In this document: positions 1 to 61,136 of the stretch, one piece after another
How the letters are laid out: every line of letters begins with the position of its first letter
Numbering within the stretch: the stretch's first letter is position 1
From: a virus
Lineage: Duplodnaviria > Heunggongvirae > Uroviricota > Caudoviricetes
Reading direction: 5' to 3' (one strand)
Length of the DNA: 61,136 nucleotides
IMG/VR virus record: IMGVR_UViG_3300048813_000140
Location: 114,702 to 175,837 of that record
Notes under the pieces: model-generated
What the model was told of the DNA's origin: nothing
Seen by the model: only the letters and a program-made list of their open reading frames with translations
Database searches by the model: none
Program-made: the position numbers and the translations under genes

Positions 1-3
1 AAT

Positions 4-447
4 ATGAATCGCGAACACGATGGCCGTGATAGGATGACCGACAGATCTAAGCCCATGCATTCCGTGTCGGCAGCTACCCAAAAAAGCGAAACCATTAAAA
101 AAGGTGCCGTAACACCACAATTTGGTCAAAAAGAACACAAAATAAAAAATTTACAACAAGAAATAGATACAGCAGCGTATCGCCCAGATCCTGCCCAGAT
201 TGACAAAAAGTCTTCAAACCGCAAACCTAGACCACAGCTAAAGAAGTCGCAGTGGTTGATGAGAGCGGAAGAAGATTACAATAAATGGGAAAAACGTGAA
301 CAATTTGAATCATTTATGAAGTCTCGTATGCCTCATTTGACTAAATCTGAAGTCAAGGCTATCGGACAAACTATGTTATTTAACAAGTCAATGAGATTAG
401 AGAAATCCCTAGATTTTCAAAATTTGATACCTTTTAAGAAAAAGTAG
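4..447 (+). CDS. hypothetical protein
   Basis: 147 aa ORF, K/R-rich, no recognised motif; true start uncertain at window edge. Confidence 0.5.
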   Translation: MNREHDGRDRMTDRSKPMHSVSAATQKSETIKKGAVTPQFGQKEHKIKNLQQEIDTAAYRPDPAQIDKKSSNRKPRPQLKKSQWLMRAEEDYNKWEKREQFESFMKSRMPHLTKSEVKAIGQTMLFNKSMRLEKSLDFQNLIPFKKK

Positions 448-723
448 TTGCATTATACCGATTTGGGCGAATTCCATGTTGGATGCGTAGTAACGTCCAA
501 GGATTATGGTTCTAGGACAGATCCTGAGCATGAAATTTTGAAAAATACAGAATTTGCAATAAACGATCTATTGTTTCAATTAGATGCTGAAGGTATAACG
601 GAAGTCTATTCAAATAAATTCAATTCTGGATTGTTCAGTGTACCGTGGTCTAAAACAGAAGCAATTCTTGAAAAAGAACTTAAATCATATCCAGAAATAA
701 CTTGGACTGTTTGCGATTTGTGA
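448..723 (+). pseudogene. C-terminal half of a Poa1p-like macrodomain (ADP-ribose processing) protein
   Basis: TSKDYG..EILKNTEFAINDL and NKFNSGLFSVPWSKTEAIL resemble the yeast Poa1p-type C-half (INSGIFGVPWKETERVL); N-terminal HACN/GIA part absent; TTG start without RBS, directly after TAG of the previous ORF. Confidence 0.55.
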
Positions 724-729
724 TATAAT
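721..729 (+). promoter_or_regulatory. extended -10 promoter (TGn-TATAAT)
   Basis: TGATATAAT immediately upstream of a 230-nt intergenic region; weak TTGGAC at 702-707. Confidence 0.55.
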
Positions 730-736
730 CAAGTCT

Positions 737-935
737 TGTAGTGGCGTCTATTTGGTAAATAGATGAATTCGTCATTGACCAGGGAATATGTGGAGATATT
801 CACATATACGAAGCTTTAGTCTTACCTGGAGTTGCTTGAAAACCGAAGGCATCTTATTGCGGTAAACCCTTTACCAGGGAGCCTATATAAGTGTGGTCCC
901 ACTGCATCGCGTTTATCTGGACACTTTGTCCAGAT
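737..935 (+). ncRNA. candidate structured RNA 1 (unassigned)
   Basis: TGTAGTGG(737-744)/CCACTGCA(899-906) closing helix; hairpins CGTCTATTT/AAATAGATG, ATATGTG/CACATAT, GGTAAA/TTTACC and a perfect 9-bp ATCTGGACA/TGTCCAGAT (915-935); no ORF in the track. Confidence 0.5.
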
Positions 936-955
936 TAATGTCTAAATAGGAATAT

Positions 956-1153
956 ATGGAAAAACCATCATTTGATTTTGAGACTTTGACCACAAAAGTC
1001 AAAGATGCCAACTATACGAATTGGGAAGATCCATTCGCTTCAGAATATGAGCTTATATCAGTTCAATTTGAAGGTCGTCTTATGTTGGACAGTAAAACTA
1101 TCAGACATAACATTGTTCTGTCTAAAGAATTATGGTTCTCAGAGGGATTATGA
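956..1153 (+). CDS. hypothetical protein
   Basis: 65 aa ORF, AGGA upstream, overlaps next start. Confidence 0.55.
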   Translation: MEKPSFDFETLTTKVKDANYTNWEDPFASEYELISVQFEGRLMLDSKTIRHNIVLSKELWFSEGL

Positions 1154-1359
1154 AATTCATCGATAGATTGGCCAAAGAATATGCTCGAAGTGAGCACTTG
1201 ATATATTCTGATAGGAATATAGCGGAATCAGCCTTCAAAAAAGGATGCCAAGACATCTTACAAGAACTTATCAATAGAGTTCCGCACGAAATGCTTGAGA
1301 GTGTCATAGAACAAGTTCTAAAAATGGAATACTCAGAGGAAGAAGATGGACAGGACTAA
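1150..1359 (+). CDS. hypothetical protein
   Basis: ATG at 1150 (GAGGG upstream, ATGA overlap with previous stop); part of track ORF 1132..1359. Confidence 0.6.
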   Translation: MKFIDRLAKEYARSEHLIYSDRNIAESAFKKGCQDILQELINRVPHEMLESVIEQVLKMEYSEEEDGQD

Positions 1360-1660
1360 AGAAATCATAGAAAGAATCGCTAAAAATCTTAGAGAGCAGG
1401 GTTATGAAGAAAACCCAATACACGAAAGAGTCGATTCTGGACTGGGCGATTATGATTCATTCTTCCAGATAATGGTTGACTCAAGGTTAGAGGGCGTAGA
1501 ACTTTCTGCAGAAGAAATCTGGGAAAACATGAAGAAGCAGATCAACCATCTTCGAAAAATCATCCAAGATGCAGAGCGTGATTACGGTAGATTGACAACG
1601 AAGTACAGAACTGCTCAAGAAAACTACGAGGCCCTACAAAGGGCTACAGGTAATGACTAG
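1346..1660 (+). CDS. hypothetical protein, C-terminal coiled coil
   Basis: 104 aa ORF coupled to previous gene. Confidence 0.6.
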   Translation: MDRTKEIIERIAKNLREQGYEENPIHERVDSGLGDYDSFFQIMVDSRLEGVELSAEEIWENMKKQINHLRKIIQDAERDYGRLTTKYRTAQENYEALQRATGND

Positions 1661-2184
1661 GAAACTACCAAAAGAAACGTATTAACGCCTTCTAATCCAC
1701 TCATAAACTTGGCAAACGTAGGCTTGCTAGTAGTAACCATTTCTACCCCTTGATATAATTCTTCGGATTGTCCCAATAATATGCAGCCCTCTGAATCACG
1801 ATTCCAGTTGCCCCAATGAAATAACAAGTCTTTATGCCCTGCGACACCAGTTACCTCAAAAGTCGTAAAATCTTCAGTCATGTTGTGCAATCTGTGAGGC
1901 CCTCTAACGCACACAAACGTGCCATTTGGAATCTTGGGAAGGTTATCGTAGGAATGTTCTAGGGTGTGAGCTATAACATTACCATTTTGGTCTTTGAGTA
2001 CGCTAAAGATGCCATCAGGACGAAAATGAACGCGAGTCAGTGAGTATGTCAATTTGCTTTTATCTTGCGATGCGTCAATAGGTTTCGTAGGCTGTTCTGG
2101 AGTCAATTCTATTTGTGCAGATTTTCCAGCCAAAAGTGCGATAATGGTAGGTAAATATTTCTTAAAGAGTTCGCCAAAGTTCAT
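1657..2184 (-). CDS. DUF5675-family protein (putative cell-wall peptidase/endolysin)
   Basis: TLE..IPNGTF..LLFHWGNWNRDSEGCILLG pattern (HxGN..D..GCIL); AAGGAG RBS; hydrophobic N-terminus. Confidence 0.7.
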   Translation of the reverse strand: MNFGELFKKYLPTIIALLAGKSAQIELTPEQPTKPIDASQDKSKLTYSLTRVHFRPDGIFSVLKDQNGNVIAHTLEHSYDNLPKIPNGTFVCVRGPHRLHNMTEDFTTFEVTGVAGHKDLLFHWGNWNRDSEGCILLGQSEELYQGVEMVTTSKPTFAKFMSGLEGVNTFLLVVS

Positions 2185-2194
2185 AAAATTCTCC

Positions 2195-2222
2195 TTGCTT
2201 TATAGTAAGATTGTGATATACT
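2195..2222 (+). promoter_or_regulatory. sigma70-type promoter
   Basis: TTGCTT-16 nt-TATACT with TG extension; ATG 8 nt downstream. Confidence 0.5.
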
Positions 2223-2230
2223 ATTCATAG

Positions 2231-2551
2231 ATGAAGATTTTGCTAGACTTTCAATGGACCCTAAAAATAGTAGACTGGAATCTAGATATACTAGAATTTC
2301 CTCATACAGTTTCATTAAAAGGTGTTAATTATCAATGGGTTATGTACGATTACACCAATATTGAAGCATATGAATATTCATTGTCTTTTGCAAAAATTAC
2401 AGACAATCAACTACCGCACGACGGTTTTGGTAACGTATTTCACGTACCTTCAATAGAAGGAATGTTTGGTAAGGATGAAGAGTGTGATTGTGGTGCCAAA
2501 ATTGCCAATACTACGCATGCATTTTGGTGCAAGAAAGGTAACGGACCATGA
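2231..2551 (+). CDS. hypothetical protein with C-terminal Zn-ribbon-like CxC..H..C
   Basis: ECDCGA..HAFWCK. Confidence 0.6.
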   Translation: MKILLDFQWTLKIVDWNLDILEFPHTVSLKGVNYQWVMYDYTNIEAYEYSLSFAKITDNQLPHDGFGNVFHVPSIEGMFGKDEECDCGAKIANTTHAFWCKKGNGP

Positions 2552-2802
2552 AATTCAAGTACGGAGATAAGGTGAGATTGCTGAATAATGATTTTTTCTC
2601 TGATACCACATTCACCGTCGTATCTTACGTTTACACATATTCTAACCTAGATTCTAAAACACTTAACAGTACCGGAGAAACACAATACGGTTTAATCGAC
2701 GACACTCTACAAAGACCGTTGGATTATATAAAAGAGAGTGAAATGGAAAAAGTATCGCGCAAGCCCCGAACCACTCATTGGCGTAGAGGACCATTCCCAT
2801 GA
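2548..2802 (+). CDS. hypothetical protein (SH3/KOW-like start MKFKYGDKVR)
   Basis: ATGA overlap; typical small phage protein N-terminus. Confidence 0.6.
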   Translation: MKFKYGDKVRLLNNDFFSDTTFTVVSYVYTYSNLDSKTLNSTGETQYGLIDDTLQRPLDYIKESEMEKVSRKPRTTHWRRGPFP

Positions 2803-2987
2803 AAATCTACTTAGGATACAAGGCCTTCCCTTTCATGGGAGGTTGGCAAGCGGTAAAGGCTTTCAAGACAGAGGAACAGGCTAAAGAATGGTCTTCTGAG
2901 GAAAATTCAAAAGTATTTCAAGAATTCGATGATTGTGGCCTAATAGAAGGTGAAGAATTTAACTACATGGAATTGGAGCTAGAATGA
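2799..2987 (+). CDS. hypothetical protein
   Basis: 62 aa, ATGA-coupled on both sides. Confidence 0.6.
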   Translation: MKIYLGYKAFPFMGGWQAVKAFKTEEQAKEWSSEENSKVFQEFDDCGLIEGEEFNYMELELE

Positions 2988-4120
2988 GTCTACCGAAACT
3001 TTTTAAAAAGACCTCCACAGGTGCAATTCAGTATTGGTCTGTTTCTGTTATAGAGAATTCAGATCACTCAACCGGATATGATCTATGGACTTTCTATGGT
3101 CAAGTTGGCGGTAAAGAACAGCAGACTGTAGATTCCATCTTTGAAGGTAAAAACGTCGGCAAAAAGAATGAGACTACGCCGCAGCAGCAAGCTGAATCTG
3201 AGGCGCAGGCTAAATGGGAAAAACAATTAAAACGTGGATATGTTCAGTCTCTAGGCGATGCCAGAGCCGACAAGCTAGATGAAATTATCGAGGGTGGTAT
3301 CGTTCCTATGCTTGCCTTCACTTTTGAGAAGCAGGGTAAAAAGATCAAGTACCCATGTTTTGTTCAGCCTAAGCTAGACGGAATTAGATGTATTGCCATT
3401 CTTAAAGACGGAAAATGTACTCTTTGGTCAAGAACCAGGAAACTCGTCACTTCATGTCCACATATTGTCGCTGAAATTGAGAGAATTTTTAGGGATGATA
3501 TCATACTGGATGGTGAACTCTATAATCATGAATTAAAACAAGATTTTGAGAAGATAGTTTCCATGGTTCGCCAAGAAGAACCTGCAGATGGACATGAGAG
3601 AGTGCAATATCACATTTACGATACGGTAAACAAGAATCCATTTTACAAAAGAACAAATTTACTCTATAAAGCTTTCAATGTAGGTTCTCCAAGTTTTAAA
3701 TATCTAAAATTAGTTGAGACCTTTGACGTAGAGAAAGAGGAAGATATTGCAGTTTGGTTTGCAGGATTTACCGATAAAGGATATGAAGGAGCAATACTCC
3801 GTAATTATGAAGGTCTTTATGTAAATAAACGATCTGCAGATCTCATTAAAGTTAAGGAAATGCAGGACGACGAGTTTCGTATTATTGGAGTAGAACAAGG
3901 TCGAGGCAAATTAACTGGACACGTAGGGGCCTTTGTCTGCCTAACAAGTAATGATCAGGAGTTTAAGGCCAAAATGTCAGGGTCTACAGAAAAATTGAAG
4001 GAATACTGGGAAAATATGGATTTATGGAGAGGCAAATTCTTAACTGTACAGTTTCAAGATTTTACCTCATATGGAATTCCACGTTTTCCGGTTGGTCTTA
4101 GAATAAGAGAAGATGTTTAA
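2984..4120 (+). CDS. lig: ATP-dependent DNA ligase with N-terminal WGR-like domain
   Basis: motif I QPKLDGIRC, ILDGELY, YHIYD, EGAILR, DLIKVK, C-terminal OB fold ending PRFPVGLRIR. Confidence 0.93.
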   Translation: MSLPKLFKKTSTGAIQYWSVSVIENSDHSTGYDLWTFYGQVGGKEQQTVDSIFEGKNVGKKNETTPQQQAESEAQAKWEKQLKRGYVQSLGDARADKLDEIIEGGIVPMLAFTFEKQGKKIKYPCFVQPKLDGIRCIAILKDGKCTLWSRTRKLVTSCPHIVAEIERIFRDDIILDGELYNHELKQDFEKIVSMVRQEEPADGHERVQYHIYDTVNKNPFYKRTNLLYKAFNVGSPSFKYLKLVETFDVEKEEDIAVWFAGFTDKGYEGAILRNYEGLYVNKRSADLIKVKEMQDDEFRIIGVEQGRGKLTGHVGAFVCLTSNDQEFKAKMSGSTEKLKEYWENMDLWRGKFLTVQFQDFTSYGIPRFPVGLRIREDV

Positions 4121-4132
4121 CAAGGAGACAAT

Positions 4133-4540
4133 ATGTCAGATGCGATCAAGTATTTACATTTCAACAACACCTACATCAAGAAGGAAGACAGTAAGAAGTT
4201 CAGGCGCAAATACGCCAGTAGAACAGTGGCTGCTAAGGCTGCGCCCGCTGCCGACATTCTAGCTTTGGCTCATAATTACGCTGGATCTACGCAGGAATTC
4301 GTTTATGGCCTTCTGGTAGGTGTTACGGTTCTTTCTATAGATGATGTATATGACAGAAAACTTGGAAGACAGTTTGCCACAGAGAAAATGACATCAGTTG
4401 AACTTACTATAAATTCTATCGTAACCAACAAAACGCACATATTCGTACATTTTAAGACCTATAAAGGTGTAGATTTATCGCTTAGATTGAACAAAAATAC
4501 AGGGTTTTCGACAGTTGTCGGAAACTTCATGGGAGATTAG
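4133..4540 (+). CDS. hypothetical protein
   Basis: AAGGAG RBS, 135 aa. Confidence 0.7.
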   Translation: MSDAIKYLHFNNTYIKKEDSKKFRRKYASRTVAAKAAPAADILALAHNYAGSTQEFVYGLLVGVTVLSIDDVYDRKLGRQFATEKMTSVELTINSIVTNKTHIFVHFKTYKGVDLSLRLNKNTGFSTVVGNFMGD

Positions 4541-4670
4541 GCGTGAGCTAACGCTCTAGAGTAAGTCGGACAAGTAGCCACAAAGACTGTACGCGAACGG
4601 GAAACAAAAAGAACTGGCGAATCTAGAATAGCCAAGAAAGCCAATATCAAACAGTGACTCGGTGGTACGC

Positions 4671-4979
4671 CTAATCTTTTAACCAATCAGGAAGTTCTGG
4701 GAGTGGGACAGATTGTCCCTTCAAGGCGTGAGTACAATCGTCTAAGAACTGCAAAACACCGTTCTTTAAAAATGAATGGCAGATAGTTTTACCAGATTCA
4801 TCTTGTCCAGTAGACAAGATACTGGGGCTAATTGTTGGAGAATTATAATTTCCATCGAAAGACCAGGACCCGTTACCGGTGATCGTAATAGTATGAGGAT
4901 TTTCGCATCCAGGACAATAAAATACTAGAGCGTCTTTTTCATAATATTTGCAGGTCCTGAATTTTCCTCTTTGACCCAC
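4671..4979 (-). CDS. DUF6527-like small Cys/His protein
   Basis: FYCPGCENPH..WSFDGNYNSPTISPSIL..CHSFLKNGVLQFLDDCTH. Confidence 0.65.
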   Translation of the reverse strand: MGQRGKFRTCKYYEKDALVFYCPGCENPHTITITGNGSWSFDGNYNSPTISPSILSTGQDESGKTICHSFLKNGVLQFLDDCTHALKGQSVPLPELPDWLKD

Positions 4980-5746
4980 TATACCGCTCTTTGAACAGAA
5001 TATAGATCGTAATCTTGAGAATGATAGTCTAGTTTTCCAGATTTGTCGAATGTAAATCCACGACTAAGATATGTAAGGGTACATCTACAATGGGGATGAA
5101 GTCCAAAAGCAGAAGGCTGTGTCTCGCCACGCTTATGGTAGCCCTGCTTAAGTTCGGAAAATTTATAAAGCCTAGGCGTAATACCGTCAGGCATCATGTG
5201 GAGTTTGAGGCATTCTTTGCAGGTACTAGCATCTTTTACCATTATGAAGAACACGGTAGGATCACTATCATTGACATTTGCCGCACTACGAGTGATATCC
5301 ATCATTGAGCCAAGATTTCTTAGTTTGGTAGCTTCAGATTCAATCACAGTTTTTAAGTGTGTGCTAGCCTTACCCATCTCTTCTTGAATGGCGTTTTCAA
5401 GGAATTGTGAATCTACCGGTTCATTCCTGATCCTGGCTTCCTTCACGATACCGTCAACTAATTCTGTGACATTAGATCTGGTCTTACTTTTCAATGATTC
5501 GATATAGCCGTCAGCGCTTACTAATAAGCTCCTTAAAACATCCTGCTCCAAAGCATTTGGCATCTTGTTTTGCATGGCTTGAACGAATAGATTGGAAAGG
5601 CCGAAGTTTTCTTGGGAGCTAAATACGGCTAACTTTTTATTCTGATACTTTGGAAGATTTCCGATGAATTGCAAGGCTATACGATCAAAGATGTCATCTA
5701 TGATCTTACCTATGCTATCTTTACCATTTCCAGAGATGCCAAACAT
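4979..5746 (-). CDS. phage head morphogenesis / minor capsid protein (Mu gpF/SPP1 gp7-like)
   Basis: C-terminal TCKEC...LHPHCRCTL motif; downstream of portal. Confidence 0.75.
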   Translation of the reverse strand: MFGISGNGKDSIGKIIDDIFDRIALQFIGNLPKYQNKKLAVFSSQENFGLSNLFVQAMQNKMPNALEQDVLRSLLVSADGYIESLKSKTRSNVTELVDGIVKEARIRNEPVDSQFLENAIQEEMGKASTHLKTVIESEATKLRNLGSMMDITRSAANVNDSDPTVFFIMVKDASTCKECLKLHMMPDGITPRLYKFSELKQGYHKRGETQPSAFGLHPHCRCTLTYLSRGFTFDKSGKLDYHSQDYDLYSVQRAV

Positions 5747-5751
5747 GTGAC

Positions 5752-6063
5752 CTACTTAAAGTTTGTTAATATAAACGGCTCTTTAGAGGCAATAACGTCG
5801 CCGGTTAGGGTTCCGGTAAATGGAACTTGACCACATTTCTTACAAGGTGGATGACCATCACCTACGAAGTTGTCGTAGTCGTGCTGACATTGAGTGTTTG
5901 GTACGGTAAAGGTTAAAGGAGACAGAATGGCAGGATACTGTTGATATGGATTAAGAACTTTGTACTTTTCAACATCGCCGATCCGCGTAAGAAGTTTTAC
6001 CTTGAGTTCTTCAGATAGGGGTTCTGTCAGTAATAATTGTACTAAAAATTCAATTTCTGTCAT
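5752..6063 (-). CDS. hypothetical protein with Zn-ribbon (CQH..CKKCG)
   Basis: 103 aa in head operon, tight spacing. Confidence 0.6.
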   Translation of the reverse strand: MTEIEFLVQLLLTEPLSEELKVKLLTRIGDVEKYKVLNPYQQYPAILSPLTFTVPNTQCQHDYDNFVGDGHPPCKKCGQVPFTGTLTGDVIASKEPFILTNFK

Positions 6064-6065
6064 AA

Positions 6066-6731
6066 TTACTTCTTGGTAATGCCTTCTTTATTTAGCGTAG
6101 CCATGATATCTTTGCTGACTTGCTTTTCTTCTTGTTCCCACTTCTTCATTACGTCTGCCACGATCTTGTGCTGTAGAGTAACTGCAGTTTTGGCATTTGA
6201 AGACATGTTGTGATTGGCTTGATTTCCAATATTAAACTGGGGTTTATGGAGAGCCTTAGCGATTCCTTTAATGGCTTCTGCAGATTTTTTGAGTTCGATT
6301 TCTTGTTTCAGATCTTTTACGTATTTTTGCAGTTCTTCTGGATCAAGCTCTGATTTACTCAACATGTTCTCTAAAGTAGAAATATGTTGATCCAGTTCGG
6401 TTCCATCTGGATGTTCAGATTCTGCCATAGGCTGTGCTTCCACTTGAGGATTGGCAGGTTGTCCAGGAGCTGCTCCGCCAGGCATTGGAGCACTATGATC
6501 ATCTCCAGGTTGACTAGCACCACTCTCTTGGCTAGGATCTCCGCCAGGTTGTCCTGGCTGTCCAGGTTGTTGAGCTGAAGCTTCTTGCTCTTGAGCCTTT
6601 TGTTGGGTAGCTTGTTGAGTAGCCTGTTTAGAGCCTTCTCCGAAGCCTAATCGAAAAGCCAAGTCAACTGACTTTTTGAAGTTCAGTTTTAGCTCTTGAT
6701 ATTTCATCTTATAATTTACGTCGCCGCTCAT
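6066..6731 (-). CDS. hypothetical protein with Q/P/G low-complexity linker (possible scaffold-like)
   Basis: 221 aa directly after portal; helical ends and a disordered middle. Confidence 0.6.
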   Translation of the reverse strand: MSGDVNYKMKYQELKLNFKKSVDLAFRLGFGEGSKQATQQATQQKAQEQEASAQQPGQPGQPGGDPSQESGASQPGDDHSAPMPGGAAPGQPANPQVEAQPMAESEHPDGTELDQHISTLENMLSKSELDPEELQKYVKDLKQEIELKKSAEAIKGIAKALHKPQFNIGNQANHNMSSNAKTAVTLQHKIVADVMKKWEQEEKQVSKDIMATLNKEGITKK

Positions 6732-6732
6732 A

Positions 6733-8583
6733 TTAATCCTCTTCCAACATGTCTTCTATGTCCATCATCAAGAATTGCATCGCGTAGGGCTTGGGAGCCA
6801 ACAAAGCAAAAACTGCCTCTGGACTAGTTTGGGCCAATAACTGAAGGTATTGAATCCAAAATGGATCTCGTTTGTATTGTAATAATGGATCAGAAAAAGC
6901 CGTTACATCATTGAAGAACGTAGACTTGATTTCACCAACATCGTTATATTTATCTAAAAGTAATTGGAAACGTTCGTTGAACGGCATATTGCCGCCCATT
7001 ATACCCAATACTGAATCTTTATCAACTTCCTGCATTACGTCGTTGTAAGACATGGAAACAACCATATCTTGTTGTAGGCGGGTAGTTTCCTGCTCTTTGC
7101 TTTGGCTGTCTAATCCGGCAAGTTTGATCTCACAGACTTTAGCTAGCAAAGGATCTATCAGTGGTAATAGTCTTTGATTGAAGAATGTAGCAAATTTCAA
7201 GACTAAAGGTCGTAGGCCTGTATCGCGAGCTGCGGTAAGTTTGAATTCGTTATTGGATTCAGATAAAGTTTGAGAATTCGTACCTTTGCTCAAATGTCCA
7301 TAACCAGGCAATTCATCAGGGCTCACACCGAAAGCTGACAAGATGTTCCTGGCAATTTGATCATACATAAATTGAAATTCATCGCCTAATCCTTCACCGG
7401 TCATAGGCAACCACGTAACATCATCTTCTGACCCTATACCGAATATCGGGGTCCTGAAGGAGTTACTAACGCTGTTGATAGAAGCGTTAAACTGCAATTT
7501 CATGTTATCTAAGGCTTGTTGGTCAACTTCGTCCGATTTGATGACAAGCATGCCTTTTGTCGCTCTACCGTTTTGGAAATAGAGCTTCTTATAAGCGTCA
7601 ATGCTAATGTGGGTAGTAACGCTAGAAACAACAGTGTCCAAAGGAGAAATAGGATACCCATTATGCTCCACATCAGAAGAAGGGAACAAAGTATATACGA
7701 GCATCTCATCATGCGTGAAAGCTTGTCTTGGAGTACCGTCAATGATTTGAAGCCATGCATATTGGTCTTCTTGTAGTGCTTTAATGTCGATGTTGATTTT
7801 TTCGCCAGTCAAGCTCTCTAAAGCCCTAATAGCTGTAGCACGAAGATTATTTCCTACGTATTCGCCTTTTCTGACTGCCCTAACGATTGTAGCAACGTCT
7901 ACAGGTCTAAATCTATGAAAAGGATAATTACCGTCTTGATCTGGCTCAGCACTTCTATCATAGATGATCTCAGTAGCGAACCTACCAAATGTAAGACCGT
8001 TCCTACACTGAATGTCCATGTACTCAGCTAATGTGAGTTTTTCTTGATTTTCGAGTTCGTCAGTATGTCCGCAGTTAAGGATGATCTTCTCTGCTCTCTT
8101 AATTCTCTCTTTAACTTTATCGAACTGCTCTGGGGTCAAGATCTTATAGAATTCTGGTTTAATTTCAAACTCAATACCGATATCAAATCTATCAGCGCGT
8201 AAATGTCCAAACAGCGACATCATATTGCCACGGGCACGCAAGATGGCAGCTACTAGATGGTCAGTGATCCTGATCTGTTTGAGCACTTCATCAGGTAATG
8301 CTCTGCGTTTGGTTTTATATAAACCAAGGAAATTGTCGGTAGGGGCCGGATTCTCAGTAAACGCTAAAGCTGGAGCCTTTTTACTATTTGCACTTCCACT
8401 AGCCTGATGAATAGCGTACAACAATGGATCGTTTTCAGATTTTGAAAAACCTGCACTATCCATAGTTTCAGCAGCATCTTGGCTTAAAGCAAATACCATC
8501 TTATTCTTGACAGAATTATTGATAGTCTGCGCAGCTAGGACGGCTTCTTGGGCTTTCTGTTCAGCAGATTTTTGATCACTCAT
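6733..8583 (-). CDS. phage portal protein
   Basis: 616 aa; FRPVDVATI, GYPISPLD, YFQNGRATKGML, ILSAFGVSPDELP match HK97/T4-like portal patterns; between TerL and head morphogenesis gene. Confidence 0.85.
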   Translation of the reverse strand: MSDQKSAEQKAQEAVLAAQTINNSVKNKMVFALSQDAAETMDSAGFSKSENDPLLYAIHQASGSANSKKAPALAFTENPAPTDNFLGLYKTKRRALPDEVLKQIRITDHLVAAILRARGNMMSLFGHLRADRFDIGIEFEIKPEFYKILTPEQFDKVKERIKRAEKIILNCGHTDELENQEKLTLAEYMDIQCRNGLTFGRFATEIIYDRSAEPDQDGNYPFHRFRPVDVATIVRAVRKGEYVGNNLRATAIRALESLTGEKINIDIKALQEDQYAWLQIIDGTPRQAFTHDEMLVYTLFPSSDVEHNGYPISPLDTVVSSVTTHISIDAYKKLYFQNGRATKGMLVIKSDEVDQQALDNMKLQFNASINSVSNSFRTPIFGIGSEDDVTWLPMTGEGLGDEFQFMYDQIARNILSAFGVSPDELPGYGHLSKGTNSQTLSESNNEFKLTAARDTGLRPLVLKFATFFNQRLLPLIDPLLAKVCEIKLAGLDSQSKEQETTRLQQDMVVSMSYNDVMQEVDKDSVLGIMGGNMPFNERFQLLLDKYNDVGEIKSTFFNDVTAFSDPLLQYKRDPFWIQYLQLLAQTSPEAVFALLAPKPYAMQFLMMDIEDMLEED

Positions 8584-8586
8584 ACG

Positions 8587-9114
8587 TTATACCCTATTAC
8601 CCTTAGAGCTATTTTGCGATTTAGGTAAAATTTGCAAATTCCAGGGAACATGAAGTCCACTTACATTTTCTCCCTGAAGAGGGATTATATGATCAACCGA
8701 TAGCGGATCAGTTGGATCGCTCAACCACTGAAGTTCTTTGGCTAATATATAAAATTCTTTGATTTCTAAAAGCTGTTCTGCTGATATCCATGGCGGCGTT
8801 CGTTTCATTTTAGAGGCGCGACGCTTGGCACTTTTAAAATTGACTTTATCCATATTGTTTTTGCGCCATACATTGTAGGTATTTTTTGTTCTTTCTATGT
8901 TGTTTTTGCGCCACTCTTCCATACGAATACTGACAGAATTTTCGTTTTCGGACACCCACTTAGAATAATTATCTGGATTATTGGATCGCCAAACGGCTAA
9001 ATACTCATTCATACATGATTTACAACGCCTCTGAAGACCATCTTTATTCGACTTCTTTTTGCTGAAATCTTTCAATGACTTGTCTTTCATGCATTTTTTA
9101 CATTTCTTCATCAC
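8587..9114 (-). mobile_element. free-standing HNH homing endonuclease
   Basis: N-terminal CxxC..CxxC; VDHIIPLQGENVSGLHVPWNLQILPKSQNSSKGN. Confidence 0.85.
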
Positions 9115-9119
9115 GTATC

Positions 9120-9128
9120 CTTATATCA
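9120..9128 (-). promoter_or_regulatory. extended -10 element TGATATAAG
   Basis: 5-8 nt upstream of the GTG/ATG of the HNH gene. Confidence 0.4.
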
Positions 9129-9129
9129 C

Positions 9130-10113
9130 TTATTCTATTGAAATTAAGAGAACATTTGCTGGGTTTACGCCATTATTGACAACACTCAGTGAATATATGG
9201 TAGATTTCAACATAAATACGCCATTTTGGTTAGCAGGGCACCCATTGGCACAATTCACTAACAAGAAGGGCTCAATATCGCAGGCATTTACGCCGTTGAT
9301 GATTAGGGACACTTTCTGACTCGATTCCACGTAAATCAACTGTTTTGCATCAGAATAGATACTAACTTCTGTCATGATGTTGGTTTCTTGCGGTAGAGAG
9401 CCAGTATAAGAAAACTCTAATGATTCTGCGTACACAGCGGTAATTTTATATGATCCTTGGGTGACCAGAGAAAATCCAGAAGTAATGCTCAGCGTATCGC
9501 CTATCTGAACGCCTGCAGCGCTATAGATCTGTACTTGGGATACAAAACCTGATCCTAAGGTGATAGGACCTTCTCCAGTGCCTGTTGGGTTATTTATAGT
9601 GAAACTGGTGGTCGTCAAGGCTATGATCTGGAAGCTACCTTGATTTAATGGATTGAAAAGATTACCAAGAGTTACCCAATCGCCTACTTGAACACCGCCT
9701 AATGCGAAATTCGTGCCACCGGTTGATGTAAAAGTTACAATTGGGCCATTTTGAGTGACCGTAACCTGGGTCGTAGCGTCAGCGCCTGTCGACCTAGGGG
9801 TTCTGAAGTTTGGTGCGGTACCGCCAGTCCAGGATAGGATATAGGTAGAACTATAAAAAGTCTTTAAAGCTATGGAATATTCAGTAGTTCCATCTTGTGC
9901 TAAGGTCCTAGTTCCGCTAAAAAGGGGCAATGTTTGACCAGGAGCGACCGTAAAAGACTCATCTCCTGCTCCATTGGTGGGAAGACTATTAAGGCTGAAA
10001 TTCCATTTAAATGCAGATTGACTTGGTGCGTTAGATGATTGTCTAGGATTACAATATCCAGCAGATTGAGATCCATACGCGCTTAAAAATACACTCATTG
10101 AAAAATTAGACAT
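9130..10113 (-). CDS. putative virion structural protein (beta-rich, T/G/S-rich)
   Basis: 327 aa; composition typical of tail/baseplate proteins; in late block. Confidence 0.6.
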   Translation of the reverse strand: MSNFSMSVFLSAYGSQSAGYCNPRQSSNAPSQSAFKWNFSLNSLPTNGAGDESFTVAPGQTLPLFSGTRTLAQDGTTEYSIALKTFYSSTYILSWTGGTAPNFRTPRSTGADATTQVTVTQNGPIVTFTSTGGTNFALGGVQVGDWVTLGNLFNPLNQGSFQIIALTTTSFTINNPTGTGEGPITLGSGFVSQVQIYSAAGVQIGDTLSITSGFSLVTQGSYKITAVYAESLEFSYTGSLPQETNIMTEVSIYSDAKQLIYVESSQKVSLIINGVNACDIEPFLLVNCANGCPANQNGVFMLKSTIYSLSVVNNGVNPANVLLISIE

Positions 10114-10142
10114 TAGGCAACCCTCGTTTGATTTGGCTTACC

Positions 10143-10670
10143 TTAAGATTGCTTGTCTAATTTATCACCCTTACTTTGGTTGTCTTTTCTCCATAAAGGC
10201 TGTAGATTGGCGTAATTACAGGCTATTTTGAATTGTTCAGGATCTGAAAGATTAAAACTGGACAACGGAATGATGTGATCTATGTGCCACCCGTGATAGG
10301 AGTAGTTGGACCAATTCATGCCGCGTTGAAATTTAGATTCAATATATTGCTTTAAGAAAGGTATAGAACAGCCTAATTGCTCAACCGCTGATCCTCCTTT
10401 TTGATTTCTTTTTACTGCAGAATTGATTCGCCTTCTTAATGCATGTGCAAGCTTAAAATTGTCATCAGAATTTCTTCTGTTTTTGATGTATTTTGTTTTT
10501 CTAGCTTGTACTTTCTTTTTGTTATTGTTTACATATTTTGTTTCATAATCGTGTTGGCACATTTTACAAACGTTGGCCAGACCATCTTTTTTACATCTAT
10601 TTTTATAGAACAAATCTGTAGTTTTGGATGATTTACAGGTAGTGCATTGTTTCTGAGTCATATGTTCCAC
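10143..10670 (-). mobile_element. free-standing HNH homing endonuclease
   Basis: CTTC..CKMC; WHIDHIIPLSSF..NYANLQPLWRKDNQSKGDK. Confidence 0.85.
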
Positions 10671-12526
10671 TTGAATCCACCCTTTTGATGAGTAGTGCTG
10701 CCAGTAACGCTTCCGCCATCATAAACCCTTTTGAAAATCTCTTCTCTCATTTGTTCATTTGTTGTAGGGTTTGGATTATTTTTCTCCTGCAGCTGCGCTT
10801 CGGTCCACGACGTGCTTATTTTTTGATCACCCCTGACGGGAAAAATATTTTGTCCAACATATCGGGCGGCGTCGCATATGTCAGCTATTCCACGCTCATC
10901 ATCGGGCTCCAAAGTAACATTTCCTTGTCCATCAAGCTTGAATCTATGTTTTTGGATAGCAGAGATTACTCTTTTAGTGTTAGGTGTTTCTACTATTTTA
11001 AGCATACGTTTTCCAGATGAGTCTACTATTTTAGATCGTAAACTTTCAATTCCACCCATCACATCTTTGGTGAATTTAGGAGATTTCATACCATTTTTGG
11101 TGAAACTTTTTGTGTGACTAGGCATAGCTTGATCACACCACCATTTTTGAATATTTTTATGTTTTTCTCTATAGGATATAGCGGTATTAAGAACGTCTGA
11201 AAACTCTAATCCTGGAGCCGCCCAACAATCAACTATCCAAACTTCTCCAGTGGGGAAAACTGCGAAAACAATTATAACAGAATCATGAACATAACCCCAG
11301 TCTACGCCAGCATATAGGGGTATGTTGGATTTTTGTAACTCATACAAAAAGTCCATTTCGGATACAAACGATTTAGTTGATGGTGATCCCATCAAAATCT
11401 CATAAGCATCTTTCAAGGACATTACATTCCCTTTTCCGGGAACCGTACTGAATCTGGGATAAACTAGACCTTCACTGCCAGGCTTCCAGCATAGCAGTTG
11501 AGCTTCGGCAGTATCTGGGTCATTCTCTCTGAATTTCTGTATGACAGATACGATTGGCTTATAGAATCCACCAGAGGCAGACTCTGGTTTATCGGCCAAA
11601 CGCTTTCTACAAACTGGCAGTAGTAAGCAGCTTTGGCAGCCCTTATAGACATCTTTAACAAGATCCCACTTAGGATGCTCTGCTGTTGGCAAGAATTCAA
11701 ATTCATCTTTAAATATCTGCTTAAGAGGAAGATTTTTAGCCACATACATGTCTGTTTTTTCTTCTTCAGGCAAATGTCTGGACTTAGGGCATCTTTCTGT
11801 AACGTCAAGGATGTTCCAGCTTAGGATCTTGTAGTGCATCGCAGGTGCTTCATCAATGGCCTTGGACATATTACCGAATGCGTATTTACGAGTAGAGAGG
11901 TATACTTTTATACCGTGAATGCCTTTACTGAATCCAGTAATATTTTTGCCCTCTTTGATTGCGGCGGGATCTGCTAAGTCAAGTTCGTCCAGAAACAGAA
12001 CGTTAGAGTGTAAGCTATTCATCCCTTTGGTTGTACAAATTACAATTTTAATGTAAGGAGTTTTACCCTGAGGAGTCTTGAACTTTGTAAGACGTTTATT
12101 TTTTGTTTTATTTAGCCATCCAGCAACGTCCAATAAGGGCTGAATACTCATGAAAAAGGTATCAATATACCCTAGAGCAACCGATGATTGATCCTCTGTG
12201 GCGGCGGCATGGCCAACCTCTAGCTGAAAGTGCAAGACAAGCAGGACTTCTAATATAGCGACCGATACGGTCTTCATTCCTTCACGACAAGACATCAAGA
12301 TGTAGCCAGGATTTTGGTCACCAGTATTGTGCTTGAAAGTGTTGTAGACTTGATATATACTATCTAAAGGGCTGCTTGTACTGTCTGGATCTGTAATCTC
12401 TAGAGGGAGTTCAAGTCCAAGATACATGCGTACCCAGTCTTTGACTTCCTGTGCGGAAGAAAGAGGGCTAAACATCCACTCGGCATACTTCTTTTGGTCT
12501 TCATACGGCAAAATACTAAAATCCAT
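10658..12526 (-). CDS. terL: terminase large subunit
   Basis: ATPase motifs SCREGMKT and LFLDELD, STRK coupling motif; nuclease YAGVDWGYVHD ... DICDAARY; upstream of portal. Confidence 0.85.
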   Translation of the reverse strand: MDFSILPYEDQKKYAEWMFSPLSSAQEVKDWVRMYLGLELPLEITDPDSTSSPLDSIYQVYNTFKHNTGDQNPGYILMSCREGMKTVSVAILEVLLVLHFQLEVGHAAATEDQSSVALGYIDTFFMSIQPLLDVAGWLNKTKNKRLTKFKTPQGKTPYIKIVICTTKGMNSLHSNVLFLDELDLADPAAIKEGKNITGFSKGIHGIKVYLSTRKYAFGNMSKAIDEAPAMHYKILSWNILDVTERCPKSRHLPEEEKTDMYVAKNLPLKQIFKDEFEFLPTAEHPKWDLVKDVYKGCQSCLLLPVCRKRLADKPESASGGFYKPIVSVIQKFRENDPDTAEAQLLCWKPGSEGLVYPRFSTVPGKGNVMSLKDAYEILMGSPSTKSFVSEMDFLYELQKSNIPLYAGVDWGYVHDSVIIVFAVFPTGEVWIVDCWAAPGLEFSDVLNTAISYREKHKNIQKWWCDQAMPSHTKSFTKNGMKSPKFTKDVMGGIESLRSKIVDSSGKRMLKIVETPNTKRVISAIQKHRFKLDGQGNVTLEPDDERGIADICDAARYVGQNIFPVRGDQKISTSWTEAQLQEKNNPNPTTNEQMREEIFKRVYDGGSVTGSTTHQKGGFKWNI

Positions 12527-12681
12527 TAATCTTCTTCTTTTTTAAGGGCTTTTTTGATTTCTTTTAATTCTTGTTGTTTCCCGCCACGCTTAATAGATCT
12601 TTGGACCTTTCTATTTCTAGCATTGGTACCAATACAATATGTACATTGACATCCTACTTTGTATTTACCTATAAATTTCAT
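12526..12681 (-). CDS. small basic hypothetical protein (51 aa, CxCxxC)
   Basis: read manually: MKFIGKYKVGCQCTYCIG...; TAATG overlap with terL start; below the track length cutoff. Confidence 0.55.
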   Translation of the reverse strand: MKFIGKYKVGCQCTYCIGTNARNRKVQRSIKRGGKQQELKEIKKALKKEED

Positions 12682-12688
12682 CGTTTAC

Positions 12689-12958
12689 CTAGCGAGATGA
12701 TATGGTTTCATTTCTAAGTTCTTCCATGAATTTTGCCTTCTCTTCATCCGTAAGATGACGTGTAGAAAATGCTAGATATCCCTTGACAAAGAAATCCTTA
12801 GCTAGCAATCTGTCAGACATACAGTCAAAACGTCTATTGGCGATGATGCCATGCATTTTACTTTCCATGTCTTTGCGTTCCTCAAGTGTCATACTTTCAA
12901 GGACTTGTTCCAATTCTTCATCATTTGGGGCACCGTACCACAATTCAATTGTTTTCAT
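12689..12958 (-). CDS. hypothetical protein
   Basis: 89 aa, overlaps groEL stop. Confidence 0.6.
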   Translation of the reverse strand: MKTIELWYGAPNDEELEQVLESMTLEERKDMESKMHGIIANRRFDCMSDRLLAKDFFVKGYLAFSTRHLTDEEKAKFMEELRNETISSR

Positions 12959-14730
12959 TAAGGCCTTTCATTTGCTTCATTTGTGAAGGCTTCTGGGTTA
13001 GCTGCAATTCGTTCGAATTCTGAATCTGCTCTAGCTTCTGATCTCTCAAAAGTATCATCTCTAGGATGTACTACTAATCCGCCCATAGTACCCAAAATAC
13101 TGGCAATACTTACTGCATTGGATAAAGATTCAGTCACGGCCTTGGTAGCGTCGTAAAGTCCCAATTCTTCAGCTGTTCCGAATACTTGGTTCTCAATATC
13201 ATAAACTAGATTTGGATCGCTAACGAGTTTTGTTATGGTATCCTGTTTTTCCTCTTTGTTGTATCCAGCATTATCCAAAAGTCTGAACAAGAGGGACATC
13301 AAGGAAGGGACCAATACGTAATGTGCGGGATCGTCAGTTTTAAGTTCTTCGCTCAGTTTAAGGGCCAAGTCCAGGGCAATACGGGCGCCGCCAGGCAATG
13401 CACCATTGCTAATAGTAGCTCTGACAGCACATACAGCATCTTCACATCTGTCATGAGCTTCTTTAAGTTCGCCGTTTGATCCGCCATAAATGGTGAGTTT
13501 AGCGATACCATTGGTGATCTTTCCAATACGTTCTTGGAGCCAAATCTTCTCTGCTTGGCTTTCACCGTTTTCCATCATTTTCTTTAAATCATCAGCCCTA
13601 ACTTCAACATTTACTGGATCTGGATCGCCGATTACTGTGGTGCGGAAGCGGTATGCTTCAACGCTGGTCATATTACAGCCAAGATCTTGCATTGTAGCAT
13701 TTGCAATTTGATCTTTCATACCAAAAAGCTTAGCTCCGGTAAACGATGATAAATCTTGCAAAAAGTGCAATTGACTATTGGCGAATTGAGCCATAGGAGT
13801 GATCAAAGGCAAAACATTCAAGGTGTTAGGATCTTGGAAATTGTAAGCCAATTGAATAAGGACGTTTTCGCTAAATCCGTGTGAAAAAATTACAAGGTTC
13901 TTATATTGAGCGTCTTTTTCGTGAATGTATTTTTGTCCTAACTCGGCGATCAGAGGCATAACGGCTACTAAGTCATTCATTTGACCGTCAAATAGTAAGA
14001 ATAAAGGCTTTTCCAGATAGCAGCGTTGATTGGCTTGGTCGTTGATAAAGGCAGTGTGCATTTTGCCGATGGAATCTTCATATCCAATGGGAATAGGGAA
14101 ACCATCAATGCGCTCTACTTTATAGTCTTTTTTGCCTGACAATTCTCTGATAGTAACGTGCGAGGCGTCTCCATAACCAATCTCTTCAAAGGCTTTGATA
14201 ACGGCATCGGCCATTTCTTTGTCGCCATTAGCGCTGATGGTAGCGACCATTTTCAGCATGTGTTGGTTGTCAGCGTCGACTTTGATGCTTCTTGATTCTA
14301 TATAAGGTAGAAGAATGGTGTCAACAACTTTGGAAATCCTACGAACAGCCTTTTGAGGACTATGCTTGGGGTTCTTTTCGCAGAAGTCAAATAGGTGCTG
14401 AATAATAGAGTAGCTCAAAACAGTGGCCGTAGTGGTGCCGTCGCCAGCTTCTGTGGCGGTTCGCTGAGCTGCGTCACGAGCTTGCTCTATAATAAGATGT
14501 TTGTAGGGATTATAATGTCCAAGGGATTTGAAGATGGTAACGCCATCTTTTGTATTTTTGCTACCGATACCAGCATAATCAGATTCCACCAGAGTGTTCA
14601 GTCCACCTGGCCCAAGACTTGATCCCACGATTTCAGATACTTCTCTCATGGTGTCTAAAACCATTGCGTTGATCTTTTTTCTGTCCGTAAGATATTGTTT
14701 TGGGGCTGTTTTTGCTTTTCTGTAGCTCAT
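12958..14730 (-). CDS. groEL: GroEL-like chaperonin
   Basis: SLGPGG, TKDGVTI, AGDGTTTAT, EDAVCA, LPGGA motifs; 590 aa; AGGAG RBS. Confidence 0.93.
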   Translation of the reverse strand: MSYRKAKTAPKQYLTDRKKINAMVLDTMREVSEIVGSSLGPGGLNTLVESDYAGIGSKNTKDGVTIFKSLGHYNPYKHLIIEQARDAAQRTATEAGDGTTTATVLSYSIIQHLFDFCEKNPKHSPQKAVRRISKVVDTILLPYIESRSIKVDADNQHMLKMVATISANGDKEMADAVIKAFEEIGYGDASHVTIRELSGKKDYKVERIDGFPIPIGYEDSIGKMHTAFINDQANQRCYLEKPLFLLFDGQMNDLVAVMPLIAELGQKYIHEKDAQYKNLVIFSHGFSENVLIQLAYNFQDPNTLNVLPLITPMAQFANSQLHFLQDLSSFTGAKLFGMKDQIANATMQDLGCNMTSVEAYRFRTTVIGDPDPVNVEVRADDLKKMMENGESQAEKIWLQERIGKITNGIAKLTIYGGSNGELKEAHDRCEDAVCAVRATISNGALPGGARIALDLALKLSEELKTDDPAHYVLVPSLMSLLFRLLDNAGYNKEEKQDTITKLVSDPNLVYDIENQVFGTAEELGLYDATKAVTESLSNAVSIASILGTMGGLVVHPRDDTFERSEARADSEFERIAANPEAFTNEANERP

Positions 14731-14748
14731 TATTTCTCCTGTTTGTTT

Positions 14749-14757
14749 GTTATATCA
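14749..14757 (-). promoter_or_regulatory. extended -10 element TGATATAAC upstream of groEL
   Basis: no recognisable -35; RBS follows. Confidence 0.45.
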
Positions 14758-14773
14758 CATAAATAAAAGATAG

Positions 14774-15049
14774 AGGCGTATTTCGCTAGCCGAACCATCG
14801 TAACGTCCCTGGAATCGAACCAAGCCACTACAGCTAGTACGCCTATATCAGTAATAACGAGCCCTGCTAGTCCACGCCTGCTAGCCTAATGACGTTAGCA
14901 CCTCTGTACAAAGGTAGTCAACCTAGACTCGTTAAAATAAGGGCTTTTGGCCCAGATCTATCGACTTCTCGCGAAATCAATAGAGATACGGATGGCCTTT
15001 GGCGCATTTAGACACATTACCCGTCTGGCGGGATTTATTGTCCGCACTC
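14774..15049 (-). ncRNA. candidate structured RNA 2 with tRNA-like acceptor/T-arm module (unassigned)
   Basis: on the minus strand: 12-bp hairpin with GCGA tetraloop (14957-14984); T-arm CTTGG-TTCGATT-CCAGG (14808-14824); perfect 7-bp pairs TAACGTC/GACGTTA, TAACGAG/CTCGTTA and AGGCGTA/TACGCCT; G-U wobbles favour the minus strand. Confidence 0.65.
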
Positions 15050-15122
15050 TTCTTACAAATACATTAAGAATATTGACCCATGGCGTCGTATTCTCCAGTA
15101 CCATCCAGATACATAATATCAC

Positions 15123-15151
15123 TTGACAGAACTTTTGTAAAGAAGTATTAT
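15123..15151 (+). promoter_or_regulatory. sigma70-type promoter
   Basis: TTGACA-17 nt-TATTAT; ATG 6 nt downstream (15158). Confidence 0.7.
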
Positions 15152-15157
15152 ATCAAA

Positions 15158-16669
15158 ATGAGATTTAAAATCGTTAGTCCCACAAAGGCACTAATTTCAA
15201 ATTACAGTGCCCAAGAATTCGAAGACCTTAAGGTTGAGTTGACCTATACCAATACTGCAGCGCAGCATATGGTTAAGCGTCATTTCAATAATCAATGGGC
15301 TCGCAGACAGAATCCTACTGGTTGGCAGATCAAATTAGATGAACTCAAAGCTGAAGTCAAGAAGACTCTGGTTTTCCAGGATGATGATGGTAAATTTTTC
15401 GTAAGGCCTGGATCGCTGCCATATTTAAGCATGTTCTCAAGAGATAATTCAGAAATAACCTATACTTATTCAATACCAAAGAGAATAGCGTGGGCTAAGC
15501 CGCTACCGTTTGAATTGTATCCATATCAGACAGAAAGCTTCGTAAATCTAATCAATGTCCAACACGGTAACGTTGAGTTGTGTACCGGTGCTGGCAAATC
15601 AGCTATCCTGCTGAAATTATGTAGAGAAACTGGATTTAAGTGTGCCATCATAGCGCCGTCTAGGAGTATTTTTAGGGAACTAATGAAGTCCTTTGAAAAA
15701 TATCTTGGCAAAAATAACGTAGGTGGCTTTGGGGATGGCAAAAAGAAGATAGGTAAAAGAATCACTATATGTATAGGCGACAGTCTATCTAATGTCAAAA
15801 AGGGCACAGAGGAATGGGAATTTTTCAGTAAATTAGAGATGATAGCCGTCGATGAATCACACACTTGGGGCGCAGAGACCTTAGAGAATCTTTGTCACGG
15901 TATTTTTGCCGATGTCCCGTATCGATTCTTCATGTCTGGCACACAGACCCGTGGCGACGGTACTGAAAAGTTGCTGCAAAGCATAATTGGACGAACAGTT
16001 CACACACTTGGGACCAAAGAAGCGATTGCTGGTGGTTATATATGTCCACACGATTTCAGTATAGTCGAAATCGAATCCAGTAATCCAAACTATAATAGCG
16101 CGGACATCCTGGAAATGAAGCGAATACATTTTCTCAATAACAGAAACATAGCAGCTTTCGTTAGTAAACTAGCCAATATTGAGGCGACGACACAGCGACG
16201 ACAAATACTTGTTTTAGTTGAGGAATTAACACAAATCAGCATGCTTGTCAAGCTCTTGAAGGTCCCATTCGCCTACGCACATTCTGAAGCTAATAAACAA
16301 AAGTTGGTCGAGCTTGGCCTAGAGAAAGTAGACACTGAAGAATCTGTTGAAAAATTCAACAAAAATGAAGTCCAGGTTCTCATAGGAACGAGTTGTATAG
16401 CTACTGGTACGAACATATATCCAACCCACTATACGATCAACTGGTGCGGCGGAGCGAGCGAAATCAGAACAAAGCAGGGTGCGGTAGGCAGGAGCGTTAG
16501 GCTTGGCAGTCAGAATCCCTACAAAGAGAAGTGTCTGCCAAAGTCCATAGCCCATATATTTGACTTTGACGTTATAGATGCCTACGCATTACAGCATCAT
16601 TTAACTGAAAGAATTACATATTATCAGGATTCAGGAGCATCAATAAGACGTATAAAATTTACAAAATAG
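15158..16669 (+). CDS. superfamily 2 DNA helicase (UvsW-like)
   Basis: LYPYQ, CTGAGKS, AVDESH, MSGT, IATGTNI, QGAVGRSVR; start moved to ATG 15158 after the promoter. Confidence 0.9.
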   Translation: MRFKIVSPTKALISNYSAQEFEDLKVELTYTNTAAQHMVKRHFNNQWARRQNPTGWQIKLDELKAEVKKTLVFQDDDGKFFVRPGSLPYLSMFSRDNSEITYTYSIPKRIAWAKPLPFELYPYQTESFVNLINVQHGNVELCTGAGKSAILLKLCRETGFKCAIIAPSRSIFRELMKSFEKYLGKNNVGGFGDGKKKIGKRITICIGDSLSNVKKGTEEWEFFSKLEMIAVDESHTWGAETLENLCHGIFADVPYRFFMSGTQTRGDGTEKLLQSIIGRTVHTLGTKEAIAGGYICPHDFSIVEIESSNPNYNSADILEMKRIHFLNNRNIAAFVSKLANIEATTQRRQILVLVEELTQISMLVKLLKVPFAYAHSEANKQKLVELGLEKVDTEESVEKFNKNEVQVLIGTSCIATGTNIYPTHYTINWCGGASEIRTKQGAVGRSVRLGSQNPYKEKCLPKSIAHIFDFDVIDAYALQHHLTERITYYQDSGASIRRIKFTK

Positions 16670-16709
16670 TCGAAAAACAAAGATTTTCTAATAAAACTTA
16701 TGGTTTGCA

Positions 16710-16718
16710 TGATATAAT
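16710..16718 (+). promoter_or_regulatory. extended -10 promoter TGATATAAT
   Basis: 5 nt before the ATG of the sigma gene; no SD. Confidence 0.6.
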
Positions 16719-16723
16719 CTATC

Positions 16724-17755
16724 ATGGCAAAACCAAAACGCAACGATTATTTTGACGAATCATTTTATAGGCTAGCAACTGAAGTAACAGCTGCGATAGC
16801 AAAAAACAAAGATGGATCTTCCCAAAAGGAACAGGTCGAAGAGCTTTTAGACGCAGAGAAGAAATTTAAAGATACGATTTTAGAATACAAACAAGCAACG
16901 GAGGTCTATAAGAAATTTTTACAAAGGATCACGCTTGAAAATCGAAATATCTTATCCGCTAGACCATACTTTCGAGAATCTGCCAAAACCTTCAGTAAAT
17001 CCATAACACCGGCCATCAAGTTTGGCAATATTGACGAACTTAAGAAGTTCGACATGAATTATCAGCTTATAAAGTTCATAAAGGACCACTGGCTGGGACC
17101 ATTTCCGAAACGTGCTGAAGCACTCTTTCATAGGGTTCATAAGGCTAGGACGGTATTGGTAGAGAATAATATGCCCTTAGCGATTAACAGGGCAAAACTT
17201 TTTTTTAGAAAAACCCCAAGAAGTCACTTGACTTTAATGGATATGATTGGTATATGTAGTACAGGGTTAGCAGCTGGGATCGATAAATGGATCGGTCCCT
17301 ATAGTACGGTCTTCAGGAGTGTTTGTATCGGACGCATGGTAGGAAATCTAATTGATGCATACAGTGAAACTTTATTACACTTCTATCCAAGCGACAAAAG
17401 AGTGCTATATAAGGCTAATTCGATAAAGGGTAGATGGGGCATTACAGACATTGATGAACTAGCAAAAGCCGTAAATGAATCGTTTAAGGATGATGAAAAA
17501 GAAGGCAAGAGCATACCCAAAGGTGAAGTGATATCTGGAGCGCTGAACGATCTATTGAGTGCTGCGAGTACTGTGAGTGCTGATGCTACGGTTAACGACG
17601 AAGGTTATGGAGTTTACAGTTATACTGCGGATGAATCGCAGAACATGGAAGCGAATTACGTTGAAAAAGAATCAACCATAGAAATGCTTAGGTATGCGAA
17701 ATGTTTACCTATTTTACACCGTAAGATTTTAAAATTGAAAGGGATAAAAATATGA
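16724..17755 (+). CDS. sigma-70-family factor lacking region 4.2
   Basis: region 2-like ARTVLVENNMPLAINRAK..MDMIGICSTGLAAGIDKW; ends at LPILHRKILKLKGIKI, equivalent to region 4.1. Confidence 0.75.
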   Translation: MAKPKRNDYFDESFYRLATEVTAAIAKNKDGSSQKEQVEELLDAEKKFKDTILEYKQATEVYKKFLQRITLENRNILSARPYFRESAKTFSKSITPAIKFGNIDELKKFDMNYQLIKFIKDHWLGPFPKRAEALFHRVHKARTVLVENNMPLAINRAKLFFRKTPRSHLTLMDMIGICSTGLAAGIDKWIGPYSTVFRSVCIGRMVGNLIDAYSETLLHFYPSDKRVLYKANSIKGRWGITDIDELAKAVNESFKDDEKEGKSIPKGEVISGALNDLLSAASTVSADATVNDEGYGVYSYTADESQNMEANYVEKESTIEMLRYAKCLPILHRKILKLKGIKI

Positions 17756-18159
17756 CCGAAGAAGAAAGTTTATCAATGGCAGCATCAATGGCAGCATCCT
17801 TTAAAGATGGAATGGACGCTAAGCCAGTCCCTTGCGCTCCAGGACCCGCATTTTCCATCAATAATAGGATCATCGTGGAAGCCTACGTTTCCGATAGAGC
17901 CCTTAAGACCAAAGAAGTGAATGGTTTTGCTAGCATAGTTCAAAAGATATCGCTAAAAGGTATGAAAGTACTCGTAGAGGCCAGAGTTAACGATGGTAAG
18001 CAACTATGTAGCGTAATTCGAAAAGGCGATCTAGTCTACATTCGTGAAGAACTACTGCACACCTGTGAGTGGGCCAAAAAGAATTATGAAAGTGATGCCA
18101 TAGAAGGCAAATTCATGATCGTTGATCTCGCTCACGTTGAATATGTGGTACCTCAGTGA
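17752..18159 (+). CDS. GroES-like co-chaperonin
   Basis: INNRIIVE..KTKEVNG..IRKGDLVYI..GKFMIVDLAHVEYV follows the Cpn10 pattern. Confidence 0.6.
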   Translation: MTEEESLSMAASMAASFKDGMDAKPVPCAPGPAFSINNRIIVEAYVSDRALKTKEVNGFASIVQKISLKGMKVLVEARVNDGKQLCSVIRKGDLVYIREELLHTCEWAKKNYESDAIEGKFMIVDLAHVEYVVPQ

Positions 18160-19127
18160 GGGTATTGCGGATAGGCGATCCACATGTCAAGCCAACCAAT
18201 ATAGAAGAATGTCATGAATTGTTCAAATTCGTGACTAAGGTTATTTTGGACAAAAAGCCAGATCGAGTAGAGTTGCTTGGAGATCTGTTTCACACGCACG
18301 CCATACTCAGGCTGGAAGTATTGGAATTCTGGAAACTATGGCTGGACAAACTCAGCGACTTAAAAGAAGTTTTTGTTATCGCCGGAAATCATGATCAAAC
18401 TGGAGATCATCACTTAGATACGAATGCTCTTTCTATATTCAAATTGATGAAAAAAGACACTCTACACATTATAGATAGCCCAAAACGGTATGGAATTTTT
18501 GCCTATGCACCATATGAGCATGACCATAATGTTTTTATAGATACGACAAATGACTTGGCAGGCAAAGGAGCCAAAGTTCTAGTCTGCCATCAGACATTCA
18601 CCGGCTCTAAGTACGAAAGCGGGGTCTATGCCCCAGACGGTATGGATGCCAGTGTGCTAAACTACGACTTGATCATTAGTGGTCATATACATTCCAGACA
18701 GCGGTTTGGGAATGTCATCTATCCTGGCACTGCCTATTGGCAATCCAACTCTGACGTAAACGAGTCTAAGGGTCTGTGGCTAGTCGAACACGATGGTAGT
18801 GGCAACATACAATATGAAGAATTTATTGATACTTCAAATGTCTGCAAGCCTATCGTAGGACTTACCTGGACTGAAGGCGAAGAAGCTCCCACGATCCCGG
18901 AAAATGCCAGAGTTAGTATTAAACTTGTAGGATCTTCTGATTGGGTAGTAAAGAACAAAAAACTCCTAAAGGGTCAAGTGTCTGTAAGTACTAAAATCAC
19001 CGATAAAGTCAACAAAGAAGCTAGGCAGACCGGTGGTAATTTCCACGATTTCGTCAGCAATCTATTCATAACAAAAGTAGACCGTAAAGAACTATTGCAG
19101 TATATGAAGGAGAAGGACCTTGGGTGA
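18156..19127 (+). CDS. sbcD: SbcD/Mre11-like metallophosphoesterase nuclease
   Basis: GDPH, GDLFH, GNHD, CHQ, SGHIH motifs. Confidence 0.85.
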   Translation: MRVLRIGDPHVKPTNIEECHELFKFVTKVILDKKPDRVELLGDLFHTHAILRLEVLEFWKLWLDKLSDLKEVFVIAGNHDQTGDHHLDTNALSIFKLMKKDTLHIIDSPKRYGIFAYAPYEHDHNVFIDTTNDLAGKGAKVLVCHQTFTGSKYESGVYAPDGMDASVLNYDLIISGHIHSRQRFGNVIYPGTAYWQSNSDVNESKGLWLVEHDGSGNIQYEEFIDTSNVCKPIVGLTWTEGEEAPTIPENARVSIKLVGSSDWVVKNKKLLKGQVSVSTKITDKVNKEARQTGGNFHDFVSNLFITKVDRKELLQYMKEKDLG

Positions 19128-19500
19128 CGTAGAAAACAAAATTAAGGACATGGCCAAATTGGTCGTTGGTTCTAATAGAATCTCTGAAATGCACAAAAAG
19201 AACCTAGAAATGTGGCCCTTAATCATGTTTAATGGGGTACAAAGCGTCACTATAGACTATGATCTGTCCTATAAGCACGACGTAGACGTAGACAACAAGA
19301 ACAATGTTACCCTTAAGGCGCCAATAAGGAATTCGTTCGTGTCCTACCATCTTACTATGGACGAGAATGCTGAAAATCCCAGCATTGACAAGCGTTTTAA
19401 GGCCTTGGAAGATGCTGTTAGGTCGATTTTTTGGAAAGATCTGTCCATAGAAGTCCATATAAATAATAAAATTGTATACAAATCAAGTAAAAAGCTATGA
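19120..19500 (+). CDS. hypothetical protein
   Basis: 126 aa coupled ORF. Confidence 0.65.
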   Translation: MGDVENKIKDMAKLVVGSNRISEMHKKNLEMWPLIMFNGVQSVTIDYDLSYKHDVDVDNKNNVTLKAPIRNSFVSYHLTMDENAENPSIDKRFKALEDAVRSIFWKDLSIEVHINNKIVYKSSKKL

Positions 19501-20012
19501 AACATTGCAATAATTGTAATTCGAATAAGCCAATTAATAAGTTTTACAAGAATAGCGGATCGAAAGATAATCTTGACACATATTGTAAGGAATGCAGACT
19601 TTCTCGCAATAAAATTTGGCGCAAAAACAATCCAGAAAAAGTCAAAAATGTTCAAAAACAATGGAAATCGAAAAATAGAAAAAGGTACAACGAGATCAAT
19701 TTAAAATGGAAAAAAGATAATACACAAAAAGTTATAGAAAGTGGAATAAAATACAGATATGGATTAGATCCTGTGTCTTACCGTAAAATGCTTGAAGATC
19801 AAGGCCATAAATGTATGATTTGTAATAGACATGAATCTGAGCTAAAACAAAGACTAAATATTGATCACAATCACGAAACTGGTGTCGTAAGAGGGTTGCT
19901 ATGTGATATATGCAATAGGGGCCTAGGATTCTTAGGAGCTGATCGTGGGACACATTTACTTAGAGCTGCCATATTATATCTAGAGAAAGACAAAAAAAAT
20001 GGACGAAAGTAA
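19497..20012 (+). mobile_element. endonuclease VII-type (HNH superfamily) free-standing endonuclease
   Basis: CMICN..LNIDHNHETGVVRGLLCDICNRGLG; N-terminal Zn ribbon. Confidence 0.85.
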
Positions 20013-20652
20013 AGCATTAACCACCATCGACCCATCTAGGATGGACGACATATCTGAAGCGGGTATGAAGAAAATTCAATTATATATTGATCAAGGTCTG
20101 CCTGGTATCATGACGGTGGACACTGACACCCTGTCAAGACTTGGGGAGCTTTATCTATCCGGTAAGACTTACGCCCAAATCTCCAATATTGTACGCGTCG
20201 ATATCACTACCATTATGTATCTCTCTTATAAGCATAACTGGAGCCAGATCAGAAAAGACTACATGGTTGAGTTAGAAGACCAGATGAAGCGTCGGGTTAT
20301 CGAGGCCAAACTTGTAAGTCAAGACTTCCTTTTGCAATTATCTCAGCTTTGGGAAAAGAAAATCGGAAACAAAATCACTCGCTATTTGGCTACCAATAAT
20401 GAAGAATTTGCGGATCAAATCAACTTGAAAGAAATCGATAGATATTTGAAAACTATGGAGTTATTACAGAAGTCCCTTGCGGAACCTAAGTCAGACAGTC
20501 GTGGACCTCTAGTGGGCCTAAATATCGGGGATGGAGCCACCATCACGAGAAAAGGCGATAACGAGCTAGAAATTACTCCAAAACAAAGGGCAATTGGTGA
20601 TATATTAAAACAACATGCAGATATGATGCGTGAAGAAGAAAAAAATAAATAA
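19999..20652 (+). CDS. HTH protein, possible terminase small subunit
   Basis: LYLSGKTYAQIS..VDITTIMYLSYKHNW HTH followed by helical oligomerisation-like region. Confidence 0.45.
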   Translation: MDESKALTTIDPSRMDDISEAGMKKIQLYIDQGLPGIMTVDTDTLSRLGELYLSGKTYAQISNIVRVDITTIMYLSYKHNWSQIRKDYMVELEDQMKRRVIEAKLVSQDFLLQLSQLWEKKIGNKITRYLATNNEEFADQINLKEIDRYLKTMELLQKSLAEPKSDSRGPLVGLNIGDGATITRKGDNELEITPKQRAIGDILKQHADMMREEEKNK

Positions 20653-20671
20653 ACGGAACAAAGGAGAAACC

Positions 20672-21583
20672 GTGATTTCATTGACTAGAGTAAAGATGTT
20701 GGCTATAGGTGCTGTTTTGCTATTATTGGCGTCCTGTGCTTCAAAGAAAACCCAAACAGATGATCTAGAGTGGCCAGCAAACGACATTACTGCTAGTAGC
20801 GTAACGGTTACAAATCTAAAGGCTAACCACGGCGGATCTGGAACTATTATGCGCTCTACACAGCACGAATCATTGGTTTTGACTAATGCTCATGTCTGCG
20901 GAGTCGTAGAAAAAGGCGGTCTAGTCTCAGGTCGTGCGGGTACATTTATGGTTGCAGGGTATAAAAAATCAAACAACCATGATCTATGTATGATTCGAGT
21001 AGAAGGTAATCTAAAATATAACACGACGGTGGCTAAGCATGCACCGGCAGAATTCTACGAAGACGCCGCAATTTCGGGACACCCTGCACTGTATCCTACC
21101 GTTAGAACGTATGGACACTTCTCAGGATTTCAACAAGTTCCCATTATGATGGGCTCTAAACCTTGCACGGCAGAAGATATGGAAAGCCCGGAAAAAGCTT
21201 TCGTATGTGCCTTGGCAGGTGGTCTTCCTATTATTAAGACATTTCACACCCAACTAGTTACGGCCACAATTATGCCTGGATCTAGCGGCAGCGGCGTGTA
21301 CAACGAAAACCTTGAGCTTTCTGGCGTGGTATTTGCTGGACAAGGTGAGTTGGGTTATGCTCTTATAGTCCCATATGCATCTGTCAAGAATTTCATTATC
21401 AAGGAACAATTTACACTTGAGTATACGCGTCCTGATAATACCATGGATCTGTTTGAAGGTAGCGGACAAAGCAAGGTTCATTCTAACGATATCATGGAAA
21501 AATTACACAGTGCGTGCTCATCATCCGACAGAATCAAGATTAAGAATCTATGCGAAATCGTAGAATCTGATATGGTTAAATAA
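20672..21583 (+). CDS. trypsin-like (S1) serine protease, predicted lipoprotein
   Basis: lipobox LLLLASC; catalytic TNAHV, HDLCM, PGSSGS; GTG start after AAGGAG. Confidence 0.85.
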   Translation: MISLTRVKMLAIGAVLLLLASCASKKTQTDDLEWPANDITASSVTVTNLKANHGGSGTIMRSTQHESLVLTNAHVCGVVEKGGLVSGRAGTFMVAGYKKSNNHDLCMIRVEGNLKYNTTVAKHAPAEFYEDAAISGHPALYPTVRTYGHFSGFQQVPIMMGSKPCTAEDMESPEKAFVCALAGGLPIIKTFHTQLVTATIMPGSSGSGVYNENLELSGVVFAGQGELGYALIVPYASVKNFIIKEQFTLEYTRPDNTMDLFEGSGQSKVHSNDIMEKLHSACSSSDRIKIKNLCEIVESDMVK

Positions 21584-21584
21584 C

Positions 21585-21836
21585 ATGCCCCTAATCAATT
21601 ACCTTTGTGAATGTAAAAATTCCAAAAGTAAATTTTACAGGCAAGCCAAGGATGCGCTTGCCTTTATTATTTGTGACAAATGTGGAAAAGAAGCAAAAAA
21701 AAGCTTGTGTTCTCCTTCAACTTCGAGTAAGATAGTAGTTGACAATGGCTTTCAAGCCAGAGCGATAGAAGTAATCCCAGACATCGTTGAGATTAATCAA
21801 AAACGATCAGAAAAAGATTATACACAGGATGATTAG
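21585..21836 (+). CDS. FmdB-like zinc-ribbon protein
   Basis: MPLINYLCEC..CDKCG. Confidence 0.65.
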   Translation: MPLINYLCECKNSKSKFYRQAKDALAFIICDKCGKEAKKSLCSPSTSSKIVVDNGFQARAIEVIPDIVEINQKRSEKDYTQDD

Positions 21837-23902
21837 TGCTATATTTAGAAGAGCTTGCCTTTGTCGGTATCGGTAGATTTGTCGATGAGCAGATCATACC
21901 AATTTCTGAATTAAGAAATTTTACCGAACTAGGCGCTGACAATAAAAATACCAACAGCTCCAGCGGATCAGGTAAGACCACTGTTTTTAACAGCCTGGAC
22001 TACCTACTTGGAATAAATGACTTACCTACGACCGTATTACAATCCAGACTAACCAAAACTGGAATGCGCGTTAGAGGAAAGTTTAAATGGGACGACGTTC
22101 CGCTAGAGATCACCAGAAGTAAGTCAGGTCTTAAGATAGATATAAACTCAGGCGAGACCGTCATAGAAGGCAGCAATGCCCTTGCCGAAGAAAAGCTAGA
22201 CGAAATCCTTGGTATGTCCAGGGACCTATTCAGGAAAATTTTACACAAAAGACAAAAAGAGGGTGGATTCTTCATGGATTTCACCCCAAAGAAAACCCAT
22301 TCATTCTTATCAGATTGTATGAAGTTGGGTGAATTCACCAAAAAAGCCAAAAAAGTAGACGACAAAATTACAACCATATCTGAAAATATGGATCAATCAG
22401 CATCAGAATTGTTAGTTGCCGGTGCAAACCTAAGAGCAACGCAAGATGCCATGTTGTCGCTTGGTTTGCCCCCAGTAAAAGAGATAACCAAGGAGATGAT
22501 ACTTGAACTCAAAGAAAAGTATGACCGATCAGGAATTCGATTCAAAGATGTCGAGTCTAGAATACAACAAGCTGAGCAAGAACAGGCAAAAAGTCGTCCA
22601 AGTACCAATGTCATTCCGTATGATGGAAGAAATAGAGAGTCTCTTGAGAGTCGAAGAAAAGAAATTGAAGCCAAAAGTAGATCGTTGCTTCTCGAAGAGC
22701 AGGATAGACAAACGCAAATCAGGTCTAGGATCTCTGAAAAAAGTATTGAAAGAAGCAAAATTGTATTTAAAATACAGCAAGGTACAACTGCTAAAGGAAA
22801 CGCTACAAAACTTGTTGGTGAAATCAAGCAGATAAGAGACAGCAAATGTCCAACATGCGAACAGGCATGGCATACAGAGTCTTCTAAGGTAACAGAACAG
22901 TCAAAATTATCCGAATTGGCCAAACATAAAGAAGCCATAGTGGAATCTATGCAGGCCGCAGAAAGACAGGACGTATTAAACGTAGAATTAAGCGTCCTAC
23001 AAGAACAGTTGGCGCCTATGGAGAATCACCAGCTATCTTCTCTGAATGAAGAGCTTCTGGAAATTACAAAACTTCTAGCAGAAGAGAAACAAAAAGAGAA
23101 GTCTTGGATAGACAGCTCAAACTACGCAAACAGAATCCTTATGGCCGATTTTGACGCTAAATCGGCAGCCCTACGCTTACAACATGCCCTAGAAATCGGT
23201 CAGGTTCGTGGACAGCTGGATATTGACCGTAGATCATTTGAGCTTGCCGTAGGCAGCCTTAAGGCTTACGAAGAGGCATCTGCCAGATATGAGGCCACCA
23301 AAAACTCACTAAAGATAAAAGAGGAAAATTTTACAAAGCAAAAATTGGCCGCCGAGATCGCCGTTGCCGGATTTGAAAAAGAGTTATTATTAGCTGAAGA
23401 AGTGCGTAAGGCCATAAAAATGTACGTTTCTTACTCATTTGATGGTGCCCTGGAAACCATAGGCGAGAACGCCACTAAAATAATTGCTTGCATTCCCAAT
23501 ATGAGATGTGCTACAATAAGATTCGAAGGTACTAAAGAGACGCAAGACGGTAAAATAAAAGAAGAAGTTAACGCCATCATAGATATGGATGGTGAAATTG
23601 GCATTCCTATTAAGAGTTTATCTGGCGGGGAACGAACTGCGGTAGATTTAGCGGTCGATCTGGCTGTCATAGACTTTATAGAAAGCAAAACAGGAAAAGG
23701 CATAAATATCTTCAACTTAGACGAACCTTTTAGCGGTCTTGGATCTGTAGAAATTGAAATGGTCTTGGAAGTTCTAAAAAACTCCAATACTAATAAAAAG
23801 ATCATAATAGTTGATCACAACCCAGAAGTCAAGCAGATGGTCCATGATAGGATCATAGTAGTTAGAGATGGATTAACTAGCAGAATAGAAAAGGCGGCAT
23901 AA
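21836..23902 (+). CDS. sbcC: SbcC/Rad50-like ABC ATPase
   Basis: Walker A SGSGKTT, coiled coils, Zn hook CPTC, signature LSGGE, Walker B LDEPF, DH. Confidence 0.9.
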   Translation: MLYLEELAFVGIGRFVDEQIIPISELRNFTELGADNKNTNSSSGSGKTTVFNSLDYLLGINDLPTTVLQSRLTKTGMRVRGKFKWDDVPLEITRSKSGLKIDINSGETVIEGSNALAEEKLDEILGMSRDLFRKILHKRQKEGGFFMDFTPKKTHSFLSDCMKLGEFTKKAKKVDDKITTISENMDQSASELLVAGANLRATQDAMLSLGLPPVKEITKEMILELKEKYDRSGIRFKDVESRIQQAEQEQAKSRPSTNVIPYDGRNRESLESRRKEIEAKSRSLLLEEQDRQTQIRSRISEKSIERSKIVFKIQQGTTAKGNATKLVGEIKQIRDSKCPTCEQAWHTESSKVTEQSKLSELAKHKEAIVESMQAAERQDVLNVELSVLQEQLAPMENHQLSSLNEELLEITKLLAEEKQKEKSWIDSSNYANRILMADFDAKSAALRLQHALEIGQVRGQLDIDRRSFELAVGSLKAYEEASARYEATKNSLKIKEENFTKQKLAAEIAVAGFEKELLLAEEVRKAIKMYVSYSFDGALETIGENATKIIACIPNMRCATIRFEGTKETQDGKIKEEVNAIIDMDGEIGIPIKSLSGGERTAVDLAVDLAVIDFIESKTGKGINIFNLDEPFSGLGSVEIEMVLEVLKNSNTNKKIIIVDHNPEVKQMVHDRIIVVRDGLTSRIEKAA

Positions 23903-24243
23903 TGTCTGATCCAGCTTTAATTGAGCAAGAATTGAGACAGTTTTTAGAGATTGAAGACAATTTAGCAAAAACCGATAGATTACACTATCTTATGGCCATA
24001 GTGAATAAACACTTCGCCATAGATAAAATAGATCACACCATCAACGGATACGACCTTGGGGAAATCATTGGGCATGCAAAAAATCTTGCTGGCAGCACTC
24101 AAGCCCCTCTGCAGATTTCCAAACTTGAGGTCAAAGGCGTAGAGCTTAGCTATGTGTTGATTATGGAAGCTTTTACGAATTATTTAAACAGAAATAAGTT
24201 ATTGAAACGGTTACCAAAATTCGATTACAAAAACAGGAGATAA
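23902..24243 (+). CDS. hypothetical protein
   Basis: 113 aa, TAATG coupled. Confidence 0.65.
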   Translation: MSDPALIEQELRQFLEIEDNLAKTDRLHYLMAIVNKHFAIDKIDHTINGYDLGEIIGHAKNLAGSTQAPLQISKLEVKGVELSYVLIMEAFTNYLNRNKLLKRLPKFDYKNRR

Positions 24244-24244
24244 G

Positions 24245-24523
24245 ATGGAGAAAAGTTTTGAGTCTGGAAAAGACGTCCCATTTTCGTTAAGGGTAAAAGA
24301 TGTTGATTGTCACCAAAGCGCTGAATGGATGTACGTTACGAAAATTTATGACGACGGTGGAGTAGACGCGTCTGGTGATAAATCCGAAGGTCTGATTTTT
24401 ACCAAGAAAGACTTACCAGAAATAAAACGAGCTATTGTTTATGAATTACAAAGACTCACATTGCCAGTAAAAAAGGATGGAAGTTTATCCTTTGTAGGCT
24501 TTGAACTAGAAGAAATAAAATAA
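24245..24523 (+). CDS. hypothetical protein
   Basis: 92 aa, AGGAG RBS. Confidence 0.65.
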   Translation: MEKSFESGKDVPFSLRVKDVDCHQSAEWMYVTKIYDDGGVDASGDKSEGLIFTKKDLPEIKRAIVYELQRLTLPVKKDGSLSFVGFELEEIK

Positions 24524-24532
24524 GGAGATAAA

Positions 24533-24823
24533 ATGGGACGACCTAAATCACAACCAAAGACTTTGAGAGAAAAAACAGAGAAAGAATTTCCAGATTTCGT
24601 AAAAGAAGTTGATGGACTGAACATCCAGGAAATGGAAAAACGAATCTCAAACTACGCAAAAGAGCTGGAAGATTCTGAACAACATAAAGAAGATAATCAA
24701 GCCCTGAAAGATGCCCATGCGGAAGTTACAGAACTTGCTGGTCCCTATAAAGATGTCAAAAAGGCAGTCAAAGTTAAAACTCGCTATCTTATCGCTTCTA
24801 TTCGGGAAAAAGGCGGCCAATAA
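24533..24823 (+). CDS. coiled-coil hypothetical protein
   Basis: 96 aa, AAGGAG RBS. Confidence 0.7.
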   Translation: MGRPKSQPKTLREKTEKEFPDFVKEVDGLNIQEMEKRISNYAKELEDSEQHKEDNQALKDAHAEVTELAGPYKDVKKAVKVKTRYLIASIREKGGQ

Positions 24824-25017
24824 TGACTAAAGTAATAAACATGAGCACCGTTCTGTCATTGGCAGATGTTGTGCAACAAGAGAGACTCAATCAGCACATT
24901 CAGAAGCAAAACGCTCAAGGTTGGGAATTGATGTCGAGTGCGCTAGAAACCACAGGCATTCAAGAATTGCTGCTACTATTTTGGAAGAAGACGGTCGAAG
25001 AAAATCATGGATGTTGA
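24823..25017 (+). CDS. DUF4177-like small protein
   Basis: LNQHIQKQNAQGWELMS pattern. Confidence 0.5.
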   Translation: MTKVINMSTVLSLADVVQQERLNQHIQKQNAQGWELMSSALETTGIQELLLLFWKKTVEENHGC

Positions 25018-25624
25018 GCGGGTCCTTGGCCTGGATATGAGTACTAAAACCGGATTTACGCTATTGATTAGTGATGCTTCCGGTATGGTATTAGAGGAAT
25101 ATGGCCAGATACCACAGATCCATACTCCTGAAGGTGCCTACCCAGAATCCTTCATTATTTGGTCCCACGCTGTAGTTGATGAAATTGTAAAAGTTATAGA
25201 GCGATTGAAACCAAACGTTTTGGTGATAGAAGAAACTGCAGCTGGAAGCAAGGCAATATACACACAAAAGATCCTTGAATGGATTCATTACTTAGTTGCG
25301 AAATATATTGTTGACAAACGTCTCAAAGTGGTATATATTATGACTGGACAGTGGAGAAGCGAAATAGGATGCTCCATGAGTAAAGAAGAGTCCAAGCATA
25401 ATAAAACTGTAAAAGAGTACAAAAAAAAGAATTCTACCAGTTTAGCTTATGATATAAGCGGTAAGAGAATTGGCAAGATAACGAAGAAACACGTCAACGT
25501 GCGCAGAATCAATGAGATCTTTGGTAAGTATCTGAAAACTCCATTGAAAATGAAAGACGAAGACGCTGCAGATAGCCTAGGACTTGCCTACGCTTATCAC
25601 TTGAGAAGGATAGCTAGAAAATGA
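25007..25624 (+). CDS. ruvC: RuvC-like Holliday junction resolvase
   Basis: VLGLDMSTKTG, LVIEE, DEDAADSLGLA. Confidence 0.8.
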   Translation: MDVERVLGLDMSTKTGFTLLISDASGMVLEEYGQIPQIHTPEGAYPESFIIWSHAVVDEIVKVIERLKPNVLVIEETAAGSKAIYTQKILEWIHYLVAKYIVDKRLKVVYIMTGQWRSEIGCSMSKEESKHNKTVKEYKKKNSTSLAYDISGKRIGKITKKHVNVRRINEIFGKYLKTPLKMKDEDAADSLGLAYAYHLRRIARK

Positions 25625-26568
25625 GTAACTATTTAGATGAAGAAGAAGAACCATTTAGTGACCAGCCAGACGAGATTGTAGAAGGCGAACAGGATCCTGC
25701 AGTATCACTTAAGCTAAATAGACCTACCGCCAACCTTCCCAAGCCTGCACCGGCATCCGCTCCTGTAGAAGAGGAAGTGGAAGAAGAAGTTGAAGAGATT
25801 GCCGAAGAAGTAGAAAATGAAAATTTTGCCGAAGTGTTCAGCGATGCAAACCTGCGCATTGAACAAGGTCGTCTTTATCAGATGGTAATGAATAACAGCC
25901 TATTTGAGGGCTTAGATGCAGATCCAAAAGCTATTCAGAATGTAGAAAAAGAGATACGCAAGTTCGCCAGAGAACGTATGGAAATAATGCTAGGAATGCG
26001 ACAAGAAGCACCTAAAGAGACAGCGATGTCCATGGAAGGATTTCCATTTAATGCTCTGGAAGTAGAAGTACTCAAATCCTTGGCCTCAGTTGCAACAAAG
26101 GGTGCCTCCCTTGAAGCCGCGCCGTTTAGTGGAGCCGTAGCTAAGAAAAAGACATTGACGCCTATAAACGCCAATAGAACGCCTCACAAACCTGCACCTG
26201 CAGTTAAGCCAGTTGTAAAATCTACAAAACCACTGAACACCAAACCGGCCAAACCTATGGTTAGAAAAGTAGATGCGGCAATCCAACGTATTTTGGATGA
26301 AGAGGGCGTTACCCTGGATCAAGTCAATGAAGTATTTGACCCCAACCACAAGGTTTTGAGCAAGTCTACGGATGAATTGACCGAAGAAGAGATAGTAGAA
26401 AGAAATAAACAAGCCAACGGTAGAGTAGGCAAACAAGTTGCATCAAGGAATGCGATTCCAATGCCTTCTGAAGATCAAATGGCCGGTATTTATCAGCAGA
26501 GAGCCGAGCAGGCAAATGCTAATCCGCAAATGAAAATGATAATGGGTTACTTAAATAATAAGAAATAG
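25621..26568 (+). CDS. hypothetical protein (acidic N-terminus, K/P-rich linker)
   Basis: 315 aa ORF. Confidence 0.75.
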   Translation: MSNYLDEEEEPFSDQPDEIVEGEQDPAVSLKLNRPTANLPKPAPASAPVEEEVEEEVEEIAEEVENENFAEVFSDANLRIEQGRLYQMVMNNSLFEGLDADPKAIQNVEKEIRKFARERMEIMLGMRQEAPKETAMSMEGFPFNALEVEVLKSLASVATKGASLEAAPFSGAVAKKKTLTPINANRTPHKPAPAVKPVVKSTKPLNTKPAKPMVRKVDAAIQRILDEEGVTLDQVNEVFDPNHKVLSKSTDELTEEEIVERNKQANGRVGKQVASRNAIPMPSEDQMAGIYQQRAEQANANPQMKMIMGYLNNKK

Positions 26569-26612
26569 TATTAATTAACAACTACTTAGAAAGTAGAAAG
26601 AGGAGAATAAAA

Positions 26613-27278
26613 ATGGCAAATGAACCACAAGCACCTGCAGCAGCTCAACAAGCGCCCAAGGTACGAACCGCATCGCAACGGTTGGATGATCTCGAAAAAG
26701 GCTTGATGGGCCTTTATCAAGCAGCAGACAATATCGCTCGTGATACCACGACGCTTAAAGAAGCTGTCAAGATTTTGGGTAACAAAATCGACGCGATTGT
26801 GAAGCTCACCGTAAAAGGTGAAGATTTGTCCGATGACAGCATTACGAAAGTGATGATTCAAAATAATGTCGACGATTTGAAATCCAAAGTAGATGGATTG
26901 GTCGCAAGTGGCCAGTTGGCACTTACTTCGGACCCCTTAACTCTCAACACGTTTGTTGTTGGTAGAGAAGTTAACGCCGAAGGCGAAGTTGCTAATCCCC
27001 GATTGCAGTTTGTAGTTGGTAGCCTAAATGCTGATTTGCAGCCGAAACTTGTCGGCAAAACAGCTGGCGATGTTATTGAATTTCAAGAAGGAAAATTGAA
27101 ATTTGAAATTCTGGAAGCATACACGATTGTGCCTCCGGCACCTCCGGCAGCTCCCGACGCTCCACCGGCTGATGCTGCCCCTGCAGCCGACGCAACTCCG
27201 GCTACGCCCGCTCCGGCTGCCACGCAATCTTCTACGGATGATCAAGCAGCAGCAGCTCCTACAACTCCAGCAACTTAA
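26613..27278 (+). CDS. coiled-coil + FKBP/GreA-C-like domain protein with Ala/Pro tail
   Basis: QFVVGSLNADLQPKLVGKTAGDVIEF..KFEILE resembles the FKBP-like fold of trigger factor/GreA-C; AAGGAG RBS. Confidence 0.5.
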   Translation: MANEPQAPAAAQQAPKVRTASQRLDDLEKGLMGLYQAADNIARDTTTLKEAVKILGNKIDAIVKLTVKGEDLSDDSITKVMIQNNVDDLKSKVDGLVASGQLALTSDPLTLNTFVVGREVNAEGEVANPRLQFVVGSLNADLQPKLVGKTAGDVIEFQEGKLKFEILEAYTIVPPAPPAAPDAPPADAAPAADATPATPAPAATQSSTDDQAAAAPTTPAT

Positions 27279-27293
27279 ACAAAGCGGGACATT

Positions 27294-28916
27294 ATGGACC
27301 AAAATAAGAAGCTTAAACAGGCGGACATGGACAAGTCTGCCAAAAATAAGGCACGTTCTAAAATACTCAAGGCATACACTAGGTTAGCCGGTAAGAACAG
27401 TGCATACCCCACTCGATTAGAAATGAAAGAGTTGGGCTTTAATAGAGATACAATAAGATATTATTTTGGTAACATGGTCGCCCTTAAGAAGACTGCTAAA
27501 GAGTTTGATCCTTCGGCTTTTGAAAAAATTATAGACATTGAAATATTCAATGACGATGCGTTTTCAGAAATCGAAAGAAAAGCAAAAAAGCACAAAGTCT
27601 ATGTTATTCAATCAGTTGTGGCTGGAGCCCCTATTCATGACAATTTGTTTAAGTCTGTGAAAGCATTCTTAAGTAAGAAAAATGGCATGCATTTGATAAT
27701 TCCAGCCGATTACGCCTTGCAAGATATAGACCCTGTGCTTATGGCCGATACCGACATAAATATCGTATTTAGGACACTTAATCTAAATTCCAACATTTGC
27801 GTCGATCCCATCAAAATTGATCCAAAACAAGTAGATCCAGTGATTGGACTGTCAGATTTAGCCCATTCCGAAACCGTGATTATCGGTTCCCCAAAGCAAC
27901 GTAGAATTTCGGTATCCAATTCAAATAAGAAATTGTCCAGGATGATTCAATCAACTGGAGCACTTACGAAACCCAACTACACACCTAGAAGCGGCGTTCC
28001 CCTAAGAAGGGACACTTTAGCGGAAAAGCACCACAGAATGGGCGGAGTGATCGTCGAGATCGTTGATAATAAATTGTACCACTTCAGGCATTTTGAAATG
28101 TGTAAAGATGGGTCCTTCAATGACCTTTTTTACAACTACAGTAAAGACGGCATCAAATACGTGGGCTGCGAAGCTATTATCCAAGGCGATAAACATGTAG
28201 GCGATACGGACCCAGCTGTAAATGCTGCAGTAGATGAGATGTGTAAAATTGGCAAACCCAAGTACCGCGTAGAGCATGATTTCTTTAACGGTAAGAGTGT
28301 AAATCCCCACGGCGAAGATGATCACATTGAACTGGCCCAATTGGCAGAGCAAGGATTACTAAACCTAAGAGATGAACTAGAGATGTGCGCCGACGAAATC
28401 AAGAGGGTCATGAAGCTTAAATCCTCTAAAACACACGTAATTGTAGAATCTAACCATAATGATTGGATTAGACAATATCTCAAAAAAGGTAAATTCAGTA
28501 ACGAAAACAGGCTTATATGTGCTAAACTCCTAGCTGCAGTAATCGAGGGTAAACAACCCTTTTCAGCTGCAATGGAACTATTCGGCGTTAAGGCTGGACC
28601 TGAACTTATCTTCCTAGAGTTGGACGACGACTTCATAGTAGAAGGCGTAGCCCTAGGCAATCACGGCCATCTTGGGTCTAACGGACATAGAAATCCTGGA
28701 TGTAAGGGTATGTTCAAGGCTTACGGCAAATGCTCATTTGGTCACACACATCACGGTGAAATTTGGCATGATGCTCAAAACGTAGGGACTTCAACCTATA
28801 TGAAACTTAGTTACAATAAAGGAGCCTCTTCTTGGGATAACTCTCAAGGAATACTGTATGCAGGCGGCACAAGGCAACTTGTAAACGTAATATGCGGCAA
28901 ATGGCGAGCAGAATAA
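27294..28916 (+). CDS. T5 A1-like metallophosphoesterase nuclease
   Basis: STGALTKPNY..HHRMGGVIVE, GDKHVG, ESNHND, HGHLGSNG, GHTH, YNKGASSW. Confidence 0.65.
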   Translation: MDQNKKLKQADMDKSAKNKARSKILKAYTRLAGKNSAYPTRLEMKELGFNRDTIRYYFGNMVALKKTAKEFDPSAFEKIIDIEIFNDDAFSEIERKAKKHKVYVIQSVVAGAPIHDNLFKSVKAFLSKKNGMHLIIPADYALQDIDPVLMADTDINIVFRTLNLNSNICVDPIKIDPKQVDPVIGLSDLAHSETVIIGSPKQRRISVSNSNKKLSRMIQSTGALTKPNYTPRSGVPLRRDTLAEKHHRMGGVIVEIVDNKLYHFRHFEMCKDGSFNDLFYNYSKDGIKYVGCEAIIQGDKHVGDTDPAVNAAVDEMCKIGKPKYRVEHDFFNGKSVNPHGEDDHIELAQLAEQGLLNLRDELEMCADEIKRVMKLKSSKTHVIVESNHNDWIRQYLKKGKFSNENRLICAKLLAAVIEGKQPFSAAMELFGVKAGPELIFLELDDDFIVEGVALGNHGHLGSNGHRNPGCKGMFKAYGKCSFGHTHHGEIWHDAQNVGTSTYMKLSYNKGASSWDNSQGILYAGGTRQLVNVICGKWRAE

Positions 28917-28919
28917 TGC

Positions 28920-29312
28920 ATGGACAAAAATTTCTACAACTTAGAGACCATCGAAGCTGAGCTTTTTAATATAGAATACAACATTGATCTGGTCAACATA
29001 AACTTGGCCAGAGCAGAATCGGATATTACGACATTGCAACACCTTCAACTCAAAATTGAAGAGAATATAGATGCCCTAAAACATAACGGTATACCCCTGA
29101 TTGCCGAGTTTAAGAGGGCCAAAGAAGATCTGGACAGGGTTAAGCTTAGTTTAGTTACGCTAACTAACAATAGAGAAGTTTTCAATAAGCAGGTCATAAC
29201 CCTGCAAGAATCATTTGAAAAGTGCAAAAATCGAAAAACCTTAGCTATAAAGTTCGGACAATCAAAAATAGTACAGGGCAACTTTGGGAGCAAAAATGGC
29301 AGACAAGACTGA
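28920..29312 (+). CDS. coiled-coil hypothetical protein
   Basis: 130 aa with heptad pattern. Confidence 0.65.
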   Translation: MDKNFYNLETIEAELFNIEYNIDLVNINLARAESDITTLQHLQLKIEENIDALKHNGIPLIAEFKRAKEDLDRVKLSLVTLTNNREVFNKQVITLQESFEKCKNRKTLAIKFGQSKIVQGNFGSKNGRQD

Positions 29313-29523
29313 GCTGCAAAATAAAATAAACACGGAAGAAGACTACATCAGATGTCCTAAATTCCATAATTCTATGGCCAAATTTTTAGCCAACGCTAAA
29401 AATTCCGAGGGTGTCAAAAACAACATCATAGCTAGATTGCTCATGATGTCAAAAGAAGAAGTCGAAAAACTATACGAAGAAGCTGTGCAAATGCTTAAAG
29501 ACGACATGTTGGACGTAGAATGA
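29296..29523 (+). CDS. stand-alone sigma region 4.2-like HTH protein
   Basis: IARLLMMSKEEVEKLYEEAVQMLK fits the IAxxLxxSxxxVxxxxxxAxxxLK register; GGGAG RBS before ATG 29296. Confidence 0.55.
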   Translation: MADKTELQNKINTEEDYIRCPKFHNSMAKFLANAKNSEGVKNNIIARLLMMSKEEVEKLYEEAVQMLKDDMLDVE

Positions 29524-29696
29524 CAGTAGCAGAATTAATCAAAGAACTACAGAAGATGCCAGAACAAGACGTAGAGGTTTGGCTAGCAATACCTATTGAT
29601 GACGACGATTCTGGAGAACAAAATATTTACCCAATAATTTACGTTCAGGATTACCCCACTACTAGGTTTCCAGGAAGCGTACAGATAAAAGCATGA
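29520..29696 (+). CDS. hypothetical protein (58 aa, MTVAELIKELQKMP)
   Basis: read manually; ATGA overlaps at both ends; common small phage protein N-terminus. Confidence 0.65.
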   Translation: MTVAELIKELQKMPEQDVEVWLAIPIDDDDSGEQNIYPIIYVQDYPTTRFPGSVQIKA

Positions 29697-29929
29697 GCAA
29701 TAATTCTGAAGAATTTTTAGAAGAATTTCACAAGCATACTATCTCAGACTCAAATCAAAGCTACCTGTTATTGACAGATCAGGCGTTATACATGCTTAGT
29801 GGCGTATTTGAGAATTGGCCATTCTTAGAGGGAGCAATAGATAAGACCAATAAGTATCGTATAAATATACGTAAATACGATTTTGAGTTATTCTTTCTTC
29901 CTGCGATTAAGAGACTTTATGAAAATTGA
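29693..29929 (+). CDS. hypothetical protein
   Basis: 78 aa coupled ORF. Confidence 0.55.
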   Translation: MSNNSEEFLEEFHKHTISDSNQSYLLLTDQALYMLSGVFENWPFLEGAIDKTNKYRINIRKYDFELFFLPAIKRLYEN

Positions 29930-30572
29930 AGTATTTTCAGATGGGTCCGCAACGATAGCCAGTAAGCCTGGTGGATATGGTTGGGTTCTAACGATTGATG
30001 GCACTAAACATTCCGAAGGCAATGGGTTTCTTGAAAAATCTACAAATAACGATGCTGAGATGGAAGCCGCCATATATGGCCTAATTGCTGTCCAGAAGTA
30101 CGTATTCGCCAACCCTGGGGAGTATGAAGTCACCCTATGCTCAGACAGCCAAATCACCTTGGGATGGGCTAACGGCACCTACAAGTTCAAACAAGAGGCC
30201 AAGTACAAACGATTTGAGATCCTAAAGGAACTCATGGTACGTTTAAAGGCCAAAACCCGATGGGTCCGTGGACATTCCGGGGATTTCCACAACGAACGCT
30301 GCGATAAGCTTGCCACGCTGGGTCGTCACAGATTGGGACCTAACGACAAGATGCCTCCAAAGAAAAGTATCAAAAAGCCTAAAGAAGAAAAACCCCGTAT
30401 AATTCACGAACCTAAGCCTAATATCGGCAAGAAAAAAGATAATGTATTCAATATTTGGTTCAAGGGTAAATTAAAAATCATTGACTTAGAATCAAATATA
30501 TGCGAGAATCATGATGTACAAAAGCATGGTATTCGCAATTCGCGCATGGAGTACAGAAACGGAGAGAAATAG
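29919..30572 (+). CDS. rnhA: ribonuclease HI
   Basis: FSDGS, TNNDAEMEA, SDSQ, WVRGHSG..NERCDKLA; basic C-terminal extension. Confidence 0.9.
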   Translation: MKIEVFSDGSATIASKPGGYGWVLTIDGTKHSEGNGFLEKSTNNDAEMEAAIYGLIAVQKYVFANPGEYEVTLCSDSQITLGWANGTYKFKQEAKYKRFEILKELMVRLKAKTRWVRGHSGDFHNERCDKLATLGRHRLGPNDKMPPKKSIKKPKEEKPRIIHEPKPNIGKKKDNVFNIWFKGKLKIIDLESNICENHDVQKHGIRNSRMEYRNGEK

Positions 30573-30826
30573 TGAGCTACGAAGAAAACCTAGCCATTAT
30601 AGCCGCTTCCCTAGAGGTACTCAGTAACATACATAACAGATGTGAATATAAAGAAATGGGTGGTTGCGAAGGCATATCAGAAGCCTGTAGCGCCATGACC
30701 CAATATGGCTGGGACGGCAACGGAGAGAATCCCAACAGGGATCTCATGATGTGCGAATATCACTATAAAGAATATAAACGATTTTGGGAGGATCAATGGG
30801 CAGACTATTATGCATCTGTGCGGTAA
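30572..30826 (+). CDS. hypothetical Cys-containing protein
   Basis: 84 aa. Confidence 0.55.
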   Translation: MSYEENLAIIAASLEVLSNIHNRCEYKEMGGCEGISEACSAMTQYGWDGNGENPNRDLMMCEYHYKEYKRFWEDQWADYYASVR

Positions 30827-30990
30827 CGCTATTTTTGGTTGGATGTTCGTCATCTGAGAAATATCTCACAAATGAGGATTTCTTCAAACACGTTCAGTCT
30901 TATTGCGAGACTACAACAAACGAAGGACATCCAGAAAGAGCGCCTGGGACACAATTCGTGAAATGCTTACACGCATGGGGATATAAATGA
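30796..30990 (+). CDS. small predicted lipoprotein
   Basis: lipobox LFLVGC; GGAGG RBS before ATG 30796. Confidence 0.55.
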   Translation: MGRLLCICAVTLFLVGCSSSEKYLTNEDFFKHVQSYCETTTNEGHPERAPGTQFVKCLHAWGYK

Positions 30991-31175
30991 ATCACAACAA
31001 GCCAGTACACTACGAAGATATCAATGATCGTCCAGGCGCACCCAGCCTATGTGGGAATAAGGATAGAAGCTCTATAGTTTGTGCTGATCCTGCGCAAGTG
31101 ACTTGTGATATATGCCTAGAGAAGTTTAATAGTATAGCGGATAATTCCGAAGAAAAGCCAAAGGAAGAAGAATGA
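30987..31175 (+). CDS. small Zn-finger-like protein
   Basis: H..SLCG..VTCDIC. Confidence 0.55.
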   Translation: MNHNKPVHYEDINDRPGAPSLCGNKDRSSIVCADPAQVTCDICLEKFNSIADNSEEKPKEEE

Positions 31176-31711
31176 AGATCTGGAGAGTTTTAGCTTCGGG
31201 TTTTATCGAAGTAGACATGTCTAAAGAAATGATCGATGCAGCAGAAAAGAGAAACCAAGAATTCTACTCTAAGTACGGCAACAAAGGTACTCATAGACAG
31301 GACAAAACCAGACAAAGAATGACTGGATACCTGGCAGAAATGGCAGTTAAGCACGTTTTTAACAAATTAGAATTCAGCGAGGACGACTCTGTTGATTTCG
31401 TATTTAATGGCGTTACGTTTGATGTTAAGGCTCAAGGATGTAATAGTGCTCCAGAACTTAAGTTCGTAGGAACTTTATATGAAGAGCAGGCATCTAGGAA
31501 TGTAGATTTCTACATATTTGCTAGGGTCAAAAACGATTCTTCAAAGGTGTGGATTGCCGGATTCATATCAAAAAACAAACTTTTCAAAACTGCGCAATTA
31601 ATTTCAAAGGGTACGGCTAATGAAAATTTTACCTACGATCAATCTAGGTATGAAATTCCGTACTTCAAATTAGAAAAAGCTAAAAACGTAGGACTAAGGA
31701 ACGAATTATGA
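31172..31711 (+). CDS. PD-(D/E)xK-like nuclease family protein
   Basis: GYLAEMAV..DFVFNGVTFDVKAQ..DFYIFARV. Confidence 0.55.
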   Translation: MKIWRVLASGFIEVDMSKEMIDAAEKRNQEFYSKYGNKGTHRQDKTRQRMTGYLAEMAVKHVFNKLEFSEDDSVDFVFNGVTFDVKAQGCNSAPELKFVGTLYEEQASRNVDFYIFARVKNDSSKVWIAGFISKNKLFKTAQLISKGTANENFTYDQSRYEIPYFKLEKAKNVGLRNEL

Positions 31712-32355
31712 GCCAACTTTATATGGCATGGGATACTGAGACCGGTGGCCTTAATGAGAACAAGGCAGATCTATTGACGGCATACTTTGCCATTATGGAT
31801 GAAGATTACAAAATCATAGAAGACCTTTACCTGAAACTTAAGCCAGACGACGGCAGGATGCCAATAGCTGAAGCTGGGGCTTTAAAGGTCAATGGAATCA
31901 ATATTCAGAATCATATGGCCGATCCAGAAACTGTTCCCTATAAAGAGGGTCAAGCCAGACTGGAAGCTCTAATTAAGCGTCATCTCAAGCGCAATGGTCG
32001 ATTTTCTAACATTACTCCCATGGGATACAATTGCCCATTCGACGTTCGTTGGACTCAAAAATACTTGCTCTCTCAGGAGAACTGGGAAAGCCTTTTGCAC
32101 TATAAGACACATGATGTCATGGGAGCCGTTGACTTCCTTAAGAAAGCTGGGTGGTTCCCCAAAACTCTAGGTTCTTTGGCGACAGTCGTAGAATACCTTG
32201 CAATTCCTACCAGGAACGCGCATAATGCTAAAGAAGATACTCTCATGACTATCGATGTTGATAAGAAAATCATGGACATTATGAAGTCTAAAAAAGATGG
32301 TGGCGGTGGTGGTGGCGGACAGGCCGATCTTATATCATTATTAGAAGCGGAATAA
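31708..32355 (+). CDS. dnaQ: DEDDh 3'-5' exonuclease (DnaQ/Pol III epsilon-like)
   Basis: WDTETGG, YNCPFD, HNAKED; poly-Gly linker and C-terminal QADLI. Confidence 0.85.
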   Translation: MSQLYMAWDTETGGLNENKADLLTAYFAIMDEDYKIIEDLYLKLKPDDGRMPIAEAGALKVNGINIQNHMADPETVPYKEGQARLEALIKRHLKRNGRFSNITPMGYNCPFDVRWTQKYLLSQENWESLLHYKTHDVMGAVDFLKKAGWFPKTLGSLATVVEYLAIPTRNAHNAKEDTLMTIDVDKKIMDIMKSKKDGGGGGGGQADLISLLEAE

Positions 32356-32381
32356 TGGGAAAAACTTAAAAAAGGTGAAGA

Positions 32382-32615
32382 ATGAGCGATCAAATTAGAT
32401 CAAATATAGCAGGTGGAATTGAAGTGGTAGCATTAGTTGCGATATTACCTCTTATGTTAGTTGGATTCGCAGTAGCATTCCCACTACAATTACTGGCTGA
32501 CAAAATTCATTCCCATACATATAGTTATGGCGGTTCAAAGTGGGACGAAGAAGAGATGGAATATTATGTTAAATGCGAAACGTGTGGTAGAAGAAGCAAA
32601 AGTGATGGTAATTAA
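32382..32615 (+). CDS. small membrane protein
   Basis: one long hydrophobic stretch; C-terminal CETC. Confidence 0.55.
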   Translation: MSDQIRSNIAGGIEVVALVAILPLMLVGFAVAFPLQLLADKIHSHTYSYGGSKWDEEEMEYYVKCETCGRRSKSDGN

Positions 32616-32785
32616 TGGAGCCATCTGATTATTTCGAAGAAATCGACGGTAAGTGGCACTTCTACGATGAAACGTGGTTACGTCATGGTCCATATGATAC
32701 AAAAGAGGAATGCGTTAAAGCGTTTGAAAAGTACTGCAACTGGCTTGATGTAATGATAGAACACGTAAGTGGAGAATTTGAATGA
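32615..32785 (+). CDS. hypothetical protein (56 aa)
   Basis: read manually: GKWHFYDETW..HGPYDTKEEC; coupled on both sides. Confidence 0.55.
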   Translation: MEPSDYFEEIDGKWHFYDETWLRHGPYDTKEECVKAFEKYCNWLDVMIEHVSGEFE

Positions 32786-32925
32786 GCGGTTATGAAAAAT
32801 TTACAGTAGTCATTAAGATGTTAGCTACGGCTGCAATGGTATTCAAAACACTTTATTTTGGTCCTGTAGGCGCTGCATCAGGCGCTTGTGATGGATTGAT
32901 ATTCGCTGCCATCTGGTTCTTTTGA
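32782..32925 (+). CDS. small hydrophobic protein (47 aa)
   Basis: read manually; ATGA overlap; precedes dnaE RBS. Confidence 0.5.
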   Translation: MSGYEKFTVVIKMLATAAMVFKTLYFGPVGAASGACDGLIFAAIWFF

Positions 32926-32931
32926 GGTAAC

Positions 32932-35790
32932 ATGGAAACTAATCTAGCTACAAGTCCACACTGTCACGTTGAGAGCCATTTAACCAGTAGCACGCTGGGC
33001 ACCTTCATTGATAAAGCCAAAGCGCTAAAACGTACACACTTCGCATACACCGATAGCGGTGGACTATCATCAGCCCTAAAAGCCTATAGTATGTGCAAAA
33101 AGAAGGGCTTAAAGTTCATTGCAGGCCTGGAATTCTACTTCAAAGATCCGCAATGTCCTTTTGTGTCAGGTACTCCGGCAGACCGTTGTAAATATTTCAC
33201 GGCTTCTATTTATTGCAAAGACCAAGCCGCCTACCAAGCACTCTGCAAATTGGTATCCAAGCCAGATTTCGCCAAAATCCAAATGTACGAAGAGTCACAG
33301 CAGCTGTGGACCTGGAAGGACTTAGAACATATGTCTAAGTTCAATGTAAGCCTGGTACTTAGCGGACCACACTGCATGGTTGGGAAACCTATGCTCGCTG
33401 GTCATGCAGATATAGGACAAAATGTATTCCTAAAATTGAAAGAAATCTTCAAAGAAGACCTATGGGTGGCACTATTGGCTGAGCCCTGGACTAAGAAATG
33501 GTCAAATGTCGTAGAGATCAAGTATACTGACGGCACCAAAGAATCGCTCATGTCAGATACTATACTGGCTACCAATCGATCTCGTAGGATTAAAGCTGCC
33601 GACTTAAGCAAAAAATCTGGTCACACTACCGTGAAGTCCAAAACCGTAGGACTCGCCTATACGGAAATCAACAAAGACATTGATAGCATAAGATCGCACA
33701 GCGGATTCTTACCACTCCCAGGCGGAGACGCCACCCTAAAGGTCAACAAATTCCTAATGGCCTTAGCTAATAAGCATGATAACTTTGTCATGGTCTCAGA
33801 TTACGCGTACTATGCCTCAAAAGACGATAAAATCGTGCAAACGATGAAATTAGAAGGAAATAACAAGCTACAGCCCAATTTGTACATGAAAGATTTTGTG
33901 GAAATGGGCAGGTACCTCGTTGATGTTTTGGGCATTGACGAATTGCAAGCTTCAGTCTATCTGAACAACAATGCTTCCTGGGCTAAGGATTTTGATAACT
34001 TTTCTCTAAAGTACGAGATGAAATTGGTCAATTCTGATGAAGATCCCTATCAAAAGGCTATGGGTTTAATTCGGAAAAATGGACGCATGCAGTGGGATAA
34101 TCCCGTATGGATGGATAGGCTCAAAGAAGAATTCAATGTTTTGGCCAAAAATCCTGTAAAGAACTTCTTGCCATATTTCTTCCCTATTATTGGGGTTAAC
34201 GAGTTCTATAAGAAAAACAATAAGTTGGTGGGTGTTGCCAGGGGATCTGCCGGTGGATCGCTTCTGTGCTACCTCATGGGTGTTACGAATTTAAACCCTA
34301 TGAAGTATAATTTAAGCTTCAGTCGATTCATGTCTTTAGATCGTATCAAGAACGGTGACTGGCCCGACGTGGACTCTGACTATTCTGACAAGACCCTCCT
34401 GTTCGACAAAGACGGCGTGCCAGGCTACTTGAATCAGACTTATGGTGCTGGTATGGCCCAGGTGGGAACAAAGTCAACCATACGCCTTAAAAGCGCAATA
34501 AAAGATACGAACCGATATTTCAATGGATCAGTCGAGCCCGAAATTGAAGTTTTTACAAAAGGTCTGCCCCAACCACCGCAAGGCGTCACAGATGCAAAAT
34601 TCGTGTTTGGTTACGAAGACGACGAGGGAAATCACATCCCAGGTCTGATTGAACAATCCGAGGACTTACAGAAATACATCGAAAAGCGACCAGATGAATG
34701 GGCTATCGTAAGTAAGGCTATGGGGCTCACCAGATCTCAGTCCGTACATGCCTGTGCCGTTCTATTGTCCAGTATTCCTCTCGATGATATCATTCCCCTA
34801 AGAGAAGGTCACATAACGCAGTATGAGGCTAAAGAAACCGAAACTGCGGGACTTATTAAATATGACTTCCTGGGAGTCGATCAAGTCTTGGATATTGAAG
34901 TTTGTTTAAAACTGCTCAATAAAAGAAATGGCGATGATTTTGAAATTGGCTATTTTATGCACAATGGACAAAAATTAAACATTTGGGATCTTCCAGAAGA
35001 TCTAGATGTTCACAAAAGCATTTGGGGCGGCGAAACTGCTACCATATTTCAGCTACATACTCCTACCATGATTCCAGTCGTAAAGGAAATATTACCACAA
35101 TCAGTGGAAGACATATCAACTATTTTAGCCCTGAATCGTCCTGGTCCTATAGATTATATCGATGAAAATACTGGCAGAAACATGGTTCAAGAGTATATTT
35201 GTCGTCGTAAGGGCGAAAGCGAACCAGATTTTCCAGAATTAGCTAAACTTATCCCTGAGACCTATGGCGTAATCGTATTCCAAGAACAGCAGTTGAAAAT
35301 CGCCAAAGAAGTGGGTGGCATGGCTCCCGATCAGGCAGAAAATCTTAGAAGACTGTTTGCAAAGAAGAAAAAAGTTGAAGCTTTAGAAATGAAGCCCATT
35401 TTCATGAAAACTGCAGTCGACAAATTAGGCAAAGAAAAGGCTGAGAAACTTTGGGCCATGATGGAGACATTTGCTAGGTATTCTTTTAACTGCATAGGAG
35501 AAGATCAGAAAATACTAACAAAAACAGGACATTATACGATCAAGGAAATTTCAGACAACCCTCGGCTTTACGATGTCGCATGCATTGACATATGCAATAG
35601 TAATCTTACGTATGAGAAACCGTCTTTTGGGGCTGAAAAGGGTACTAAAGAAGTGTGGACAGTAGAATTAAACGATGGTACTATAATTGAAGCAACTCCA
35701 GACCATAGATTTTGGTCCGAAGGAAGTTGGATAACCTTAAAAGACATAGTAGAACAGGAGTTGCCATTCTGTGTCGTTAAAACAGATTAA
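32932..35790 (+). CDS. dnaE: DNA polymerase III alpha subunit, N-terminal part fused to N-intein
   Basis: PHP domain, RGSAGGSLL, WPDVDSD, HACAV, KYDFLG, ALNRPGP, VFQEQ; ends FARYSFN followed by N-intein. Confidence 0.93.
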   Translation: METNLATSPHCHVESHLTSSTLGTFIDKAKALKRTHFAYTDSGGLSSALKAYSMCKKKGLKFIAGLEFYFKDPQCPFVSGTPADRCKYFTASIYCKDQAAYQALCKLVSKPDFAKIQMYEESQQLWTWKDLEHMSKFNVSLVLSGPHCMVGKPMLAGHADIGQNVFLKLKEIFKEDLWVALLAEPWTKKWSNVVEIKYTDGTKESLMSDTILATNRSRRIKAADLSKKSGHTTVKSKTVGLAYTEINKDIDSIRSHSGFLPLPGGDATLKVNKFLMALANKHDNFVMVSDYAYYASKDDKIVQTMKLEGNNKLQPNLYMKDFVEMGRYLVDVLGIDELQASVYLNNNASWAKDFDNFSLKYEMKLVNSDEDPYQKAMGLIRKNGRMQWDNPVWMDRLKEEFNVLAKNPVKNFLPYFFPIIGVNEFYKKNNKLVGVARGSAGGSLLCYLMGVTNLNPMKYNLSFSRFMSLDRIKNGDWPDVDSDYSDKTLLFDKDGVPGYLNQTYGAGMAQVGTKSTIRLKSAIKDTNRYFNGSVEPEIEVFTKGLPQPPQGVTDAKFVFGYEDDEGNHIPGLIEQSEDLQKYIEKRPDEWAIVSKAMGLTRSQSVHACAVLLSSIPLDDIIPLREGHITQYEAKETETAGLIKYDFLGVDQVLDIEVCLKLLNKRNGDDFEIGYFMHNGQKLNIWDLPEDLDVHKSIWGGETATIFQLHTPTMIPVVKEILPQSVEDISTILALNRPGPIDYIDENTGRNMVQEYICRRKGESEPDFPELAKLIPETYGVIVFQEQQLKIAKEVGGMAPDQAENLRRLFAKKKKVEALEMKPIFMKTAVDKLGKEKAEKLWAMMETFARYSFNCIGEDQKILTKTGHYTIKEISDNPRLYDVACIDICNSNLTYEKPSFGAEKGTKEVWTVELNDGTIIEATPDHRFWSEGSWITLKDIVEQELPFCVVKTD
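35491..35790 (+). mobile_element. split intein, N-fragment (99 aa)
   Basis: starts CIGEDQKILT (block A); VELNDGTIIEATPDHRF (block B TxxH); stop follows. Confidence 0.9.
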
Positions 35791-36838
35791 GTGTTATTGC
35801 GGAAGATATATAGCTATAAGGGTTCTTAAAAAACACTTAGAATCCAATATTGTGGACCATGATCGATCCTTTGTAGATTGGTGTACACACATAATAAATC
35901 TTATGAGAGTTAATAGATGGGCATGGGAAAAATCTAAAGGGGTAAATGCTATCAGCGATAGATTTTGGGGTTTTAGAGTACTGTCTAAAGAATGTTTAAT
36001 AGAGGATTTCGCATTTGAATCGCCAAGACCTAAAGGCGTTGCCCCAAAACCTCAATATGATAAAATGTCTAAAAATAGACTTGGTGACGGAAATCCTGCA
36101 TTCAAAAATATAGAAATCTACGATATGGAAGAATTGAAAATATTTGCACAACACGAATTCCAAAAATTAGGAAACAATGAGAGACGATTTCGTTTGTTAG
36201 AAAACATACTAAGAGAAAAATTTCCAGATTTTAGATATAATTTCTATGGAAAATTTAGAGAAAACGACGAAACAAGAGGACACAATTCTAGAAATAAAAT
36301 TTTGGCATTTTTATTAGACAAAGACATTTTTTGGATCGTGGATGCTAAAGCCAAGGATCGCGGCAAATTAATAAAAGTAGGTCAAGACAAATCTCCCAAA
36401 AAGCATTTAATTCTAAACGCTGGGAAAAATGTATTAAAAGGACATACCAGCTTGCCACATAAAATATTGTACAATATGGTTAAGTTCTTAGATCCTATGG
36501 CGAAAATAGAAAAACAAATAGATTATAGAGATACATGGAAAAGTTACGATATTTACAGTCCAGAAAAGAATATTTTAATTGAAATGCATGGCCATATGTG
36601 GCACGACACAAATAAATGTAAGAAAAACCTCATACCGTTAGTTTTTAAAAACGTAAAGAATGACGAAATAAAGAAAGAGTTAGCTCTTTTAAATAGTTTT
36701 AGGTACGAAGTATTCTGGGATGATCAAACCGATATGTGGGAAAATAAATTAGAGGAAATATATGGAAGAAAATCAAAAACCTATGAAGAAGCTTTTTGTG
36801 AAGAGAATAATAAAAAAAGAACAAAAAAGGGTATATGA
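35771..36838 (+). mobile_element. Vsr-like/DUF559 (EDxHD-type) free-standing homing endonuclease
   Basis: YDIYSPEKNILIEMHGHMWHD..DEIKKELA..FRYEVFWD; sits between the dnaE halves; more AT-rich than dnaE. Confidence 0.8.
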
Positions 36839-36896
36839 TATAGAAATGCCATCTCATCACAATTTTGTACTTGAAAATGGCGTAGTAGCCCACAAC
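36762..36896 (+). mobile_element. split intein, C-fragment (45 aa)
   Basis: VYDIEMPSHHNFVLENGVVAHN then Cys+1; GAGG RBS before ATG 36762. Confidence 0.9.
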
Positions 36897-37898
36897 TGTT
36901 CGCATTCTACAGCTTACGCCATTATCGCATACGCGTCTATGTACCTGAAATATCACTATCCTTTGGATTGGTGGTCGGCAGTACTCACAAATGCTACAGA
37001 ACAAGAAATCACCGGCAAATTCTGGCCATATGTCAAAGATATGGTCACGGCACCCGATATCAACCTATCTTCCGACGTAATGGTTCCAGACCATTTGAAC
37101 AATAAGATCAGATCTAAACTTGGCGTTATTCGTGGCATGGGCGATGCAACTCTTGACCCTATCGTCGCGGGCAGGCCTTACAAAGACATCAGGGATTACG
37201 TCGACAAAGAAGTGGCTGGCGATAGCCTTACCCACAAGCTTATACATGTTGGAGTCCTAGACAGTTTGTTCCCTCCAAGGACCAACCTACTGGAAAAGCT
37301 CAAGATGTACGAAGACGCCGTAGAAGCCAAAGCATTTGCGGATAAGTCCAAGAAAGCCAAAGCTGAAGGTAGGAAAATCAGAGCCTTGCAACCAAAACCA
37401 GGCAAGATTCCAGAAGAGTACATTGGATTAGAAAAGACTCCTATGAAAGAAGCTGCTATGAAAAAGGCAGTTCTTCCCAGCTTACCCATCGACTTGCATG
37501 CTCTTGGTAAGAGTCATTCCAGAGTCCTTGATACAAGTATGGATCTTCCGATGGTTCTGAATAGTAAAAATTACAAAAGTCTTCTGGTGAGCGGCGATAA
37601 GCTAAAAAGAATTGACGAGTTGGACGGCGATAGCCTTAATAAGGATCTATACATTGCGTCAACCTGCTTCATCGTAAAAGCTGAAGAGTTCTCATTTCAA
37701 AATGGCACCAAACGCGCATTGAAGCTGATATTGGACGTTGATGGCTACGTATCTGAAAAGGTTAAATGGCCTAGCTACGATTCTGGCGAACTCGAATACC
37801 CTAAGGAACTCAAACGTGGGGTTATTGCAACAATTTTTTTCAAGAAACGTGTGGGCAAAAAGGACGTTTCTATGACCGATATTTTTGTAGAGTCTTGA
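36762..37898 (+). CDS. dnaE: DNA polymerase III alpha subunit, C-terminal part preceded by C-intein
   Basis: after the intein CSHSTAYAIIAY..LKYHYP, PDINLS, LGVIRGMG (HhH) and a C-terminal OB-like region. Confidence 0.9.
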   Translation: MEENQKPMKKLFVKRIIKKEQKRVYDIEMPSHHNFVLENGVVAHNCSHSTAYAIIAYASMYLKYHYPLDWWSAVLTNATEQEITGKFWPYVKDMVTAPDINLSSDVMVPDHLNNKIRSKLGVIRGMGDATLDPIVAGRPYKDIRDYVDKEVAGDSLTHKLIHVGVLDSLFPPRTNLLEKLKMYEDAVEAKAFADKSKKAKAEGRKIRALQPKPGKIPEEYIGLEKTPMKEAAMKKAVLPSLPIDLHALGKSHSRVLDTSMDLPMVLNSKNYKSLLVSGDKLKRIDELDGDSLNKDLYIASTCFIVKAEEFSFQNGTKRALKLILDVDGYVSEKVKWPSYDSGELEYPKELKRGVIATIFFKKRVGKKDVSMTDIFVES

Positions 37899-37923
37899 CA
37901 TTAATCTCGAACTGGGATATAAT
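37895..37923 (+). promoter_or_regulatory. consensus sigma70 promoter
   Basis: TTGACA-17 nt-TATAAT; ATG 6 nt downstream. Confidence 0.75.
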
Positions 37924-37929
37924 CAAAAT

Positions 37930-38736
37930 ATGAAGATCTTTATAGGTGTTGCCATAGTTCAAATCATTATAATTGCGTGGGTAGGGATTATTATTTCTGG
38001 GTGTACGGAACCTGAAGTCATTCCAAAATCATTCCACAAGCCAAAGATGGTGCAGAAATGTAATAAAAGACCTCTTGTAGTAGCTATCATAGATACTGGA
38101 TTTGGATATAGGGGACTTGGCAAAGAAGCTCATCTTTGTAAATTTGGGCACAAGGATTTTTCACTATTTCCAAACACTACCACGGAATACGATACCAAAG
38201 ATCCAGTACCTCTGGATACACATGGTCATGGTACCAACGTAGCCGGAATTATTGATTATTACGGACAACAAACCGATACAAACTTCTGTATGGTGATTTT
38301 AAAGTATTACGATCCAAAATCTGCTGGAGTGGACAATATGGCCGCCAGCGTTTCTGCCATAAGATATGCCAAAAATATCGATGCAGATTTCATAAATTAT
38401 AGTGGCGGTGGACTATATAGGTCCGAAGACGAAGCTGAGGCAGTAACGGCATTCATAGACAATGGCGGTATTTTTGTGGCCGCTGCTGGAAATGAATATT
38501 CTAACATCGATAAGCACCCATACTATCCAGCCATGGCAGATCTTAGAACCTTTATCATTGGTGGAACATACCCTAGCGGCGAACATATGAAGACGTCTAA
38601 CTACGGGGAATCAATTACAAAATGGGAAATTGGATCTGATGTAATTGGATTTGGAATTAGAATGACTGGAACTAGTCAGGCCACCGCAACTGCCACAGGC
38701 AAACTTGTCGCTAGAATAAAGAACGATTGTAATTAA
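37930..38736 (+). CDS. subtilisin-like (S8) serine protease with N-terminal signal/lipoprotein-like segment
   Basis: VAIIDTG, HGHGTNVAGII, AAAGNE, GTSQAT; hydrophobic N-terminus ending IISGC. Confidence 0.88.
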   Translation: MKIFIGVAIVQIIIIAWVGIIISGCTEPEVIPKSFHKPKMVQKCNKRPLVVAIIDTGFGYRGLGKEAHLCKFGHKDFSLFPNTTTEYDTKDPVPLDTHGHGTNVAGIIDYYGQQTDTNFCMVILKYYDPKSAGVDNMAASVSAIRYAKNIDADFINYSGGGLYRSEDEAEAVTAFIDNGGIFVAAAGNEYSNIDKHPYYPAMADLRTFIIGGTYPSGEHMKTSNYGESITKWEIGSDVIGFGIRMTGTSQATATATGKLVARIKNDCN

Positions 38737-38742
38737 TAATTA

Positions 38743-38772
38743 TTGACTTTATCTGTACCGATATGATATAGT
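38743..38772 (+). promoter_or_regulatory. sigma70-type promoter
   Basis: TTGACT-18 nt-TATAGT with TG extension; AGGAG RBS downstream. Confidence 0.6.
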
Positions 38773-38790
38773 CTAAACACAGGAGAATAC

Positions 38791-39558
38791 ATGTCATTAG
38801 AAGCAATTTTAAAAGAGATCAAAGTCCAGAAACCCTTCGCAGAAGAAAACGTGGACAACGGACCAGCAGAAACCTTGAACGGTCGTCGTGGGCGCAAACA
38901 TCAAGCTATTGAGCAAATCATGCAGCTTAAACGTGCCTATAAACAGAATATGCTGAAAACTTCAGCTTTTGTAATTGTTACAGGAAGCCTACGAAAAGAA
39001 TTTGAGGAAATTGCCACAAACAAGAAGTTCAAACTGTTTTCTGCAGATCCAGAGCTATTCTACAATGATCTTGCTAATCGTGTTCCTCCTTCTATGTATC
39101 AGGGCAATGAGAGCGTAGTAAACATGTTCGATATCCTTGGTAGACATCTAGAAGATAAAATGAATGAGTTGGACGTTTTTGAGTACAATCAGCTGATCTT
39201 TAAAGCCAAATATGTCAAATCCATTAAAAACCCCAAAGAATTTTCTGGACTGATTAAAGAAGCTATCAACGAGCAAATGGGTGCGGAAATCGTAGGTATC
39301 CAGTCAGTGACCTCGATCATCGACAAAGCTATCGAAGCTAACCACTTCGGCACCACCACCTCGATTATTTTGGGAACCGATGACGAAAGTTTAGTAACGG
39401 ATCTGACAAGAGATCTTGAAAAACTTACAAATCGTATTTTCCTAGTAGTAGCTGGAGAATCGAAAGTTAAGGCTCCGGCAACTGTTACACTGCAAGAAGT
39501 GACTGAAAAGACTGCAAAACAGGCCCTAGATACCATTAGAAGCATGATGAAACGATAA
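38791..39558 (+). CDS. hypothetical protein
   Basis: 255 aa, AGGAG RBS; possibly a degenerate P-loop fold but no GK motif. Confidence 0.7.
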   Translation: MSLEAILKEIKVQKPFAEENVDNGPAETLNGRRGRKHQAIEQIMQLKRAYKQNMLKTSAFVIVTGSLRKEFEEIATNKKFKLFSADPELFYNDLANRVPPSMYQGNESVVNMFDILGRHLEDKMNELDVFEYNQLIFKAKYVKSIKNPKEFSGLIKEAINEQMGAEIVGIQSVTSIIDKAIEANHFGTTTSIILGTDDESLVTDLTRDLEKLTNRIFLVVAGESKVKAPATVTLQEVTEKTAKQALDTIRSMMKR

Positions 39559-39606
39559 TTGAAAGATTTAATTAATCAAATAACTAACCATAAGATGGAG
39601 AGAAAG

Positions 39607-40680
39607 ATGTCAAAACCTAAGATCGGTAAACCCAAACGCGGCGGAGTCAAAAAGAATTATTGGAAACTGAAAGATGGATCAGCTGTCTACGGAATCCTGC
39701 CTCCTTTTGGAGATTTGGCCGATGATGGAATCTGGAGCGTCTACTATAAAGTGCAATACGGATATAAAAATCCAGAAGGCAAAAGTCGCGCTTTTAATGG
39801 CTGCGAAGTCAAAAATCGCAAACCGCCCTATATGACTGAAATTCCTGATGCTGCCACAGATCGCATCTCCATGCTTAAAGGCAAGCTTGAAGCCGCAAAA
39901 GTGGCCAAAGACGACAAGACCAAAACAGCACTGCTGAAGCTTGTGGGTGGACCCAAATCCCAGTACAACACCGATAGCAATCATTACCTCAACGCAATCG
40001 ACTTGCAAGGTAACATTGGTATCTTGAAACTTCGCCACAAAGCATTTCAAGCTTTGAAGGCTGAAATTGAAAAATTAGAGAAAAAAGGCGTGATTCCCCA
40101 CGGTGTTGAAAATCGTAGATTTTTCACATTCACCAGAACCGGCAACGCTATGGATACAACCTTCAAAGTTGATGTCTATAAAGAAGTTGTGGCCACAAAA
40201 GAATTTGGCGATGTTGAACGTGATGTAGTTCACACTCTGACAGATGAAATCCTGGAACGTCTTAGCGATGAAGCTGGAAAACTGGACACACTCTATAAAA
40301 GCCCAACATCGGAACAAGTTGCCCAGATCGTTGCTGAATCTGACCTAAAAACAGGTATTTCTCCCAACATCGACAACATCCTTGGTTTTACCAGTAACGA
40401 CGAAGAAGAACCGGCAGATGACGGTGATGAAGAGCCAAACCCTGGCGAAACATCGAAGATGGCTAAATCCGCAGCTGCAGCGGCACCCGTAGCCCAAGAA
40501 GCTGCTCCCGCAATTACTCCAGAAGTAGTTCAAGAAGAAACAAAGCCCACAGTCGCAAAGATCGTAGAGGCGAAGAAAGAGACCCCCGCAGTAGCCCAGG
40601 CTTCCGCAAAGCCTACTACAGCAGAAGCATTATCAGGCATGAGTGATGCCGATTTTCTTAAGTACTTAGACGTACCCTAA
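39607..40680 (+). CDS. single-stranded DNA-binding protein (T4 gp32-like)
   Basis: YGILPPF..WSVYYKVQYG, F/Y-rich core, acidic low-complexity tail; precedes recombinase genes. Confidence 0.65.
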   Translation: MSKPKIGKPKRGGVKKNYWKLKDGSAVYGILPPFGDLADDGIWSVYYKVQYGYKNPEGKSRAFNGCEVKNRKPPYMTEIPDAATDRISMLKGKLEAAKVAKDDKTKTALLKLVGGPKSQYNTDSNHYLNAIDLQGNIGILKLRHKAFQALKAEIEKLEKKGVIPHGVENRRFFTFTRTGNAMDTTFKVDVYKEVVATKEFGDVERDVVHTLTDEILERLSDEAGKLDTLYKSPTSEQVAQIVAESDLKTGISPNIDNILGFTSNDEEEPADDGDEEPNPGETSKMAKSAAAAAPVAQEAAPAITPEVVQEETKPTVAKIVEAKKETPAVAQASAKPTTAEALSGMSDADFLKYLDVP

Positions 40681-40692
40681 AAAGGAGCACAA

Positions 40693-41232
40693 GTGAGCGA
40701 TCAAGACGCCACTGCTCAGTCTGATAATCATAAGCTGGTCCTTACCTCGTTTGGTAAGGTTCCAGCCCTTTCTTTAGACATGAGTAAGATTCGAGAAGCT
40801 GAAAGTAGGATAATTGAGGCCAAAATGGTCAATCCTGCTACTTATGCAGACCTTGAGTCGGCATTTAATGAAGCGTACCGCGACCTTAAAAGGCACTTAA
40901 GTTCTATAGGATTTGCCCTTAACCAGGCAGAGAAGACTTTAGAAGAAACCAAATCAGATATTATTTTAGATAGATATCCTAAATTTTTAGAAGAAAAAGC
41001 TATCAAGAAGACCCAAGACAATGCGGACCTCCGCAAGGCCTTTATGGCTAGAGATCCTGAGTATTCGGCAGCCCTAGACAGACTGAATCAGCTTAAGGCC
41101 TTAGAGTCCAACTTTGATGGCAAGATAAAAGTACTAGAGAACACCTGTAGATACATGCGTAAGAAAATGGACTTACTACTGAGAAGCGGTATGTCTGGAG
41201 CTGACTATCACGTAACGTCGGGGAGAAAGTAA
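40693..41232 (+). CDS. helical protein, possible UvsY-like recombination mediator
   Basis: coiled-coil content; position between SSB and RecA. Confidence 0.4.
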   Translation: MSDQDATAQSDNHKLVLTSFGKVPALSLDMSKIREAESRIIEAKMVNPATYADLESAFNEAYRDLKRHLSSIGFALNQAEKTLEETKSDIILDRYPKFLEEKAIKKTQDNADLRKAFMARDPEYSAALDRLNQLKALESNFDGKIKVLENTCRYMRKKMDLLLRSGMSGADYHVTSGRK

Positions 41233-41618
41233 TGGCCAATAAAGAGATATTTTACAAAGGTCAGATGTTTACCGTAGCTATCGTAGACGATGAAGACCAA
41301 GATATTTTGAATAAGTCATGGTTCATAAACACAAGAACCAAACGAATGCCATCTGAATACTTCCAGTTAAGACGCAATCTAGGGATTCTAGAGAAGGCAC
41401 ATTACGGCAAAGCAAAGATCTATATGCATCATGAGATATGGATCAAACATTTTGGCTTCTTTGCGGAAGGTATGACGGTAGACCACATAGATTTCGATAC
41501 CGCAAATAATAAAAAAAGTAATTTAAGACTTATGACCAACGAAGAAAATCGCGTTAGACATCAAAAACAAGGAGAAGAAAATGCCCAACAAGTGGACCAA
41601 ACAGCTACGGGGATATGA
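41232..41618 (+). mobile_element. HNH homing endonuclease
   Basis: AIVDDED..IYMHHEI..VDHIDFDTANNKKSNLR. Confidence 0.8.
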
Positions 41619-42684
41619 TGACGCCGTAGATTACGACTACGATTCATTCGCACCCGAAAATTGCCTGTATTCCCCAAGTCCCTATTTCAACTGGATTTTT
41701 GCCAACAAATCTCATGGTATCCCTACGAACTCTGGACTCTTATTGTTCTCAGAAATGAAGGCTGGAAAGTCTTTATGGATCTATGCTCTAATTCTAGAGA
41801 TGCAACGAAGAGACAGAATGCTTCTAGAGTCTGGCGCAAAGAAGAAAGATGGATCTAAGTTTACTGAAGACGACTTGCGCCATGCAGTTATTGCCAACAC
41901 AGAACTTCGCGGACAACTCCAACATGATGTATTTCCAGAACTTAACAAAGACCTCATGACCATTTGGGACACAAAAGATCCAGTAGAAATTTTCGACCGA
42001 ACAGAAGATGATATCAAACCCCTAGTTCAAGATGGAATGCCTCTTGGTATTTTCAGTATAGACTCAATCACCAAAATCATGGGCACCAAGCGTGCTAACG
42101 CCAAATCCGTATCTGATCATCTTATCGGCGATAGAGCCTTAACCGTACAGAATGGCATGGATAAGTTAGTTCCATTCCTCAAACGCAACAAGACTCTTCT
42201 GATTGGTACAAGCCAAATGCGAAGCAATGTGGGCGGCAGCAAATACGAATCAGACTCGAAGATGGCAGAGTCTTGGGATGTAAAGCATGCTTTTGAATAC
42301 TTTGTATCATTCAAACGGGCTGGGTCCGCAGAAGACAAGAAAGATATCGAAGAGAAAACCTTTGAGGAAGACGTAAAAGATGCTCGCGACAATAAGCTTC
42401 AAACGGGACACAAAGTCTTCGTCAAGATGGAAGGATCGTCTTTGGGTCCTCAGGGCCGCGCTGGAGTATTCACCTTAGACTACGAAAAAGGCCTTATAAA
42501 TCAACATGAAGAGATCTTTTTCTTAGGAAAAAACGCTGGTATTATCAAAACTGAAAGCAACAATCGCGTCTTCGTTTTTGGTGATCAGAAGTTTGTAGGC
42601 AAAAAAGAATGCGCCTTCGCGATCAGGGATAACCCAAAAATGGCAAAAGCGATCTTGGAACAGTTAAGGAAATTAGACGAATAA
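41581..42684 (+). CDS. recA: RecA/UvsX-like recombinase
   Basis: SEMKAGKS Walker A variant, NTE, SIDSI, TSQMR, C-terminal GII..F.FG pattern. Confidence 0.85.
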   Translation: MPNKWTKQLRGYDDAVDYDYDSFAPENCLYSPSPYFNWIFANKSHGIPTNSGLLLFSEMKAGKSLWIYALILEMQRRDRMLLESGAKKKDGSKFTEDDLRHAVIANTELRGQLQHDVFPELNKDLMTIWDTKDPVEIFDRTEDDIKPLVQDGMPLGIFSIDSITKIMGTKRANAKSVSDHLIGDRALTVQNGMDKLVPFLKRNKTLLIGTSQMRSNVGGSKYESDSKMAESWDVKHAFEYFVSFKRAGSAEDKKDIEEKTFEEDVKDARDNKLQTGHKVFVKMEGSSLGPQGRAGVFTLDYEKGLINQHEEIFFLGKNAGIIKTESNNRVFVFGDQKFVGKKECAFAIRDNPKMAKAILEQLRKLDE

Positions 42685-42686
42685 TT

Positions 42687-43107
42687 ATACGGAAACGGAT
42701 ACCTCTGCTAGGTAATGTTATAAAGAAGGCTTCTAGAGCCCCATCCTAAACCGTATTTAAGTTTGAGTGGCTTTAAACGAGGTATGAGAACCAGAGATGG
42801 AACTGGGCGCGCTTAATGGTAAGACCAAAAGTCTAGAGTAGTAGCAGAAACAAACACTTGAGGGGTCACGAAACCCGCCCCAGCCCACTCTTTAGTTTGG
42901 TGGTTTTTGACGCAAAATTAAATTGATCGACGAATCCCCTGCGCTGGGGTGACGGGCTCGAAAGAGTAAAGACGTATCTAGATTGAGCCATCATTTGATG
43001 TGTGTCCCTAACGGTTGACGGGAGGCCAAAATCCCACCTAAGTAAAGTAGCCGCATGCAGCGCTTGAAAATGGGTCGGTCGACAACGGGAGTTACTGTTA
43101 GGGACAC
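42687..43107 (+). ncRNA. candidate large structured RNA 3 (unassigned)
   Basis: 438-nt intergenic gap; ATACGG/CCGTAT, GGCT/AGCC, ATACCTC/GAGGTAT, CCCCAGC/GCTGGGG, CTC-GAAA-GAG and a 14-bp GTGTCCCTAACGGT/ACTGTTAGGGACAC helix. Confidence 0.7.
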
Positions 43108-43122
43108 TTTAATAAGGAAAAT

Positions 43123-44058
43123 ATGAGAGAATTAGTTGAGAGACCAGCAGCCGACGCACGAAAAATCAACCACAAAGATAACTTCGAACTATGCTACCTT
43201 AGACATAAATACTTCAGAAAAATCAACTACAATCCAACCCCAGAAGAAATGCGTCCATATACCCGAATAGTGGAATATGTATCTCGCAACACCTTCTATA
43301 CCTACAAGAACCTGTTCATAACCGTAGGAATGGATCTGGAAGATATAGTAAGCACCAGTCGAGTGCAACTTGTAAATTACCTTGGCCTTTTTGAAATCAG
43401 CAAAGAAAAGACACCTGAAAAGTACGAAACATTCTGCATTGCACACAAAAAAGAATACAAGAAAGATCCCGACGACTACCAACTCCTAGGTAAAAACAGA
43501 GCAAATTTTACAATGTTCATGAAACAGCGCATGGAAGATCTCGTGCGTATCTGCAATCAAAAAGCCAAAAATATCAAGGGATTCAGAGTAGAAGAGTACG
43601 CGGCATTCTACGGCCCCAAACCTCCTCCTGAAGACCTACACAAAGTCATAGAAGACCACAAACAGTGTGGTTTTAAGACTTTATCTACCGTTGCCTTTAA
43701 GGCCATCAAGAAAAGAATGAAAGCTAACATAAATGAACCATTCCAGTTCGCTGGCATGTGGTATGTGGCTATTACTCTAGAATCTAGAAATCTTACAATA
43801 CTCGACTTCGAAGGTGCCGGATTGAGTCCCTACGATAACTTCCACAATATGGACCCTGAAAAAATCCTATCTACTATGCAGGAAGAAATAAAGTTTGACA
43901 AAAAGAGAAAAGTGTTCGATAATTACTCTAAGGAAAATAAGGCCAAAGTGATATATGAATTCATCGAGAAGAACAGAGATAATCCTCAATTCGAAGAAGA
44001 GTTAGACATCGCCAGAGGAATGCTAGAAAATATGGGAATCGTACATGGCAACAGATAA
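43123..44058 (+). CDS. hypothetical protein, possible divergent sigma factor (region 2-like)
   Basis: YTRIVEYVSR..GMDLEDIVSTSRVQLVNYLGLF..NFTMFMKQRMEDLVR loosely follows sigma region 2.1-2.4. Confidence 0.45.
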   Translation: MRELVERPAADARKINHKDNFELCYLRHKYFRKINYNPTPEEMRPYTRIVEYVSRNTFYTYKNLFITVGMDLEDIVSTSRVQLVNYLGLFEISKEKTPEKYETFCIAHKKEYKKDPDDYQLLGKNRANFTMFMKQRMEDLVRICNQKAKNIKGFRVEEYAAFYGPKPPPEDLHKVIEDHKQCGFKTLSTVAFKAIKKRMKANINEPFQFAGMWYVAITLESRNLTILDFEGAGLSPYDNFHNMDPEKILSTMQEEIKFDKKRKVFDNYSKENKAKVIYEFIEKNRDNPQFEEELDIARGMLENMGIVHGNR

Positions 44059-44593
44059 AACGCTTGGACCAAGAGAACTAGAGAAGCTCCTAGATCTATG
44101 GCAAAGAACCTACGGAGAACAAAGATTCCAGAAAAACGGGATTGAGTATTTCCATATAGAAGACAAATATACGGCCTTCAATGCTCTCATTCAGACACTC
44201 ACAGATCTTGGCTACGATGAAGAAGACATAAACTCATCCGTATTGCGCAATTCCATACTTAAGATACAAACTCCTTACGAATGGAAAAAACTCAATCAGT
44301 GGCGTATTCAGGTCGGTAGAATCTGGGACGGCACTATAAACTCCTTATTTCCATCCAAGATAAAACTCAAAGAAGCTAAAGTGCCAGATGCCCTAGAAAA
44401 GCCCACTGTTTTCCTTGAAAAGCCTTTGGCGGTAGAGATTAAAAAGGAAAAGCCTGCTGAACCTAAAGAGCCTGACTATCTGCACATGCCAGATACCGTA
44501 AAGAGAAGCGACAAAATTGGCGAACCAGTAACGAGTAAAAGATTTGACTTTGACTTACTAGCTGAATTGGACAAATTAGACGATGAGCAATAA
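44045..44593 (+). CDS. hypothetical protein upstream of DnaB
   Basis: 182 aa coupled ORF. Confidence 0.7.
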   Translation: MATDKTLGPRELEKLLDLWQRTYGEQRFQKNGIEYFHIEDKYTAFNALIQTLTDLGYDEEDINSSVLRNSILKIQTPYEWKKLNQWRIQVGRIWDGTINSLFPSKIKLKEAKVPDALEKPTVFLEKPLAVEIKKEKPAEPKEPDYLHMPDTVKRSDKIGEPVTSKRFDFDLLAELDKLDDEQ

Positions 44594-45755
44594 TAGCGAA
44601 GATGAAGCAAAGTTAGCAGAAGTTCTGGATCAATTCGAAGAAGGAATGGCCGAAACCGAAGAACTACAAAAGCTAAAGCATGAAAATTCTAAGAAAAAAG
44701 CCATCTTAGACGATGATCTATATTCTTCTAGGATTGAAGCCCTAAATGATCACAAAAAGGACCTTAAACTTGCCCACAGCGCAAACTACGGAACGCAATC
44801 ACAAGATATAGTCGTAAAAATCCAGCAGGAAAACGATGACTATTTTAATGCCGCCAGGAGACCTATGTCTTTTATTAATTCATGTTTCAATAAAGTGGTT
44901 CCATTTTTCAGAAAAAACTTGATCCTTATCGGCGGCGACACTGGACGTGGAAAATCGACCATGGTCGCAAATATAGTCTATCAGACCATAACAATCGACA
45001 ACGAGGATGGCAGACAGCTTAAGGCCCTACTTATAACTAATGAGGAGTTGGCGTCTGACTTTTATAATCGTCTGACATGTATGAAAATGAATTGGAGCTA
45101 CACCAGACATAGCGAATTCACAGAAGAGCAGCAAAAGGTGCTGACTAAAGCCATCAAGATGTGGTCTAAAACCGTAACAATAATAGATAATTATCACAAT
45201 GACTCCCACGGCGTAACCACGACAATCGAAGGAATTAAAGCCATATTAGATAATCTGATCGAGAAAAAAGAGCATTACGACGTAATAATCATCGATTACT
45301 ATCAAAACATTATCGAATCCAAAAGAGATCCAACGATGGACCCAAATAAAGTCCAGGCTAGACTTGCTAAGATGCTCGACCAATTCAAGAACAAGTATCC
45401 AGCCCCCATCATAATGATGGCACAAATGGACCCTCCAGACGATACTAATACCCCATGGAAACAAAGAATTAAGGGTAGAAAGCTCATTTCTGACAGCTGT
45501 ACGATGGTTATGGAAATGATCCCCGTATTCTCGCAGTACACCACTAGATTCACCGTATGGAAAAGTCGATTCAATCCAGAGTCTATAGGTGATGACAATG
45601 CATTTTGGGTTGGCTATGATCGAGGCCGTTTTGTGGAAATTACTAAGGAATTCGAGAAAAAGATAGAGAATATGCAGGCAAAGAATACGTCACAAGAAAT
45701 TGATAAGGCTGTAGGGCAGGCCGTAAAAGCTAAAGAGGAGTTAATAAATGAGTGA
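44583..45755 (+). CDS. dnaB: DnaB-like replicative helicase (SF4)
   Basis: GGDTGRGKST, ITNEE, IIIDYYQ, MAQM, KSRF. Confidence 0.85.
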   Translation: MSNNSEDEAKLAEVLDQFEEGMAETEELQKLKHENSKKKAILDDDLYSSRIEALNDHKKDLKLAHSANYGTQSQDIVVKIQQENDDYFNAARRPMSFINSCFNKVVPFFRKNLILIGGDTGRGKSTMVANIVYQTITIDNEDGRQLKALLITNEELASDFYNRLTCMKMNWSYTRHSEFTEEQQKVLTKAIKMWSKTVTIIDNYHNDSHGVTTTIEGIKAILDNLIEKKEHYDVIIIDYYQNIIESKRDPTMDPNKVQARLAKMLDQFKNKYPAPIIMMAQMDPPDDTNTPWKQRIKGRKLISDSCTMVMEMIPVFSQYTTRFTVWKSRFNPESIGDDNAFWVGYDRGRFVEITKEFEKKIENMQAKNTSQEIDKAVGQAVKAKEELINE

Positions 45756-45813
45756 TTTTGCTATATACATAGGCTTTCCAAAGGATAGACCCTACAAAGG
45801 ATGGAGACAATGA
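45748..45813 (+). CDS. candidate 21-aa mini-protein
   Basis: GAGGAG 7 nt before ATG; stop overlaps the next start (ATGA). Confidence 0.4.
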   Translation: MSDFAIYIGFPKDRPYKGWRQ

Positions 45814-46187
45814 GCAGACAGCCAGACGATATTGATGATATGCCAATGCCAGATGAGACCATGAGTCTTACTCCTGGAATAAAGCTTATGGAGATTACCA
45901 AGATCAATCTAGCGCCAGGAGACGTACTTTCTGTTATCGTATACTCAAACGATGTTGACGTATACACTCTTGATATCCTAAAAGCCCATATGAAGAAGAT
46001 ATTCCCCGATAACAAAATTATGTTGTTTTCTATGCCAATCGGTGATAAAATAGATATCAGTGTAATCAAAACCGAATCTTTTGAGGGATATGGGTCAAAC
46101 GAAAGTGTCCTAATAGACGCTAACGCTGGAGTCCTAACTGAAGAGATTCTTGAAGAGGCTGCCAAAAAGGCATCCAGAGGAGAATAA
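45810..46187 (+). CDS. hypothetical acidic protein
   Basis: GGAG RBS before ATG 45810. Confidence 0.65.
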   Translation: MSRQPDDIDDMPMPDETMSLTPGIKLMEITKINLAPGDVLSVIVYSNDVDVYTLDILKAHMKKIFPDNKIMLFSMPIGDKIDISVIKTESFEGYGSNESVLIDANAGVLTEEILEEAAKKASRGE

Positions 46188-46188
46188 C

Positions 46189-46554
46189 ATGTTTCTACCA
46201 CGCGCACAAAGAGAAGAACTGAATGCCCTTTCCAAGGAAATCTTTGGAGTTTCCAGTAGATGGAACAAGATCCTAAAAAATGGCACCCGTGAAGTTGCGA
46301 TGCGTAAGGTCACAGAAACAGTCCCTGGCGTAGAGGGCGCTCCCGATACGGAAAGAGAAGTCGTAGTACCCGTCTTGATCGGAAACGGTACGCCAAAGCG
46401 TTACCAAAAATACTACACAGTTGATGAAGTAACGACACTATTGCTTGGTATTAAATCTCAAATGGACGCACAAAAAGCCGGTATCAAGAAAGCACAAGAA
46501 GAACAAGCTGCAGCTGCCCAAGTTAAAGATTTGGCTCAAGGTTCTGCAGTTTGA
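46189..46554 (+). CDS. hypothetical protein
   Basis: GAGGAG RBS before ATG 46189. Confidence 0.7.
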   Translation: MFLPRAQREELNALSKEIFGVSSRWNKILKNGTREVAMRKVTETVPGVEGAPDTEREVVVPVLIGNGTPKRYQKYYTVDEVTTLLLGIKSQMDAQKAGIKKAQEEQAAAAQVKDLAQGSAV

Positions 46555-46760
46555 TACCAACGATTGTCTACGCCAGAGCTATGGAACTTGGAATGTCAAA
46601 AGACGAAGCGAGTGAATTCCTTACGGAGTTGATGTCTTTAGTCGGAATGGATGATATTCCCGACTCCTATTTCTTATTTTATTGTATTAAGTACTTAGCA
46701 AAAGAAAATAAAGAACTTAAGGAAGAAATCCATTGGATGAAACAGGAATACGAATTCTAA
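46551..46760 (+). CDS. hypothetical protein
   Basis: 69 aa coupled ORF. Confidence 0.5.
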   Translation: MIPTIVYARAMELGMSKDEASEFLTELMSLVGMDDIPDSYFLFYCIKYLAKENKELKEEIHWMKQEYEF

Positions 46761-47596
46761 ATTTGATGTTTAAGGAAAACGAAGAAATTTGTGTTTCCAA
46801 CTCCAAATTTGGGTTCCATTCTATGACTATAGAGCAAGCTACGTCTAGCGCGGTACTGTTAGTTTCACCGAACTCTAACGTACCTAACGCATATGTAGAC
46901 AGCTCTGAATTGGTCCTGGTGGCATTGAATCCCATTCACGGTTTTAGAGAAGACGAAAACGTAACTGCATATCGTAATTTCTTGATAGAAATCGATGATT
47001 TCGACATAAAAGAACAGCTTAAATACATCAAAACTATGGGGTTTCCCTATAGTGCTATCATATTTTCGGGTAGTAAGAGTCTTCACATTCTGGTGTCCCT
47101 AGATATGGACCTACCAAACGAAGAGAAGTATCGGCTATTTTCAGAATGGCTTTTGCGATCCGTACCTTTTGCGGACCAAAAGACTAAGAACCCCTCTAGA
47201 AGCATCAGGATTCCAGGTGGGTTTAGGGATGGCAAACTTAAGCAGAGGCTAGTGGAGTACAAGGGACTGGTCAAAATACAAGACTTTTTAGATTGGCTCA
47301 AAAAGAATCCAGAAGCTAGACCAATAAGAAAAGAAAAGAAGATCAGGAAGCCGGGAGACGACTCGTTACAAGATTTGCCGGAATGGGTAAATATCAAGCT
47401 TCTCGAAGGGTTAGATCCCAAAAAGGGACGTAACCAGCAATGGTACGGAATAGCTTATGAATTTCGCTTGTGTAATTATTCTTTAGATGATACAATAGAG
47501 AAACTAGAAAAGTATTTTGAGCCAGATCGAGATTTTAAGGAAAAAGAATGGTTAACCACCATAAAAAGTGCCTTTAAAGCAGGGAAACATAAATGA
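46733..47596 (+). CDS. AEP-superfamily primase (RepB/prim-pol-like) with PriCT-like C-terminus
   Basis: FLIEIDD, FSGSKSLH, DQKTKNPSRSIRIPG, GRNQQWY. Confidence 0.75.
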   Translation: MDETGIRILNLMFKENEEICVSNSKFGFHSMTIEQATSSAVLLVSPNSNVPNAYVDSSELVLVALNPIHGFREDENVTAYRNFLIEIDDFDIKEQLKYIKTMGFPYSAIIFSGSKSLHILVSLDMDLPNEEKYRLFSEWLLRSVPFADQKTKNPSRSIRIPGGFRDGKLKQRLVEYKGLVKIQDFLDWLKKNPEARPIRKEKKIRKPGDDSLQDLPEWVNIKLLEGLDPKKGRNQQWYGIAYEFRLCNYSLDDTIEKLEKYFEPDRDFKEKEWLTTIKSAFKAGKHK

Positions 47597-48129
47597 TCCG
47601 CGACGATGAGATACAGAGATTGATCCATTACGCAAAGGGCTTGGGCACTAAGGTGGTTATCTATAATAAGGATAACCCTGGAGCCTCTGCTGAATGGACT
47701 ATAGATGGATCGGCCATAGAGGTCTACTCTAAGGGAATGACCAAGACAGATATCGTACTGGCTCTAATACATGAGCTGGGACATCACGTCTGGTTCATCC
47801 ATGAAAAGAATAGGCAGCCTGATCTAAAGTTTGAGGAAGCTATTGATAGAGAAAATCTTGTCCAAGAAGTTGCAGACAAGAAGAATCTGACCCCAAAACA
47901 CCTGCGCAAGAAGATCTATGATATGGAACTAGCTGGTACGGAATGGTGGAGCACAATCGTAGCGGATACTGGCATAAAGCTTCCAGAGTGGAAGATAAAA
48001 ATGCAGATGGAATTCGACATGTATATGTACGAACAATACTATGAAAATGGTGTATTTCCAAGGCGTAAAGATAAGATTGTTAAATTGAAAGATTTAAAAG
48101 AAAAGTGGAAACCAAGAGGTAAGCAATGA
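47593..48129 (+). CDS. HExxH metallopeptidase-like protein (ImmA/IrrE-like)
   Basis: LALIHELGHH..E motif. Confidence 0.6.
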   Translation: MIRDDEIQRLIHYAKGLGTKVVIYNKDNPGASAEWTIDGSAIEVYSKGMTKTDIVLALIHELGHHVWFIHEKNRQPDLKFEEAIDRENLVQEVADKKNLTPKHLRKKIYDMELAGTEWWSTIVADTGIKLPEWKIKMQMEFDMYMYEQYYENGVFPRRKDKIVKLKDLKEKWKPRGKQ

Positions 48130-48422
48130 TGGACGGTATGACCGAATTAGAATTCCTCGAATGGGCCGAAGCTAGACATGGCCCGCTCCAGAAGACTATA
48201 AAAGGTGGATTCAGTATGGGTAAAATTGACTCTATTCAGCATGAATTGAGTTCTATCCTTAATAGATACAAGAATTTACTCAATATAAAAACTCCAGTAC
48301 CCAGAATGAGAGTATGGGCTACGGATGATAAGCTCAATTTCATATTTTTAGACAAAATCACAGGACGACGGGTTTTACTAGCCAATTGGTTGTCTGGCAA
48401 GGATAGCTATCATGAGCACTGA
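48126..48422 (+). CDS. hypothetical protein
   Basis: 98 aa coupled ORF. Confidence 0.55.
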   Translation: MMDGMTELEFLEWAEARHGPLQKTIKGGFSMGKIDSIQHELSSILNRYKNLLNIKTPVPRMRVWATDDKLNFIFLDKITGRRVLLANWLSGKDSYHEH

Positions 48423-49074
48423 AGAACCTAAACCCTTAACGGCAGAGGATTTAAACAATGTCCCCGGCACTCCAGAACTGGAAAAGCCCAAGAACTTCCT
48501 GGAGATCGAGGTTAAATACAACGCCGACGACATAGATCGTATCAAATTCAAAGATTTAGCTCAAGGCCTGAATCCTGGTTCGTTTATCTACGTTGAATCA
48601 TATGACGTTTATTATGTAAGGGATGAAGAATCTTTCCTAAGGTACCGTATGCCAGCCACTAATTCTGGTGACGATAAACCTAGCAAAAGGGCTGAATTGG
48701 CCTTCAAACGTAAGCATATAGCTAAAAACAACATTGTTAGGACCGAAGTCAACCTTAGGGTGGATGTCAATACTCCAGAACTTGTTAATGCCTTCTGTGA
48801 GGGTCTTGGATATAAGAAGAACTTCTCAATCTATAAAATGTGCGATATCTATATCTTTGAAGACGCTACCTTGGTGTACTATTCAGTCAAGGATGAAAGC
48901 AATAAATATGCCCATTTCGTCGAGATTGAAGCCTCAGAAGAGATGAACCTTGGAGAAGAAGCTGCCTGGGAAATCATCCAAAAGTACGAAAAGATACTAT
49001 CCCCATTAGGGATAACCGCACAAAAACGTAAACGCCTTAGCCTGTACGAGATGTACAAAAAGGAAATCAAATGA
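48412..49074 (+). CDS. CYTH-domain protein (class IV adenylate cyclase/triphosphatase family)
   Basis: EIEVKY, DVYY, FLRYR, ELAFK, RTEVN, FVEIE. Confidence 0.85.
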   Translation: MSTEEPKPLTAEDLNNVPGTPELEKPKNFLEIEVKYNADDIDRIKFKDLAQGLNPGSFIYVESYDVYYVRDEESFLRYRMPATNSGDDKPSKRAELAFKRKHIAKNNIVRTEVNLRVDVNTPELVNAFCEGLGYKKNFSIYKMCDIYIFEDATLVYYSVKDESNKYAHFVEIEASEEMNLGEEAAWEIIQKYEKILSPLGITAQKRKRLSLYEMYKKEIK

Positions 49075-49334
49075 TCATGAACAAAAATCACCCACTCTTT
49101 TTCGAATCCGAACTAAAAGATATCAATGGTGCTAAAGTTATCGGAGTACTGTCCTTCAATACCAAAACTAAACTTGCCAAGGTAGTTATTCCCACTCAAA
49201 AACTCAACGGCGACGCTGGGTTTGCTGTAACTGGAAAAAGTCATCTTGGCGAAGGTAATAAGCTGGCCGTAGCTAGTTTAAAACTCATTGGCGCAAAAAT
49301 ATTCAAAAAAGGAACCAACGAGGAAATCAAGTGA
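49071..49334 (+). CDS. hypothetical protein
   Basis: 87 aa coupled ORF. Confidence 0.6.
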   Translation: MIMNKNHPLFFESELKDINGAKVIGVLSFNTKTKLAKVVIPTQKLNGDAGFAVTGKSHLGEGNKLAVASLKLIGAKIFKKGTNEEIK

Positions 49335-50113
49335 AGTATCCTCTAGACCCCAAATCATTTGCGGAGTTTCTAGACCATATCAGAAGTCATTCCAGTATGC
49401 AGACCGTAATTATCACAAAACTGTCAGAATTACTTGATAGTGCTATGTATCACGCAGAAACTGACGAAGAGGGCTGGTATAAGGATTCTCAGGAGTTACT
49501 CCAAGACTTGGAGGACCTCAAAATGTTCCACGATAGCCGTCGTTGGAGCGGAAGTAACTTTAAGAACCAAATGCAGCCAGAAGGTAAAGGTCTTAATCTA
49601 CCTGCCCTTCCTGCCCCAAAGCCGCCATCTGACGAAGGTTCTCACATAGTTGGCCTACCAAGCCTGCAATTCAATGACTCGCTAAATCAAAAAGCCAATA
49701 AAGAAGAGGAAGAATTCGGCGAGTCCTGGGATGAAGAATCCCTATCGCGCTATTTCAAAGAAAAGAAGCCAAAAAAGGTCAGAGAAGAAAAGAAAACCCT
49801 CAAAAATATGTCTATAGCAGAAATTGAAGCCTGGGAAAGAGCGCAAGATAATGCTACGGATATCTATAAAATCAAGGCCAGAATGATGAATTTGGCTCGT
49901 GACGGTGGAGCATCGATTACTCCAGTGGGCGAAATCCTGATCAATTCCTTTGTTCATATGCTTAAATCGTTCTATGACTTTGCTGACAAGATTGAAGACT
50001 CTAGCGTAAAGATACAGCTTACCGACCTAATTAGGGCACAAGAAGGCGTTCCAAGCGGCATAATCAAGGCATCTACGTCAGGCGTTAGAATTGAGAAGGA
50101 AGTTAAGAAGTGA
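49331..50113 (+). CDS. hypothetical protein
   Basis: 260 aa; GAGG RBS, GTG start. Confidence 0.7.
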   Translation: MKYPLDPKSFAEFLDHIRSHSSMQTVIITKLSELLDSAMYHAETDEEGWYKDSQELLQDLEDLKMFHDSRRWSGSNFKNQMQPEGKGLNLPALPAPKPPSDEGSHIVGLPSLQFNDSLNQKANKEEEEFGESWDEESLSRYFKEKKPKKVREEKKTLKNMSIAEIEAWERAQDNATDIYKIKARMMNLARDGGASITPVGEILINSFVHMLKSFYDFADKIEDSSVKIQLTDLIRAQEGVPSGIIKASTSGVRIEKEVKK

Positions 50114-51090
50114 TCGATCTAGCTTTTGGAAACAGCGTAGCAGTAAGACAGGCATTTTTAGATGTCTCCAGCGGACAGTGGGTAGTTTTCGGAAAAAACA
50201 CACTCATAAACTTTGACTATCAAGAGCGAACCGGCGATACGGAACTCGTAGAAATGACCAAAAAGGTAATAAAACGTCAGACTGGGACCGACTATAAATA
50301 TGTGGTCTTAACCAACGGGGCTACTGGCGGAATCGTTATATCCCTTAGGATGTTTGCTCAAAAAGGTTATGAGTTCTGCAATACTAGAAAAGCACCATAT
50401 TACCTAAGATATCCAGGCATGATAGCGGCATCAGGTCTACACCATTGCGATGAAACGTTTTGTCTATTTGAGGGTGAGAATGTAATCCTACAAGATATTC
50501 CATCGAATCCGCTCAGCATTTTAAGTCCAATAAGGGGCCAAGACAGTAATATCCCAGTAGTTCTGGATGCCGTCTACATGAACAAAGTATACATGCAACA
50601 CCCAATAAATATGAGCAAACATGACATGTTGGTCGGTAGTTACAGTAAGCTTTTGGGCTTAAGCAGCTTGCGCATAGGTTGGATTGCCACAAATGATCCT
50701 CTACACTACGAACGACTGAAAGAGCTGGTTACTGCAGAATACTGTTGCCTAAGTAAGGCCGATACAGAAATAGCTAAAAGTATAATGGCAAAATTGGACT
50801 GGGATAAGTTTGAAACCGTAGCTAGGTCCAGATTAGATGGAAATCGCGAAGAATGGTCCAAAGTTGCAAAGTACTTTGGAGACACACCTGTATCAAATAT
50901 TGGGATGTTCTACTACGGACCAATGGACAAGAAGTGTAAGAAACTGCTTGAAAAATGTGAAATCAAATGGACTACAGGATCTTCTCTAGGAACTAACGAT
51001 GATTTTGGTAGGATTAATATTGGACAAGATCCGGCATTGATCCAGAAGGCCGTAAAAGTCATCCTTAGAACGGACAAGTCGAAGAAATAG
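50110..51090 (+). CDS. PLP-dependent class I/II aminotransferase-like enzyme
   Basis: TNGATGG, PSNP, VLDAVY, GSYSKLLGLSSLRIGW (PLP lysine motif). Confidence 0.85.
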   Translation: MIDLAFGNSVAVRQAFLDVSSGQWVVFGKNTLINFDYQERTGDTELVEMTKKVIKRQTGTDYKYVVLTNGATGGIVISLRMFAQKGYEFCNTRKAPYYLRYPGMIAASGLHHCDETFCLFEGENVILQDIPSNPLSILSPIRGQDSNIPVVLDAVYMNKVYMQHPINMSKHDMLVGSYSKLLGLSSLRIGWIATNDPLHYERLKELVTAEYCCLSKADTEIAKSIMAKLDWDKFETVARSRLDGNREEWSKVAKYFGDTPVSNIGMFYYGPMDKKCKKLLEKCEIKWTTGSSLGTNDDFGRINIGQDPALIQKAVKVILRTDKSKK

Positions 51091-51184
51091 CCTGACATAT
51101 AGTGTGTAGGCCTGTCGATACGCAATAGGCCCACGCCAAAAACAATACTACCGAAACAAATATTACTACGTCTGTCTTATTCAT
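51065..51184 (-). CDS. small single-pass membrane protein (39 aa)
   Basis: read manually: MNKTDVVIFVSVVLFLAWAYCVSTG...; start overlaps the upstream gene's stop. Confidence 0.45.
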   Translation of the reverse strand: MNKTDVVIFVSVVLFLAWAYCVSTGLHTICQAISSTCPF

Positions 51185-51848
51185 TCCAGACCTTCTTTAT
51201 AGATTGTTGATAGATATCTAATAGCCACTGAACGTTCGGCTCTTTTTGATAATAGCCTGAAACCTTAGCCATTACGACAGAAGATGAAGTCAGCTTAGTA
51301 GCTAACCAACACGCAAGGGTCCATCTTTTCTGTTTGGCAAATGCTAGGAAATTCACAAAATTTAGATAATCTGCTTCATCATTAGCCGTAGTCTGGAAGC
51401 TTTTTGTCCCATCATTCCAGTAAACCGGTACCTTGAACAATAATGCCTGAAAAACTATTGTCCAATCCCATAAGCCCTGAACTATAGATCCTTGCGATCT
51501 TTCCAACTGAGCAAACGAACTTGGGTGAATAAATTGACCATTGCCGGTCTTATATCCTGCGTCTTCTACTTGTAACGTTATTGTTTTACATAATTGTGAG
51601 TTCGTAAGACTCGTAGCGGCAATCAATGGACTCACCTGATCATCACTAGTTGTGTTGGGTCCCCAAGGACTACTAGGGTAATCGATTACGCCCAACGAAG
51701 TATCGAATGGCGATAAATCTATTTTTGGGGGATTACCTAAAAGGTATTGTAGGGTTACATATCTAGAAGTCTCTGCGCATGAATCGCCGATGTTTCCTGG
51801 GAAACCTTCTTGATCCATCACTAGAAGCCCGTTATTGTCGAAATGCAT
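51177..51848 (-). CDS. hypothetical protein
   Basis: 223 aa, TAATG coupled to tail fibre gene. Confidence 0.7.
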   Translation of the reverse strand: MHFDNNGLLVMDQEGFPGNIGDSCAETSRYVTLQYLLGNPPKIDLSPFDTSLGVIDYPSSPWGPNTTSDDQVSPLIAATSLTNSQLCKTITLQVEDAGYKTGNGQFIHPSSFAQLERSQGSIVQGLWDWTIVFQALLFKVPVYWNDGTKSFQTTANDEADYLNFVNFLAFAKQKRWTLACWLATKLTSSSVVMAKVSGYYQKEPNVQWLLDIYQQSIKKVWNE

Positions 51849-54040
51849 TATAAAGACTGTTTAAATCCTGCTGGGGTTGATCCTGAAAAATCTCCAGATC
51901 CATCTGCCGACAATGTTGCGTAAACACCCGCAAGAGTTACATATATAGCTTTGACTCGTCCTATAGCACCCGCTCCACCTGCACTGCCAGTTCCACCTGC
52001 GCCGCCTGCGGCTCCATTTCCACCAGGACTCGAAGTAGCCGCTTGTCCTAATCCTAAAGCTCCGCCTGCTCCACCCGATCCACCAGAGGACGCAGATCCA
52101 CCTGATGCAGTGAGTGATGTAATTGAAGTAATAGTGCTTGAAATGATAAATGCAGTTCCACCAGCGCCGGAACCCATTCCGCCACCACCGCCGCCACCGC
52201 CACCGCCACCGCCACCACCACCGCCAGTAAGTGTTGATAGATAACTTCCACCTTGGCCGCCACCGCCACCTTGGCCACCAGAAGATCCATTTGATCCAGT
52301 AGCTCCGTTTGCTAATGCATTTAGCGTAGTTGCTGTACCTACAAAAGCTAATAGTATGCCACCACCAGCTCCAGGAGTTCCTGGAGATGATCCGTTAACT
52401 CCAGTAGCTCCAGTAGCTCCAGTGTTTTGTGAACCAAAACCGCCTGAGCCGCCAGCTCCACCGGACGCAACGAATGTTGCGCCACCGCCTGCTCCACCAT
52501 TTCCGCCAGAACCACCGTTACCACCAAATGTTGTCCCAGGTCCGCCACCAATTCCGCCAGCTTCTGTGGGTCCATCGAATCCACCACCACCACCCATGAA
52601 TACGGTTGAAAGGGTAGAAATTCCGACACTTGTACCTGCGCTTCCTGCTACGCCACTTGGAGTAGACTCAGAAGATCCTGACGATCCACCGCCGCCACCA
52701 GTTCCACCACCTATTCCGCCACCACCACCGCCGCCACCCGGAGATCCAGTTCCACCTGCGCCGCCTGCGGCTCCATAGCCGCCACCACCACCACCACCAG
52801 AGCCACAGCCACCCGACGCTCCGCCACCGCCACCAGCAGCAGCAGTACTACCGATGCTAGTGCCACCAGTTCCACCAGCGTATATGGTTCCACCACCAGT
52901 TCCGCCGCCACCGCCTGAGGTATTCGCTGCCGTTTGAACAGTATTAAGTCCACCTTGATAGCCTTCACCGCAACCTGATGCTATGGTAGCCCCACGATAA
53001 CCCAATCCAGTGGCAGAAACCGTTCCGCTACCACTACAGGTGAGCGACTGAGCCAAGAACGAGACGATGCCGCCCCAAGTACCGGCCCAAGCAGATGCCG
53101 TCAAGACACCGCCCGAATTTATAGCAATCGTTCCGTATTCGGGAATTCGCATTACGGTTACTTTTTGAGATCCTATGGACGTGTTATTGGTAGTTCCATA
53201 CAGATTAACCAAGGCAGAAGTTAGTGTCAATGTTCCACTTGTAGATGAAGCCACTACTGCAAGCTCGTAGTTTCCTACGTTTGTGCTTGCTCCAGAAGCG
53301 CCTTGCTGATTTGTTATTAATACCAAATCTCCAGGAACGAAGTCCGTATAGAGACCAGCCTGTTGGGTAGTCGTTAGAACTGTATTCGTTCCATCTATCG
53401 CAGAAATCGAAGCAACTGGAGCATCTACTGTCCTAGCAGCAATACCAGCCATAGACTGTGCGGTAAAAATTGTTGCGGTACCGCCAGTGTAAGAAGCGGG
53501 AGTATTCGTCAAAACAATTGCTGGATAAAAGGTCATGGTTCCAGTAAATGGAGTTCCACCAGTAGTCTGACTGACCACTAAGTGTGTACTGTCAGTTATC
53601 GAAGTTATATATGGGAATCCAGTTTCGCCAGGCCAAAACACTAGCTGGCCAACGACAAGCCCTGCTGTTGTTCCGCTAGTTAGCGTTACGGACTCATGAA
53701 TGCCGATGTCGTTGGCGATAGTTACGCTATTCGTGGTTTGAGCCACGGTTGATGCTACCGTATTTCCTGATCCAATTCCATTTCCAGAAATTCCGTTTCC
53801 TGCCGTTATACCCACCAAAGACATGCCACCAGAACTTATCACGTTTCCGGCAAAAGTATATGCGTTTACGGTCGTCGAATTAGCTCTTGAGGTATTAATA
53901 TTATAACTAGAGGAAAGAGTTAAATTGTAATCTGAATTTCTGCCAAAAGTTGGGACATTCAAATCCTTTAGTAAGCTACCAAAATAAGTAGCACTTGTTT
54001 CGGTGAACGTAGTGTCTGAATTTACTTTAATTGAGGGCAT
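51848..54040 (-). CDS. glycine-rich tail fibre/adhesin-like protein
   Basis: 730 aa; C-terminal half with many G4-G10 runs; AGGAG RBS. Confidence 0.7.
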   Translation of the reverse strand: MPSIKVNSDTTFTETSATYFGSLLKDLNVPTFGRNSDYNLTLSSSYNINTSRANSTTVNAYTFAGNVISSGGMSLVGITAGNGISGNGIGSGNTVASTVAQTTNSVTIANDIGIHESVTLTSGTTAGLVVGQLVFWPGETGFPYITSITDSTHLVVSQTTGGTPFTGTMTFYPAIVLTNTPASYTGGTATIFTAQSMAGIAARTVDAPVASISAIDGTNTVLTTTQQAGLYTDFVPGDLVLITNQQGASGASTNVGNYELAVVASSTSGTLTLTSALVNLYGTTNNTSIGSQKVTVMRIPEYGTIAINSGGVLTASAWAGTWGGIVSFLAQSLTCSGSGTVSATGLGYRGATIASGCGEGYQGGLNTVQTAANTSGGGGGTGGGTIYAGGTGGTSIGSTAAAGGGGGASGGCGSGGGGGGGYGAAGGAGGTGSPGGGGGGGGIGGGTGGGGGSSGSSESTPSGVAGSAGTSVGISTLSTVFMGGGGGFDGPTEAGGIGGGPGTTFGGNGGSGGNGGAGGGATFVASGGAGGSGGFGSQNTGATGATGVNGSSPGTPGAGGGILLAFVGTATTLNALANGATGSNGSSGGQGGGGGQGGSYLSTLTGGGGGGGGGGGGGGGGMGSGAGGTAFIISSTITSITSLTASGGSASSGGSGGAGGALGLGQAATSSPGGNGAAGGAGGTGSAGGAGAIGRVKAIYVTLAGVYATLSADGSGDFSGSTPAGFKQSL

Positions 54041-54049
54041 TTATGTCTC

Positions 54050-55225
54050 CTAAGACAAGAATACAGATTCTGTATCGCTGTTATTTGTGCCAGCATCGTA
54101 GTAGATACCGGTAGCCGTTTCGCCCATTACCCCTATAAAAACAGTATTATGAATTCTGTTTGAATTTCCAGTAATATTGATACAATTTCCAGTACTTGAT
54201 GGAGGAATAGTGAACTGGCAATCATAAATAGTTGCGTAATTGTTTGGCATGTCAATCATGTCGCCGGAAGTATTGGCCGTGGTGAACCAAATCTCTTTTA
54301 ATTTCGAGTTTGTGGACATCGTAAGTTTGGCACCACTGTTTAGGGTGATTACCGTACCACCATATCGACCTATGAGCATCGCTCCGCTTGGAAGAGTATA
54401 GGGTGCGGTCCACGTCATTGACTGATTTATCACTATCAATCCACCACCAGCTACCGCCGTAAGGGCTGTCACGAATTCAGCTTCTGTCTCTGCAAATGCT
54501 GTAGGATAGTTTTGTATGCCTGCTGCGGGTCCTGCAAAAGTACATGATTCGCCATTAAGCATGACGAAGCCGTTTCTAAAATAAACGTATTGATTACCAC
54601 TTGCATCATCAATTCTTTTGGCTATCAAAAACACTTGCTCATTAGCACTAGAAACTGCCGGTAAGGCACTTCCAGCCGTAACCGTCGTTAAAACTACGCT
54701 ACCAAACGTAATAGATGCACCCGTAGTAGTTGCAGTCGCACTTTTAGACATCGTGACATTTGGATTAGTAAACGATACGACCGTGGTTCCCATGGGGATT
54801 CCAGGTCCAGAAATTGACAATCCAGATACGATTCCGGCCACAGATCCAGTTACCGTCAAATTGGTAGAACCATTGATGTTTCCAGAAGTCTGCAAAAGAG
54901 AACGATTTACGGTCGCATAGACCATATCGCCATTGTTTACGAAATTCATCGTGGCGTTGCCAAGATTTATGATAGTTGGGACAGTTCCGGCAATTCTTGA
55001 GTTAAACTGAAGAGTTAGTGGCTCGGTAAAACTTGCTGCAGTGCCGCTATAAGCTATAGTTCCACCATTGGCCAACAGAACGTTCCTGTCCTCGAACAGC
55101 TCGCCTATCAAAGGATCGGTAGCTATGAGAACAGTGTCCACGGTAGCATTAGCCGCAGTGCCCGCCATATTAAGAGCAGATCTAAGTACTGACTGTCGTA
55201 TGTCTAATTCTGATGGATTTCCCAT
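54050..55225 (-). CDS. tail-associated protein with C-terminal beta-helix-like repeats
   Basis: 391 aa T/G/S-rich; CINITGNSNRIHNTVF-type repeats. Confidence 0.6.
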   Translation of the reverse strand: MGNPSELDIRQSVLRSALNMAGTAANATVDTVLIATDPLIGELFEDRNVLLANGGTIAYSGTAASFTEPLTLQFNSRIAGTVPTIINLGNATMNFVNNGDMVYATVNRSLLQTSGNINGSTNLTVTGSVAGIVSGLSISGPGIPMGTTVVSFTNPNVTMSKSATATTTGASITFGSVVLTTVTAGSALPAVSSANEQVFLIAKRIDDASGNQYVYFRNGFVMLNGESCTFAGPAAGIQNYPTAFAETEAEFVTALTAVAGGGLIVINQSMTWTAPYTLPSGAMLIGRYGGTVITLNSGAKLTMSTNSKLKEIWFTTANTSGDMIDMPNNYATIYDCQFTIPPSSTGNCINITGNSNRIHNTVFIGVMGETATGIYYDAGTNNSDTESVFLS

Positions 55226-55241
55226 TTATTTCCTTAATTCT

Positions 55242-55249
55242 TTATATCA
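55242..55249 (-). promoter_or_regulatory. extended -10 element TGATATAA
   Basis: upstream of the AAGGA RBS of gene 54050..55225; no -35. Confidence 0.4.
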
Positions 55250-55250
55250 C

Positions 55251-55394
55251 TTAAACTATGATCCAGGTAGTACCTGAAATCCAATATGGTTTGGCCTGCT
55301 CTGTAGTAAGCCAAGCGTTAGTATCGTCTAACGAATTGAAACCACCCACAATAAAGGTAGTGCTATCTGGATATGTTAATGTTAATGTGACCAT
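55251..55394 (-). CDS. small hypothetical protein (47 aa), possible tail-fibre partner
   Basis: read manually: MVTLTLTYPDSTTFIVGGF...; AGGAG RBS. Confidence 0.6.
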   Translation of the reverse strand: MVTLTLTYPDSTTFIVGGFNSLDDTNAWLTTEQAKPYWISGTTWIIV

Positions 55395-55403
55395 ATAATT
55401 CTC

Positions 55404-55559
55404 CTAATTTCCTACTCTGGAAATTTGCACATAGTTATCCGAAGGCGAAGCGTACAGCGTTCCAGAAGATACTGTTGTTCTGACGTAAACATCTAGCGTG
55501 TCGCCTGCTACCATATTTATTAAAAATGGAAGCTGAATGTTGAAAGACTGATTGGCATA
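55404..55559 (-). pseudogene. orphan tail-fibre C-terminal remnant
   Basis: 51 open codons ..NMVAGDTLDVYVRTT..NYVQISRVGN* paralleling the preceding gene's end ..LAVGDTIRIYSQ..NYFSGVRN*; no in-frame start with RBS. Confidence 0.55.
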
Positions 55560-55566
55560 TTTTCCT

Positions 55567-58203
55567 TTATGCTCCTTTGTTTCTAACGCCAGAGAAGTAG
55601 TTGTAACCAGCCGTCGTCTCTAAAGCAGACGCTTGTGCATTATTTTGTGAATAGATCCTGATCGTATCCCCTACGGCTAATCCGTTTAATGTAATCGTGC
55701 CTTTTAATCTAGGATTCTGCCCGTTAGCAATCCCATATGTTTCGTCCAAAACGTATAATTGCGAGCCGTTCTTATAAATATACAAACTAAGTGGATTAGT
55801 ACCAGCCACATTATTCATCCGCACAGAGGTAGAGAACGTGTAGTCACCTGGTATCACGATAGTATATTGGTTGGAAGCGAAGCCGTTCTGAGTATCCGAA
55901 CCAACTACTCCCCACGAGACCTGAGCATTAGAGCCATTACCAGAGTTTTGTGCACTTGTGAATGTAACAAAAAACGATACGTTTACATCTAAGACTTCTA
56001 CTTTCCAATTAGAACCATCAGAAATAACCACTAATGAGTCGGTTTGAGTAGCCAATAATATTTTGCCAGATGCAAGACCGTCTATAGTTTGTGCCGAAGT
56101 AGTATTTATTGTTATAACACCAGTACCTGAGTTTTTTACCATTATGCGTTGGCCAGAAATACTAGCTGCAGTGGGAAGCGTAACGGTGAATGTACCAGAC
56201 GTACAATCTACTAAGTCATTCGCAACCGCGGAATAAGTACCTGTTTTAGCCGTATAATTGTAACTAGAAACAGGAGCCGCCCATGTTGGCAATGCACTTG
56301 CACCATTCGATGTTAATATTTGACCAGTAGTTCCAACTCCAGATACTTGCTGCATTGCGCCAGTGGAAGTTGTACCACCAGTCATCACAGCGTAAGGAGT
56401 CAATGAAGAATCACCAGTTCCACCGTTAGCTACAGCAACTACTCCAGTTACGTTTGTAGCCGTTCCTACAGCACCATTATTGTAATAAATCGTTACTTCA
56501 ATATAGCCTGCTGCACCTGCTCCACCAGCCAAACCGTTGGTTCCAGCCGTACCGCCGCTACCGCCAGTTCCTACAGCATAAGAATACGTAGCTGTTGGAT
56601 TACTGATTATCGCTTCTACATATCCGCCAGATCCGCCACCGCCACCAGCATACCACTGAGTCGCTGCAGAAGTTGATCCACCGCCGCCACCACCACCGCC
56701 ACCAGTATTAGATATTCCAGCAGTGCCAGTTTGATTCCAAGAGCTATTGCCGCTGCCGCCGAAAAAGCTATTCCCACCTGCTCCGCCATTAAGATCTGTG
56801 TTCGTCGTGTTGGTGGTCGCTGCGCCCTGCCCCTGTGCGCCAGTCAAAGCTGTTCCAATTGGTCCAGAACCGAGAGATGCAGTACCGCCTACACCACCAC
56901 CTTGGAGGCCGCTTCCTGATGACCACACTCCGCCTGAACCACCGTTTGCCGTTAGTGTACCAAACGTAGACGACGTGGAAGCTGTTGCAGAATTGCCATT
57001 TATGTTGGTAACCGATGCAGTTCCAGAACCGGACCCTCCGCCGCCACCACCGACCATTCTAACTTTGATGTATGATGCATTAGTAGGAGTAGTAAATGTT
57101 CCTGAGCCAGAAGTGAAAGTTTGAACGGTAGGTTGATATGCTCCACCATTGCCAGCTAAAGCGCCCATTCCATTAAAATAATATTCAGTTACTTCAATAT
57201 AACCTGCCGCGCCTGCTCCGCCAGCAAATCCATTAGCCCCAGCTCCACCAGCATTTCCGCCAGAACCCACAGTATAAGTGTAAGTTGCTGCTGGACCAAC
57301 AATAATAGCTTCAACGTATCCACCAGAGCCGCCTGAGCCACCAACTTGAGACGCACTGGCATTGTCAGTAGCTCCACCAGAACCGCCGCCGGAACCAGAA
57401 TTAGCTGTCGCAGCACTTCCTGCGGATTGATAATTTCCACTGCCGCCGCCTCCAAAATATCCACTGCCTCCTGAAACACCGGAAAATTGCCCGGTGCCCG
57501 TATTATAAGTGCCTCCTCCCATACCGGGGGTGCCGGTTAATGCTGTGCCAATAGGTCCAGTTCCTAAAGAAGAAGTTCCTCCGGCTCCTGGGGCTCCGTT
57601 AGTTTGTCCAGCTACTCCGAGACCTCCGCCTCCTGCTGATAATAGTGAAGTTCCAAAAGTTGAGGCAGTTCCGGCAGTAGCCGCTGTTCCGTTGGTAGTT
57701 CCACCGCCACCGCCACCGCCGCCACCGCCGACCATTCTTACTTTGATGTAAGCGACATTTGCTGGAGTTGTATATGTACCAGAACCAGAAGTAAATTTTT
57801 GAATTGTAGGACCAGGAGACCCAATTGCACCAGTTGTTGAAGAAAGAACTGCCCATGTACCTGCAGTCGTACCGTTTGTTTGTAAAATAACAAATATTGA
57901 TGTGTTGTGATTTATATTGCTGTAATTAGTTCCTGATGCATCGGTAAATGCGGTGCCACCGTTAAATTGTAGAGTTAACAACCCAGTAGATTGATTTATG
58001 ATTTCAAATTTTTGACCAACTGCCATATTTGTAGCGTTAGGCAAAATTACGGTTTGCCCTAGTGTGCCCGTAAAAACTTGGATTTGTTTTCCTAAAGTGG
58101 AGCCCGTAAAAACGGTCGTATTACCAACTAGAGTGGTTGTTCCACCCGTAGTTGCGGTAACATTGACTTGCTCTTTTATTCCACCCGATTGAAAAACTGC
58201 CAT
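55567..58203 (-). CDS. glycine-rich tail fibre protein with duplicated Gly-rich module
   Basis: 878 aa; two copies of PTxQxFTSGSGT.TTP...YIKVRMVGGGGGG...AAGYIEVT; C1q-like beta tip. Confidence 0.75.
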   Translation of the reverse strand: MAVFQSGGIKEQVNVTATTGGTTTLVGNTTVFTGSTLGKQIQVFTGTLGQTVILPNATNMAVGQKFEIINQSTGLLTLQFNGGTAFTDASGTNYSNINHNTSIFVILQTNGTTAGTWAVLSSTTGAIGSPGPTIQKFTSGSGTYTTPANVAYIKVRMVGGGGGGGGGGTTNGTAATAGTASTFGTSLLSAGGGGLGVAGQTNGAPGAGGTSSLGTGPIGTALTGTPGMGGGTYNTGTGQFSGVSGGSGYFGGGGSGNYQSAGSAATANSGSGGGSGGATDNASASQVGGSGGSGGYVEAIIVGPAATYTYTVGSGGNAGGAGANGFAGGAGAAGYIEVTEYYFNGMGALAGNGGAYQPTVQTFTSGSGTFTTPTNASYIKVRMVGGGGGGSGSGTASVTNINGNSATASTSSTFGTLTANGGSGGVWSSGSGLQGGGVGGTASLGSGPIGTALTGAQGQGAATTNTTNTDLNGGAGGNSFFGGSGNSSWNQTGTAGISNTGGGGGGGGGSTSAATQWYAGGGGGSGGYVEAIISNPTATYSYAVGTGGSGGTAGTNGLAGGAGAAGYIEVTIYYNNGAVGTATNVTGVVAVANGGTGDSSLTPYAVMTGGTTSTGAMQQVSGVGTTGQILTSNGASALPTWAAPVSSYNYTAKTGTYSAVANDLVDCTSGTFTVTLPTAASISGQRIMVKNSGTGVITINTTSAQTIDGLASGKILLATQTDSLVVISDGSNWKVEVLDVNVSFFVTFTSAQNSGNGSNAQVSWGVVGSDTQNGFASNQYTIVIPGDYTFSTSVRMNNVAGTNPLSLYIYKNGSQLYVLDETYGIANGQNPRLKGTITLNGLAVGDTIRIYSQNNAQASALETTAGYNYFSGVRNKGA

Positions 58204-58228
58204 TTATGACTCCTTGATTCTATACATA

Positions 58229-60610
58229 TTAATTATTCAACGTCGCATTCCACTGCAATACATAGTTTGCAGAGTCTGTTGGGGCGTTCCACCCCACGGT
58301 GAATCCAGTAGTTGATATAGCAGTTACGGTTACTGAGTAAAACTCTGGAGTCGTATCTACAGTGTTTGATATCGTGCAGGTAACAGCGTAATTTGTACTT
58401 GCCAATGCAGAACTAAAAGTGACGGCCTGAGTAACACTATCGGTGCTTAAGGCAGTTGATCCCGCCCTATATCCAGCGGCAGTTTGGACCGTAGTCCAAG
58501 TCATAGCCGTAGCTCCGCCAGCCTGTGATGTTAAAACTTGACCAGCCGTACCAGCCGTAGTAGGTAAATTGAAATTGTAAGTTCCTGCTGCGGCCTGCGG
58601 AGAAATGGTGATTGCGCCAGAGCTAGTTCCGTTTTGAACTATATTGCCCGTAAATACGTTGGAAGTAACGCTAGAATTACCAAATACCATTTGGTTATCT
58701 GCGGAAGTCGTTGCTCCACTTCCAATTGCTGTTCTGTTTATACTAACGGTATCGGCAGTTCCAGCCTGGAAACCTAAAAAGGTATTATCGTGGCCAGAAG
58801 TTAAGGCCTTACCAGTTTGATGGCCTATCAATGTATTATTTGTGCCAGTCATTACGCCAGTTCCGGCAGCTTGAAATCCAACGATTGTTGCTGTTGTAGC
58901 AGTAGCAGTCATCGACTGGCCTGCCTGATAGCCAACTGCTACGATGCCAGCGGTATTTGATGAACCTGAGCTAACCGCCAAAGAACCAATTATAACATTT
59001 TGAGCGCCAGTGGTTAAATTACCTCCTGTGCTATAGCCTAATAATGTATTGTCTGCACCAGAACTGATAGAACCGCCAGAGTTGTAACCAATACATGTAT
59101 TGTCAATGCCCGTCATTGCGACGCCACTACCGCCCGCTAAAGATCCAACAATTGTTGAGAAATTTGCGCTTGTAGACTTTAATCCTGCTTGATATCCTAT
59201 AAAAACGTTATCATGGCCTGCAAGTAATACACTTGCGGCTTGATATCCAACTGCCGTATTGTTTGCGCCGGTCATTGCGGCATTGCCGAAAGCTCCCGAT
59301 CCAACACCGGTAGCGAATGCTGCGGTGGTTATTTTAAGTCCAGCTTGGAAACCTATTAACGTACAATCAGTACCACTTAATGAGGTAGCATTTACTCCAG
59401 CAGCAGAAGCTCCAACGACTGTTGCATTTGCTGCCGCTGCTACGTTTTGACCAGCATTGAAACCAACGAAGACCGAATTTGAGCCAGTATACGTTGAATT
59501 TATTAACGTGCCAGAACCTATGGCTACTGTTTGATTTCCAGTAGTAGCCGATTGTCCAGATTGGAATCCAATTAAAACGTTATTGTTAGCAGTCGTTCCT
59601 GATTTACCTGCCTGAGCACCAACATACGTATTATTGATACCCGTAATAATGCCCACTCCGCCAGCCTGAGATCCAACAAACGTGCTAAAATTAGTAGTCG
59701 TTGCGGCTGATCCAGCTTCAAATCCTACAAACGTATTGTCGGTACCAGAAGTTACAGCAAATCCAGCTTCATACCCAAAAAAGCTATTGTCGGTGCCAGA
59801 TACGCCCGTACCGCCGCCACCTGCGCCAGCGCCTACGGCTGTCAAGAAAGTTACAGCAGTAGAGTTTAGACCAGCCTGAAAACCAATCAACGTGACATCG
59901 TGGCCTGAAGTTAAACTAAATCCAGACTTATAACCAACCAAAGTATTATCAACACCGGTCATTATTCCACTGCCGTTAGCTAGTGATCCAATTACCGTCG
60001 CAAATGTTGGAGTCGTAGCGTTCAGTCCAGCTTCGTATCCTATCAACGTGACATCGTAGCCCGAAGTTAAACTAAATCCAGACTTATAACCAACCAAAGT
60101 GTTATCGGCGCCTGTCATTATTCCACTGCCGTTAGCTAGTGATCCAATTACCGTCGCAAATGTTGGAGTCGTAGCGTTCAGTCCAGCCTGGAAACCTAAA
60201 AAGGTGTTATCGGTAGCGCCAGTAGTAAGGGCAGTTCCTGCACTTACGCCTATGACCGTATTGTCGGCACCCGTAAAACTTAAGGTAGTATTTGTACCAC
60301 CGTAAACGGAGGTATTTGAAGAAAGATATGTGAAACCGTTTGAGCCGCTTACGGCCTGCCATGTCGGGACAGCGCTTGAACTAACATAAGTAAGAACGTA
60401 GCCAGCTACCGCGCCAGAGGTAGACACGCTTTGTAGTGTACCCGTAGAGGTGGTTCCACCAAGTATGGGCATATAAGCAGTAAAAGAGCCTACTCCGGTA
60501 CCGCCATTTGGTACCGGTAAAATGCCTGTAACAGCGGTCCCTGAAGCTAAGTTCAAAGCGCCTGTTCTAGCTACACCATTTATCAGACTTAAACTATTGC
60601 TATTAGACAC
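58229..60610 (-). CDS. repeat-rich tail fibre/spike protein (DNTxxGxxAG repeats, autotransporter-head-like)
   Basis: 793 aa with many N/D-T-x-x-G-x-x-A-G repeats; GDSSL-like collar motif near N-terminus. Confidence 0.7.
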   Translation of the reverse strand: MSNSNSLSLINGVARTGALNLASGTAVTGILPVPNGGTGVGSFTAYMPILGGTTSTGTLQSVSTSGAVAGYVLTYVSSSAVPTWQAVSGSNGFTYLSSNTSVYGGTNTTLSFTGADNTVIGVSAGTALTTGATDNTFLGFQAGLNATTPTFATVIGSLANGSGIMTGADNTLVGYKSGFSLTSGYDVTLIGYEAGLNATTPTFATVIGSLANGSGIMTGVDNTLVGYKSGFSLTSGHDVTLIGFQAGLNSTAVTFLTAVGAGAGGGGTGVSGTDNSFFGYEAGFAVTSGTDNTFVGFEAGSAATTTNFSTFVGSQAGGVGIITGINNTYVGAQAGKSGTTANNNVLIGFQSGQSATTGNQTVAIGSGTLINSTYTGSNSVFVGFNAGQNVAAAANATVVGASAAGVNATSLSGTDCTLIGFQAGLKITTAAFATGVGSGAFGNAAMTGANNTAVGYQAASVLLAGHDNVFIGYQAGLKSTSANFSTIVGSLAGGSGVAMTGIDNTCIGYNSGGSISSGADNTLLGYSTGGNLTTGAQNVIIGSLAVSSGSSNTAGIVAVGYQAGQSMTATATTATIVGFQAAGTGVMTGTNNTLIGHQTGKALTSGHDNTFLGFQAGTADTVSINRTAIGSGATTSADNQMVFGNSSVTSNVFTGNIVQNGTSSGAITISPQAAAGTYNFNLPTTAGTAGQVLTSQAGGATAMTWTTVQTAAGYRAGSTALSTDSVTQAVTFSSALASTNYAVTCTISNTVDTTPEFYSVTVTAISTTGFTVGWNAPTDSANYVLQWNATLNN
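59886..60187. repeat. 156-bp (52-codon) near-identical tandem duplication
   Basis: ATCAACGTGACATCG at 59886 and 60042; GTCATTATTCCACTGCC at 59958 and 60114. Confidence 0.9.
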
Positions 60611-60646
60611 AATTCTTACCTTACATCAGTTTTTAGAGCTACTATC

Positions 60647-60654
60647 TTATATCA
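60647..60654 (-). promoter_or_regulatory. extended -10 element TGATATAA
   Basis: intergenic, upstream of gene 58229..60610. Confidence 0.4.
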
Positions 60655-60673
60655 TACTTACAACAAAATTATC

Positions 60674-61135
60674 TTAAGAAACGCCCATCATTGAGATTTG
60701 TATATAGAGAATGGTTGAAGTTTGTGCTTCTCCCAGTTTCATATTTGCATCACCGCTAGAAGGACTAAATGAGCTATAAGGCACAATAGCGCCTGCGCTA
60801 CCCAAGTAAACTGGTCTACCCTGATCAGATGAACCAAATGCCATATCGGACGTACCCAAAGTAAATGAACCCTGAGTTGTGATGGTTATGCTTGTGCCGG
60901 TAGAAGTGGAGCTTGTATTGTTGTACAATCCAACCGCCCAGAACAAATCAAATGATGCGGTGTTCCAATCGGCCAAATAAAGTTTTCCAGCAGTTTCACT
61001 GTTTGAAGGCATACCCCAACGCAGTGCATAAGTAGTGTTTGCCGCAAGAGTTGCTGCACCACCATAAATTGCGGTCAATTGTAGAGTGGGAGCTACTAAG
61101 TTTCCAGTTAAAGTTATATTGGTTGCAAGTGCTGT
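60674..61135 (-). CDS. 3' part of a virion/tail protein (truncated by window end)
   Basis: frame stays open from TTG 61078 to the window edge (TALATNITLTGNLVAPTLQLTAIYGG..). Confidence 0.65.
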   Translation of the reverse strand, partial: TALATNITLTGNLVAPTLQLTAIYGGAATLAANTTYALRWGMPSNSETAGKLYLADWNTASFDLFWAVGLYNNTSSTSTGTSITITTQGSFTLGTSDMAFGSSDQGRPVYLGSAGAIVPYSSFSPSSGDANMKLGEAQTSTILYIQISMMGVS

Positions 61136-61136
61136 T

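Follow-up and report, generated by a model that had tools for sequence, protein, structure and literature searches.

A phage sigma-70-family protein that ends inside domain 4 and a separate small acidic protein resembling region 4.2

What use does a phage have for a sigma factor that stops just short of the part that reads the -35 box? The question is raised by a stretch of 61,136 nucleotides (here referred to as the window) from a tailed-phage genome of 176 kb (IMG/VR record IMGVR_UViG_3300048813_000140, positions 114,702 to 175,837). A preliminary description of this DNA proposed a two-part phage sigma, in which a sigma factor lacking region 4.2 is paired with a separate gene for a small protein with a sigma-4-like helix-turn-helix (HTH). 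Here we describe the identity and end point of the sigma, the nature of the small protein, the distribution of both genes, and a promoter-like motif, and we weigh the ways in which the two proteins might be related.

A sigma-70-family protein that ends inside domain 4

The larger gene, ORF 16724-17755, was found where the preliminary description had placed it, with the same C-terminal sequence, and its product is a real sigma-70-family protein. Two features of it are used below.

16724-17755, plus strand: sigma-70-family gene, 343 amino acids, with regions 1.2, 2, 3, and 4.1 and the first helix of region 4.2, without the 4.2 HTH (family profile, AF2, Foldseek, Mx1 homologue)
17645-17755, plus strand: sigma-4 "stump," residues 308 to 343, with two helices (308 to 325 and 330 to 338) that correspond to region 4.1 and the first helix of 4.2 (AF2 secondary structure, HMM alignment, family-wide end point)

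The protein belongs to a family of more than 1,000 proteins in 402 clusters (50% identity). When searched against PDB sequences, the family profile matched RpoD/SigA with E values of 9e-10 to 1e-8 and fragments that contain region 2 alone with an E value of ~6e-9. The HMM alignment covers residues 370 to 562 of E. coli sigma-70, and regions 1.2, 2, 3, and 4.1 are collinear with those of RpoD/SigA. An AF2 model of ORF 16724 reached a pLDDT of 90.1, and its top Foldseek matches were the SigA chains of Thermus and E. coli (probability of 1.00, TM of 0.42, about 340 columns), with the domains in the sigma order 1.2, 2, 3, 4. Primary and primary-like sigmas (RpoD/SigA and RpoS) are therefore its best matches by both sequence profile and fold. 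In addition, TIGR02997 gave a weak match to residues 133 to 189, and the homologue from a relative, Myxococcus phage Mx1, carries the annotation "putative RNA polymerase sigma factor." Because single-sequence searches of Pfam, PHROGs, and NCBIfam returned no sigma family for this ORF or for the small ORF described below, the sigma likeness of both proteins is seen only with profiles. A single-sequence search of PDB with both ORFs likewise gave nothing usable, and Sigma70_r2, r3, and r4 had no match either to the single ORF 16724 sequence or in a six-frame search of the genome. In the rest of the 176-kb genome, Pfam sigma domains gave only one weak region-4 match (E of 0.04), located in a 71-amino-acid ORF.

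Unlike RpoD/SigA, the protein triggers no Pfam sigma model, ends before the 4.2 HTH, and differs at two pairs of residues: in the family alignment, sigma-70 W433/W434 (the region 2.3/2.4 aromatic pair) and H455/E458 (the region 3.0 His/Glu) are replaced. These replacements and the absent 4.2 HTH would suit a protein that is no longer an initiation factor, such as an inhibitor that binds RNA polymerase and obstructs the site of the host sigma. We give this explanation a very slim chance, since the full sigma architecture is modeled with high confidence, regions 2.1 and 2.2 and a family-specific region 3.0 motif are strongly conserved, and a conserved promoter-like motif before late genes (see below) still requires a reader.

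The point at which the protein ends is precisely defined. The stop follows three residues after G340, a nearly invariant glycine with which the first region 4.2 helix closes, and in the HMM alignment the tail maps to sigma-70 residues 551 to 562, the helix immediately preceding the 4.2 HTH. The alignment ends at residue 562, and the HTH that would read the -35 box is absent. The same end position was found in 189 of 265 family members, and 259 of the 265 end within 0 to 8 residues of it; none of them has an HTH extension. Among the 150 cluster representatives listed of the 402 (E of ≤0.001), nearly all reach the last residues of the query, making the early stop a family trait, and those members of the family that are longer carry either inteins or short unrelated tails. 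Furthermore, no fusion of the sigma to the small protein was detected, as none of 269 sigma-like proteins matched the small-protein profile. The cut thus lies inside domain 4, and we are highly confident that ORF 16724 encodes a sigma without an HTH, with the 4.2 HTH as the only part missing, as had been proposed.

A small acidic protein that resembles region 4.2

The second gene, ORF 29296-29523, was confirmed with respect to both coordinates and sequence, and it has 360 homologues.

29296-29523, plus strand: small acidic core gene, 75 amino acids, encoding a stand-alone sigma-4.2-like protein
29401-29511, plus strand: HTH half of the small protein, residues 36 to 72, in register with the sigma region 4.2 HTH and with an acidic recognition helix

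The ATG is preceded at 5 nt by a GGGAG ribosome-binding site; the TTG at 29284, taken as the start by the ORF finder, is not supported by the homologues. The preliminary description had aligned this protein in register with region 4.2, and at the level of profiles this alignment was borne out. In a comparison of the 155-member family with six E. coli sigma-4 regions, residues 36 to 72 aligned with sigma-70 residues 567 to 603 (hhalign probability of 73%, E of 3e-5), versus probabilities of ≤0.5% for the controls (one reversed and 30 column-shuffled templates). FliA residues 201 to 238 (E of 6.5e-4) and RpoD residues 576 to 600 were also matched in register. Among PDB sequences, the top matches were region 4.2 of sigma-28-type factors, with an E value of 0.17 that is not significant. 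Its ESM Atlas neighbors are viral clusters of 74- to 79-amino-acid proteins in which 63 to 83% of the members carry PF04545, and the structural neighbors of a low-confidence ESM Atlas model were ECF sigma-4 domains (TM of 0.5 to 0.64). The AF2 model was weak (pLDDT of 68), and neither Foldseek against PDB nor VIA-align against 48,161 chains gave a clear match, which, with so weak a model, does not count against a sigma-4 fold. None of the small-protein sequences reached the gathering score of PF04545 or PF08281, and a genome search with PF04545 was without a match; the sub-threshold Pfam matches were to the PhyR sigma-like domain (8 of 41 members), Sigma70_r4 (6 of 41, best E of 0.006), GerE (3 of 41), and r4_2 (1 of 41). 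Taken together, the small protein probably derives from sigma region 4.2. The further claim that it is essentially the piece missing from the sigma holds for residues 36 to 72 and fails for the N-terminal 35 residues, which contain the best-conserved motif of the protein and have no sigma counterpart; when hhalign was extended into this half, only low-confidence columns and a long gap were obtained.

The recognition helix is acidic, as noted in the preliminary description. At the positions of sigma-70 R584, E585, R586, and R588, acidic residues are present in 86%, 92%, 70%, and 80%, respectively, of the 155 family members; glutamate predominates where sigma-70 has the arginines that contact the -35 box, and the basic residues with which a recognition helix contacts DNA are largely absent. 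Because glutamates replace the arginines that touch DNA, the small protein seems no longer to read DNA in the usual way.

It is conceivable that this protein is simply a small HTH regulator from the LuxR/GerE/sigma-4 superfamily, that is, a repressor or activator of replication-module genes and a core gene unrelated to the truncated sigma. The gene is located in the replication module beside DNA polymerase genes, a placement that is syntenic from Mx1 to this phage, the sub-threshold matches included GerE and other HTH families, and two basic residues, R47 and R/K68, are conserved. We nevertheless consider such a regulator decidedly improbable in view of the four acidic positions, which align with the start of the sigma-70 -35 helix, a median net charge of -4, and a length of 75 residues with no obvious dimerization module.

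Co-occurrence of the two genes and a one-box motif

The co-occurrence of the two genes across related genomes had been suggested as a check, and it was found to be strict. Exactly one copy of the small gene was present in each of 23 related records that hold the sigma, including Mx1 (in whose public record the small gene is unannotated), down to a sigma identity of 35%. Three small ORFs neighboring the small gene were each present in 0 of 23 records in the same search, and an adjacent 130-amino-acid ORF was present in 13 of 23. The unrelated gene P0402 (ORF 43123-44058) was likewise found in 23 of 23, and a profile scan for carriers of the small gene recovered close relatives and fragments only; co-occurrence in one phage lineage shows only that the sigma and the small gene are core genes. 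The two genes are not linked: ORF 29296 lies 11.5 kb downstream of the sigma gene, the distance is 10 to 15 kb in the records whose positions were compared, the genes are never adjacent, and Mx1 and two further distant relatives encode them on opposite strands.

A short extended -10-like motif, with a consensus close to GTGATATAA, was found upstream of the sigma gene and of several late-type genes. The following copies are located in the window.

16709-16717, plus strand: extended -10-like one-box motif ATGATATAA, ending 6 nt before the ATG of the sigma gene
14750-14758, minus strand: one-box motif GTGATATAA, 27 nt upstream of a GroEL-like gene
9121-9129, minus strand: one-box motif upstream of an endonuclease VII-like gene in the head/packaging block
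55242-55250, minus strand: one-box motif upstream of a 391-amino-acid gene in the tail block
60647-60655, minus strand: one-box motif ATGATATAA upstream of a 793-amino-acid virion structural/tail-spike-like gene
2213-2221, plus strand: one-box motif GTGATATAC, 17 nt upstream of a 106-amino-acid gene

The window contains 13 matches to the motif (4.4 expected). There are 30 copies in the genome, 19 of them in intergenic DNA, which makes up 7.8% of it, and the motif is enriched upstream of late-type genes. Of the 74 matches in 28 related loci, 31 were intergenic (intergenic DNA, 8.1%), and roughly half of 50 relatives have related forms of the motif ahead of their sigma gene. Fifteen copies lie ≤150 nt upstream of co-oriented genes, and in these no -35 signal was detected, with ≤0.39 bits at any position 6 to 45 nt upstream of the motif. 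The motif resembles an ordinary extended -10 element, and the host primary sigma could read it.

A laboratory version of sigma-70 that is cut before region 4.2 can initiate at extended -10 promoters of the TGnTATAAT type, and the motif described here has this form. Unlike that engineered construct, ORF 16724 represents a natural family that is accompanied by a conserved, separate sigma-4.2-like protein. The sigma might act alone, like truncated sigma-70 on an extended -10 promoter or like gp55 in basal transcription, and the small protein would then be an independent host-takeover factor that shuts down -35-dependent host transcription, either as a free sigma-4 decoy on the beta-flap or by soaking up proteins that bind sigma region 4. 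One-box promoters without a -35 signal, an HTH that is acidic and probably does not bind DNA, genes that are unlinked and in distant relatives even on opposite strands, and the absence of a fused form are all consistent with this possibility. The weak PhyR sigma-like matches of the small protein point the same way; these sub-threshold matches are also the entire basis for a decoy of anti-sigma factors, which had been suggested earlier. On balance, we think it unlikely that the sigma acts alone, since it is hard to explain why the sigma keeps a conserved pair of domain-4 helices running precisely to the pre-HTH loop if nothing completes them and since the small protein is kept wherever the sigma is present.

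A possible two-polypeptide sigma and its relation to known systems

Because the sigma stops before the -35 reader and a small protein resembling the missing part is always present, a two-piece sigma is a plausible arrangement and the one that we prefer. According to this proposal, ORF 16724 is the phage's own sigma, which would dock on core RNA polymerase and read and melt the -10 region via regions 1.2, 2, and 3. It retains the first two helices of domain 4 and ends in the loop where the -35-reading HTH would otherwise start, and the product of ORF 29296 would be a descendant of that region 4.2 HTH. On the host RNA polymerase, both proteins would constitute a two-polypeptide sigma that is functionally like T4 gp55 and gp33. 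Its large subunit would select one-box, extended -10-like promoters before late and structural genes, and its small acidic subunit would fill the beta-flap/sigma-4 position, where it could complete the domain-4 stump or bind the flap unaided. An occupied flap would exclude region 4 of the host sigma, and the holoenzyme would be independent of a -35 box. We estimate the probability of this overall explanation at roughly 0.48; that the sigma and the small protein act together in some way is close to an even bet. The data above show the identity of the sigma, its truncation throughout the family, the sigma-4.2 likeness and acidity of the small protein, the strict co-occurrence of the genes, and the existence and placement of the motif; that the proteins touch each other or the flap, which sigma reads the motif, and the timing are inferred. 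In a more tentative version, domain 4 itself may be built from two polypeptides, with the stump and the HTH of the small protein folding around the tip of the beta-flap to give a -35-blind holoenzyme for one-box promoters, and the family may represent an evolutionary intermediate between complete sigmas and T4 gp55/gp33.

The analogy with T4 drawn in the preliminary description is apt. In T4, gp33 is described as a sigma-4 mimic that together with gp55 makes up a split sigma blind to the -35 sequence (PMC2988020). As in T4, a phage sigma without a -35 reader is found here along with a separate small acidic protein, which in T4 is regarded as a sigma-4 mimic reading no DNA (PMC2988020). The one-box late promoters of T4 may have a counterpart in the candidate motif, of which the sigma would be the reader. 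The position of the sigma gene just upstream of SbcD/SbcC-type (gp47/gp46) genes is also shared: the order is sigma, a 135-amino-acid ORF, SbcD-like, and, further along, SbcC-like in this phage; sigma, a small ORF, and an SbcD-like phosphoesterase in Mx1; and 55, a-gt, 47, and 46 in T4. However, gp55 is a sigma-2-only protein, whereas the large subunit of this phage is a primary-type sigma that is nearly complete (1.2 to 4.1), and unlike in T4 the small protein can still be aligned with the HTH of sigma-4.2. Profiles of gp55 (phrog_234) and gp33 (PF16805 and phrog_254) had no match in the whole genome at an E value of ≤10, and hhalign against the single T4 gp55 and gp33 sequences gave probabilities of ≤1%. 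The genome also had no match to PF09116 and PF02916, with which a gp45-type sliding clamp was sought; a divergent clamp is possible, and coupling to a clamp is unsupported because no sliding clamp was found.

In split sigmas of the SigO-RsoA and Sig7-Sig8 type, the two genes are adjacent, and the domain-4 partner reads the -35 box. Here, in contrast, domain 4 itself is cut, 11.5 kb separate the two genes, and the HTH does not look capable of reading DNA. Sigma function is divided over two polypeptides in SigO-RsoA (YvrI-YvrHa) of Bacillus subtilis, Sig7-Sig8 of Tn916, and gp33-gp34 of SPO1 (bioRxiv 10.64898/2026.10.01.756105). The split in SigO-RsoA falls between domain 2 and domain 4, and the same is inferred for Sig7-Sig8. 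With T4 gp55/gp33 added to these, of which Tn916 Sig7-8 is a recent addition, the split sigmas are still few, and we found no published description of the sigma/small-protein arrangement reported here. How the minimal gp55 and the sigma-4 mimic gp33 of T4 originated from an ordinary sigma is an open question. In the present family, one can still recognize a primary-type sigma in the large subunit and align the small subunit with region 4.2. If both proteins cooperate, the family would show an intermediate stage, with a domain 4 that is divisible between its second and third helices, and if domain 4 is in two parts, this would be a naturally divided sigma with its cut at a previously undescribed position. 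Mx1 is a cultured phage that grows on Myxococcus xanthus, which makes the idea accessible to bench experiments.

Two other genes of the window were considered and set aside. P0402 was rejected as a sigma, as its family profile had no sigma similarity when compared with PDB, with the sigma family described here, or with gp55; a faint lead came from the ESM Atlas, where 15% of one cluster carries Sigma70_r2. ORF 17752-18159 was rejected as a partner of the sigma, as neither an HTH nor a sigma signal was detected in it and the databases gave no match. This ORF lies directly downstream of the sigma gene, is translationally coupled to it, and occupies the same position in Mx1.

The truncated sigma factor and its setting

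The virus record (175,837 bp, estimated complete, with the window as its final 61 kb) carries the gene set of a large myovirus, with a portal, a terminase, a GroEL-like chaperonin, a helicase and tail proteins, together with SbcD- and SbcC-like nuclease subunits, RuvC, a family B DNA polymerase, UvsX and a DnaB-like helicase. Within the phage collection searched, its sole cultured relative is Myxococcus phage Mx1, whose gene order matches that at window positions 15080 to 19127: helicase, "putative RNA polymerase sigma factor" (WNM70309 in Mx1), small hypothetical gene and phosphoesterase. The sigma gene lies just upstream of the SbcD/SbcC-like genes, much as T4 gene 55 is placed relative to genes 47 and 46. 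Family searches of the whole genome detected no gp55, gp33 or gp45 family.

Window 16724-17755, sigma gene, 343 aa
Window 17752-18159, 135-aa ORF whose ATG overlaps the sigma gene stop (ATGA); it has a same-position counterpart in Mx1 and no database match

As a single sequence, ORF 16724-17755 matched nothing in Pfam, PHROG or the PDB. Over 1000 homologues that differ little in length were found, as were 402 cluster representatives at 50% identity, and a 66-member family profile matched RpoD/SigA chains in the PDB with an E value of about 1e-9. The AlphaFold model has high confidence (pLDDT 90.1), and its top Foldseek matches, aligned along the whole length, are without exception primary sigma factors. 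Judged by profile and model, the product is a predicted sigma factor. Against E. coli sigma-70, the family profile aligns with residues 370-562, that is, from region 2.1 through region 3 and 4.1 up to the helix preceding the helix-turn-helix (HTH) of region 4.2, and the model closes with helices 308-325 and 330-338, where the protein ends. At the positions of sigma-70 W433/W434 and H455/E458, the family has other residues, which make up a conserved motif of its own; this replacement suggests that the family may have its own promoter specificity.

The preliminary description held that the sigma factor stops before the region 4.2 HTH, and this is correct. Among the 265 collected relatives whose sequences extend to the profile end, the stop falls at the identical position in 189 and within 0-8 residues in 259; the HTH is absent in all 265, none of which matches the small-protein profile described below. 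The early stop is therefore a family trait and not an accident of this genome.

Some family members, including the relatives P0232 and P0244 and others of 589-824 aa, contain an intein near the region 2.4/3.0 junction, at a site equivalent to about residues 215-228 of ORF 16724 (window about 17366-17407). Their Intein_splicing matches (E about 1e-6) lie under the curated cut-off, and the sigma match falls into two separated stretches. Inteins within sigma factors appear to be unusual.

A conserved 75-aa protein

ORF 29296-29523 (75 aa) has a good ribosome-binding site. An initial word-based search found only 24 homologues, and a profile search enlarged the family to 360 proteins. Searches of whole records revealed exactly one copy in each of the 23 that carry the sigma gene (Mx1 and 22 IMG/VR contigs of 128-177 kb, with sigma identities from 75% down to 35%), a result repeated by a single-sequence search. 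As a baseline, the same search was applied to neighbouring ORFs: an adjacent 130-aa coiled-coil ORF was found in 13 of the 23 records and three small ORFs in none.

Small neighbouring ORFs with a detectable homologue in 0/23 related phage records
Window 29520-29696, ORFan
Window 29693-29929, ORFan
Window 24245-24523, ORFan

These three are lineage-specific ORFans within an otherwise conserved replication module, and given this baseline, the 75-aa gene is a core gene under unusual constraint. The Mx1 copy (record 157477-157704, minus strand) is unannotated in the public record; it occupies the gap from the DNA polymerase gene to the next hypothetical gene, directly upstream of the former, with local synteny as in the window. 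In the window, the family B DNA polymerase gene (32932-37898) is split.

Window 32932-35790, family B DNA polymerase, part 1
Window 35771-36838, HNH-endonuclease-like ORF between both polymerase ORFs, overlapping each
Window 36762-37898, family B DNA polymerase, part 2

Several comparisons point to a likeness to sigma region 4. The top matches of the small-family profile among PDB sequences were to region 4.2 of sigma-28-type factors, in register and not significant (E 0.17). With hhalign, the family aligned with FliA residues 201-238 (E 6.5e-4) and RpoD residues 576-600, and a 155-member profile aligned over residues 36-72 with a six-sequence E. coli sigma-4 profile (probability 73%, E 3e-5), while 30 column-shuffled templates and one reversed template gave at most 0.5%. 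Individual members showed recurrent sub-threshold Pfam matches to PhyR sigma-like, Sigma70_r4 and GerE, and the neighbours in the ESM Atlas are viral proteins of small size, most with PF04545. No curated model passed its threshold on the small ORF, and the structure model of the protein is of low quality (pLDDT 68) and gave no fold match. The indications that the small protein may be sigma-4-like are thus indirect but consistent. The likeness is limited to its C-terminal half; the N-terminal 35 residues contain the family's most conserved motif and aligned with nothing.

Canonical reading of the -35 element by this protein is very unlikely, because the positions of sigma-70 R584, E585, R586 and R588 are acidic in 86%, 92%, 70% and 80% of the family, respectively, and the median net charge is -4. 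The acidic helix also makes it less likely that the small protein is an ordinary DNA-binding regulator.

A proposed two-part sigma factor

The best-supported picture, by analogy, is that the large and small ORFs would form a two-part sigma working as T4 gp55 and gp33 do, a pair that the T4 literature describes as a split sigma, with gp33 mimicking sigma-4 but not reading DNA (PMC2988020). The anatomy differs from that of the T4 pair: here the large subunit is a nearly whole primary-type sigma that breaks off in the loop joining helices two and three of domain 4, and the HTH it lacks can still be aligned with the small subunit. In the other known split sigmas (SigO-RsoA, Tn916 Sig7-8 and SPO1 gp33/34), the job is divided differently. 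Full-text literature searches found no paper reporting, for Mx1-like phages, a sigma cut short and accompanied by a separate sigma-4-like protein, and the announcement of the Mx1 genome says nothing about the sigma.

In the main rival explanation, the sigma factor works by itself, and the small protein independently binds the flap or serves as a decoy. The two genes are adjacent in no record, and their strands differ in Mx1 and in two further distant relatives. Strict co-occurrence in one lineage does not prove partnership, since P0402 (window 43123-44058, 311 aa; the homologue in Mx1 is a hypothetical protein of 541 aa) is likewise present in 23/23 records. P0402 was itself considered as a sigma factor and not accepted as a demonstrated one: profile searches gave no sigma similarity, and the only lead was a faint one from the ESM Atlas.

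A one-box promoter-like motif

K-mer enrichment in upstream regions yielded a single motif, near GTGATATAA, which is the TG-n-TATAA form of the extended -10 element. The genome has 30 matches, with 19 in the 7.8% that is intergenic and 15 no more than 150 nt upstream of co-oriented genes; 13 are in the window (4.4 expected). The motif has 74 matches across 28 related loci, 31 of them in the intergenic 8.1%. Genes behind the motif include those for a baseplate-containing giant protein, a tail-spike-like protein, GroEL, endonuclease VII and the sigma factor itself, upstream of which about half of the relatives have variants of it. Nothing informative is found between 6 and 45 nt upstream of the motif. 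Such a one-box promoter fits a sigma factor without a -35 reader. That the phage sigma reads the motif is something we infer, because the host primary sigma could read the same box.

The only other Pfam sigma domain in the genome is a faint region-4 match outside the window, in a 71-aa HTH protein (genome 39851-40066, minus strand; phrog_10100, E 6e-5; Sigma70_r4_2, E 0.04) whose gene has a perfect motif copy 8 nt upstream of its start. At the sigma gene (window 16709-16726), the motif ends only 6 nt before the ATG, with no Shine-Dalgarno sequence between; a transcript from it would have almost no leader or none, unless the annotated sigma start is wrong.

Follow-up and report, generated by a model that had tools for sequence, protein, structure and literature searches.

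In an uncultured soil phage of 176 kb, the gap between a UvsX/RecA-like recombinase gene and a sigma-like gene is, as we read it with moderate confidence, this phage's version of a hypervariable RNA slot, which lies on the same strand as the sigma-like gene and directly 5′ of it and is filled by a mosaic of small RNA modules. The mosaic would comprise a 106-nt three-way-junction RNA (the 3′ module), a module of ~100 nt (the middle module) and about 210 nt at the 5′ end of the gap. This reading is built on homology, covariation, modular occurrence and the absence of known families, all of which were observed directly; the 3′ module is very probably a genuine selected RNA fold. The window, i.e., the whole stretch of DNA that was analysed (61,136 nt), is the terminal 61 kb of a 175,837-nt virus record. 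The phage group that carries the slot is uncultured, with genomes of ~170 kb, and is known from environmental metagenomes only.

The features of the locus are collected in Table 1. Relatives of the recombinase carry the JGI name RecA/RadA recombinase. An HNH endonuclease gene of 128 aa (PF13392, E 8e-12; window 41232-41618) shares 38 nt with the start of the recombinase ORF; the ORFs immediately 5′ of the recombinase in relatives (about 64-123 aa) had no recorded Pfam family where they were looked up. The gap itself contains no + strand ORF of at least 40 aa. We rejected its interpretation as a decayed gene: its nine stop-to-stop frames matched no Pfam family (E up to 1), their only two PHROG matches are noise (E 0.24-0.32), and tblastx and tblastn searches against the endonuclease and the 345-aa ORF that occupy the slot in relatives were empty. 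Scanning the gap for consensus sigma-70 promoters and terminators gave no site, and blastn of 2 kb against phage GenBank matched nothing. A previous interpretation of this DNA, made from the letters alone (the sequence-only reading), had called the gap the largest of a tightly packed block, which holds provided that 36164-36761 counts as coding and fails otherwise. Its remark that the gap is richer in G/C runs than its flanks agrees with a G+C of 0.46 (0.46-0.49) against 0.414 for the genome, most other gaps of which are AT-rich (0.28-0.40).

The gene downstream of the gap encodes a 311-aa protein with no Pfam or PHROG family and with 219 homologues, none of which is named. In its AlphaFold model (pLDDT 78.6), residues 35-153 align with the N-terminal domain of SigE (8b3z_A) at a VIA-align Z of 7.0, which is middling for helical bundles, with an rmsd of 3.1 over 78 residues, and many sigma domain 2 chains are among the top VIA-align rows for these residues. 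Foldseek searches of the protein against PDB and BFVD gave no matches at E ≤0.001. On the strength of this modelled resemblance, we consider the designation sigma-like plausible. In relatives, the motif AAGGAA..ATG likewise follows the slot RNA.

Table 1. Features of the junction between the recombinase gene and the sigma-like gene (positions in the window)
Feature	Position	Strand	Remarks
UvsX/RecA-like recombinase gene	41581-42684	+	phrog_97 UvsX-like recombinase, E 5.5e-11; upstream flank of the gap
Intergenic RNA slot, whole	42685-43122	+	438 nt, G+C 0.46; between the recombinase stop (42684) and ATG 43123
5′ hairpin domain	42687-42757	+	ATACGG/CCGTAT closing pair; unsupported (z -1.26, 11% of shuffles equally stable)
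Segment possibly closed by GAGTGGCT/AGCCCACTC	42761-42894	+	unsupported (z -0.90)
Middle module	42894-42994	+	TGGTGG/CCATCA closing pair, CCCC/GGGG hairpin, CTC-GAAA-GAG hairpin; one homologue (L047); own z -0.10
3′ module, three-way-junction RNA	43002-43107	+	z -2.55 and -2.86; homologues in L145 and L148
P1 of 3′ module	43002-15/43094-107	+	14-bp closing helix
P2 hairpin of 3′ module	43020-23/43032-35	+	loop GGCCAAAA
P3 of 3′ module	43036-39/43072-75	+	tip variable; joining strands conserved
Candidate pseudoknot of 3′ module	43024-27 with 43077-80	+	loop GRCC against conserved GGUC; G.U to A-U change
Shine-Dalgarno AAGGA and ATG of the 311-aa gene	43114-43125	+	read from the sequence; begins 7 nt past P1 of the 3′ module
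311-aa gene, sigma-like	43123-44058	+	helical N-terminal domain similar to sigma domain 2; downstream flank of the gap; the slot travels with the gene

About 100 loci, designated here by L numbers, were fetched via the two flanking proteins from IMG/VR, JGI metagenomes and Logan/ENA assemblies. The synteny check proposed for the ORF at 43123 showed that the order recombinase, gap, 311-aa gene, ~180-aa gene and DnaB-like helicase gene is kept and that the length of the gap is not, the junction measuring from 5 to 1405 nt across about 60 related phage loci. The slot usually holds at least one small RNA just 5′ of the sigma-like gene (in most relatives, 90-220 nt each), and these RNAs stay with the sigma-like gene also at loci without an adjacent recombinase. 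The non-coding slots of the relatives are G+C-rich (0.48-0.62). Judged by the sigma-like gene, the relative nearest to the window is L014 (80% aa), whose gap of 140 nt has at most faint similarity to that of the window; therefore, much of the window's sequence is dispensable. The slot of L001 and L002 is taken by a minus-strand gene for a 205-aa GIY-YIG-like endonuclease, and that of L006 by an extra 345-aa ORF together with 365 non-coding nt. In L001 (2453-3070, minus strand; L002 is alike), the free-standing GIY-YIG-like homing endonuclease gene leaves 56 AT-rich nt before the sigma-like gene.

The commonest occupant of the slot is an RNA of 130-220 nt that we call class A. Its P1 is a 7-bp acceptor-like helix, typically TTGGCGG...CCGCCAA, its P2 has an internal loop, GUGGAAAG/CUGGAGACACGC, that is conserved and a tip that varies, and a 5-bp hairpin with the loop AGU[A/C]GCGN abuts the 3′ strand of P1. 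In locus after locus, covariation is seen in both P1 and the stem of the hairpin. Our covariance model of this class, R1, identified 42 copies, 25 of them distinct and all 42 on the + strand; in the loci fetched by the 311-aa gene, these copies lie just 5′ of its homologue, and the window gap occupies the equivalent place on the same strand. In the class A alignment, 96.4% of the cells pair and 17 of 18 pairs are changed on both sides, which was attained by none of 500 shuffles (slid controls, 27-40%); this alignment was fitted to R1, which favours pairing, and an alignment made with MAFFT only gives a like pattern. Examples are found in L068 (160-310), L029 (2199-2405), L094 (568-744) and L056 (1339-1518), and tandem pairs in L025/L061 and L054. 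With its 7+5 bp, class A has the geometry of the acceptor and T-arm stack of a tRNA, to which L029 adds a tip resembling a T-arm and a D-arm. Additionally, the slot of L066 scores as a tRNA (35.9 bits) and that of L073 as tRNA-like (30.3 bits). In L066, the 90-nt RNA that scores as a tRNA (1332-1421) carries a 26-nt insertion at the single D-loop position of the model. No Rfam family matches the class A RNAs, which form a new RNA family more clearly than anything in the window. A variant, class B, starts with ATAG..GTCGGTAGC and ends with ..GCGTAGCGAAC..; it is found in L143, L144/L042 and L145.

Membership of the window gap in class A or class B was considered and rejected. The class A hairpin and the GUGGAAAG/CUGGAGACACGC internal loop are absent from the gap; a search of the window by R1 at default filters was empty, and the best R1 score in the gap region without filters was 1.7 bits; and a class A nhmmer profile matched nothing in the whole genome. 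Elsewhere in the window, a ~280-nt gap on the minus strand (14774-15049) contains a tRNA-like acceptor, TAACGTC/GACGTTA, beside a T-arm, CTTGG-TTCGATT-CCAGG, and received neither an ARAGORN call nor a class A model match; the sequence-only reading had listed it as RNA 2. In L142 (2501-2566), the database start of a 333-aa homologue, P0008, reads through a class-A-type hairpin (2530-2547), and the true start of this protein probably lies about 22 codons downstream.

Searches for known RNA families were empty for the gap. At gathering score, Rfam 15 gave no match in the whole window (GOLLD, ROOL, HEARO, tmRNA, RNase P, group I and II introns, riboswitches, ribozymes and YrlA included), and on 42500-43300, at E up to 10, it gave two chance lncRNA matches only. 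In the window and 24 related loci in all, the only Rfam matches were tRNA-like ones, in L066, L073 and L148. ARAGORN found no tRNA or tmRNA gene in the window and none in the relatives on which it was run. The sequence-only reading had seen no tmRNA, RNase P or intron consensus, in agreement with these Rfam 15 and ARAGORN results, and the Rfam comparison it called for matched no family.

The best evidence for an RNA in the window comes from the 3′ module. Its closing helix P1, already pointed out in the sequence-only reading, is real and consists of 13 Watson-Crick pairs and one G.U; as read from the sequence, it ends 7 nt 5′ of the ribosome-binding site, as had been stated. When the parts of the gap were folded one by one (the 5′ domain, the next 134 nt, the middle and 43002-43107; Table 1), the last gave a z of -2.86, and in a separate shuffle run (z -2.55) none of 200 shuffles was equally stable. 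The 11-bp perfect run of the 3′ domain is attained by 2% of shuffles. Two homologues were identified. Window positions 43004-43094 align to 1357-1447 of L145 (nhmmer, E 3e-5; homologue assigned to 1362-1454), the nearest relative by recombinase (83% aa), and L148 is homologous across the whole 3′ module (6209-6295, E 8.5e-9), the sequence TTGACGGGAGGCCAAAATCCCACCT being identical between the window and L148. A scan of IMG/VR with a 21-nt core pattern of the module gave one true match, which is L148, and the same pattern in 185,579 prokaryotic genomes gave chance sites only, two in bacterial MAGs. A covariance model built on the three copies, R2, found no fourth copy in 372 kb of related loci.

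In the alignment of the window, L145 and L148 (A10), hardly any change is seen in the junction strands and the P2 hairpin. Of all cells, 98.2% are paired and six of seven P1 pairs are changed on both sides (slid controls, 28-51%), figures that come with the thin statistics of a family of three (two for the middle module); the E-values of our covariance models are rough. The sequence of P1 differs in each copy, with the pairing kept in all three, and its G.U pairs fall on the + strand only. P3 keeps ACCU/RGGU, in which a U.G is changed to U-A, and is topped by a separate hairpin in each copy. Conservation of this core spans phages with only about 35-83% identity between their flanking proteins. 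The pseudoknot between 43024-27 and 43077-80, which would join the loop to a conserved strand, is offered as a suggestion only. With no Rfam match, a conserved core and a covarying closing helix, the proposal of an undescribed structured RNA stands for the 3′ domain; it does not stand for a single ornate RNA or RNP scaffold of ~420 nt.

The three copies of the 3′ module are found in different surroundings. The L145 copy is the tip of P2 in the class B RNA at the equivalent slot, about 110 nt or more from the gene, and L144 and L143 have unrelated P2 tips where L145 carries the module. L148 is a related phage that is syntenic with window 1650-8580, and its copy is a free-standing unit between two class-A-like RNAs (6088-6193 and 6300-6451). 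These RNAs belong to an array of ~680 nt of non-coding sequence, which opens with a tRNA (5779-5852, 36.6 bits) and faces minus-strand genes, there being no downstream gene on the strand of the 3′ module. The occurrence of the module in three settings, namely, alone by the ribosome-binding site in the window, within P2 of a larger RNA in L145 and as a free unit in L148, suits an autonomous RNA domain better than the leader of one gene. The order within the L148 array (5760-6451) is tRNA, an element with a 13-bp closing helix (about 5866-6000), a class-A-like RNA, the 3′-module homologue and a second class-A-like RNA. The position of the array corresponds to window ~4541-4982. The window stretch syntenic with it, 4539-4676, is a 138-nt gap with a G+C of 0.48, a 10-bp closing helix, GATTAGGCGT/ACGCCTAATC, and a z of -0.54, which is not unusual.

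The middle module is probably a real RNA as well. Window 42894-42994 matches positions 226-332 of L047 (nhmmer, E 7.4e-5; blastn, E 6.7e-5), in which the homologue is the sole occupant of a 144-nt slot. The alignment keeps the closing pair, the CCCC/GGGG-type hairpin and a third hairpin, and the GAAA hairpin of the window is replaced by a longer stem-loop in L047. Three of the 19 predicted pairs are changed on both sides between the window and L047, which, for two sequences, may be taken as suggestive of a fold. A crossing CCCCAGC/GCTGGGG helix, drawn in the sequence-only reading, is not retained in L047, the sole homologue of this segment, where the upstream arm is absent and a local hairpin alone is possible. 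Additional copies of the module were found neither in the related loci nor by pattern scans, in which GACGAAYCCCCTGCGC gave 40 chance matches, none of them extendable, and TTGACGCRAARTTAAAYTG gave no match. An RNA-like family that we call class C (..AGGCAGGATTAAAT..CGTCCAGCGGGTA..AACCCGGTAGCCAA..) was identified in L146 (1468-1584), L048 (61-184) and L011 (2051-2144); it occupies the slot in two of these relatives and, in a third, lies about 1.8 kb 5′ of the recombinase stop. Class C was considered as kin of the middle module and rejected, the likeness being superficial and the alignment unconvincing.

The first ~210 nt of the gap are without evidence of function. Homologues of the 5′ hairpin domain were found by nhmmer neither in the about 100 related loci nor in the genome, and the segment 42761-42894 has no homologue, its one weak match (E 0.02) lying inside a coding stretch of L090.

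We read the slot as RNA and not as a DNA-level element, such as a transposon end or an origin, because covarying closing helices surround conserved interiors, the G.U pairs fall on the + strand and the orientation to the downstream gene is constant. Across the slots, modules are exchanged, stacked (tandem class A) and nested (L145). In this genome, a class A RNA would have been lost or would never have been present. The modules of the window may be transcribed together with the sigma-like gene, would fold independently and could be cut out or retained as stable small RNAs. By analogy, the slot would, in our view, most likely work as an RNA-processing point, since the occupants found in relatives mimic the acceptor/T-arm stack; such a point would release stable small RNAs and set a defined 5′ end of the sigma-like mRNA. 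The modules of the window are without the acceptor/T-arm mimic that underlies this analogy. With its end 7 nt away from the ribosome-binding site, the 14-bp helix would leave a protective structured 5′ end on the sigma-like mRNA, and we tentatively raise the possibility that it might serve mainly as a 5′ structural cap, the mimic being missing here. More speculatively, the 3′ module could be a portable domain with a ligand- or protein-binding junction that, together with the tRNA-mimic RNAs and the sigma-like protein, would make up a transcription switch; we give this idea little credence. Such an RNA-protein switch would be a functional analogue of 6S RNA and the sigma70 holoenzyme.

Several other explanations of the gap were weighed. 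The slot might once have held canonical small RNAs, of which rearrangements would have left drifting, non-functional fragments. In favour of this are the lack of class A in the window and anywhere else in the genome, a 5′ half that shows neither homologues nor unusual stability, the 140 nt that suffice in L014, and a junction that is a hot spot, as indicated by the endonuclease gene of L001/L002, the 345-aa ORF of L006 and the range of 5 to 1405 nt. Nevertheless, we consider decay unlikely: three phages that are strongly diverged elsewhere share an identical or nearly identical core of the 3′ module, the compensatory helix substitutions of the module need selection on the fold, and the G+C of the gap stays over the genome mean. 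Decay is a better explanation for the 210 nt at the 5′ end than for the 200 nt at the 3′ end.

It is quite improbable, in our estimate, that the gap is a cis-regulatory leader of the sigma-like gene, in which the 3′ module would bind a ligand or the gene product and control access to the ribosome-binding site. In L148, the array that contains the module faces genes of the minus strand, and no gene follows the module on its own strand; in L145, another RNA encloses the module, at about 110 nt or more from the gene; and no riboswitch family was matched. What speaks for a leader is the aptamer-like pattern of conserved joining strands and variable peripheral stems, the 7 nt that separate P1 from the ribosome-binding site and the association of slot RNAs with the sigma-like gene where no recombinase is adjacent. 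Additionally, 43037-48 is pairable with 43106-17 (10 of 12 positions), overlapping the ribosome-binding site, although a pairing of this kind is within chance at such length.

The proposal of the sequence-only reading, one ornate RNA of ~420 nt that would represent a new GOLLD/ROOL-like class, now appears very unlikely. The gap is a contiguous, ORF-free and G+C-rich block, its minimum-energy fold pairs distant segments, and all of the short helices that had been named are found in the sequence. However, the end-to-end pairing and helix richness do not go beyond chance: the folding energy of the whole gap is -120 kcal/mol against -118.8 ± 6.1 in dinucleotide shuffles (z -0.20, with an equal z for the minus strand), and it contains five perfect helices of at least 7 bp against 4.15 ± 2.1 in 500 dinucleotide shuffles. 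No Rfam family matched, and the long-range helices between the parts are not conserved. The closest relatives have much shorter junctions, of 140 nt (L014) and about 240 nt (L145), with only parts of the window sequence in common, and the two supported parts sit separately in other genomes, the 5′ half being without homologues or unusual stability.

A DNA-level element, be it a replication origin, which the sequence-only reading had named as an alternative, a recombination hot spot or a small inverted-repeat mobile element, would suit a highly variable junction that is located between the genes for a recombinase and a DnaB-like helicase, receives a homing endonuclease gene in some relatives and has modules bounded by inverted repeats, but it is extremely unlikely given that the gap is G+C-rich and has no iterons, tandem repeats or AT-rich unwinding block, only two-copy repeats of 9-11 nt, that the bounding inverted repeats vary around a conserved interior, a pattern expected of RNA helices and contrary to that of transposon ends, that the G.U pairs are on the + strand only and that all family members lie on the strand of the downstream gene.

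The RNA slot bears comparison with several described systems. The closest are RNAC and RNAD, small RNAs of unknown role from the tRNA region of T4 (PMC3014915). The L148 copy of the 3′ module is similarly placed, in an array with a tRNA and two tRNA-mimic RNAs; in contrast, the window has no tRNA gene and its module precedes a protein gene; the likeness drawn here is one of genomic setting. The YrlA-type Y RNAs are tRNA-mimicking RNAs of bacteria and phages bound by Ro60/Rsr, and in M. smegmatis YrlA a 7-bp acceptor-like stem permits cleavage by RNase P (PMC4201824). These RNAs likewise combine a long stem with a tRNA-like domain, and the class A RNAs of the relatives share the 7-bp acceptor-like geometry. 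However, the 175,837-nt genome gave no match to TROVE (Ro60) or RtcB in searches whose positive controls responded, Rfam YrlA was not matched, and the modules of the window have no T-arm or acceptor mimic. GOLLD and ROOL are large ornate RNAs associated with phages and prophages (PMC12286853). The gap resembles them as a phage-associated non-coding RNA region of unknown function that is G+C-rich against its surroundings, but their covariance models do not match, and the gap holds separable modules of ~100 nt and not one large fold. Finally, a 2023 catalogue derived from IMG/VR lists 10,006 candidate RNAs without names, among them tRNA-like and gene-upstream classes (PMC10690425). It resembles our data in its covarying motifs from uncultured phage contigs, some of them directly 5′ of genes. 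None of its candidates is in Rfam 15, and class A, or the modules of the window, may already be within this catalogue.

To our knowledge, phage small RNAs are almost uncharacterised, and we know of no role for T4 RNAC and RNAD. For the window, the claim shrinks from an ornate RNA of 420 nt to a well-supported RNA of 106 nt, a probable RNA of 100 nt and 210 nt that are unsupported. The locus belongs to widespread large soil and peat phages in which small structured RNAs get swapped, stacked and nested. It has yielded a strongly covarying tRNA-mimic family that is not in Rfam and tracks a sigma-like gene, and a compact three-way-junction module that behaves like a portable RNA domain. It thereby offers material for two questions, namely, how phages use tRNA mimicry and RNA processing in the organisation of their transcripts and how RNA domains are exchanged.
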